Of a stretch of 30,508 nt of DNA, positions 1 through 30,508 are shown piece after piece (positions within the stretch are counted from its first letter, which is position 1; the number at the start of each line of letters is the position of its first letter). A model generated the notes under the pieces. That model ran no database searches, was not told the origin of the DNA, and saw only the letters and a list, made by a program, of their open reading frames with translations. The translations under genes were made by a program, and so were the position numbers. The stretch is taken from the NCBI GenBank assembly GCA_004022145.1, contig RCNU01000022.1; one strand, 5' to 3'. This DNA is from Paecilomyces variotii (Eukaryota).

Positions 1-358
1 CACTCGGCTCGCAGAGCACTTTGTAAACGCGTAATTTCGTTGAAAGCATCATTGAGGGTTTCATGTAGATTCGTTTCAGCTTGCAGCGCAGCAGTAGTAC
101 TGGCGTCTGCGATTTCCAACTGGCTTCGCAGCCCATCGTTATCGGCTTCCAGAAGCACTTGTTCAACGCGTAGCGTCCGAAGACTGTCGTTAGCGATAAG
201 CTGCTTTGTCAAAGCGAGTGATTTCTCAAAGGTTAGTTCAAGCTGCGCTGTCCTTAGAGACACCTGACACTGTATAAGCAACAAGCAACTGTTATGATGC
301 TGAATATGCGGCATACCTCATTAGTGATAGCATCTGGATACTCAATAGCATGTGCCAT
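1..358 (-). CDS. 5' part of a coiled-coil-like hypothetical protein; runs off the left edge
   Basis: ATG at 358-356; exon 1 358-317 (MAHAIEYPDAITNE); GTATGC...CAG intron 316-264 (an in-frame alternative CAG lies 6 nt earlier); exon 2 is open to base 1 (VSLRTAQLELTFEKSLALTKQLIANDSLRTLRVEQVLLEADNDGLRSQLE...), rich in L/E/Q heptads. Confidence 0.7.
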
Positions 359-835
359 AGTGGCGGGGTAAGACCCAATGAATAAAAAAATGATTATTGC
401 AGCGACATAGGCTGCTAATACTTGTGATTTAGCAAACCTTGTTTAGCATATATGCAATAGAGTACAAGATTCAATTACTCTGGTAGTTCTTGAAATGTCA
501 CGGGTAAACAAAATCCCCGGATTTTCTACAGTAGTGTAACCTAGAGAGACTAGGTACGCACATCGGATACCAGATCGGATAGGGAAAAGAAAGAGAAATT
601 TTAGAGGGTGCTCTATCAAACTTGATTGAGTTTATTTCCTGAATAATAGAAAATAATTTGAATTAGCCATCTGAGGACTTCTATCTTAGGACCCTGAGTC
701 CGCAAATCATAAGCCTTCCGTGCACGGTTGCCCCAGGCCTTAGGTATTTATCCTCGCGACATTTGGACATTATTCAACCTCGCGAACCGGCATCCCTCGT
801 CTTTAGATTACTGCATAAGAAGCGCAACGGCAGCG

Positions 836-2656
836 ATGGCATCCAAACGCAGGAGCATCGATGGAATTCTAGCTTCATCAGCGTCGGGAACAAGCTTACT
901 CGTTCTAATCCAAATATTTTCCAAGGGTGTGACATTTGCCGCAAATCAAGTTCTCTTACGAAACATCTCCCCAACGACATTGGGGATATCAATGCACCTC
1001 GATCTGTACTCGGTTACCGCACTGTACTTTTCTAGAGAGAGCATCAGAATTGCGATACAGAGACAACCACCAGATGATCTCACCACCAAAGAAGCGGTTT
1101 CCGTCTCAGATAACGGTCAAGCTTCGGAGCTGAAGCATCAAGCTCGAGATGCAGATGCCGCGTTAGCGTCCAAAAACAGGGCTTCCCAAGTCATTGTGAA
1201 TATGTCTTATGTGTGTCTGGGACTTGGGTTTCCACTTGTCTACTTGCTTGCTACCAGCTATCTCCATGTTGCGCAAAACGAAGTCACGGAATGCCCTTTC
1301 TTTGGAGAGAGTCTCCTTATTATGGGACTTGCTTCACTGCTAGAGCTTGCCACAGAGCCTTTCTTTGCCGTGGTACAGCAACGTATGCTCTACAGAACGC
1401 GGGCGTTAGTTGAAATGATAGCAGCTATCATCAAAAGTCTTCTAACATGTGCCGTTGCTGTCTGGGCCTCTCATGTTGGGCGGGAGGTTGGAGTCTTGCC
1501 AATGGCCCTGGGATATTTAGGCTACTCTCTTGCCCTCATGTCGAGCTATCTTGTTACAATGCTTCCAGTCTCTCGCCAGGAAAACTTCTCCTTCTGTCTC
1601 GTTCCTGTGGATTCAAGGTATGTCCCTTACTACTGCTTTCTTCCAATAAACTCAGGTGGTTGACTCCGAAGTGATGGAACGCATTATCTGGCAAGCCGAT
1701 TTTCACAGCCCCTGGTGTCACTGGGGGCTAGTGCCTTCTTTCAATCTGTTGTAAAGCACATACTCACCCAAGGTGATTCCATGATCCTTGCGGCAATGTC
1801 CAGTCTGGAAGATCAAGGAGTATATACGTTTGCATCTAATTACGGTGGTTTGATTGCGCGCATAATCTTTCAGCCCGTCGAAGATAGCAGTCGCAATCTA
1901 TTTTCCAAACTTCTGGCTTTTGGGAACAATTCAAAACCGGATCCTGAAGCCCTGGCAGCGGCTAAAGCCCATTTAATTGATATTATCCACGTATACTGGA
2001 TACTAACCATTTTAGCATTTGTCCTCGGCCCAACTTTTCTGCCTTTGATCCTGCATCTCTTGACTGGGTCTCGATGGGCATCACCAAAAGTTGATAGTCT
2101 GCTCTCGGTATACTGCTACTATATCGCATTCCTGGCCTTCAATGGGATCACGGAAGCTTTCGTGTCATCGGCCGCTGACTCTCGAGAGTTGAGGCGACAA
2201 ACAATATGGATGAGCTTCTTCTCTGCCTGCTTTGCAGCTGCGGCCTTCTTTTTTCTCAACGTTGGCGGACTGGGTGCCAATGGATTAGTATGGACTAACA
2301 TTGTCAACATGTCTCTACGGATAACCTGGAGCTATTTCTTCATTAAGTCATACTTTGGCCGTCACGGAATTAGCTTGAATCTATCGGAAATAAGTCTCGG
2401 ATATCACACTTATGGCGCAGCAATGGTTATGCTATCTGTTATGCATGCTGCCCAGTATCGACAAGGGACAGGTCTCTCAGGGCTTATAAAAGCAATTGGC
2501 TCCGGGATAGTTTTCACAGCTGTGATGTGAGTTAATCTATCTATGAGGTCACGTGTTCCTTTCTAACAACATGGCAGATTCTATCTTGAGAGAAATTTTA
2601 TAATCAAGAAATACATGGCTATCCGTGGAATGAGAAGCCTGCAGGGATCAAATTAG
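836..2656 (+). CDS. RFT1: Rft1 Man5GlcNAc2-PP-dolichol translocation protein, 3 exons (836-1617, 1672-2526, 2578-2656)
   Basis: Rft1-like motifs LIQIFSKGVTFAANQ, FSRESIRIAIQR, KHILTQGD, QGVYTFASNYGGLIARIIFQPVEDSSR and YCYYIAFLAFNGITEAF. Introns GTATGT..AAG (1618-1671) and GTGAGT..CTAAC..CAG (2527-2577) join the frames. Ends IFYLERNF...SN*. Confidence 0.93.
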
Positions 2657-2679
2657 GAAAATAGCAGATTGGTAGAAAT

Positions 2680-4313
2680 TCAGTCATCAAATGTGATCTT
2701 GGTTGCCGTCTTTCCCGTGTCAACATCTTTAAAAAATGCGCCATATGCATCATGCTGCTTCTTCTTGACTGTCGTACCGAACTTCAGTAATTCATCAGGC
2801 ACGTGCTGGTTCGCTGCTTTTAGGACATTTATCAATCTGAAATTTTAGCGCTGTTAGTCGATTCTGTGTTAGTATAGGAATGTCCGGAAATGAACTTACG
2901 CTCCCGATAGAGCTTTGTCGTTTTCAGTGAACAAAGTGATAGCATGGCCCTCAGCCCCGGCTCGCCCAGTACTGAAAATAAGGTTAGCTTATTCGTTATG
3001 CAAGTGCCTTGTACCATTACATACCGTCCAATGCGGTGAACATAGTCCTCGACAGTTAGCGGAAAGGTAACATTGAGGACCAATTTCACGGCAGGTATAT
3101 CAAGACCTCGGGCTGCAACATCCGTGGCAACGAGGATGTTGACGGAACCAGTTTTGAAAGCCTCTAGACTTTTGAACCTCTCTTGCTGACTCAAGTCGCC
3201 GTGAATGCCAGCTACTGTGAATCCTCTTGATCGTATAAATCGTTCAATCCTCATCGCCTCCTTCTTGTACAGACAAAAGACCAAGGTCTTGTTCGCACTG
3301 CCCTTTCCTCCACCGTGCTGATTCAGTAGTTGTAAGAGTCTGTTCTCTTTATCACGAGGATCAAGAACCTCCACGACCTGCTTTATTCTGGTATTCGCAC
3401 GAGGATCCGCTGATGGTTCACCGCCGATAGTGACCGTGACAGGCGACTTGGTAAATGTGGCGGCAAGGTTTCGAACCGAGGGGGGCCATGTCGCAGTAAA
3501 CATAACGGTCTGACGCTTAGAGACAGGCATAAGACTGATTATGTCTTTGATATCTTGCTCAAAACCCTTGTCTAGCATACGATCTGCTTCGTCTAGTACT
3601 AAGTACTTGACTCTCCCGAGATCCACTGCACCTTCATCTTGCAAATCTTTCAAGCGACCCGGGGTAGCAACGACGACGGATGCCTTCTTCAAGGCACTTC
3701 GTTGTTCGTCTTTCCTAACGCCTCCAAAAATACAAGTGATCTCAACATGAGCCTTGCCAGAAAGCTTCAATAGCTGATCATGGATCTGCATGGCTAGCTC
3801 TCTTGTGGGTGTGATGATCACGGCCCGGGGACGGGCGCCTTTTCCTCCCTTTTTCGAATCAACGATGTTCTTGATGCAAGGCAAACCAAAGGCCATGGTC
3901 TTTCCGCTTCCAGTCTCGGCGACACCGATGACATCGCGGCCTGCAAACAGGAAAGGCCATGTTACTGACTGGATAGGCGTTGGTGCAGAGAATCCTTTGA
4001 GAGCTTGGTAAAGGTCACCCTCGCAGGTGGGGAGGTGATCAAACGAAATTAGAGGTCGCAGTGATTGTCTCTCCGGCGAAGATTCCGCTTCCGAGTCGGT
4101 GATTTTGATCGAATTTGAGCTCAGGAACTGGTCTATCTCGGACTGCGGCAAAGCAGAAAGCGCAGCAGATTGCACGTAAGGATTGCGCTTCGATGGCGCA
4201 TTCTCATTTTCATCGGACGTTTCTTTTTTCTTTTTGGCGTCTTTGTCTGTTCTCGACTTCTTCTTTGGAGGCAGCTCTGGAGCAGACCCCTGAGGGGAGT
4301 GTCGTTTGCCCAT
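2680..4313 (-). CDS. DBP3: DEAD-box RNA helicase Dbp3 (60S biogenesis), 3 exons (4313-3025, 2971-2900, 2836-2680)
   Basis: Q motif [46 protein letters not shown], and HRIGR|TGRAG across an intron. The C-terminus [36 protein letters not shown] is typical of Dbp3. Confidence 0.95.
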
Positions 4314-4346
4314 GAGGAGAACCAGCAGTAAGTTACGATAAGATTA

Positions 4347-4374
4347 GAAAGAAAGAAAGAAAGAAAGAAAGAAA
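4347..4374. repeat. (GAAA)7 microsatellite just upstream of DBP3
   Basis: Seven direct GAAA units. Confidence 0.9.
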
Positions 4375-4393
4375 CTGAACGCTTCTTGGGAGA

Positions 4394-4404
4394 GAAAAAA
4401 TTTT
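4394..4404. promoter_or_regulatory. RRPE-like element GAAAAAATTTT upstream of DBP3
   Basis: Matches the AAAWTTTT rRNA-processing element about 80-90 nt upstream of a ribosome-biogenesis gene. Function is inferred. Confidence 0.5.
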
Positions 4405-4908
4405 CCCTTTTTTGGTAACTGATAACGGACTGAGAAGGGCGGCTTCCGACTAGCCTTCCTAAATCTTACATTAAGCTAGCCTAAATAGCAGTAGCGGTTC
4501 CGACGTCGATCGTTTAACCAACTTTAACTATTAATATTAATCTATTATTCTACATAAGTATAGACTCCTACAGCTGCCTTTTACGAGTTGCATCAATTGA
4601 TATATATGTATGTATATATATAGATATATATACAGTTATTATATTGCTACTCAGTTAAGTAATTAATTTTTTAGTATCTATTTTCCAGAAACACTACTGT
4701 ATATAAGGTAAAATTCGTAGTGTAACTTAGCGCAAAATTATCAAGCTACTATTATCCTTTTGACTACGCTAAATAAACATAACATTGGAGATGTTGTCCG
4801 TAGATAGTAATATTACTAGGTCACAAGGGAATTTGCCATTTTGCATAATACTACTCAATGACCCTGGGTCAGTTTAACTTAGCCAGCCAGGTATGTAATA
4901 TCAGAGGG

Positions 4909-6091
4909 CTAATCTATAGTACAGATGATCTTCCCCTTTGTACGGTTACTCTCGAGCAACTTATGCGCCTCCACGACTTGCTCGAAGGGAAAGGTTTTCT
5001 CGACGAAGATCTTGAAAGTGCCATCCCTGAATTTCGGCAGCGCATGTTCCACCAGTAAATCGCGCAGTTTCTTCTGGTACTGCTCATCTCGGCTCCTCAA
5101 CGTGCTGCCTTCGAATCTCAACCTCTTTCTGATGAAGCCGCTAATGTCAACACCGGCCGGCAGTGTCGAACCACTCATCTGTCCAAGCTCCACAATGCGT
5201 CCATCCCGGGCGGTTACGTCGAGGTTTCCTTGGAAATGAGCGGCTCCAACAAAATCAATAACCAGATCAACGCCCCGACCATTGGTCGCTTTTTGTATTT
5301 CCGATGCCCAATCCTGTGTTCGATAGTTATAACCGGCGGTCGCTCCAAGTTTATCCACGCAAAAGTCAATCTTCTCTTGCGATCCGGCGGTCACATAGAT
5401 AGCGCTTGCATTATCAGCCTTCGATAGCTGGATACCAGCTATTGAGACTGAAGAGGCACCGGCGTGCCAGAGTATCGACCGGCCTGGCTCAAACCCGCCA
5501 ACCAAATACATCGCTTGCGTGGCTGTTATCCACGTCTACTGGTACATGCGGATTAGTGATAATATAAACATAGCCGGTGAAAGGGGTTACTGCCTCTGGT
5601 ATTCCTGCAGTCTCTTCCCAGGACAATTCCGCGGGTTTATGAATGAGCATGGCGACGGATACTGCAATGTACTCCGCATAGGCACCTAGAATGTATAATG
5701 TCTCAACTCGATGCGCCGCAATAAGCGCTCAGGGTAAAAAGGCTAGACGGACCACCATAAGCCAAACCAAAGACATTATCGCCGATTGCGAAATCTTTTC
5801 CATCATAGTCACCAAAGCTTTCAATGGTTCCCGAAAACTCGACACCTAATGTACTGGGCGCCTGCGGCGGTACTGGATACTGGCCTTCACGCTGTAGCAA
5901 ATCCATGCGATTCAAACCGAACGCCTTCACTTTAACGAGCGCCTGGTTGCTACCAGGTACAGGAACGGGGATGGTGTCGACGAATAGTGCATCTGCCGGT
6001 CCCTTTCCACCCTTTATGCCTGTTGTAGAATGAGCAAATGAGCCTTCAGGGTCTAACAAAACTTACTAATTGCCCTCATTGTCCGTGCCAT
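4909..6091 (-). CDS. NADPH:quinone oxidoreductase, PIG3/zeta-crystallin (MDR) family, 4 exons (6091-6067, 6019-5753, 5685-~5591, 5535-4909)
   Basis: Spliced product MARTMRAISIKGGKGPADAL..VKVKAFGLNRMDLLQREGQYP..LGVEFSG..GLAYGGAYAEYI..GIPE(A)TWITATQA..HAGASSVSIAGIQL..GSTLRSR..KGKII. Introns GTAAGT..CAG, GTCCGT..TAG and GTAACC..TAG. Confidence 0.9.
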
Positions 6092-6670
6092 GTTGGAGAC
6101 AGCTGGTTGCGCAAAACAATTGGGATACGTCAAACGGTCTTGACTTTCCAGAGAGCTCGGAGTATTCGGAAAGATCGGGGAGAATAATAACAGTTTGGCG
6201 GGGGCAGTTCAACGTGACCCCGCATTATATAAGCCTACAATTTAACTAACTACATAGTTAGTTAACTAACTAACAGTTACCAAGAGCGGCAAAGGGTTTT
6301 ATATACTTTACATAATTTATCTTCTGAAGAGTTTAAGGTTTATACTTTATTCTATATGTATTTATATTTGTATATTATTTCTATTTTCTATAACTTTCTT
6401 TGTAGTGCAATAGGTATCTTAGTAGTTTACACCGTTGTGAACCACATAACTACAGTAGTAGTGGGTAGTTACTGGTAGACTGTTCGGATTATTAAATGCC
6501 GGACCCGACGCGGCCATAGCTCCAGGACACCTGTACACATCAATCAGTGTACGCTCCGAAGGACAATAGCAAGGGCAGTATCGGTCACATCAATCACTTT
6601 ACAACTCCCCCCTCCAGCCAGTGGGGTAACAAGTGTACAATACGAGTCCCATGGGATCAATCTGCCTACA

Positions 6671-7834
6671 ATGAAGTTGTTCCTTTTGGTCATTGCAGTC
6701 TTCCAGCTCTGCGGTTTCGCGTTCTGCGCAGGACCCGAGCTGGACAAATTCAGCAAATATCAAGCACAAGCCCGCAACGGTCACATCACGTTGGACGATT
6801 CTACGTACGAAGAGATTACCTCCAAACCTCGCGACTACCATGCTGCTATCCTTTTGACCGCCGTGGAGGCTCGATACGGCTGTACATTATGCCGTGATTT
6901 CCAGCCAGAATGGGAACTTGTTGCCCGGAGCTGGAACAAGGGCGCCAAGGCTGAAGATATGAAGTTGCTATTTAGCACATTGGATTTCACTAATGGGCGA
7001 CAAGCTTTTCAGAAGGTATCTCACCTCCTCCATCCAGGTCATGATAGGGTCTAACGACTAGTGAAGCTGATGCTACAAACTGCGCCCGTGGTTCTCCTTT
7101 TCCCGCCAACAATTGGACCATTTGCTCAAGTAGACGGGTCACCATTCAGGCTTGATTTTAGCGGGTGAGAACTCACATCTTCATTGCATGACCAGAGTCA
7201 GATGCTGACAATTCATTTTTCAGACCTGTATCTGCAGAGCAAGTTTACGCATGGATCAGCCGTCACCTTCCGGAGGGTAACAAACCACCACTGGTGCGGC
7301 CTGTCAACTACATGCGTCTTGTATCCGTACTCGGGATTTTGATGGGTACCCTCTCATTGCTGGCGGTCACGTCTCCTTACGTCGTACCTATCATCCGGAA
7401 TCGAAACCTTTGGGCCGCCATAAGTCTTATTGCAATCCTTCTCTTCACTAGCGGACATATGTTCAACCATATTCGCAAAGTCCCTTACGTTGCTGGTGAC
7501 GGAAGAGGGGGAATTAGCTATTTCGCCGGTGGCTTTTCAAACCAATTCGGAATGGAGACCCAGATAATCGCAGCGATCTGTAAGTGGCTCGCTCCCCAGC
7601 CTGCCTTCAATTCCGTCCCCCGCTTGGAACTATCCACTAACGGTGTTCCTAGATGGAATTTTGTCTTTTGCGACTATTGCTCTAGCGTTAAAGGTGCCCC
7701 GTATGTCGGATACAAAGGCTCAACAACTGGCTGTAGTTATCTGGGGGGTTATATTGCTTGGAGTCTATAGCTTTCTCCTCAGTGTTTTCAGGATAAAAAA
7801 TGGCGGCTATCCGTTCTTTTTGCCGCCATTTTAG
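6671..7834 (+). CDS. OST3: Oligosaccharyltransferase gamma subunit, OST3/OST6 family, 4 exons (6671-7015, 7067-7164, 7224-7579, 7653-7834)
   Basis: Signal peptide, thioredoxin-like CTLC, SGHMFNHIRKVPY, FSNQFGMETQIIAAIYG and C-terminal FRIKNGGYPFFLPPF. Three introns with CTAAC/CTGAC branch sites keep the frame. Confidence 0.92.
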
Positions 7835-8041
7835 GATTCCTACTAATGGTAGAGTACTAGAGCGCTAACTATAAGATTACATGAATAGAAGAAATCATTC
7901 AGAAATATTAAGAACAACAATAGTAACACCAGTAGCTTAGAAGTGCTTCTATACTGTGTGTATTGGGAAGTCACTCATTTTACTTTCCCTCGGCTCATTC
8001 AGGCTTATATAGCGTGCTAAGGACTGAGTACATATCAAATA

Positions 8042-8143
8042 GGCAAGGTGGCCGAGTGGTCTAAGGCGCACGGTTCAGGTTTCACCTGATCCATCACATT
8101 CCGTGTCATGAAAATGGCGTGGGTTCGAATCCCACCCTTGTCA
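8042..8143 (+). tRNA. tRNA-Leu(CAG) with a 20-nt intron (8080-8099)
   Basis: Acceptor stem GGCAAGG/CCTTGTC plus discriminator A; D arm TGGCCGAGTGGTCTAAGGCG; anticodon stem CACGG/CCGTG with TT-CAG-G (CAG at 8076-8078); long variable arm; T arm GTGGGTTCGAATCCCAC; TTTTT Pol III terminator at 8148-8152. Confidence 0.95.
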
Positions 8144-8279
8144 TATGTTTTTGTCTCTTATAATATTATTATAAAATTTTTTTTTTATAAAATTATATAT
8201 ATAATATAATATTTATTTATATTTTATTATTAAATAAATATTGTTTAACTTATTTTAAAAGCTAGCTTTTTTAAAAAAA

Positions 8280-8565
8280 ATTTAATTTAAATTAATTTTA
8301 ATATAATATTTAAATAAAGTAAAAGAATTTAAAGATAAAAGATATTTTAGCTATTTTAAAAGAGATAAGAGCTTAATTTTAAGCTAAATTAATTAATATA
8401 TTTCTTATAAGAAATAAATAAATTATTAAATATTTTTTAAGAAGTTCTTTTTATTATTTTTTAATATTTCTTAAAGCCTTTAATTTATTTATTAATAATA
8501 AAAAATAATAAATATAATTATTAAACTTTATAAAGAAATTTAATCTTTAAAAAATAAATAATTAA
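8280..8565 (+). mobile_element. Older Copia-related gag fragment
   Basis: 8323-8425 (aagaatttaaagataaaagatattttagctattttaaaagagataag) resembles the sequence from about 10280 on. 8520-8565 resembles the segment at about 17930-17975. Confidence 0.5.
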
Positions 8566-9281
8566 AGTATTATAAAATAGTAATTAAAATTAATAAAAGA
8601 AAATTATATAATTAATATAATTTTACTTTAATAAAATTAAAGCTTTAAGAAAAACTTATTTTTAAATTTTCTTTTTATTAAAGTATAGGCTTAAGAAATA
8701 AGTTAAAATAAATAGAATAAAGTAATTAATACTAGAACTAGCTATAAAATCTTTATTTAGTTAACTTAAGCTAAAAATAAGCTATTATAAATAGACTTAA
8801 TAAATAAAATATAGCTTAAAAGGCTTAAATTTAAATTAAGCTATATATTAAAGATATCTTTATAAGGTTATATAATTTATTATATAAGTATTAACTAATA
8901 AATTCTCTTAAATAATTTATTTCTTATATTAATACTATAATAATATTTTTCTTTTTAAAATTAAGCTTTATTAAAATTATCTTTTAACTTTAACTTATTT
9001 AAATAATAATAATAAGAATTAATAATAATTTTCTAAGTATATTATAAGTAATATATAAGCTCTTTAATTAAGTTATTATAATTTATTAATTATAATATAT
9101 TATTAAAAGTTTAAAATATCTTTAATAACTTATTTTTTAATATAATTAACTTTAATAAATAGTAATAAGGATTATCTTTATTTAAGTATAATATCTTTAA
9201 TAATAAAGTAAAGTAAGCTAATATTAAATATAATATAAATATATATTAAAATAAGTAAGTTAAGCTAATAAATATATAGGC

Positions 9282-9556
9282 TATTATAAAATAGTAGTTA
9301 AGACTAGTAAATTTTAGTATAATAAAGATTTTACTTTAAGAAAATCTTTAGAGATAATTTTACTTTAATAAAATTAAGCAGCTTAGAGAAATTATTTTTT
9401 AAGCCCTATATAAAATCTATTACCTTAATTAAAAAAATATAGATATATACTTTATATCTATTATATATACTAATACTCTTTTTCCTTAAATATTATTAAT
9501 TCTTTAAGCTATTAGATTAATTTAGAGAATTTTATTTAAACCTATTTTTTTTAACT
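9282..9556 (+). repeat. Copia 5' LTR (copy 1)
   Basis: 275-bp direct repeat of 21677-21952 and 22423-22697; starts TATT (RIP of TGTT). Confidence 0.85.
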
Positions 9557-10445
9557 AATTATAAGCTTAAGTTTATAATAGCTTAAGAAAAATAGCTATA
9601 TAATAAAAACTATTTTATCTTAAATATTTAAGTTTAAACTAGTAATAATAAGCTATTCTTATATAAGAGAATTTATAATAAAACTATTCTAATACTATAT
9701 TAAATATTAAATTTAATAGGGGTTAAATCTTATTAAAGGTTAAAATATTAACTTACTATTATTATATTTTTAATAAATAATATTAAAAATAAGAAAAAAA
9801 AACCTATTTTTATTCTTTTAAAGAAAAACTATAAAAAATAGTTTATTTATATAAAAAGATAGCTTATTAATAAAGATTACTAAAGAGCTATTAAGCTTAT
9901 TAAAAAGCTATATAATAATTAGTTTAATAAGGCTAATATAGCTACTTAATACTAGATTACTAAATATTTATTTAAAGATAATTAAAATAAATTTATTAAC
10001 TCTAATAATATATATATATTATAGAAGGCTCTATAAATAAAATATATAAAAACTCTTTTTAGTTAAAAGCGCTAGCTTATTTAATTATTTATATACTTTT
10101 AAATAACTCTTAAATAAATAATCTTAAATACTTAAAGTTAATTATAATAAATAGAAAAGAGAATTATAATATCTAATAATATAATATTTTTTTTAGCTAA
10201 GCTTAAGACTAAAATATAATAACTATTTTTAATATTATTTAAAAAATATATTATAATTAGAATAATAATTAATATATATAAGAATTTAAAAATAGATAAT
10301 ATTCTAGCTATTTTAAAAAAATAAAAACTTAACTTTAAATAAAATTAACTATTATATTCTTAATAAAAAATAAATAAATTCTTATTAAATATTATATCTA
10401 TAAAGAAAATTATTATATTAAAGATTATCTCTTTTTATTTATTAC

Positions 10446-10802
10446 TGTAAAGAGCCGGGGTAAGGAAGCTCTTTATCGGAGGTAACTAGTCGGACTAGTT
10501 AAACAGAATATAAGATAAGAGGTAAAGACGCAGGCGAGTAATAGTCTATATATAGTAGAGTTAAAGATCAGATTCAGTAGTGATCAGAATAAATTGCTAA
10601 TCTGTCTAACTTCTATTCCTTTAGGGGTTATTTATCTATCTATCTGTTCTACTAGGTCATCTAAATAACCTAGTCTTAACAGCTCTATCTATAACTAGCT
10701 GATCTAACTATTATATATAGCTCTAGTTATCTTATCATCTTTTATTATCTATCCTAGGTCTTAGCAGGTCTAGATTAGGTATTATAGCCCTAGTTCATAA
10801 CA
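10446..10802 (-). repeat. Gypsy 3' LTR
   Basis: Colinear, ungapped repeat of 17466-17822. Confidence 0.95.
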
Positions 10803-11212
10803 GTATCCCCCCCTATTAAAAGGCTCGTCCCGAGCTGTGTGAAGTTTATTATATAGATCTAGATATTTGGGCGTAGCTATAATAACAGTAGTAAATTGCT
10901 ATTAAAGCATGCTTATTATGTGAATTTATCTAATAATAGCTTTATTTTAATATTTTCACCTAGGAGATTAAAAGTGTTTCTATTCTTTGTTAATTAACTT
11001 CTGTCCTCCTGCCTATATATTAAACTATCCTTTCCCTAGTTCTGCAGCTTATTTGGTGCTGTTTTTAATAATTTAAACATAGAAATAGCTGACATTTATA
11101 TAGGTATATTAAAAATAGGATTTTTGAATTGTTTTCTTTATAGATCCTGCGCGTGCGCTTAATATAAGTTATAACCCTTCAGGTTTGTATAATAGTGCTA
11201 ATTAATATAACA

Positions 11213-12472
11213 ATGCCTCCTAAGCGCTTTAAGCGCGTTTTGTTTCTTCTGGGCTCTCCTAATAAGGCCCCTATGGCTAGCCCCAAGCTATTATAGCTGT
11301 CGACTAAAGATTACCTGCTCAATTATTAGCTTATAGATAATAAGTAGCTTAATAAGCTGTCTCCTCCCCCTATATCTCCGACTGCCGATGTGATATCAGA
11401 ACTAACAACTCCTTCTTTATAGATTACTCTATTTACCGCTATTAATAATAGTGATAGAGTGTCTCCGCCAGGGGTATCTGTAGAGGACCCCTTAGTAGAG
11501 GAGCACCTCCTATCTAAGATACGCAGGGATCGGTTTATATCCAGTGATATAATTCCTCTTATATATGAGGAGGTATAGGCTAGTCTATTGCATCCTCTTC
11601 GGAGATTGAAATGTAGTTATAATAATATTGCTCTTACTGTGCCCGCAGCAAAGGAAACTCCTGCTTAGCTAGCTAAAAAACTATAAAGGAGGTTAAAAAT
11701 AAAGGAGGTCCCTAGCACGGAGACTTAGGGAACTTAGGATACTATTATAACTTCTATTCCTGGAGTTAAAGCTACTATTAAGACGCCTCCTCCCCAGATT
11801 AATCCAGCTCTCACTGAGATAGTAATATTAACTACTGTTACTAATGCTGATACAGTAATAGATTGTCCTGCTGCCTTTAAGGCAGACCCTATTATAAATC
11901 CTTTTAGCCCAGAGAGTTTAACCAAAGACTTTCTTCCTGTCCCACAGGAGATGTATCTTTATTATTTAAAGGCCCTGGTGCAGGATTTAAAGCAATAATG
12001 TATCTATCCTTATATTAATACGAAGTATCTCTATTATAAGGGCTTTTATAAGCTATATATCCCTATACTGCTAGTGTATAAGGCCGAGTTAACTTATATT
12101 TAAAGTCTTAGCTAAGAGGCTTACCTCTTAAATAATTTAGAGTCTTTTAATAAGGCTGTAAATATATATATCTCTTCTATAGAGGCATATATGTAGAAAT
12201 CTATATCTAAGACTACTAAATACTAGCTCAGTGCTGCTGCTGTCTTACTAACCCTATTATATTTTAAATTGGAGTTATTGCATCTTCTCCAGGAGTTATA
12301 TTAAATAATCTGTTTATTAAACTATAATATCTTGCGTATAGCAAATATACTTACCCAGTTATAAGGACTGCCTCCGTTCTCTATTAAGGAGGAGGAAGAT
12401 ATTGTTAAGGGATTTTATAGTGATAAAGTAGCTAAATAGGATAATATTATAGGCCTATATTTAGAGCCTTAG
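11213..12472 (+). pseudogene. Antisense extra ORF inside the Gypsy element, about 410 codons, with a Zn2Cys6-like cluster
   Basis: ATG CCT CCT AAG CGC (MPPKR) at 11213; one frame with protein-like composition, broken only by TAG/TAA codons that are explicable as RIP of Gln/Trp/Arg codons. The end is approximate. Confidence 0.7.
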
Positions 12473-12599
12473 CTGGGGCTAGCTTAGTTGAATTAAATTA
12501 TTCCTATTAGGATTCCTTTCTTCTATATTCTCTTTAAAACTCCTAAACCTTATAAGAAAATTAGAGAAAGAGTAATACACATAGCAATATATTTAATAA

Positions 12600-15500
12600 T
12601 AGTTAAAAACCTAGTAGGAGAAAAGTACTATTACCTATCTGTCTTGCTTCGCTTTCTGCTTTATAGCTCTCTTTTACTTTGCCTTTATTTAGGCGGCTTA
12701 TCTGTATTAAGAGCTTTACTAGGGTTCTTATTGTAATACTCCTCTAAAGCTTTAGTCATATATATAAGATCTTCTAATATCTGCTATAAGTTCTTATATA
12801 AAGAATATCCTTTCTATTTCACTAGGAACTGTTTTTTTTTATAAAAAGTCTGTTTGCTAAGGATTTCTTCTACCTCTTATTCCTATTCTCCATTAATAAG
12901 AACTGGGTCTAGCTATTTAGGTTCTATTCCTTCTTATTAATTATAGGGCTCTAGCAGAGAGATATAAAACACCAGATATATCCTACCTAAGCTCTTTGGC
13001 AGTTATAATTAATATGCTTATTTTCTAATTATCTTAATTACTTTATAAGGTCTAGAAAATTAGTAGTCTAATTTCTTATTAGATTAATTAGTTTATAGAT
13101 TCTTTATCGATAGAAGAACTTAATCCCTAACTTTATATAATTTAGGCTTATGCTTTTTATTATAATACTTTACTTGCACCTTAATAGCATATTATAAGTG
13201 CTTCTCTAACTTTGCCCTAATATCTATTAATTCTTTAAGTTGTTCTTTAACAGCGGGAATATTTAATCTTATTCTTATATTGTATTTATCCCAGCTATTA
13301 AGATTAAATCTATAAAAGGCCTTAAATAGTAAGCATTTAGTAGTAGAATACTTTATATTATTATAGGTATACTCCGCTGCACCTAATAATAACGCCCAGT
13401 TATCTTAACAATAATTTATGTATATCTTTAGATAATACTCTAAGGTCTGATTTTAGCACTCTATCTGCCTATCTATCTGTAGATAAAAAGCAGTATTTAT
13501 TAATTAGGTAATTTGTATATACTAATAAAGCTTAGTCTAGTATTTATTAATAAATATTAATCCCTAATTTAAAACAATTAATATCGGGGGATTAAATTAG
13601 TAATATACCCTTTCTATAATTAGGTCAGCCAGGTCTTCTGCTATAATTGTTTCTTAGGTTAAGATATATAGAGCTATCTTAGAGTATCGGTCTATAACTA
13701 CTAAGATTATATTATACTTAACTCTTTATTAAGTTAATAATAGCAGGCTAATAATAAAATTTATTAATATATTTTACTATAGTCTTTCTGCTATAGGTAA
13801 TAAGCTTAACTGCCTATACAGCTTATGTTTAAGAATTTAATTCCTTTTACAGATATTACAGGTCTTTATATATTCTTATATATTATTCCACATACTTGGC
13901 CAGTAGAACTTTTGCCTAAGTAGCTTTTCTATAGTTTTAACTCCTTAATAGCTAGCATATAAATTATTATGATAAATTTATAGTAATTCTTGCTTCAGCA
14001 AATATTTATCTGGGATATAAATTTAATCTTATCTCTATAGCAGACCCTTACTATCTATAGTCTATTTAAAGCTTCTAGATTAATTAGTCTCTAAACTACT
14101 AATCTTCTCTATTATAAAGGTATCCCTCTGCTAGAGCTGTCTAAGCAATTCTAGAAGATTAGGCTTTAGAGAATCCTAGATTATTTCCCTATTAATAACC
14201 TTTAATACTAATAGTCTTAGCAGCAAGTGTTTGCGACTACCTGTGCTATTCTCTTTATTTAAAATATATAGTTTCAGTTTCTTTTATAGGGTAGGCAGCA
14301 GTCTAATCTCTTACTCCTCTTCTAAGAGTTTATAGTCTAGTCTCTAAGATAGTGTATTAGCTATATTTAAATAACCCGGCTTATATTTAATATAAAAGTT
14401 ATAGCCTGCCAGTAGTTTTGCCTATCTTATCTGCCTATTATTTAAAGTCTTTATTATAAAGAAGTAGCGCAGGTTTATATAGTCAGTCTATACCCGAGCA
14501 GAGTATTTATTATTATCTAAATAGTATCTCTAGTATTTAAAAGCTTTAACTATTACTAATAGTTCCTAGTCGTATATTTTATATTAATATTCAATTTCAG
14601 TAAATTTCCTTAAGAAGTATGTAACTAGATGCTACTGCCTTATTACCTTACTTATAATCTATAGTAGAATAGTAGCTAAAGCAAATCCTAAGGCATCTAT
14701 AGCTACTATAATCAGCTTCTCCAGATTATAATGCCGCAATACTAGCGGTTCAATAAATACAGTTTTTAAGTCTTTAAATACTTTCTGTGCTTTAAGTATC
14801 TATTCTAATAAGCCCATCTTTTTATTATACTTACTGCCCTTAAGCAAATCTATTAATAGCGTTGTAATAGAAGAGTAATTATAGATAAATCTTCTGAAAA
14901 AACTTGTAAATCCTAGAAAGACCTAAATATTATAAAAAGTCTTTAATATAGGCCAATTGCAAATTGTTTTAATTCTAAAGAAATCTATTTTAATTCTATC
15001 TTGTCCCACAATAAATCTAAGGAAGAAGACTTCCTCTTTATAGAATTTGCATTTGCTTAGCTTTATATATAAATTATGCTTATAAAGTCTCTCTAGCACT
15101 TTAGAGATATACTATTTATATTCTTTTTTATCTATTAAAAAGATCAGGATATTGTCTAAGTATATAATGCAGTATATATCTAACAGGCCCCTTAGCGCTG
15201 TATTAATATAGGCTTAAAATATAGCCGGAGCATTATATAATCTGAACGGTATAATAAGATATTTAAAATAGCCATATTAAGTTCTAAATGCCATCTTCTA
15301 TTTATCTCCCCTTTATATATATATTCTATAGTAGGCTTTTTGGAGGTTTAGTTTCATAAAGAATCTTACACCTACTAATTAATCTAGTATCTTATTTATC
15401 TATAGCAGTAGATAGCAATTCTTAATTATTTAGGTATTTAGTCCTTAATAATTAATACATAAGCGCAGTTTATTATCTTTTTTAAGGATAAAGATAATTA

Positions 15501-17442
15501 GTAATCTGGCTGGACTAGTTAAAGCCCAAATCTAACCTTATTATTATATGTCTTTTAGATACTTTTATAGTATATCTAGTTCTCTAGCAAAGTATAGGTA
15601 TAGAGGCCTCTATAGCAGTATCTCGCTGTTAATTAGCTCTATTATATAGGTCCTAATATCTTCTGGCAGGGGTAATATTTTAGCTCCCTCTTCTAAGAAG
15701 ATATCTTAGAATTATACATAGTATAGGGGAAATTAAATTTCTTCCTTATCTATTTTAATATATTCCCCTTATATATAATAAATCGGTTAATCTCGCGCTA
15801 TCTCTATAAATGCTTATAGGGTTTAAATCTTAACCTAGGGTAAAGCCTCCTGCTAATATCTCTAAGTCAGGCATCTCTAATCTATAATAGGATTATTGTA
15901 GTATAGCCATAATAATCCTAATATTATATTCTGGTTCTTCTTAATTATATTAAGTTCCTATATAGAAATAATTTGAAAGTTAATTTTATATTGTTTTATC
16001 TTCCCCTCTAAGTCCTTTACCTTAATAGTAACTGGGAAATAGCTATAGATTGGCATTGTTTAATCTCCTATTTATAAGGCACATCCGACTAGCTTTTAGG
16101 GGAACCCTTTATATCTATAGCATAGTAAAAAATCACAGTTAATAAAGTTAGTGTGTGCTTAGGAGTTAAGAAGTGCATTTGTTTTTATAGTATAATCTTT
16201 AATTAGTATATCTACTAAAATTATAAACTCTAGCTCTACGCCTTTAAGTTGCTGGAGCACCCTAAGCCTAACACCTTTATCTTTTAAAAATTCGGAGTCC
16301 TTTATAGTCTTTTTAGGACACTATTTACTAATATATCTGTTTTTCTTATAATTAAAGTATCGCCCTTCTTTTATTAACTATTCTCGCTCCTCTAAGATTT
16401 TAAACTTCCTTAGTTTGCATTCTGAATAGGTCTTTATAGAGGTTAACTAAAATAATTTATCCTTTTACTTATCCTTTATATATAAGTAGAATTAATCCTT
16501 CTCCCTCGCATAAAAATAAAATTATTCCTTCTTTTTATAGTCTTTCAATTGGGTTTTAATAGAGTTTTAAAGACTCTGTTTAACAACTATAGCTTCTGAA
16601 GCTAGTTATAATAGATCTGTCAAGATATATATATACTTAAACAACTAGTTCTATACATCTTCCCATAATATAGAGAAGAAAGTTTAGCTCTAGATATTAT
16701 CCTCTAGGGCTAATTTAGCTTTATAAAGCTTAAATTTATTGCGGAAGTCCTAAGCGGTCTGTTCTAGCTATTACTTTAGCCTCTAGAATTATATAGCGGA
16801 TATCTAGGGTCTAAATCTCAGGTCCTTAAGACAATCTAATAGCTACTGCTAAAATCCCTGCTAAGAAGTTATAGCTAAAGCAGGGGGTTTATAACTTTAA
16901 GCTATTCTATAATTATCCGAAAGCAAAGCAGCGACATAATTTATCTTACTTTCCTCAATTTAAAATGTAGATACATTATAGGTAAAGTATTACTCTATAT
17001 AGCGGCACTAATAATAGTAAGTATTTAGATCCTTAGCTCGGTATTAATAAGGTTCAGACAGTTTAGCGATAGATCTAGATTTAGGAGTTGCATTAATCTA
17101 TTTTATTAACTCTATAATTACAACTATACTTATCTTTTCTAATAATCCTTAAGTTGCATCTTATAGAGCTCCTATTGCTGTATTATTGACTTAACATAAT
17201 ACATCTAGCGAGATAATAGGTCCGGCACTAACAGTATTTAATTCTAGTTAAAGACTAGGGTCTATAATACTTCTTAGATTAGCTAGATTTCCTAGATCTA
17301 TAGCAGTTATTAATCCAGGCTAAGCGCCAGGCTCTGAACTATATTCAGGTTCGGATTCAAACCACACCAGTCTTAGGTTATTTATAGATTCTCTATGCTA
17401 ATCTTCAGCACTACTTCCTGATATCTCTTCTTTTTCTAATAT
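12600..17442 (-). pseudogene. Gypsy gag-pol in a single frame: Gag zinc knuckle, protease, RT, RNase H, integrase, chromodomain
   Basis: RYFNYKKNRYISK*CP = CCHC knuckle (~16315-16365); ALLNS*AHTNFI protease (~16141-16176); GDK*KMAFRT*YGYFKYLIIPFRLYNAPAIF* (~15215-15310); YLDN = YLDD (15151-15162); KKLDY*FSRPYKV = GPY/F (~13040-13078); E*EVEEILS..FLVK*KGY..NL* chromodomain (~12780-12885). The knuckle, protease, RT and chromodomain were checked to share one frame. Ends are approximate. Confidence 0.92.
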
Positions 17443-17465
17443 GCTGCTAGTCGAGCGATTCAAAC

Positions 17466-17822
17466 TATAAAGAGCTGGGGTAAAGAAGCTCTTTATTAGA
17501 GGTAACTAGTCGGACTAGTTAAATAGAATATAAAATAAGAGATAGAGATATAGGCGAGTAGCAGTCTACGCATAGTAGAGTTAAAAATCAGATTTAGTAG
17601 TAATCAGAATAAATTGCTAATCTATCTAACTTCTATTCCTTTAGGGATTATTTATCTATCTATCTGTTCTATTAGGTCATCTAGATAACCTAGTCTTAAC
17701 AGCTCTATCTATAACTAGCTAATCTAACTATTATATATAGCTCTAGTCATCTTGTTATCCTTTATTATCTATCCTAGGTCTTGGCAGGTCCGGATTAGGT
17801 ATCGTAGCCCTAGTTCATAACA
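17466..17822 (-). repeat. Gypsy 5' LTR
   Basis: Repeat of 10446-10802, followed by the TSD ATTAC. Confidence 0.95.
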
Positions 17823-20800
17823 ATTACTTAAAGAAGTATAAGAAATAATTAAAAATAAAGAAAGAAATCTCTTAAATAAATATTTAATAATTTTATTATT
17901 TAAGATAAGATAATAATAGAAATAATTAATAAAATTTATAAGAAGATTTAATCTTTAAAAAATAAAAGATTAAAAAATAAGAAATAAAGAGTATATAATA
18001 TAAAAGAAATCTTAGATATTAAAAAAAGCTAATCTTAATTAAAATTCTTAGCCTTAATTACTTTTAATAACTAAGTCTTATATAAAATTACTTATCTTTT
18101 AAAAGATATTACTAATAAAAATTTATTTTAATAATATATAGATAATAGTATTAGTTTATATATAATTAATAAAAACTATTATTTTAAAGAACTACTAATC
18201 TAGATTTAATAAAGGTATATTTATATAAATAAAGAGATCTTATATTTAGAATATATAGAGATAGTTATTTTAAAAGATAAAAATAAGAAGATATTAAACT
18301 TAGAAAATATATTACTTATATTAAACCTTAGGGTAAATCTTTTATTAACTAAAATATTTTACTAATAATTAAATATACGCAGATATTTTAATAAAAGAAT
18401 AATATCTATATTAAATAAGTTAGATAAGGTTATAATTTAAAATACTATTAAATATAGAATTTATATTATTAAGAGAGTTTTTTTAAACTAAATACTTAAA
18501 TTATAATATATACCTATTATATTACTCTTTATTAAAGATACTCTTAATACTATAATTATAGACTAAGAAAAAGAATTTTATTAAAATAAAATTAAGAAGA
18601 AGTATTAACTATAGTATAAAAGAATTAACTATTTTAAACTTAAAAAGGTTAGAAACTTATATAATTTAACTATATTAAAGAAGCCTATTAAAATAATAAT
18701 AGACTATTAATATATAATATATACTATAGCTAATATTAGAAATAAAAAAGAGACTATTAATATATAAAAGGCTAATATTCTTAAATTTATCTATATAAAT
18801 ATATATAGTTAAATATTAAAATCTAAAAATAAATATATTTACTTTTTAATAGTTATAGATAATTTTTTAAGAAAAATATAAGTATTTCTAATAAAAGCTA
18901 AATCTAATACTGCCCCTATCTTAAATAAATAAAAAAAGAGATTAAGATAATAATAGGTCTTTAAATTCTTAGTATATAATTAAATAATATATTAGAATTT
19001 AAAAATCTTTTTAAGACTTAAAGGAAATAGTTTAATATCTATTATAAACTAATAATTCTATATATATTAATATAAAATAGAGCTATAAAATAAATATATT
19101 AAACTATTAAAAAAGGAATAAGAGTTATATTTAAAAATTTAAACCTTTTAGTTAAATTATAGATAGAGATAGCTTAAACTAATATATATATTAAAAATAA
19201 AATATTAAATAGACTAATAATTAATAGGGTTTAAATATCTTTAGAAAAAGCTTTTACTAGAGTTAAGCTATTAATTAATTACTTAAAAGTATAGAGATAT
19301 TAAGCGGTATTATATATAAACTTAAAATCTTTACTATAAGGTATATAAAGAGATAAATTAATAAATTAAGGCAGAATCTATATTTTTATAAAATATATTA
19401 AGGGAATAAATAAATAATAGAAAGTTTAAGCTCTAGATATAAAAAAGACTATTAAAACCTATTAAGCTAAGTTCTTTAAAAATAAATTAAAAAAAGATTT
19501 AAATCTTAAGATTCTTAGAAGATTATTATTAAATATAATATTAATAAAGAATTTAAAAGGTTAACTAATAACTTAGCCTATTATCTTAAATATATATATA
19601 CCTTTAAATAAAAAGAAGAATAATATAAATAATTAAGAAAAGAATTATAAAGAAGTTCTAATTTTTCCTTAAAAAGAAAAAAAATATTTTATTAAAAGAA
19701 AATTAAAATATTTTTTTAAAAAGAAAAAGAAACTTTTTATTATAATAAAATTATAGAATAAGAGAAAATATTTAATTATTCTTATTTTAATAATTTAAAT
19801 AATTATAAAAACTTATAAATAAACTTCTTATTTTTATTAAGTAAATAAGTTATATCTTATATAAAGATTCTCTATATAATAAAATATAAGAGAAAGGAGA
19901 TTAAGTTATTAAATAATAAATAAGATATTAAGAAGTTATATTAAGTAATACTTATACTAAATCTTCTATCTTTAAGTATTAATATAGATTAAGAGAATAT
20001 ATAAAATAAGTATTAAATACTATAATAGCAGTATATATAATAAAAAATATATTTTAATTTTAAACTTATATTATACTATAATTAATAACTCTATTTAAAG
20101 TAAACTATAGTAAAATATATTTAAAGCTAAAATAAATATACTTTAAATAAATAGAATTTTTAAAGTAGTTATACTATTATTAAGAGCTAATATTATAATT
20201 AATTATTAAATATTAGCTATAAAATATAATTTAAATAGTTCTCTTTAGAAGCTTAAGATATATCTTATTATTTAAGAGTTTATTTAGAAATATAATATTA
20301 ATTTTAAATATATCTTTACTTCTATCTTATAATATAATATAATATAAATATTTTTAGCTATTATTATAATAGAGAATTATAAGTATTATATTATAAATAT
20401 TAATAATATCTTTATAAAATTAATATTAAAGAAAGAAATCTATATAATACTTTTACGAAAAATAAATATATTATTAAAAATAATATTAAAAGTTTTTTAA
20501 TCTTTATATAGTTTAAAATAAGCTATAAAAGATTAGAATTAAACCTATATAAAAATACTCTAGAAAATAAGTTTTATATAAACCAATATTAATCTATATT
20601 TATTATAATACTTAAAGAAAGAAATCTTATTCTTAATATATATTAATAATATTTTAATTAATATAAAATAAATAGAGAGTATTTATTAGTTTAAATAAGA
20701 GTTTAAATTAATATATAAAATAAAGAACTTAAGAGAAATAAAGAAAATTCTTAATATTTAAGTTATTTAAAATAAGTAAGACTAAATATTAATAATAGAC

Positions 20801-21676
20801 TAATCTTATTATATTAAAGAACTCTTATTATAATATAAAATAAGTAAAAAAAAGATATATTTAATTAATATCTTATTAAATAAATATAATTCTCTAAAAT
20901 TATTTAGCCTTTAAAATAAAAAAATAAATTAAAGAGAGTATTAAAAAATTATTAATAGCTTAATTTATTTAATAATTTTAATAAGACTAAATATTATATT
21001 TATAATAAGCAGATTAAGTTAATATCTATTAAATCTATTTAAAAGATATTTTAAAATATTAAAGTCTCTTATAAAATATCTATAATTAATTATATACTTT
21101 AGTCTTAAATTTAATATAAACTAAGACTAGTAATTTATTAAATATTTAAACTTAAATTATATAATAGATAAAACTAATTAAATATTAATTTTAAGGAATA
21201 TTTTTATTTTAGTTAATAGCCTAATAAGCTAATTAAATAAAAAATAAAAATTTATTATAACTTTAACTATAAAGGCTAAATATATAATTATATATTAAAC
21301 TATAAAATAGTCTTAATAATTAGCCCTTTTTTTAAAAAATATAAGATATAGATATTATATTAGTTTAAATAAATTTAAATTAATAATAAGAGAAGAATAA
21401 GCTTTTATTATTAATTCTTTAGTTAAAGTCTATAAAAATAACTAAATATTACTATTATTAATTAGAGATATTTATATTTATAAGAGATTAAAATATATTA
21501 GTATTATATATTACTATATATATAACTTATATTAAAAAATAGGATTAATATTAAATTTATTAGAATATAGAATATAATAGTAAATAGTTTTATTAAACTA
21601 TTACTAAAGGTAAACTTCTTAAAATTTTTAAATTAACTAGAATTAATTAACTTAATAAGTTTAAACTAAGAAGAAA

Positions 21677-21952
21677 TATTATAAAATAGTAATTAAGACT
21701 AGTAAGTTTTAATATAATAAAGATTTTACTTTAAAAAAAATCTTTAGAGATAATTTTACTTTAATAAAATTAAATAGCTTAAAGAAATTATTTCTTAAGT
21801 TTTATATAAAATTTATTATTTTAATTAAAAAAATATAGATATATACTTTATATTTATTATATGCGCTAATACTCTTTTTCCTTAAATATTATTAGCCCTT
21901 TAAGCTATTAGATTAATCTAGAGAATTTTATTTAAACTTATTCTTTTTAACT
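21677..21952 (+). repeat. Copia 3' LTR (copy 1)
   Basis: Repeat of 9282-9556 with one extra A, preceded by a purine tract. Confidence 0.85.
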
Positions 21953-23187
21953 TAAAGAATATTTTATTATCTTTTATATCTATAGTATAAGCTAATATAC
22001 CTTTTTCTCTAAGTATAATATTAGCCTCTTTAAGCTATTAAATTAGTTTAAGAAATTTTAATTAAGAACTTATTCTTTTTAAGTTAATTAATTAAAATAT
22101 TTTAAACTAAGCTATAAGTAGCTTTTATAGAGTAATAAAGATATTAGCTAATAATTTTATTTTCTTATTTTAATAATAAGAATATTTAATAAAGAGTATT
22201 ATTAAGAGAGAAAATAATATAAAAACTAATTAATTTATTAAGCTATAGCTATTTTAAGATATTATTATTATATATAATATAAATAAAAGCCTTTTTTAAT
22301 TCTTAAAGAAATATTTTAATATTCTTAAATTAAAAATATTATATACTTAAATATCTTATAAATATCTTTAATATCTTCTTAAACTTCTTTAAGATATAAT
22401 TAAGACTATTATATATAAGAACTATTATAAAATAATAATTAGAACTAGTAAATTCTAGTATAATAAAGATTTTATTTTAAGAAAATCTTTAAGAATAATT
22501 TTATTTTAATAAAATTAAGCAGCTTAGAGAAATTATTTCTTAAGCTTTATATAAAATCTATTACCTTAACTAAGAATATATAGATATATATTTTATATCT
22601 ATTATATATGCTAATACTTTTTCTTTTTAAATATTATTAACTCTTTAAGTTATTAAATTAATCTAGAGAATTTTATTTAAACCTATTCTTTTTAATTAAT
22701 TATAAAATTAGATCGGGATATAGCTCGGCCCAGCCGGGGCTAAGCTCAGCCTACCTGAAAAGCTCAGCCCACCCAAGAAAAATCTAGGTTCAGCTCAGAC
22801 ACTAAGTTAGTTTTAGTATAGTATTTAGGTGGGCTTAGTATATATACAGCTTATATAATTTATAATAAAGTTTTTATATTATATTGCAGTAAACTATATT
22901 TATTAAGAACTATATATAGCATATGCTCTGTACTATATTGTAATATATGCTAAGTATAGGTTAGAGCAACGCTAAGATATATATAGGGAGCTAGAACTGA
23001 TGTTATTCTGCGCAGTTTATTAAGGTGGTATATATAAAGGCGGTTGTTGAGTATATGCTGAAGCGATATTAGAATCTTATTATATAGAAGTTTATATTGT
23101 TTATATTATTTTTAACCTCCCTAATAATGCCTTTACCCTGCTTTTATAGTACTATAGTCTACTCTTTTATATTATTACTATATAATT

Positions 23188-24420
23188 ATGAAAATGCTAT
23201 TATATTTAAAGGAACTCTTTACCTATAATACAGTTTTATCAATAGGTAATCTAATAAACTACAGGTATTACTATAATAAGTATATCTTTATTTAATATTA
23301 AGCATATGCTAAATAAAAATAGGCCCAGTTCTTAATTTAAATCTAATATAGATCCCAGACTTATATACTACAGCTAAGCAAGAAAATAAGAAATCTAATA
23401 AATAGATATTATATATATATTAAAAGCGCGCTAAATATAGACAGTGCCTGTAATTATTGCTAAAAAAAATACTTATATACTAACCCCTAAATCTTCTATC
23501 TTAAGCGTAAATAGGAATATATAAGTCCTTTCTTTAAAATTAACTAAGCATATATTAAGCTTTTATAGTTACTAGGTATAGATAAACATAGATAGCCCGC
23601 TTATATACAATAAGGTTATTAATTCACAGCCTGCTATAAGTCTAATATAAGTTTTATATATATATAATATGCTAATAGTTGAAGTTATAATATTATATAA
23701 AGACTACACACCTGGGGGTAAGTATATTATTATCTTTAGTATATACTAGATATATATTAATCTACTATAATATTAAACTATAATATAGAGACTAATAATA
23801 TAATTATAGATAAAAAGATAATTAGGCTGCAGTAAGTTTAAGATCTATTCTATATATACTAGAGCTATACTAATAATATATAATATGCTAATTAAATACA
23901 TTTTACTTAGCAAGTAGTAAAACACCAACTTTATTTATAAACTATAGTAAGTCTTAAATATATATAGAGCTTATATTAAGCTAATATTTCTTCTAATGCA
24001 AGAAGTATATTAATTAAGAGTATTGCTATATTCTGCAAAAAAATAGCTTGCGCTAATAATAAGTTTAAAAACAGCTATAAGAGCTAGTTTTATTAAAGAG
24101 TAAGTTTAATATATGCTAATATATAAATAGGATCTATATACTATCTTTTTTACTATTTATATTGCTATTTATATTACTATTTATATATAATTTATAACTC
24201 TTAGCAGGCTTTTTAGATACATTTAATATATGCCTAATATTAACTTTAACTAATCTTAGCCTTTATTCCAGTATCCTATATCTTTATTAACCCTATCTCG
24301 CAAATATATAATAAGTATACCCCTGCCTGCATTATATATATGCTAACCTTATATAGACTAGAAATATCTTACTACTATAAAATAATAATAATAAAAATAA
24401 TAGTAAGTAGCCTTCTAATT
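23188..24420 (+). pseudogene. Candidate second multi-intron gene of the MULE, convergent with the transposase; product unknown
   Basis: ATG at 23188; plus-strand donors GTAATC 23246, GTAAAT 23507 and GTAAGT at 23718, 23832, 23947, 24100 and 24403, several followed by GCTAA branch-like sites and AG. Boundaries are approximate. Confidence 0.5.
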
Positions 24421-24760
24421 TATCTTATATATATACTAAACTAGGTTATAATATAGGTCTTATCTTAACTTTATTAAAGCACAGATAGTCTATATCTTAT
24501 AATAAATATGCGAGTAAATATACTGCCGATAAAGAAATACTAACTAAACTAGAATATAGCTATGCTTATAATTATAGCTATAGATATCCTTATAATATTA
24601 GTAGCTATAGTACTAAGTCTACTAATAAGTTTTTCTCTTTTATATATAGAATATATACTAAGTTTATATCTATAAGTTATGATTTTTTTTTCTAAGGATA
24701 AGTTTTCAGAGGCCTTAAATATATAGATATTTAAGCCCAGCTCTCCCCCAAGCATATGCT

Positions 24761-24856
24761 TAATACCGAACTTCGGTTTAATACTAAGCTCTTATGCTTA
24801 AAGATTGTTAATGCTGAACTTCAGTTTAATACTAAGTTTTTATATTTAAAGACTAT
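24761..24856. repeat. 48-bp tandem repeat, 2 copies
   Basis: taataccgaacttcggtttaatactaagctcttatgcttaaagattgt followed by a transition-only variant at 24809. Confidence 0.8.
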
Positions 24857-25288
24857 TTTTTTATATCTTTAAATAATTGCAATATAATATTTTTTATTTT
24901 TTTATTTATTCTTATTGTAGGGGAAAAGGAAATATATATATATATTTATTATATAACTATAGCTATATAGATATATATATTTATTATATAAACTACTGTA
25001 ATAATTCTTCTCTTTTTTGCTTAAATTCTTATTGCCTTTACTTTATTATTTTTCTTAATTAAATAGCAAAATTAGTCTCTGCTATTTCTTCTAATAAGGG
25101 TCCTCTATTATAGTATATATAAGCTCTATTTTATCCAGAATCTGTACTTAACTTTTAGATAATATATGCCGGATATAGAGTTAGTATATGCTCTAAATTA
25201 AAACTAGCAGAGCTATCTGAATTTAATAAAAGGGTTTAAACCCTTCTAGGTATTGGGACGGTATTAAATTAAATCTGGCCTTAAATAT

Positions 25289-25637
25289 AACTAGAACCTC
25301 TAGATTAACCCCTTCCTTAACCTTTATTTAGTATATACTCTGTACTTAATCTGCGTTGAGAATAATAATCTGAGTCTAATTCTTTAGAGCTTAGCTTAGT
25401 TTATTTAGTCCTAGATTAAACCTAGCTCTGACAACAACCGGAACCTCTAGATTAATCCCTTTCTTAATCTCTATTTAGTATATATTCTATATTTAATCTG
25501 CGTTAAGAATAATAATCTAAGTCTAATTCTTTAGAGCTTAGCTCAGTCCGCTTAGTCCTAGATTAAATCTAGCTTTAATAATAACTAGAACCTCTAGATT
25601 AACCCCTTTCTTAACCTTTATTTAGTATATACTCTAT
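25289..25637. repeat. 147-bp tandem repeat, about 2.4 copies
   Basis: GAACCTCTAGATTAA recurs at 25294, 25441 and 25588. Confidence 0.9.
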
Positions 25638-28600
25638 AAATATTTTATCTCTAGCTAATATATATTTAATAAAAGGTTTAGATAAAGATATTAAAACAAC
25701 CTTAAAATTAGCATCTTTATTAGAAGATTAATTATTATTATTATCTAAAGGTATATTATAGGGATTATTAAGATTAAATAATAAATAAGATTAATTCATT
25801 TAATAATTAGCAGCTCTTTAATTCTATTAGTCTAAAAGATATGTTCAGCATATGTTTAAAGGTATATTAAACTTTTATCTTACTATTTCTCTGTATCTAT
25901 TGGGAGATCTATATAGTATTACTATAGTTTTACTATGTATTATTAATATTATAGCTAAAAAGCTCTTATTATTTAATAATATCTTCTATATATTATTATA
26001 GACTAAATATAAATTAGCCTTATTAATATTTAATCTATACTAGATAGATACTAAGCATATGCTGAGTATAGATATACTGTTAAATAGCCCCCAGTAAAGA
26101 TAGGTTTCTCTCTATATTATAATTATCTTAGAAGTAACTACTTTTAGATAATCTAGTATGCTTTTAAGCATAACTCTACTATTTAAAAGGGATTTTTAAT
26201 ATTTCCCGTGATAATACAGTAAGAATCTATAGTTTTATTTTGCTTTAAAGCTATTTTTTAATATCTAGATATTCCTCACCCTATTAATATATAGTTTGAA
26301 GGATTTTTTAGTAAGAATATAAATCCTATAGATATTTTAGTTGATAAATAAGGGGATAGGATCTTTTAAATTTTTTATAGAAATTGCGTTCAATATATAT
26401 TTAGTAGAAGATAAGTATATGCTTAAGATATTTTTGCCAGTTAAGGGAAGAATAAATAGAATATAAGTAGTTACTAAAGCCTAAATATATTTAGTATATA
26501 TTTTGCATCTATTGAGATAATATTAACTAAATGCTTATTTTTTATATATATCTACAGTAACAGTCTATATCCCTTCTCTATTTAAAATATATGCCTATTA
26601 AATATATTAATATATAGCTTATGATAATATTTAAAATAGTAATTTAAATATTTAAAAATATATATAATAAGTTTGTAGAGAGACAAAAGTATAACAATAA
26701 GTATTAATCCCTAATATAAAGTTAGTATATGCTAAACGCATAATAAAGAGAAGTTAAATATATATTTAGCTTTAGAATTCCAGCTTGAGATCAAAAAGAT
26801 ATTTATATTTCTAAGTATTATTTTGTAAGTTAAATCTATTTTAAGATATTTAGCTTTTATAAATATTTTTACTTAAGCATTTATATAATAAATAATAATA
26901 TATTCTCTAGTTTTACTAATATTAACTGCGCAAATCTATTATTTATCACTTTTTCTGCGTTGGTCAAACTTATACTCTTATATAACCCCTATATAGTATT
27001 AGTATATGCAAAATATATAATAAGAATAGATTCTAACTGGTAATATCTGAACTAAATAGGTATTGCAGAAGTTTTTATTTTTAAATTAAATAAGCAATTT
27101 TATCCTTAATATTTAAAGAAGCTCTAATTAAATTTAGAGCTTAACCTTAATATTTTTGCTTAAATATATATACTTTAGGAGATATTAAAAATTTGTCTAT
27201 AAGTATCTGGTCAGCATATACAGAATATAAGCTTAAGGTATATATAATATACGCGCAGTTATAGTAAGAATATCTCTTTAATTAATTAGATCTATAAGTT
27301 TTTAAGCAAAATCTTAACTCAACTTAGTTAATAATAAAAGAAAATATATATAATCTTCTCAACAAACAAGAAGGATAAAAAGAAAATAATCCTAATTATA
27401 AGGAATAAAAATATTAATTAAAGCATTATATTCTTTGTATAGAACTTTAGATACACCTTAAAGATAGTTAAATCCTAGACCTATAGTTAGTATATACCTA
27501 ATATATATAGAGCAAATACCTACTATAAGTTATACGCCTTAAAGTAGTATAGTTAATATAAATACAAATAGATTAAATAAGAGTATTAGTACTATATATC
27601 CTATAAGCTACTAAAATATATAGATAAGGCATATAAATTTAAGCTATATATATAGAGATAGCTTATACAATATGCTATAATTTAAAATCACTTGCTAACA
27701 GGCAACTAATAAAGGTAACTAGTGGCTAAGGATATATTTAGTATATGCCGAGATTAAATATAGAGTTAAACTTACTTTATATTATTTAAAGATTACTAGA
27801 ATTTAATTTAAGCATACCTATATTTTATTTTCTAGATAAAAATAATGCCCTGCTAATTGTTAATTCTAAAAATAAAGAAATCTATTATATTAATTTTTAG
27901 TTTCTCTTTTAAGAAATTTACTAGCAAAAGTAGTATTAGATATATAGCTTACTTCTTTATAAAGCGTTTTAAAGATATTTAGTTTAATATAGCTATATTT
28001 ATAGCATTATCTAAATATATACTCCGGCATATACTTATAATATTTAATACCGCTACATTTATATGCCTAATAATATGCCTTGCTTTAAATTTTATCCTTT
28101 TTATCCTTTTAAAAAAGTAGAAGAGATAAGATCTTATAATTGCCTTAAATATAGAGCCTAAACTGGATCTAAGCTATACTTAGCATATGCTTATAATATA
28201 TTAAACATCTGCTTAAGATAAGGTATAGACATACCTTTAATAAAAATTATTAAAATATTTAATAAATATTTATACTAAAACAATTATAAGATAAAGAATT
28301 TTTTTAATAAATAAAATATAAGATACTACTAAAATAAGTTATTAGATATTTAGGAATAGATAACTTATCCTAAATACTATTAACTATAATCTTAGAGATA
28401 CTACCGCGGCTAATAATAATGCCTATAAAAGAAATAGCCTCCTAGATATGCTTAGTATATGCCTTATTAAAACTTATATAAAAAGAATATATCTAATCAA
28501 GTCCTATATAAAAAGGAAATTTAGGATATATTTTAAATTTTTTATCTTTGCTTTTTATACAGGAATAGATACTGCTTTAATTATTTATTATATTCTCAAA

Positions 28601-30508
28601 CTAGTTTAGGTGTGCTTTATAAAGGTTATAGTTCTATATAAGTTCGCTCTATAATAAATTAGCATCCAGTTTAAATATAATAGATATTAAATATATGCTT
28701 AGCATCTGCTAGGCCTCTATAGGAATTATATTAATATACCCGGATAAGAATATCATGCAGCTATTAACTAAGAATACTATTAATTTAGCTATCAGTTATA
28801 GTTATTTAGTTCTCAGCTATTTTTAAATATTTGGGGAAAAAGTAATAGTACTTAGCTTTATATTAGCTATTATATATATATATATTATAAATTCTAAAGA
28901 GTTTTATTGTATAAATATTATTATTAATCCTTAAATAGGCTAACCTTATATTAATTATGCAATCGGCTTATACTGAGCTTATACTTGATCTATGCGTAAA
29001 GTGGGTTAAGCTTAACCTAGCTAAGGATGAGCTCTAGGGTAGGCTGAGCTCCTAGGGTAGGCTGAGCTTAGCCCCGGCTGGGCCGAGATATATACCCAAA
29101 TTAGATTTATAATAATTTAAGAGAAATAGCTATATAATAAAAACTATTTTATCTTAAATATTTAAGTTTAAATTAATAGTAATAAGCTATTCTTATATAA
29201 GAGAATTTATAATAAGATTATTTTAATATTATATTAAGTATTAAATCTAATAGAGATTAAATTCTATTAAAGATTAAAATATTAATCTATTATTATTATA
29301 TCTTTAATAAATAATATTAAAAATAAGAAAGAGAAACTTATTTTTATTTTTTTAAAAGAGAATTATAAGAAATAGTTTATTTATATAAAAAGATAGCTTA
29401 TTAATAAAAATTACTAAAGAGCTATTAAGTTTATTAAAAAGCTATATAATAACTAGTTTAATAAGGCTAATATAATTACTTAATATTAAATTATTAAATA
29501 TTTATTTAAAGATAATTAAAATAGATTTATTAATTTTAATAGTATATATATATTATAAAAGGCTCTATAAATAAAATATATAAAAACTCTCCCTAATTAA
29601 AAGCGCTAATTTATTTAATTATTTATATATTCTTAAATAATTCCTAAATAAATTATCTTAAATACTTAGAATTAATTATAATAGATAAGAAAGAGAATTA
29701 TAATATCTAATAGTATAATATTTTCTTTAATTAAACTTAAAGCTAAAATATAATAATTACTTTTAATACTATTTAAAAAATATACTATAATTAAGATAAT
29801 AATTAATATATATAAGAATTTAAAGGTAGATAATATTTTAGCTATTTTAAAAGAAATAAAAACCTAAATTTAAATAAAATTAACTACTATATTTTTAATA
29901 AAAAATAAATAAATCTTTATTAAATATTATATCTATAAGGAAGATTATTATATTAAAAATTATCTATTTCTATTTATTATTTAGAGAAATATAAGAGATA
30001 ATTAAAAATAGAGAAAGAAGTCTTTTAAGCAAATATTTAATAATCTTATTATTTAAGATAAAATAATAATAGAGATAATTAATAAAATCTATAAGGAGAT
30101 TTAATCCTTAAAGAATAAGAGATTAAAAAATAAAAAATATAAAGTATATAATATAGAAGAAATCTTAAATATTAAAAAGAGCTAATTTTAATTAAAATTC
30201 TTAGTCTTAATTACCTTTAATAATTAAATCTTATATAAGATTACTTATCTTTTAAAAGATATTATTAATAAAAATTTATTCTAATAATATATAAATAATA
30301 ATACTAGTTTATATATAATTAATAAAAATTATTATTTTAAAGAATTATTAATTTAAATTTAATAGAGGTATATTTATATAAGCGGAGAAATCCTATATTT
30401 AAAATATATAGAAATAGCTATTTTAAGAGATAAGAATAGGAAGATATTAAACTTAGAAAATATATTATTTATATTAAACCTTAGGGTAAATCTTTTATTA
30501 ATTAAGAT

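Follow-up and report, generated by a model that had tools for sequence, protein, structure and literature searches.

A putative antisense accessory gene with a six-cysteine module, inactivated by RIP, in a Ty3/Gypsy chromovirus of Paecilomyces variotii

The stretch of Paecilomyces variotii DNA analysed here (30,508 nucleotides of contig RCNU01000022.1, hereafter the window) contains a Ty3/Gypsy element of 7,377 bp on the minus strand, and between the pol region and the 3' LTR of this element a stop-interrupted reading frame runs on the opposite strand. Judged from sequence evidence, this frame is what RIP has left of a real protein-coding gene. The reading preferred here, with a probability of roughly 0.6, is that it represents a dead, RIP-mutated accessory gene of a Paecilomyces Ty3/Gypsy chromovirus, the product of which would have regulated the element. 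[quoted passage not shown]

The element is delimited by a 3' LTR of 357 bp (10446..10802, minus strand) and a 5' LTR (17466..17822, minus strand), which were aligned as a repeat pair with 90% identity and a spacing of 7020. A 5-bp target-site duplication, ATTAC, adjoins both outer LTR ends (10441..10445 on the left, 17823..17827 on the right), and near 29970-29985, where a paralogous host repeat is uninterrupted, the target sequence occurs once, as ATTAT. Many reads and contigs break off at 10800. The minus strand at the LTR edge reads ...AGGGGGGGATAC, with a G7 polypurine run on the element sense strand, and its position next to the LTR suggests that 10803..10820 is the polypurine tract. The gag-pol region (12628..17463, minus strand) forms a single frame broken up by RIP-type stops, 118 in 1626 codons and none of them TGA, in which Pfam domains for RVT_1 (15016-15489), RNase H (14401-14790), Integrase_H2C2 (13840-13998) and SH3_Tf2-1 (12943-13125) were found. 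The TG..CA ends of the LTRs, the short target duplication and the RT-RNase H-IN order are those of Ty3/Gypsy elements. At the C-terminus of pol, a chromodomain remnant (12790..12876, minus strand) matched PF00385 weakly (E 0.014, 15.7 bits against a cut-off of 25.1), and PF00385 was present in 24 out of the best 24 pol relatives. The 62 pol relatives found by protein homology search are chromoviruses with 35-45% identity, none of which is named Paecilomyces. With pol ending near 12628 and the LTR edge at 10802, about 1.8 kb of extra DNA lies between them, in agreement with the initial annotation, which had placed such a region between the chromodomain and the polypurine tract. A second copy of the extra region was not found elsewhere in the window, and a Pfam scan in six frames over 22000-29100 gave no match. 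An origin of the region as a nested transposon was also considered and rejected, the region being flanked by repeats of 14-22 nt only and showing no terminal repeats.

Translation of 11213-12472 on the plus strand yields a protein starting MPPKR without any frameshift, and the part at 11951-12064 reads MYLYYLKALVQDLKQ*CIYPYINTKYLYYKGFYKLYIP, both as first annotated. Ahead of its final stop the frame is interrupted 17 times, by TAA or TAG but never by TGA, while the other five frames over the same stretch hold 23-54 stops. The frame from 11213 onwards thus has 18 stops where 38.5 would be expected, a depletion reached by none of 2000 first-order Markov shuffles, whether a single frame or the best of six was scored. 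The depletion is significant for the C-terminal half alone (11780-12472, P 0.007 for the best of six) and not significant for the N-terminal half (11213-11779, P 0.17). Upstream of the frame, the spacer at 10821..11212 (plus strand) is covered by other copies of the element and contains no stop-poor frame, as all six frames over 10803-11212 hold 10-17 stops per 136 codons; a promoter of the ORF may lie inside this spacer.

Three relatives were returned when the antisense frame was searched with HMMER against the full set of 1.84 billion representatives: P0002, P0003 and P0004, at E values of 2e-66, 4e-23 and 2.7e-19. P0002 is a hypothetical protein of P. variotii with the locus tag DTO212C5_2554, and P0004, which is intact, a hypothetical protein of P. 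lecythidis with the locus tag Plec18170_004726; no Botrytis protein was among the three hits. Homology searches seeded with P0004 and with an alignment of the relatives (A1) returned only P0002 and P0004, and scans of metagenome contigs with A1 and with P0003 gave no relative. The stop depletion, together with three relatives at E 2e-66 to 2.7e-19, indicates that the frame derives from a real gene, as had been proposed. Between P0004 and P0002, identity is 39% across 86% of the length (E 6.8e-31) and all gaps are in-frame, which argues for selection on the protein, and the antisense ORF is by this comparison conserved at the protein level.

Homology covers codons 179-408 of the frame, which together with the probable native stop make up a RIP-inactivated core at 11747..12439 (plus strand). 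Window codon 179 (ATA) is aligned with the start methionine of P0002. At the other end, the two intact relatives stop directly ahead of window codon 409, which makes the TAG at 12437-12439 the probable native stop, rather than the codon at 12470-12472. The preceding Pro/Ser/Thr-rich extension (11213..11746, plus strand), which begins with MPPKR, is putatively coding, with 9 stops in 189 codons, and at least 5-7 further contigs from run X1 contain it; no homologue of it was found among the HMMER hits. Only MPP[KI]R is common to the extension and the start of P0004, and when residues 1-40 of P0004 were aligned with window codons 1-245 in a RIP-aware manner, 23% of shuffles scored equally high. 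An AT-hook in the window copy, corresponding to the RGRP motif of P0004, is therefore not claimed, the alignment being no better than that of shuffles. In intact form the gene encodes a product of about 240 residues, and of as many as 408 should the N-terminal extension be real.

The differences between the window copy and its relatives carry the mark of RIP. Of the 75 residue differences from P0002, 66 can be reached through C>T or G>A on the window side, compared with a null mean of 11% and a null maximum of 19%, and seven of the other nine appear by inspection to be the same changes in P0002. The window stops align to R/Q/R/Q/Q in P0002 and to Q/Q/Q/Q in P0003; in total, 16 codons for Gln, Arg or Trp have been turned into stops in the window. 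The TpA/ApT ratio reaches 1.42 for the ORF and 1.39 for pol, compared with 0.85 in the genes at 1-7500, and among the variable places in read run X10, 756 of 826 are transitions. RIP is described as experimentally active in P. variotii in the genome account of this species (PMC6300479). Because C>T and G>A changes dominate the differences, the stops sit on Gln and Arg positions and TpA/ApT is raised, the conclusion drawn from these alignments is that the window copy of the accessory gene was killed by RIP; presumably no protein is expressed from it.

Other copies of the element also carry the extra region. Reads and contigs of other copies cover all 30 bins in runs X10, X1 and X3, and the comparison revealed 1110 variable places. 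In run X10 (5470 reads at 80-99% likeness), depth was 373-426 over 11974-12155 compared with 245-392 over pol, and only 21-74 over 11246-11700, a part that is either more diverged or absent from many copies. Among the diverged contigs, X1 record 5 (12357-13127, 117 differences) joins the ORF to pol, and X3 record 9 (11106-11551, 83 differences) joins the spacer to the start of the ORF. Since reads and contigs of other copies span it, the extra region belongs to the element family, consistent with the original proposal that the ORF is carried by the Gypsy element.

The most distinctive part of the predicted protein is a six-cysteine module at 11954..12058 (plus strand). The initial annotation had pointed out TAT codons at 11954, 11963, 12026, 12035 and 12056 and a single intact TGT at 11999, all of which are present, and had proposed that restoring the former to TGT recovers six cysteines. 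This reconstruction proved exactly right: P0004 has exactly six cysteines in all (C93, C96, C108, C117, C120 and C127, spaced C-x2-C-x11-C-x8-C-x2-C-x6-C), and these align one-to-one to the six named codons. The change of five of the six codons to TAT is the TpG to TpA change typical of RIP. The case also shows that genes destroyed by RIP can be recovered correctly from mutational direction alone, the module having been reconstructed residue for residue. The expectation that cysteines and open codons would be recovered in relatives was borne out in part. The stops revert to Gln or Arg, and each cysteine from C3 to C6 is kept in at least one P. variotii copy (C3, C4 and C5 in P0002, C3 and C6 in P0003); C1 and C2 are cysteine only in P0004, whereas the window and P0002, both from P. 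variotii, have tyrosine there. The module of P0004 is very basic, with Lys, Arg or His at 13 of 35 residues.

In the canonical Zn2Cys6 cluster (PF00172), the cysteines are spaced C-x2-C-x6-C-x5-12-C-x2-C-x6-8-C. The second half of the Paecilomyces spacing (x8, x2, x6) falls within these ranges, and the C2-C3 distance of 11 instead of 6 is the only one outside them. The assignment to a GAL4-type Zn2Cys6 cluster put forward at first was not supported by the tests made. Neither PF00172 nor any other Pfam family was matched at E<=10 by P0001-P0004 or by a 55-residue fragment of P0004 around the cysteines, although HMMER filters can conceal very weak Pfam matches. A sequence search of the PDB with alignment A1 at E<=10 gave no match either. 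AlphaFold2 on A1 reached a mean pLDDT of 45.5, with values below 50 over the cysteine module. Structure comparison, which the initial annotation had suggested as a check, gave a divided answer. Foldseek against the PDB found nothing at E<=0.001, only generic helical bundles at E>=0.35, whereas in the ESM Atlas the structure neighbours of P0004 residues 88-136 were Zn_clus-carrying clusters in 7 of 10 rows, with TM by query of 0.64-0.78, a measure that by the tool's own warning means little for so short a stretch. In two of these rows the aligned part was Zn_clus itself, and the neighbours include unnamed Ascomycota clusters of 63, 52 and 157 members. A Zn_clus-like fold of the module is accordingly only a lead from these models. 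A complex prediction for two copies of P0004 88-225 with four Zn gave a score of 0.02, rated "no answer", and is neutral either way.

In the part that follows the module, a helical region and an acidic patch had been described from the letters alone; both are conserved in the relatives. Three helices predicted by AlphaFold2 for P0004 (132-151, 154-182 and 196-220) map to 12071..12364 (plus strand), with pLDDT of 65-80 over residues 131-180 and 43-54 over residues 181-230, and a GLPPFSD motif with an acidic tail (12374..12436, plus strand; ...PPFSIKEEEDIVKGFY... in the window) is conserved in the alignment with the relatives.

What the module binds, and how, admits of a second reading, in which the protein is real and element-borne and its zinc fold is of another type. 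The two CxxC pairs of P0004, 20 residues apart, would for example form knuckles of a Zn(Cys)4 site, with C3, C6 and His at a second site, and the protein would act on RNA or protein, for instance as a chaperone or as a cofactor of nuclear import or integration. The missing Zn_clus match at E<=10, the C2-C3 spacing of 11 and the four His residues within the P0004 module are compatible with it, and nuclear roles and import are among the options named for such ORFs in PMC7264820. Against it stand the ESM Atlas neighbours of residues 88-136 (Zn_clus clusters in seven of ten rows, two aligning to Zn_clus), the half of the spacing that fits the canonical pattern, and the lack of conservation at the His positions, where the P. 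variotii copies have Q, Y, K and F/L/R instead. On balance, such a fold is a possibility held tentatively here.

It is unlikely that the ORF is a host gene captured in reverse orientation, an insert without a role in the element, of which P0004 would be the ordinary P. lecythidis version. P0004 is indeed represented by only one sequence, located on one 734-kb contig, and carries the annotation of an ordinary hypothetical protein, and its N-terminus (MPPIRRRGRGRPRK, which contains RGRP) is unlike that of the window; gene capture by LTR elements is also documented (PMC7264820). Nevertheless, at 37-39% the identity between P0004 and the element ORF is much lower than would be expected after recent capture of the orthologue of a sister species, and the extra region occurs in many copies of the element. 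It also lies at the standard site of conserved antisense extra ORFs, and transduced genes are usually sense-oriented, according to the same source (PMC7264820).

Still more doubtful is the proposal of a retrotransposon-encoded, divergent Zn2Cys6-type transcription factor. Such a factor would be a dimeric, zinc-binding activator expressed from the antisense transcript that binds LTR or host promoters, and the Ascomycota clusters of the ESM Atlas would represent the same module spread by retroelements. In favour of a relationship, the Paecilomyces protein resembles GAL4-type factors in having six cysteines in a basic stretch, helices after it and an acidic tail at the C-terminus, and in its restriction to fungi; it differs in that the module is internal rather than N-terminal and the gene is borne by a retroelement. 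In a literature search for a zinc cluster carried by a fungal LTR retrotransposon, none was found among the matches listed. If this proposal is true, one branch of the fungal-specific zinc-cluster fold would be mobile and carried by retroelements.

A role of the antisense transcript without the protein, as an antisense RNA or a source of dsRNA that regulates the element, is among the possible roles mentioned for antisense extra ORFs (PMC7264820). It is very improbable here, since a function of the RNA only would not keep the frame open, whereas the protein is conserved at 39% identity with all six cysteines, the helices and the tail kept and gaps in-frame. A chance frame in AT-rich DNA can be dismissed and is refuted for codons 179-408, for although some Cys-like pattern could be assembled from a 38-residue stretch with ten Tyr and the N-terminal half alone is not significant, none of the 2000 shuffles matched the frame, relatives reach E 2e-66 and all six P0004 cysteines fall on the named codons.

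[quoted passage not shown] In intact form, the protein has the basic six-cysteine module, then about 90 residues of predicted helices, and the GLPPFSD motif with the acidic tail, a layout shared with GAL4-type factors. The six cysteines would bind zinc and the basic module nucleic acid in the nucleus, and the protein would regulate the expression or integration of the element itself, with the acidic tail as the effector or activation part. The role suggested at the outset, that of a nuclear DNA-binding regulator or a silencing suppressor, may be regarded as conjecture. If the protein does bind DNA, it would represent a regulator encoded by a retroelement in a fungus. A distant parallel is provided by HBZ of HTLV-1, an antisense-encoded nuclear bZIP factor that is transcribed from the 3' LTR. 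The likeness, a regulatory-type protein on the opposite strand beside the 3' LTR of a retroelement, is by analogy only, as HTLV-1 is an animal retrovirus and the protein fold is unrelated.

Closer in arrangement is brtn, an extra gene in antisense orientation that is carried by Boty-like Gypsy chromoviruses of Botrytis cinerea and Sclerotinia (Zhao et al. 2011, Virology 417:248, as cited in PMC7264820, PMC8365987, PMC4227169). According to these citing accounts, it is likewise carried by fungal Ty3/Gypsy elements with a chromodomain, between pol and the 3' LTR and on the opposite strand. The two are likened by position and orientation alone; brtn belongs to Leotiomycetes and the present ORF to Eurotiomycetes, and the citing accounts make no mention of a Cys6 module, which is present in the Paecilomyces ORF. 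In plants, antisense ORFs between pol and the 3' LTR (aORF-3R) are described for Grande (gene23), RIRE2, Retand and PvRetro13, where they occur in most copies of a family (PMC7264820). By this description they share position and orientation with the Paecilomyces ORF, which extends from 11213 or 11747 to 12439 on the plus strand, between the pol end near 12628 (minus strand) and the 3' LTR (10446-10802). They differ in belonging to plants and mostly to non-chromovirus lineages, and no zinc-cluster-like module is described for them in that account. The functions of antisense extra ORFs in LTR retrotransposons are there given as unknown, with nuclear roles suspected (PMC7264820). The Paecilomyces gene, with its basic, probably zinc-binding module, its acidic tail and an intact member in P0004, offers a handle on genes of this kind.

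Within the genus, the element may belong to the 'Tn123' family of P. variotii. Tn123 is described as a putative Tf2-type retrotransposon of strain CBS 144490 with RIP-mutated copies in AT-rich regions, and no extra ORF is mentioned in that description (PMC6300479). One Tn123 copy is located at 231,587-238,677 on contig 123 of that strain. Compared by description, the two elements occur in the same genus, have a Tf2-type pol, are similar in size (7,091 bp for Tn123 and 7,377 bp for the present element) and share the fate of mutation by RIP. As a host genus, Paecilomyces is genetically tractable and RIP is experimentally active in it (PMC6300479).

The plus-strand frame at 11213..12472 holds a real, conserved accessory gene borne by the Ty3/Gypsy element in which it lies antisense, and this gene has been killed by repeat-induced point mutation (RIP) in the window copy. 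The element occupies the minus strand between two LTRs of 357 bp each (10446-10802 and 17466-17822) with TG..CA ends, and a 5-bp target duplication, ATTAC, flanks both its ends. A paralogous host-repeat copy near 29970, in which the two flanks join directly, fixes its borders. Gag-pol occupies a single minus-strand frame between about 17463 and about 12628 and encodes RVT_1, RNase H, Integrase_H2C2 and SH3_Tf2-1 domains; a Chromo match in pol is weak (E 0.014, under the cut-off), and every one of pol's 24 best relatives carries a chromodomain. Stops interrupt the pol frame 118 times in 1626 codons, never as TGA. From the end of pol to the 3' LTR there is about 1.8 kb, with a G7 polypurine run adjoining the LTR.

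Translation bore out the initial annotation, which had read a plus-strand frame opening with MPPKR at 11213 and passing through a Tyr-rich stretch at 11951-12064. The frame is continuous without a frameshift and has 17 in-frame stops ahead of the final one, all TAA or TAG; the remaining five frames contain 23-54. That it is the remnant of a real gene is confirmed by stop depletion (18 stops against 38.5 expected, with 0 of 2000 first-order Markov shuffles as low in the best of six frames) and by its relatives. By half, depletion is significant alone in the C-terminal part (P 0.007) and not in the N-terminal part (P 0.17). Scanning all 1.84 billion representatives with HMMER, stops read as X, yielded three matches in total: P0002 from Paecilomyces variotii (207 aa, E 2e-66, 64% identity), P0003 from a 952-nt contig (82 aa, E 4e-23) and P0004 from P. 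lecythidis (243 aa, E 2.7e-19, 37% identity); the sources call P0002 and P0004 hypothetical proteins. Neither word-based searches, run with P0004 and the alignment as queries, nor two metagenome scans added any member; within the collections searched, the family is limited to Paecilomyces.

The intact relatives P0002 and P0004 both stop immediately ahead of window codon 409, which makes the TAG at 12437-12439 the probable native stop. Thus the proposed frame stands but its end is probably not at 12472, the last 33 bases probably lying past the native stop and outside the gene. At the other end, the start Met of P0002 aligns to ATA at 11747, and the HMMER scan found no homologues upstream of that codon. 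The window and P0004 starts have only MPP[KI]R in common, and a RIP-aware alignment of the window with the P0004 N-terminus was no better than shuffles. The Pro/Ser/Thr-rich N-terminal half is accordingly only putative.

Damage to the window copy is explained by RIP. Over 207 residues aligned with P0002, 132 are identical and 75 differ; 66 of these differences are reachable by C>T or G>A in the window, whereas shuffled pairings reach a mean of 11% and a maximum of 19%, and inspection of the list showed 7 of the remaining 9 to be of the same type in P0002 instead. The 30 differences from P0003 are all of this type, 18 as changes in the window and 12 as changes in P0003. Opposite the window's stops, P0002 has R, Q, R, Q, Q and P0003 has Q, Q, Q, Q. 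The six cysteines reconstructed in the initial annotation were recovered in intact P0004, which has exactly six, at 93, 96, 108, 117, 120 and 127 (C-x2-C-x11-C-x8-C-x2-C-x6-C), aligning to the codons at 11954, 11963, 11999, 12026, 12035 and 12056. Counting them C1 to C6, Cys survives at C3, C4 and C5 in P0002, at C3 and C6 in P0003 and at C3 alone in the window; at C1 and C2, the two P. variotii sequences with coverage there both have Tyr, and P0004 is the only one with Cys. A change of TGT to TAT is a TpG to TpA change, as made by RIP. This bias has been demonstrated experimentally in P. variotii (PMC6300479).

The main rival explanation, less likely but possible, is that the element captured a host gene. 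Evidence on whether the region belongs to the element came from four sequencing runs compared with 10700-13400 at an 80% likeness threshold. The raw reads of run X10 gave 5470 matches, none at 99% likeness or more, so they derive from other copies; their depth was 373-426 at 11974-12155, 245-392 in pol and just 21-74 at 11246-11700. Among 826 variable places 756 are transitions, 583 of them C>T or G>A when read from the window copy and 173 the reverse, and the window copy is less mutated than other copies at most sites. Diverged contigs, among them record 5 of run X1 (12357-13127, 117 differences), span the ORF and pol; others, among them record 9 of run X3 (11106-11551, 83 differences), span the spacer and the ORF start; and variant letters occur within 11275-11397 in at least 5-7 X1 contigs. 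Because the region recurs in other-copy reads and bridging contigs, and no terminal repeats were found around it, it belongs to the multi-copy element family, in keeping with its initial placement in the element. A 245-nt contig (record 17, 11748-11992) of run X5, whose label gives a different organism, organism B, is only 6 letters off the RIP-mutated window copy, and other X5 contigs are 10-18% different; record 17 could stem from a close relative, from transfer of the element, or from a sample that was mislabelled or mixed.

Membership of the Zn2Cys6 family, to which the initial annotation had likened the cluster, did not hold by sequence: two of three sequence-based tests speak against it, with no Pfam family at E<=10 for P0001 (the window's own frame), P0002-P0004 or the Cys fragment, and with a C2-C3 distance of 11 where the canonical one is 6, the other three listed distances lying within the pattern. 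A PDB sequence search gave no match and Foldseek with the poor AlphaFold2 model nothing. That model (four-sequence alignment) has pLDDT below 50 over P0004 residues 1-128 and 65-80 across 131-180, with predicted helices at 132-151, 154-182 and 196-220. With ESM Atlas's own model of P0004 88-136, neighbours had TM by query of 0.64-0.78, which means little for so short a stretch; clusters carrying Zn_clus (PF00172) made up 7 of 10 neighbour rows, the aligned part being Zn_clus itself in two, again over a short stretch. Nearest to P0004 by features are clusters of unnamed Ascomycota proteins with 63, 52 and 157 members (scores 0.86-0.91). Their proteins have 228, 198 and 132 aa, with Cys-module TM by query of 0.67-0.78, and they may represent a wider family of the module. 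The 35-residue module of P0004 has 13 K, R or H and one acidic residue; at the C-terminus a conserved GLPPFSD motif leads into an acidic run. That the module is a genuine, if divergent, binuclear cluster is doubtful; that it binds zinc in some way is likely. It is reasonable to infer that the protein would act like a zinc-cluster DNA-binding regulator. The P0004 N-terminus (residues 1-14, MPPIRRRGRGRPRK) includes RRRGRGRPRK, whose RGRP we take to be an AT-hook core. Such a hook would suit a protein that binds AT-rich, RIP-mutated DNA; RIP-aware alignment demonstrated no RGRP counterpart in the window copy.

Plant elements (Grande, RIRE2, Retand) and the fungal chromovirus Boty, whose gene is named brtn, have been described as carrying extra ORFs in antisense between pol and the 3' LTR, with suspected nuclear roles (PMC7264820, PMC8365987, PMC4227169). 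As described there, these ORFs share position and orientation with the window ORF. The window element may belong to the family of Tn123, a 7,091-bp Tf2-type element of P. variotii with RIP-mutated copies; the accessible part of its description mentions no extra ORF (PMC6300479). A literature search for retroelement-borne zinc clusters in fungi found nothing relevant.

The window DNA is fungal, with ordinary genes in 1-7800 at GC 0.40-0.51 (Rft1, DEAD-box helicase, zinc alcohol dehydrogenase, OST3/OST6), and is AT-rich beyond (GC 0.11 to 0.38). The TpA/ApT ratio reaches 1.42 in the 11213..12472 frame and 1.39 in pol, compared with 0.85 in the genes, and the RIP indices fit repeat-induced point mutation. 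The gene island has a sharp edge near 7800 (GC 0.46 to 0.16 within 1 kb), its last gene, of the OST3/OST6 family (6547-7770), adjoining the RIP-mutated block. The host repeat of the insertion (8000-10445, 17823-22000 and 29100-30508) is an extremely AT-rich family (GC 0.11-0.16). Its segments 9256-10444 and 17823-18122 are 82-90% identical to 29101-30275, where an uninterrupted empty site thus lies near 29970. Its RIP product index, 0.26, is much below that of the Gypsy element, so the repeat is older and more heavily mutated. Six frames of 22000-29100 (GC 0.20-0.25), scanned through stops, gave no Pfam domains. Within this AT-rich block, a 147-nt unit stands three times in tandem at 25265-25705, the other two copies being 83% and 64% identical to the first.

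Follow-up and report, generated by a model that had tools for sequence, protein, structure and literature searches.

A dispersed 8-bp palindrome array in a RIP-mutated, Mutator-like transposon of Paecilomyces variotii, with putative sites for an element-encoded dimeric protein

The window analysed here (a stretch of 30,508 nt from contig RCNU01000022.1 of the Paecilomyces variotii assembly GCA_004022145.1) contains 8 kb of host genes, a RIPed gypsy element, AT-rich blocks and the transposon at 22714-29097, which is the subject of this report (Table 1). The TIR arms of the transposon measure about 65 bp each and have an identical core of 32 nt; with flank included, the inverted-repeat pair spans 93 nt at 78% complementarity. 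Two features of MULEs, target-site duplications (TSDs) of 9-11 bp and long TIRs of tens to hundreds of bp, are found at its ends, and the classification as a MULE in an earlier sequence-only reading fits both. The Mutator assignment is a structural one, because no protein could be identified. Dinucleotide ratios within the element are 1.31 for TpA/ApT and 0.65 for (CpA+TpG)/(ApC+GpT). In four sequencing runs it was covered by 1847-4316 contigs per run, with mismatches that were nearly all transitions; paralogs of its flanks without the insertion were present as well. The element is a member of a high-copy, RIP-mutated family in the host.

Table 1. Coordinates of the element at 22714-29097 and of its features (positions in the window; L014 and family M are the metagenome relatives described in the text).
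Feature	Position	Strand	Remarks
Target-site duplication, left copy	22705-22713	.	AAATTAGAT; identical 9-mer on both flanks
TIR transposon, RIP-mutated, Mutator-like by structure	22714-29097	.	6384 bp, 22% GC
Left TIR, GC-rich	22714-22778	+	three ~21-bp subrepeats (AGCTCRGCCYAVCC); aligns with family-M ends
Perfect AGCATATGCT	22918-22927	.	without [AG]A after it on either side
Left half	22945-24661	+	10/12 oriented ATAT[GA]CT[AG]A sites (22843-24653) plus
Plus-oriented left-half sites	22945, 23053, 23304, 23475, 23667, 23883, 24111, 24338, 24431, 24653	+	
Perfect AGCATATGCT then AA	23301-23310	+	ATAAGT 22 nt upstream; ATAG downstream
Intron-like cassette	23832-23910	+	GTAAGT...ATATGCTAAT...ACTTAG, 79 nt
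Intron-like cassette	24403-24444	+	GTAAGT...ATATACTAAACTAG, 42 nt
Perfect AGCATATGCT, central region	24751-24760	.	without CTAA extension
Tandem repeat, 48 bp	24760-24852	.	1.9 copies; adjoins perfect copy 24751
(AT)n	24932-24990		central zone
Right half	25181-28460	-	13/15 oriented sites minus
Minus-oriented right-half sites	25189, 25336, 25483, 25630, 25853, 26499, 26730, 27007, 27219, 27495, 27746, 28188, 28460	-	
Tandem repeat, 147 bp	25265-25705	.	2.7 copies; one motif copy per unit (25330, 25477, 25624)
Intron-like cassette	25832-25883	-	GTAAGA...ACATATGCTGAACATATCTTTTAG
Internal region homologous to L014 1980-3498	26044-27566	-	probable large-gene remnant
Perfect AGCATATGCT then GA	26054-26063	.	
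Cassette with four degraded 8-mers at 11-bp phase	27481-27519	-	GTATTTGC/ATATATAT/GTATATAC/CTATAGGT; aligned to L014 2030-2075
Intron-like cassette	27726-27775	-	GTAAGT...GGCATATACTAAATATATCCTTAG, 50 nt; aligned to L014 cassette ~1784-1830
Intron-like cassette	28174-28234	-	GTATGT...AGCATATGCTAAGTATAG, 61 nt; aligned to L014 GTAAGC...CTCTAG, length difference 18 nt
Perfect AGCATATGCT; minus strand reads GCATATGCTAAGTATAG	28182-28191	-	within cassette 28174-28234
Right TIR	29033-29097	-	holds 18-bp tandem, 2.6 copies (29024-29068)
Target-site duplication, right copy	29098-29106	.	AAATTAGAT; exact, 9 bp

The palindrome AGCATATGCT, which the sequence-only reading had singled out, occurs at all five positions given for perfect copies and nowhere else in the window. 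The nine transition variants named with it (23050, 23547, 23738, 25183, 25330, 25624, 25847, 26414 and 26724) are also all present, with 1-2 mismatches. Regarding the seven looser copies, six lie within two mismatches (27001, 27213, 27740, 28026, 28454 and 28701), and the one at 27489 (AGTATATACC) has three. The total in the element is about 25 copies, i.e., 5 perfect ones and about 20 RIP-type variants. At up to two mismatches the window contains 44 matches, 29 of them inside the element, which makes up 21% of its length.

RIP pushes many sequences towards TATA-rich words, and an array of this kind could in principle reflect chance, convergence by C-to-T changes in AT-rich DNA, or contexts resistant to RIP; CA and TG are kept in 43% and 61% of the motif copies, respectively, against about 30% implied by the dinucleotides of element versus host. 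However, the motif exceeds the backgrounds with which it was compared. Dinucleotide shuffles of the whole window contained a mean of 0.07 exact copies, and none of 100 reached five. Under Markov models of the element's own composition (orders 1-4, 1000 simulations each) the means were 0.02-0.31 for the exact 10-mer (5 observed) and 2.7-7.5 for the RIP-degenerate form A[GA][CT]ATAT[GA][CT]T (24 observed), and no simulation had as many of either. The degenerate form occurs only three times in the remaining 24 kb, parts of which are RIPed equally or more. ATAT precedes [GA]CT[AG]A at 27/108 anchors in the element vs 2/78 in the RIPed gypsy; in the rest of the window the figures are 1/20 and 2/57 for AT-rich blocks and 1/73 for host DNA. 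Moreover, relatives at 38-47% GC (see below) carry the unmutated motif densely. The Markov nulls, the anchor comparison and the density in relatives refute an origin by RIP or chance, which we regard as hardly credible.

Over 23 copies, CA was kept in 10, TG in 14 and both in five, and the central TA is invariant in 22 and therefore ancestral. Before RIP the element would have carried about 25 copies of the 8-mer GCATATGC, here mostly as AGCATATGCT followed by AA; in the majority, RIP would have converted these CA and TG dinucleotides to TA, and the five perfect copies would be those in which both dinucleotides were spared. Among the 40 listed of 1981 places at which sequencing-run contigs differ from the element, none fell in the five perfect copies. 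An ancient tandem array was considered as a source of the copies and rejected, since the 120-nt flanks of 23 sites, compared by local alignment tolerant of transitions, showed no greater similarity than shuffled controls or controls with random anchors. Within the element, similarity around motif copies does not extend past about 20 nt, and of the motif-bearing stretches only the 147-bp and 48-bp repeats are tandem.

The copies are oriented by half, a property new relative to the sequence-only reading: on the left, 10 of the 12 oriented sites are plus and the other 2 minus, on the right 13 of the 15 are minus and the other 2 plus, and the switch lies in the central zone with the 48-bp repeat and (AT)n. 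The sequence-only reading placed most copies in introns or other non-coding parts of two genes; no gene can be called in this copy, but a statistical link between the motif and intron-like borders exists. Hexamers resembling 5' splice sites stand 22-36 nt upstream of 10/27 sites vs 2.6+-1.5 at random (0/5000), and a YAG lies within 13 nt of 17/27 sites vs 7/27 mirrored sites. The site together with its spacer mimics the fungal branch-point box GCTAA(C).

Relatives were found by a motif-pair scan of metagenome contigs, which yielded 44 loci. Twelve resembled the long member L014 at their ends or in sub-terminal DNA and were assigned to family M; the ends of L036 also match, and this locus was left out of the twelve. 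Several of the other 31 loci were inspected and held tandem repeats with a period of about 41-135 bp, or unrelated arrays (e.g., L016, L024, L027, L040; also L012/L030). The family-M loci adjoin fungal NLR/HET-type genes, and the relatives are non-RIPed and belong to another filamentous fungus. Their ends have the subrepeat architecture of the window element (an exact TIR 22-mer gave 0 matching stretches in the metagenome contigs), and of the 9 TSD bases 8-9 match, as judged by eye, in all six elements whose two ends both fall within the locus. The long member L014 aligns collinearly with the interior of the window element and is homologous to it (26044-27566: 57.6% over 898 nt, E=2.7e-47, and 55.8% over 514 nt; translated, 26% amino acid identity with 3 stop columns in common). 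In addition, family M includes short elements of 0.8-1.3 kb that consist of TIRs and motif runs without an ORF.

These relatives correct the unit of the array from an isolated 10-mer to the 8-bp palindrome GCATATGC plus a 3-nt spacer (mostly TAA), repeated at 11-bp phase. The 8-mer reaches 12.4 sites per kb inside family-M elements vs 0.07 per kb outside (218 sites in 17.5 kb vs 8 in 121.8 kb of flanks, about 180-fold), a contrast inflated by ascertainment because the loci were found via the motif itself. Pairs of sites lie 11 bp apart in 88 cases, 22 bp in 28 and 33 bp in 9; within 6-39 bp, the remaining distances are represented by 0-2 pairs each, apart from 37 bp with 8. Runs hold 2-4 copies at a period of exactly 11 bp, and 61 of 130 runs are single copies; 25 different spacers separate phased copies, TAA or TTA accounting for 41/88. 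In the window element, degraded partners (>=7/8 transition-blind matches) occur at +11 for 6/18 sites and at -11 for 3/18, other offsets giving 0-2, and well-kept pairs 11 bp apart were not found. Motif sites of the long members lie in sub-terminal DNA, in the central tandem-repeat zone and in GT...AG intron-like cassettes of 45-60 nt at conserved positions, with single copies dispersed every 150-300 bp across 6 kb in both long elements. For 11 of 18 window sites the alignment places an L014 site no more than 12 columns away, vs 2.9+-1.5 at random (1/5000), a match inflated by the tendency of the aligner to pair identical 8-mers. On the density, phasing and conserved cassettes seen in relatives, comparison of the sequences indicates that the array is a real cis feature conserved across the lineage, and neither a RIP artefact nor merely a branch site.

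The association with intron-like borders recurs in L014, where 9/23 clusters have both borders vs 2.7+-1.5 at random (3/3000; antisense control 4); cassette lengths differ between L014 and the window element, while the flanks align with few gaps. Paired palindromes with a 3-nt spacer can fold back on themselves as perfect 8-bp hairpins (-9 to -11 kcal/mol). Together with the orientation by half, the splice-like hexamers and the nearby YAG, these observations speak for an element acting at the RNA level, in which the copies would work in the pre-mRNA of two convergent genes, GCUAA(C) being the branch point of numerous, uniformly built 45-60-nt introns and the hairpins shaping splicing or feeding or evading RNA silencing. 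We consider this possible but unlikely. The base after CTAA is C or T in only 10/25 sites, the strongest conservation lying upstream, in GCATAT, and 4/23 copies (by eye), including the perfect ones at 22918 and 24751, lack CT[AG]A on either side. Furthermore, the motif fills the ORF-less derivatives and sub-terminal DNA outside any intron, the single-copy runs are unable to form a hairpin, and about five likely host introns in 1-8000 use ordinary branch boxes without the palindrome (a further candidate, at 451 on the minus strand, has a branch box that resembles it). The narrower explanation as a branch-point box only (CTRAC 5-25 nt before YAG) was rejected on the weak last C, the conserved GCATAT and the presence of the motif in gene-less elements.

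A neutral by-product, in which replication slippage and gene conversion multiplied an 11-bp unit (GCATATGCTAA) in the family's non-coding DNA and the copies were inherited without function, would account for a period fixed at 11 bp (10 and 12 bp being absent), for TAA/TTA as the commonest spacer and for the motif within the 147-bp and 48-bp tandem repeats. VANC targets also grow through tandem duplication (PMC5735166), so that tandem growth alone is no proof of function. The neutral explanation is nevertheless distinctly improbable, given the dispersed single copies of both long elements, the sites that keep their positions between two elements only about 57% identical, the variety of spacers around a conserved 8-mer and the contrast with flanking DNA.

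The sequence-only reading had also proposed a transposase and a second gene with a possible VANC-like product; none of these was detected by Pfam, phmmer, word-indexed or PDB searches. Pfam gave no match in six frames in the window element or in L014 1-6600 (a pogo-type DDE_1 domain adjoins at L014 6680-7615, past the limit of about 6400 taken for the element), phmmer gave 0 matches in 1.84 billion representative sequences, word-indexed sequence searches and PDB gave 0, and no gene could be called on copy 22714-29097. The same Pfam search finds RVT, RNaseH and integrase in the neighbouring RIPed gypsy (30% GC), so the failure to find a MULE domain is informative, though not decisive at 22% GC and with short exons. 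By eye, the translations of the window element and L014 both contain a D-x-T-[YF]-K...FLI...G-x-D pattern, reminiscent of how the MULE domain begins. Splice-like signals may suggest a second gene, on the plus strand of the left half; this half has no significant match to L014, and the gene therefore lacks comparative support. A purine/pyrimidine (transition-blind) codon model chose the correct reading frame for the RIPed gypsy across 860 codons and was too weak in 240-nt windows (gypsy pol z=0.4, element z=4.2, AT-rich block z=3.1), and its frame segmentation was uninterpretable. A stop-density map gave low-stop minus-strand frames at 26487-26037 and 26937-26667, with similar stretches on the plus strand, and transversion periodicity between the window element and L014 (5 gap-free blocks) was not significant (p=0.14-0.78).

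CATATG is an E-box-type core, and the EBNA1 sites of Epstein-Barr virus oriP form multi-copy arrays. A literature search for AGCATATGCT and GCATATGC returned only primers and probes. An EBNA1 probe contains the same 10-mer at the centre of a dimer-bound palindrome (PMC2853575). The 10-mer bound by that dimer, as reported there, indicates that the sequence suits dimer binding; the likeness to the fungal transposon is a pure analogy of DNA recognition, with no evolutionary or functional link. Binding by such an unrelated dimer, the phased palindromes and the failure to find an element protein would also fit recruitment of a host protein by the element, whether a dimeric transcription factor or one acting in chromatin or replication. 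A host regulator should, however, have host targets. The fungal host DNA next to family-M elements (122 kb) has only 0.07 sites per kb, and the host genes of the window (8 kb) have none, apart from a loose variant at 451; this makes such a factor very improbable.

We favour, with a probability of roughly 0.55, the interpretation of the palindrome sites as putative binding sites for an element-encoded dimeric protein. The idea of an element that marks itself, put forward in the sequence-only reading, holds in so far as the motif is real, element-specific, present in less mutated relatives, largely non-coding or intron-like and partly tandem; the binding, the binder and its effect are here proposed. 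The window element would be one RIP-inactivated copy of a Mutator-like cut-and-paste lineage of filamentous ascomycetes, with a 9-bp target duplication and inverted ends of 65-85 bp made from three ~21-bp subrepeats. A dimeric, sequence-specific DNA-binding protein of the autonomous element (transposase or accessory) would bind the sites, cooperatively where they are phased, and bound sites would label the DNA as belonging to the element's 'own family', for use in transpososome assembly, in the control of the element's chromatin and transcription, or in both. Sites would build up where the coding sequence stays undisturbed, and within introns the site plus spacer (GCTAA) would probably serve as branch point as well. 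A direct repeat with a 3-nt spacer is also a hairpin, so the 11-nt spacing fits RNA or DNA structure or slippage equally well as helical phasing; as a counterpoint to protein binding, the CTAA extension follows the presumed direction of transcription and the motif is tied to splice-like borders, as an RNA signal would be.

The Arabidopsis element VANDAL21, unlike the element described here, is not known to have long TIRs. RIP, part of this host's genome defence, has to our knowledge no plant counterpart. The VANDAL21/VANC21 system (Hosaka et al. 2017) belongs to the Mutator superfamily, to which the present element is assigned by structure. VANC21 binds the 9-mer YAGTATTAY, in one orientation and often in tandem, in intron, intergenic and terminal non-coding DNA (PMC5735166). 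The signature of VANC targets as given there, a short family-specific motif enriched within the element, rare elsewhere, non-coding, oriented and partly tandem, is found here too, the 147-bp tandem having three copies. The motif here is palindromic with a strict 11-bp phase, whereas the VANC21 motif in the same source is non-palindromic (PMC5735166), and the searches above detected no VANC-like or other protein in the present system. A VANC-like anti-silencing role of the array would be pure analogy.

Other systems share part of these properties. The maize element MuDR and fungal MULEs, for example Hop from Fusarium, have a 9-bp TSD and long TIRs, as the present element does, and the orientation switch matches the two convergent genes of MuDR, which are read inward from the TIRs. 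Here, unlike in MuDR and Hop, a MULE transposase domain was not detected, and we know of no description of a dispersed palindrome array or of intron-rich genes in MULEs of this type. En/Spm elements have classical 12-bp repeats, CACTA ends and a 3-bp TSD; the ends here are GGG...AGCTCGG, with 9 bp duplicated. Introners disperse into unrelated host genes, and their copies are nearly identical over the full length; the cassettes resemble introner-like elements as short, mutually similar introns, as if 'built' from a repeated module, but have only the 8-mer module in common and are confined to one transposon lineage. The element-encoded TnpA binds dense clusters of short sub-terminal motifs at Spm ends, and these are kept by non-autonomous derivatives (bioRxiv 10.64898/2026.08.24.746577), much as the motif runs are here, although the motif of the long elements covers the whole 6 kb, including the intron-like cassettes, and not the ends alone.

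In several plant transposons, arrays of sites for element-encoded proteins serve to recognise the element's own copies and to evade silencing. Genome defence differs in fungi (RIP, quelling, H3K9me3 and 5mC), and we know of no comparable arrays described there. The present lineage provides a sharply defined 8-bp site with strict phasing, and its short natural derivatives, which are almost all sites, are an easy substrate for binding and excision assays. The introns seemingly built from the motif module bear on intron gain through transposons, and GCATATGC at an 11-bp period is a simple signature by which the family, together with MITE-like derivatives, can be traced in fungal genomes, also after heavy RIP. 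In a more far-reaching and quite unlikely version, a MULE-encoded dimeric protein would coat its own DNA via phased GCATATGC, with introns built from site modules and the 11-bp unit serving as dock, branch point and hairpin, for self-recognition and to counter genome defence (heterochromatin, DNA methylation and perhaps the homology recognition that precedes RIP). If this were true, the lineage would be a fungal counterpart, of independent origin, of the VANC/TnpA anti-silencing of plants.

The element at 22714-29097 (6384 bp) has a GC content of 22%, a TpA/ApT ratio of 1.31 and a (CpA+TpG)/(ApC+GpT) ratio of 0.65, a signature of RIP. Its label, 'Mutator-like', is a putative one based on the 9-bp target duplication and the inverted ends, and the two genes with their introns are likewise predicted from sequence. 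In four public sequencing runs of one organism, 1847-4316 contigs per run aligned to the element at 80% likeness or more, and the differences among them were almost only transitions (in one run, X1, C>T 437, G>A 422, A>G 209 and T>C 205); the element thus belongs to a family of high copy number that RIP has mutated. Contigs joining 22705 to about 29102, with GCC at the junction, represent flank paralogs that lack the insertion. Since the flanking DNA is itself a RIPed repeat (see the table), the element entered already RIPed DNA. Its inverted ends form an island of unmutated sequence between the heavily RIPed interior and flanks.

Coordinates of the window element, its relatives and neighboring features
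Feature	Location	Strand	Description
Target duplication AAATTAGAT	both flanks of element		9 bp, exact
Inverted ends	22714-22800, 29020-29097		about 65 bp each, GC-rich, CpA kept; 32-nt identical core and 18-bp sub-terminal tandem
RIPed repeat of insertion site	9400-9500, 22540-22640		12-14% GC; second flank copy at about 9465
Ty3/gypsy LTR retrotransposon	10400-17600	minus	RIP-mutated, about 30% GC
Ordinary host genes	1-8000		44-50% GC; few short introns of 51-73 nt
Putative DEAD-box helicase ORF	2832-4343	minus	VLDEADRML and HRIGR read in translation
Possible host intron	380-451	minus	GTAATT...GCATATATGCTAAAC...TATTAG; resembles the transposon cassettes
MITE-like derivatives, 0.8-1.3 kb	L022 5289-6083; L025 9392-10521; L028 11117-12388		
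MITE-like derivatives, 0.8-1.3 kb	L029 6023-6935; L044 12062-12899; L010 5364-6622		
pogo/Fot1-type transposase	L014 6680-7615	plus	DDE_1 1e-17, HTH_Tnp_Tc5 1e-7; adjoins motif-rich element
Second family-M type end	L014 8748		inverted orientation, without matching target duplication

The longest ORF of the element has at most 81 codons, a six-frame Pfam search with stops entered as X returned nothing within it, and no protein was identified for it in any of the protein searches. The same Pfam procedure, applied as a positive control to the neighboring RIPed Ty3/gypsy element, which is less degraded (30% vs 22% GC), recovered RVT_1, RNase H, integrase and a Tf2-type SH3 domain. In that retrotransposon a single frame with X at stops contained RVT_1 (2e-17), RT_RNaseH, Integrase_H2C2 and SH3_Tf2-1, and no copy of the palindrome was found along its length.

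The five perfect copies of AGCATATGCT listed by the sequence-only reading (22918, 23301, 24751, 26054 and 28182) were all recovered, and within the 30.5-kb window all of them lie inside the element, as claimed; shuffling the whole window produced 0.07 copies on average, and none of 100 shuffles reached five. The nine 'transition variants' named there were found with one or two mismatches each, as were six of the seven 'looser' copies, the remaining one (27489) differing at three positions. Matches with up to two mismatches number 44 in the window, 29 of them in the element. To allow for its high AT content and its RIP signature, null models were built from the element's own sequence (Markov simulations of orders 1-4, 1000 per order). 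Five exact copies compare with 0.02-0.31 simulated, and 24 copies of the RIP-degenerate pattern A[GA][CT]ATAT[GA][CT]T with 2.7-7.5, the observed count being reached by no simulation of any order in either case. The count against genomic background that had been proposed as a check covered 24 kb of window sequence and, in a relative, 122 kb of flanking DNA; the other RIPed DNA of the window contained three degenerate copies in 24 kb. That the array is an artefact of RIP is refuted, with next to no chance of being correct: the nulls never attain the observed counts, ATAT precedes [GA]CT[AG]A far less often in the window's other RIPed DNA, and related elements (family M, described below) carry 12.4 sites per kb vs 0.07 in their flanks. 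CA is retained in 10/23 copies, TG in 14/23 and both in 5/23, and the central TA has A in 22/23 copies, the C or G expected from a RIP origin never being seen. The element therefore once had about 25 identical sites, and the five perfect copies are those that escaped RIP.

The metagenome contigs contained no exact match to a 22-mer taken from the inverted end. A scan of the same contigs for the motif pair GCATATGCTAA-N236-266-GCATATGCTAA yielded 44 loci, several of which were tandem repeats or arrays on inspection. Arrays of GCATATGC occur in unrelated-looking contexts at L012, L030, L040, L016, L027 and others of these loci; L012 has 61% GC and 20 cores in 1.9 kb, 11-bp doublets among them, and L040 has repeats of about 100-300 bp. 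Twelve loci from two sample series adjoin NACHT-WD40, HET, PNP_UDP and DUF829 genes and hence derive from a filamentous ascomycete; the element group at these loci is termed family M. At its ends, GGG-N4-5-AGCTCGG... precedes subrepeats of about 21 bp whose last bases are CG(G/T)GGTC, and 8-9 of 9 target-duplication bases match by eye in 6/6 elements with both ends in the locus. The elements measure 0.8-1.3 kb, and no ORF was found in them. These MITE-like derivatives have two end types, A (GGGCTTACAGCTCGGCGTGGTCC...) and B (GGGGTGCAGCT(C/G)...), and adjoin NLR-type genes (NACHT-WD40, PNP_UDP, HET) of the metagenomic ascomycete.

The ends of the window element share the family-M layout, with three subrepeats spaced as in that family and 17 invariant columns in an alignment of eight sequences. 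GGGATATAGCTCGG is close to the RIP product of GGGGTGCAGCTCGG, with two TA dinucleotides that fit and a change of the fourth base from G to A that lies outside the usual RIP context. At the locus L014, about 6 kb of motif-studded DNA adjoin a family-M end, and the interior is homologous to that of the window element: L014 positions 3498-2607 align with window 26044-26940 (57.6% over 898 nt, E=2.7e-47) and 2487-1980 with 27057-27566. The distance from the first conserved block to the terminus is 950 bp in the window element and 934 bp in L014. In translation, this homologous stretch shows 26% identity and three shared stop columns, as expected if RIP had struck conserved Gln or Trp codons. No comparative support from L014 was found for the left half of the window element. 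The transposase gene and the second end in L014 may reflect a nested or composite arrangement.

Within family M, G[CT]ATAT[GA]C occurs at 218 sites in 17.5 kb of element and at 8 sites in 121.8 kb of flank; retrieval via the motif guarantees two sites per locus, and the actual number is 8-43. Site pairs are phased at 11 bp (88 pairs), 22 bp (28) and 33 bp (9), with 0-2 pairs at every other distance of 6-39 bp except 37 bp (8). Runs comprise one copy (61 runs), two (52), three (15) or four (2), and the spacers are of 25 kinds, TAA/TTA making up 41/88 pairs. The unit is thus an 8-bp palindrome with a 3-nt spacer, so that the 'CTAA' of the window copies is site plus spacer. Neutral slippage as the explanation of the array is very unlikely. 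Traces of partner sites (7 or more of 8 positions, transition-blind) persist in the RIPed window element at +11 in 6/18 sites and at -11 in 3/18, vs 0-2 sites at other offsets; GGCATATACTAAGCATATCTAG at 28460 on the minus strand is an example. Many runs in L014 sit inside what are, by sequence, textbook short introns (e.g., GTAAGT-atacgctta-GTATATAC-cta-GCATATAC-taataatatatAG), and 9/23 clusters have both splice-like borders vs 2.7±1.5 at random (3/3000) and four in the antisense control. These cassettes, 45-60 nt in length, lie at places matching those of the window element: for 11/18 window sites, an L014 site falls no more than 12 alignment columns away, vs 2.9±1.5 expected (1/5000), an upper estimate given that the aligner prefers to pair identical 8-mers. 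Length differences between the two elements cluster at the cassettes, and the blocks between align with few gaps.

The extended motif [GA][CT]ATAT[GA]CT[AG]A has 27 sites in the element vs 6 in the remaining window. Its orientation is 10 plus and 2 minus in the left part and 2 plus and 13 minus in the right, switching in a central zone of 48-bp and 147-bp tandem repeats with an (AT)n run. GCTAA resembles a fungal branch-point box. Splice-like 5' hexamers begin 22-36 nt upstream of 10/27 sites vs 2.6±1.5 at random (0/5000), a window picked after the data were seen (with 20-40 nt, random placement reaches the count in 6/5000), and 17/27 sites are followed by a YAG no more than 13 nt away, vs 7/27 mirrored sites. 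Orientation and splice-like signals would fit two convergent, intron-rich genes, the arrangement of MuDR. They also lend appeal to a branch-box reading, but several points argue against it as a full explanation: C or T follows CTAA in only 10/25 sites, the best-conserved part of the motif lies upstream of CTAA, CT[AG]A flanks neither side of 4/23 palindromes (22918 and 24751, both perfect, among them), the three copies within the 147-bp tandem lack a recognizable 5' splice site, and the branch boxes of roughly five likely host introns in 1-8000 are ordinary. The host candidate at 451 has a palindrome with one additional AT, the sole such case among about six host intron candidates. The main rival is a role of the motif at the RNA level, which is compatible with protein binding and which we consider unlikely; two palindromes in direct repeat across a 3-nt spacer also make up an 8-bp hairpin (-9 to -11 kcal/mol), orientation follows presumed transcription, and the unit provides a branch-like box.

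The palindrome array reported by the sequence-only reading is borne out and is strengthened by the relatives, and its interpretation as protein-binding sites is partly supported at the sequence level. Comparison with the relatives shows the array to be a cis feature conserved in a transposon lineage. The array occupies sub-terminal DNA, the central repeat zone and intron-like cassettes, and is kept, even concentrated, in gene-less derivatives; by analogy, placement and retention resemble those of cis-acting protein-binding sites of transposons. Plant systems provide precedents: VANC on VANDAL21 (PMC5735166) and TnpA on Spm (bioRxiv 10.64898/2026.08.24.746577) share with the array non-coding placement, single orientation within arrays and growth by tandem duplication. 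An EBNA1 binding-site probe in PMC2853575 has the 10-mer at its center, a likeness that is coincidental, yet shows that the palindrome suits recognition by a protein dimer. A host factor as the binder is highly improbable, and an anti-silencing role like that of VANC, drawn from analogy, is quite unlikely. The likeness to cis-acting transposon sites and the plant precedents favor a binder encoded by the element, and we put the probability that a putative element-encoded dimeric protein binds the array at about 0.55; such binding would serve self-recognition of the element for transposition and/or regulation.

Follow-up and report, generated by a model that had tools for sequence, protein, structure and literature searches.

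The Mutator-like elements (MULEs) most comparable to the element described here carry open reading frames in addition to the transposase, among which mudrB, mutB and vanB/C are listed (PMC6446971). A table in the same source gives a fungal subgroup with '1 or 2' ORFs, and therefore a database entry for a family such as the present one may exist. In Arabidopsis, VANC21 is described as binding a 9-bp motif in the introns and spacers of its own MULE, and the VANC targets, which differ between families, form tandem repeats; the VANC domains are given as DUF1985 and DUF287 (PMC5735166). For the plant VANDAL elements it has been shown that a protein encoded by the transposon can counteract silencing in a sequence-specific way, and no such case in fungi was found in the literature searched. 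RIP and methylation are the main fungal defences.

In maize MuDR, mudrA and mudrB are convergent. As far as its descriptions go, mudrB is the second gene of a TIR-bounded MULE with a 9-bp TSD and points toward the transposase, as in the locus studied here; we know of neither a C2H2 finger nor intronic motif arrays in mudrB. Mutyl of Yarrowia lipolytica is the only fungal MULE with a named second gene that was found, and its mutB is given a DNA-binding role in one review, whereas another paper calls its function unknown (PMC6446971, PMC5014426, PMC9865632). The review is inconsistent on the orientation of mutB as it is described there; Mutyl differs in being a yeast element with 22-bp TIRs, and the comparison with mutB is made by description, not by sequence. 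Fungal DNA transposons carrying TET/JBP are likewise cut-and-paste elements, and their passenger gene has been proposed to act against silencing, but that passenger is an enzyme thought, in the account available, to act without target specificity (PMC12730594), whereas the element described here bears its own motif arrays.

The window, by which the whole analysed stretch of 30,508 nucleotides of Paecilomyces variotii contig RCNU01000022.1 is meant, contains a RIP-degraded MULE of about 6.4 kb (22714-29097). Its parts are as follows:

22705..22713, no strand: left TSD, 9 bp; the same 9-mer recurs at 29098-29106
22714..22790, plus strand: left TIR, about 75 bp
25265..25705, minus strand: tail of the transposase, tandem repeats of 147 bp that encode AT-hook-like units containing RGRP
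25746..28441, minus strand: RIP-degraded MULE-type transposase gene (span of homology, not exact gene ends)
29020..29097, minus strand: right TIR
29098..29106, no strand: right TSD, 9 bp, the same 9-mer as on the left

The 9-bp TSDs, which also bound copies L044 and L047, lie within the 8-11 bp of MULEs, and the TIRs of about 75 bp are those of a TIR-type MULE, which distinguishes the window element in the VANC comparison. The transposase is of the MULE DDE type, judged from an intact relative (P0006), with an ESM Atlas feature score of 0.96 to a MULE cluster and a structure at TM 0.72 to FAR1/MULE models, and from the match of the transposase profile to the window copies (E 1e-28). Pfam gave no hit in 9/9 transposase relatives, and the family is therefore a divergent one. 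The 147-bp repeats number three in the window element and more in other copies, each holding the palindrome described below; AT-hooks have been reported in MULE transposases (PMC1702500).

The second gene of this element, referred to as gene 2, is a real accessory zinc-finger gene of this fungal MULE family, has apparently not been described before, and is accompanied by helically phased palindromes in its introns. No description of the gene or of the motif in fungal transposons was found in the literature searched, which took in neither Repbase nor most subscription journals.

Structure of gene 2

The sequence-only reading had proposed a second, intron-rich, mudrB-like accessory gene at 23188-24420, convergent with a minus-strand transposase. 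The strand of the transposase and the convergence of the two genes are as proposed, and a spliced ORF exists in both the RIP-aware consensus and intact relatives; the end had been placed too early, as gene 2 extends about 380 bp farther. Gene 2 lies on the plus strand from about 23194 to about 24800 and has 11 introns in the model, of which intron 8 measures 172 nt and the other ten 42-52 nt. A branch-site-like word is located 14-15 nt before the 3' end in seven introns and 10-23 nt before it in the rest. The palindrome in the following list is GCATATGC; all features are on the plus strand.

22838..23072, plus: leader of gene 2, four GCATATGC sites
about 22912-22960 and 23030-23072, plus: possible (putative) 5'-UTR introns in the leader
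23194..23275, plus: exon 1, ATG at 23194; start of the conserved NP..G[YH]HHGP motif
23276..23322, plus: intron 1, palindrome at 23302; donor damaged here, GT in 8/13 copies
23323..23397, plus: exon 2
23398..23444, plus: intron 2, palindrome at 23413
23445..23520, plus: exon 3
23521..23568, plus: intron 3, palindrome at 23548; donor damaged in 13/13 copies
23569..23635, plus: exon 4, two Cys codons of the C2H2-type finger (23570, 23606)
23636..23684, plus: intron 4, splitting the finger; palindrome at 23656
23685..23721, plus: exon 5, two His codons of the finger (23694, 23709)
23722..23770, plus: intron 5, two palindromes 11 bp apart (23739, 23750)
23771-23831, 23884-23946 and 23997-24099, plus: exons 6-8, conserved helical region past the finger
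23832-23883 and 23947-23996, plus: introns 6 and 7
24100..24271, plus: intron 8, 172 nt, two palindromes; donor common to an intact relative
24272-24310, 24357-24402, 24445-24624 and 24677 to about 24800, plus: exons 9-12, variable tail; stop position uncertain
donors 24311, 24403 and 24625, plus: introns 9-11

Five exact GTAAGT words on the plus strand, previously read as donors, are indeed present (23718, 23832, 23947, 24100, 24403). Their clustering within 700 bp stood, since it appeared in 0/1000 order-1 and 0/1000 order-2 Markov simulations of the element, but an enrichment of the word did not extend to the whole window (17 matches against 15.2 expected). The first of them turned out to be a RIP artefact, as GTAAGT occurs there in 3/13 copies and in most the second letter is still C; a GC donor at this place was rejected on phase, and the donor at 23722, 4 nt downstream, agrees in phase with intact relatives. 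Seven donors are RIP-damaged in the window copy (23276, 23398, 23521, 23636, 23722, 24311 and 24625); intron 3 is nevertheless common in position and phase to the window model and the intact relatives. The peptide formerly assigned to exon 2 does occur in the window, but almost the whole of it falls within intron 2, and the TAT-rich part of the peptide is decayed GCATATGC; the suspected C-x-C-x5-C-x2-C motif is likewise intronic. The acceptor of intron 8 is less certain, having been picked by frame and low divergence; a 31-nt alternative at 24100 was disfavoured as too short, and the next 140 nt diverge like an intron. Introns 9-11 and the tail exons are based on the open frame and the subfamily comparison and lie outside the homologue profile.

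Copies, relatives and selection

The genome contains many copies of the element, and all copies examined are heavily RIP-mutated. The left 2.2 kb was aligned for 13 copies of the window subfamily and for four copies, all partial, that belong to a second subfamily; L054 (439 nt), another partial copy of the latter, fell below the length cut. In the RIP-aware consensus C or G was taken wherever any copy retains it; this may over-correct single sites, and sites mutated in all copies stay unrepaired. Gene 2 is present in 13/13 aligned copies, with partial matches in the four of the second subfamily, and in intact relatives, which disposes of the concern that it might be a host fragment unique to one copy.

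The spliced model has 4 stops in 317 codons against 19 and 38 in the other frames (P=1e-4 under a random-phase null, an optimistic value as some acceptors were picked to keep the frame). Transversions between the subfamilies number 20, 15 and 70 at codon positions 1, 2 and 3, with 307 sites each (P=3e-12). RIP makes no transversions, and this test is therefore independent of RIP; the excess at third codon positions indicates that the modelled frame has been under purifying selection. A model of the window family scores 124 bits against a profile built from six intact relatives only, and the first eight introns match the intact relatives in both position and phase (8/8). These comparisons show a spliced, selected and family-wide gene in the element, and gene 2 of the window is, on this evidence, a copy, inactivated by RIP, of an accessory gene that genuinely belongs to a family of fungal Mutator-like transposons.

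Divergence between the subfamilies is uneven, transversions reaching 23% at gene-2 third positions, 2.3% in introns (15/646) and about 1% in the transposase region. As a side observation from the comparison of window 23194-24800 with L059, L032, L058 and L053, the introns lie about tenfold below the third positions. A module swap together with constrained introns could be the source of this pattern. Among distant intact genes four-fold sites are saturated, and orthologous introns are barely more alike than non-orthologous ones.

When 12 unprocessed frames from two RIP copies were compared with Pfam there were 0 hits, and a search of this genome for an intact gene 2, made with one query, likewise yielded no match. 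Reads of four runs were compared with copy L052; three runs gave almost only transitions and one placed none, and among the joints listed there was no modelled-intron joint with splice-site ends. A contig of run X20 matches intron 1 alone (L052:6003-6053; window 23273-23323), with flanks that are less AT-rich; its exon-1 side resembles the His-rich motif, and its exon-2 side has stops in the modelled frame.

A word-based homologue search with the RIP-damaged transposase alignment found none, and an index-free profile search with the damaged transposase found 30 proteins, which include unannotated proteins of Aspergillus, Penicillium, Polytolypa, Blastomyces and Annulohypoxylon. Through the transposase relatives 51 metagenome loci were fetched, of which 44 were listed for gene 2 and seven short ones omitted; many are redundant, with about nine distinct lineages by eye. 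Clear gene 2 is found in 17 of the 29 loci with at least 2 kb past the transposase match, 16 convergent and one on the same strand. In 10 more there are weak traces, at E 0.02-0.6, which amount to between one and three exons and lie on the strand of the transposase; L111 gave no trace, and L105, also one of the 29, lay outside the weak-trace search. Three relatives (L077, L082, L087) are intact TIR-bounded elements of about 6 kb, the first 15 bp or so of their TIRs being similar to those of the window element.

The arrangement of the genes varies. L120:1100-4661 holds two tandem gene-2 paralogues, 64% identical over the conserved part and both convergent with the transposase, whereas gene 2 lies on the transposase strand in L073, L084 and L091, with degenerate traces in L100 and L103-L122. 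Orientation has therefore flipped during the history of the family. The comparison with mudrB consequently applies to the convergent layout in the window but fails for those relatives; gene 2 resembles mudrB by layout only, a likeness of gene order and not of sequence.

Among 8000 candidates scored, 14 gene-2 homologues were recovered. Full-length ones occur in several ascomycetes, the sources including Tricladium, a Xylariaceae species, Phialocephala, Coniella, Paramyrothecium and Aspergillus tanneri, and all are hypothetical or uncharacterised, as the accessory protein had been expected to be; the UniRef name of one is 'C2H2-type domain-containing'. Six are NCBI entries, and KAH8684404.1 and XP_033423058.1 are examples of natural homologues that are intact. 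None of the 14 is a Yarrowia or MURB protein. The contigs behind one homologue (P0037, 355 aa) do not exceed 1291 nt and could not accommodate about 13 introns, so that P0037 is probably a spliced transcript. It agrees with the modelled junctions of L087 up to the end of the conserved region and lacks one intron that the L087 model had read through. Gene 2 is thus probably expressed in a relative, if P0037 is correctly taken as a spliced transcript.

The encoded protein and the palindrome

The conserved part of the gene-2 protein, about 185 residues, consists of a His-rich N-terminal motif, one C2H2-type finger and a helical region. The finger motif (23570-23711), which is split by intron 4, has two Cys and two His ligands that are invariant in 12/12 intact homologues, the spacing C-x12-H-x3-5-H followed by a helix (residues 98-105 in a low-confidence model), and a long Cys-Cys loop of 9-11 residues. 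The Pfam zf-C2H2 gathering score was not reached in three proteins (13.7-15.8 bits against a cut-off of 25.2), and below-threshold matches to it were obtained in 7/12 homologues at E<=0.5, the best at 0.0015. In the RIP copies the first and second Cys codons are retained in 6/13 and 2/13, respectively; the first His codon is TAT in 13/13 and the second His is retained in 1/13.

The helical region is marked by an invariant Trp and Pro and has no family or fold match by Pfam, Foldseek or the wide structural search. The tail is variable and in several homologues rich in Pro, Ser, Arg and Lys. An AlphaFold model of P0039 is of low confidence (mean pLDDT 59); with it Foldseek returned nothing at E<=0.001 and the wide structural search a best Z of 2.2. 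A sequence search of the PDB gave weak C2H2 matches only, P0037 had no match in ESM Atlas that scored 0.9 or higher, and no enzyme domain was detected. It is plausible from these sequence features that the gene-2 product is a DNA-binding protein, and it is therefore a fair candidate for a binder of the palindrome.

The palindrome GCATATGC is a perfect one of 8 bp that occurs 20 times in the consensus, with the tandem-repeat region removed, against 0.38 expected. Its half-sites reach 5.6 per kb in the element and 0.7 in the retrotransposon of this window, which is likewise RIP-mutated. Of the sites in gene 2, 13 fall in introns and one in the last exon, and the palindrome, full or RIP-decayed, is found in 11/11 introns. 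Among all 8-mers it ranks first in 31 of the 38 metagenome loci that measure 3 kb or more, and fourth or better in 36. Six intact genes have, over their conserved part, 41 exact sites in introns and none in exons, a count that is partly circular because the splice models of the relatives had a small motif bonus, although the junctions agree with homology and with P0037. A half-site is present in 51/54 introns of these genes. That the palindrome is a mere end-product of RIP was rejected, as only GCATATGC itself, of 16 possible sources, occurs in the consensus and it is present in intact relatives.

The sites are also regularly spaced. For 181 exact sites from 11 loci, near-copies were counted 131 times at a distance of 11 bp, 33 times at 22 bp and 12 times at 33 bp, with at most six at each other distance from 4 to 40 bp; the signal is weak in the damaged window family, whose 20 sites give three such cases at 11 bp. 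Clusters of sites follow one another at intervals of some 40-400 bp, and the palindrome is also found between the two genes and near the element ends. In the transposase gene many sites are flanked by donor-like and acceptor-like words, and some are apparently in coding sequence.

Two aspects of the comparison with VANDAL21/VANC21 and VANC6 of Arabidopsis are highlighted. First, as far as these systems are described, they share with the present element a MULE accessory gene and a short motif, arranged in tandem arrays, that is dense where the cognate element does not code for protein, introns included; the VANC gene, like gene 2 between the two subfamilies, diverges faster than the transposase. 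Second, VANC proteins carry DUF1985 and DUF287, whereas the gene-2 protein has a C2H2-type finger and neither of these domains (no Pfam hit in 12/12 homologues at E<=0.5); the VANC motifs are non-palindromic as printed and family-specific, whereas GCATATGC is palindromic and kept across distant relatives. On the main reading given below the gene-2 protein would be VANC-like in logic; by domain content it is not a VANC.

Candidate roles of gene 2

Our main reading, to which we assign a probability of about 0.5, is that gene 2 encodes a DNA-binding regulator specific for the GCATATGC arrays of its own element. The motif is absent from 9/9 MITEs with related TIRs, even with one mismatch, and seems dispensable for mobilisation, although these MITEs may rely on a sister transposase. 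Since a finger protein travels with a motif that seems dispensable in this sense, gene 2 is the best candidate reader of the arrays, a proposal for which the odds stand near even. The protein would recognise the arrays sequence-specifically, and because a palindrome with 11-bp phasing suits one-face assembly of a protein that binds double-stranded DNA, several molecules could sit along one face of the helix and coat the element at intervals of roughly 40-400 bp. A single C2H2 finger reads about 3-4 bp, and an extra domain or oligomers would therefore have to contribute. The bound protein might regulate the family's own expression or chromatin, and the many short introns would be a way of parking binding sites inside coding sequence.

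As to the effect of binding, activation or VANC-like counter-silencing is our preferred guess, by analogy and tentatively. The zinc-finger protein of what would be a widespread ascomycete MULE family might keep the element transcribed, or shield it from methylation, heterochromatin or pairing-based silencing; full protection from RIP is ruled out, as all copies examined in this genome are RIP-mutated. Anti-silencing has been demonstrated in the published VANC work, whereas for gene 2 it is a candidate role by analogy. Should the shielding reading be true, which we regard as possible but doubtful, the fungal system would be an independently evolved counterpart of plant VANC.

Several observations speak against gene 2 as the reader. 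The motif is constant across distant relatives, unlike the family-specific VANC targets, and a host factor or the transposase as reader would explain this constancy as well; moreover, some motif copies are apparently in transposase coding sequence, and motif and branch site overlap in several introns. The arrays might be read by the transposase or by a conserved protein of the host, leaving gene 2 another job such as that of a MURB-like insertion helper, a reading that we consider tentative and less likely than the main one. Sequence-specific activation of cognate copies has been reported for a MULE transposase (bioRxiv 10.64898/2026.08.24.746577), mudrB is given as apparently required for integration (PMC6446971), and a variant of the motif lies at the right TIR end, next to the unchanged state of GCATATGC across relatives. 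Against this reading it can be said that the nine MITEs spread without the motif, that the TIRs have short repeats of their own, which differ between families and are likelier transposase sites, and that the exact motif is absent from the host-gene part of the window and from 25 kb of control DNA of the same genome. The exact motif is also absent from two un-RIPped transposase homologues of this genome; loci of this kind, available for comparison and lacking the motif, are few and could be domesticated genes.

It is unlikely that the 11-bp unit acts at the RNA level or builds introns, with no dedicated binder and with gene 2 unrelated to it. The unit supplies branch-site-like and acceptor-like letters, so that tandem copies could have become introns; in several introns GCATATGC leads directly into the branch site, some 15 nt ahead of the acceptor, and introns that are not orthologous resemble each other almost as much as orthologous introns do (0.56-0.60 against 0.59-0.68), which would point to one template. 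However, the motif is a perfect palindrome, is also intergenic and near the element ends, stands apart from the branch site in introns 2, 6 and 7, and keeps a strict 11-bp phase that fits a turn of the DNA helix and not splicing. That gene 2 is a captured, Pack-MULE-like host fragment without function for the element is largely refuted and very improbable, for although homologues are annotated on long fungal contigs, the gene occurs in 13/13 aligned copies and, as partial matches, in four of the second subfamily, with a third-position excess between the two subfamilies, stands beside the transposase in 17/29 long metagenome loci with weak traces in 10 more, and lies inside complete TIR-bounded elements with introns that bear the element's motif.

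For the question of counter-silencing in fungi the family provides a candidate protein of small size, a sharply delimited 8-bp site that is repeated at 11-bp spacing, and natural copies that are intact, so that binding and reporter assays could address it directly. Storage of binding sites would, if true, be a testable reason for the unusually dense short introns, and a set of fungal 'hypothetical proteins' gains a likely identity as transposon passengers.

Several further observations concern the surroundings of the element. The nine MITEs, of about 510 bp (L033-L041; G000 C20, C27, C24, C34, C33, C22, C36, C37 and C57), have TIRs about 85% like those of the window element. The un-RIPped transposase homologues (L123:7576-9008, G000 C1, and L125:7064-7328, G000 C23) are possibly domesticated genes, and gene 2 was not detected near them. 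A second RIP-degraded family with the same transposase type, 57% identical, is found at L042:3000-8001 (G000 C34); a search for gene 2 found none there, and some motif half-sites are present. The retrotransposon that served as the motif-density control is a RIP-degraded LTR element with direct repeats of about 380 bp at window 10444-17823, and at window 8045-8145 a tRNA-like sequence, seen by eye, borders an AT-rich block.
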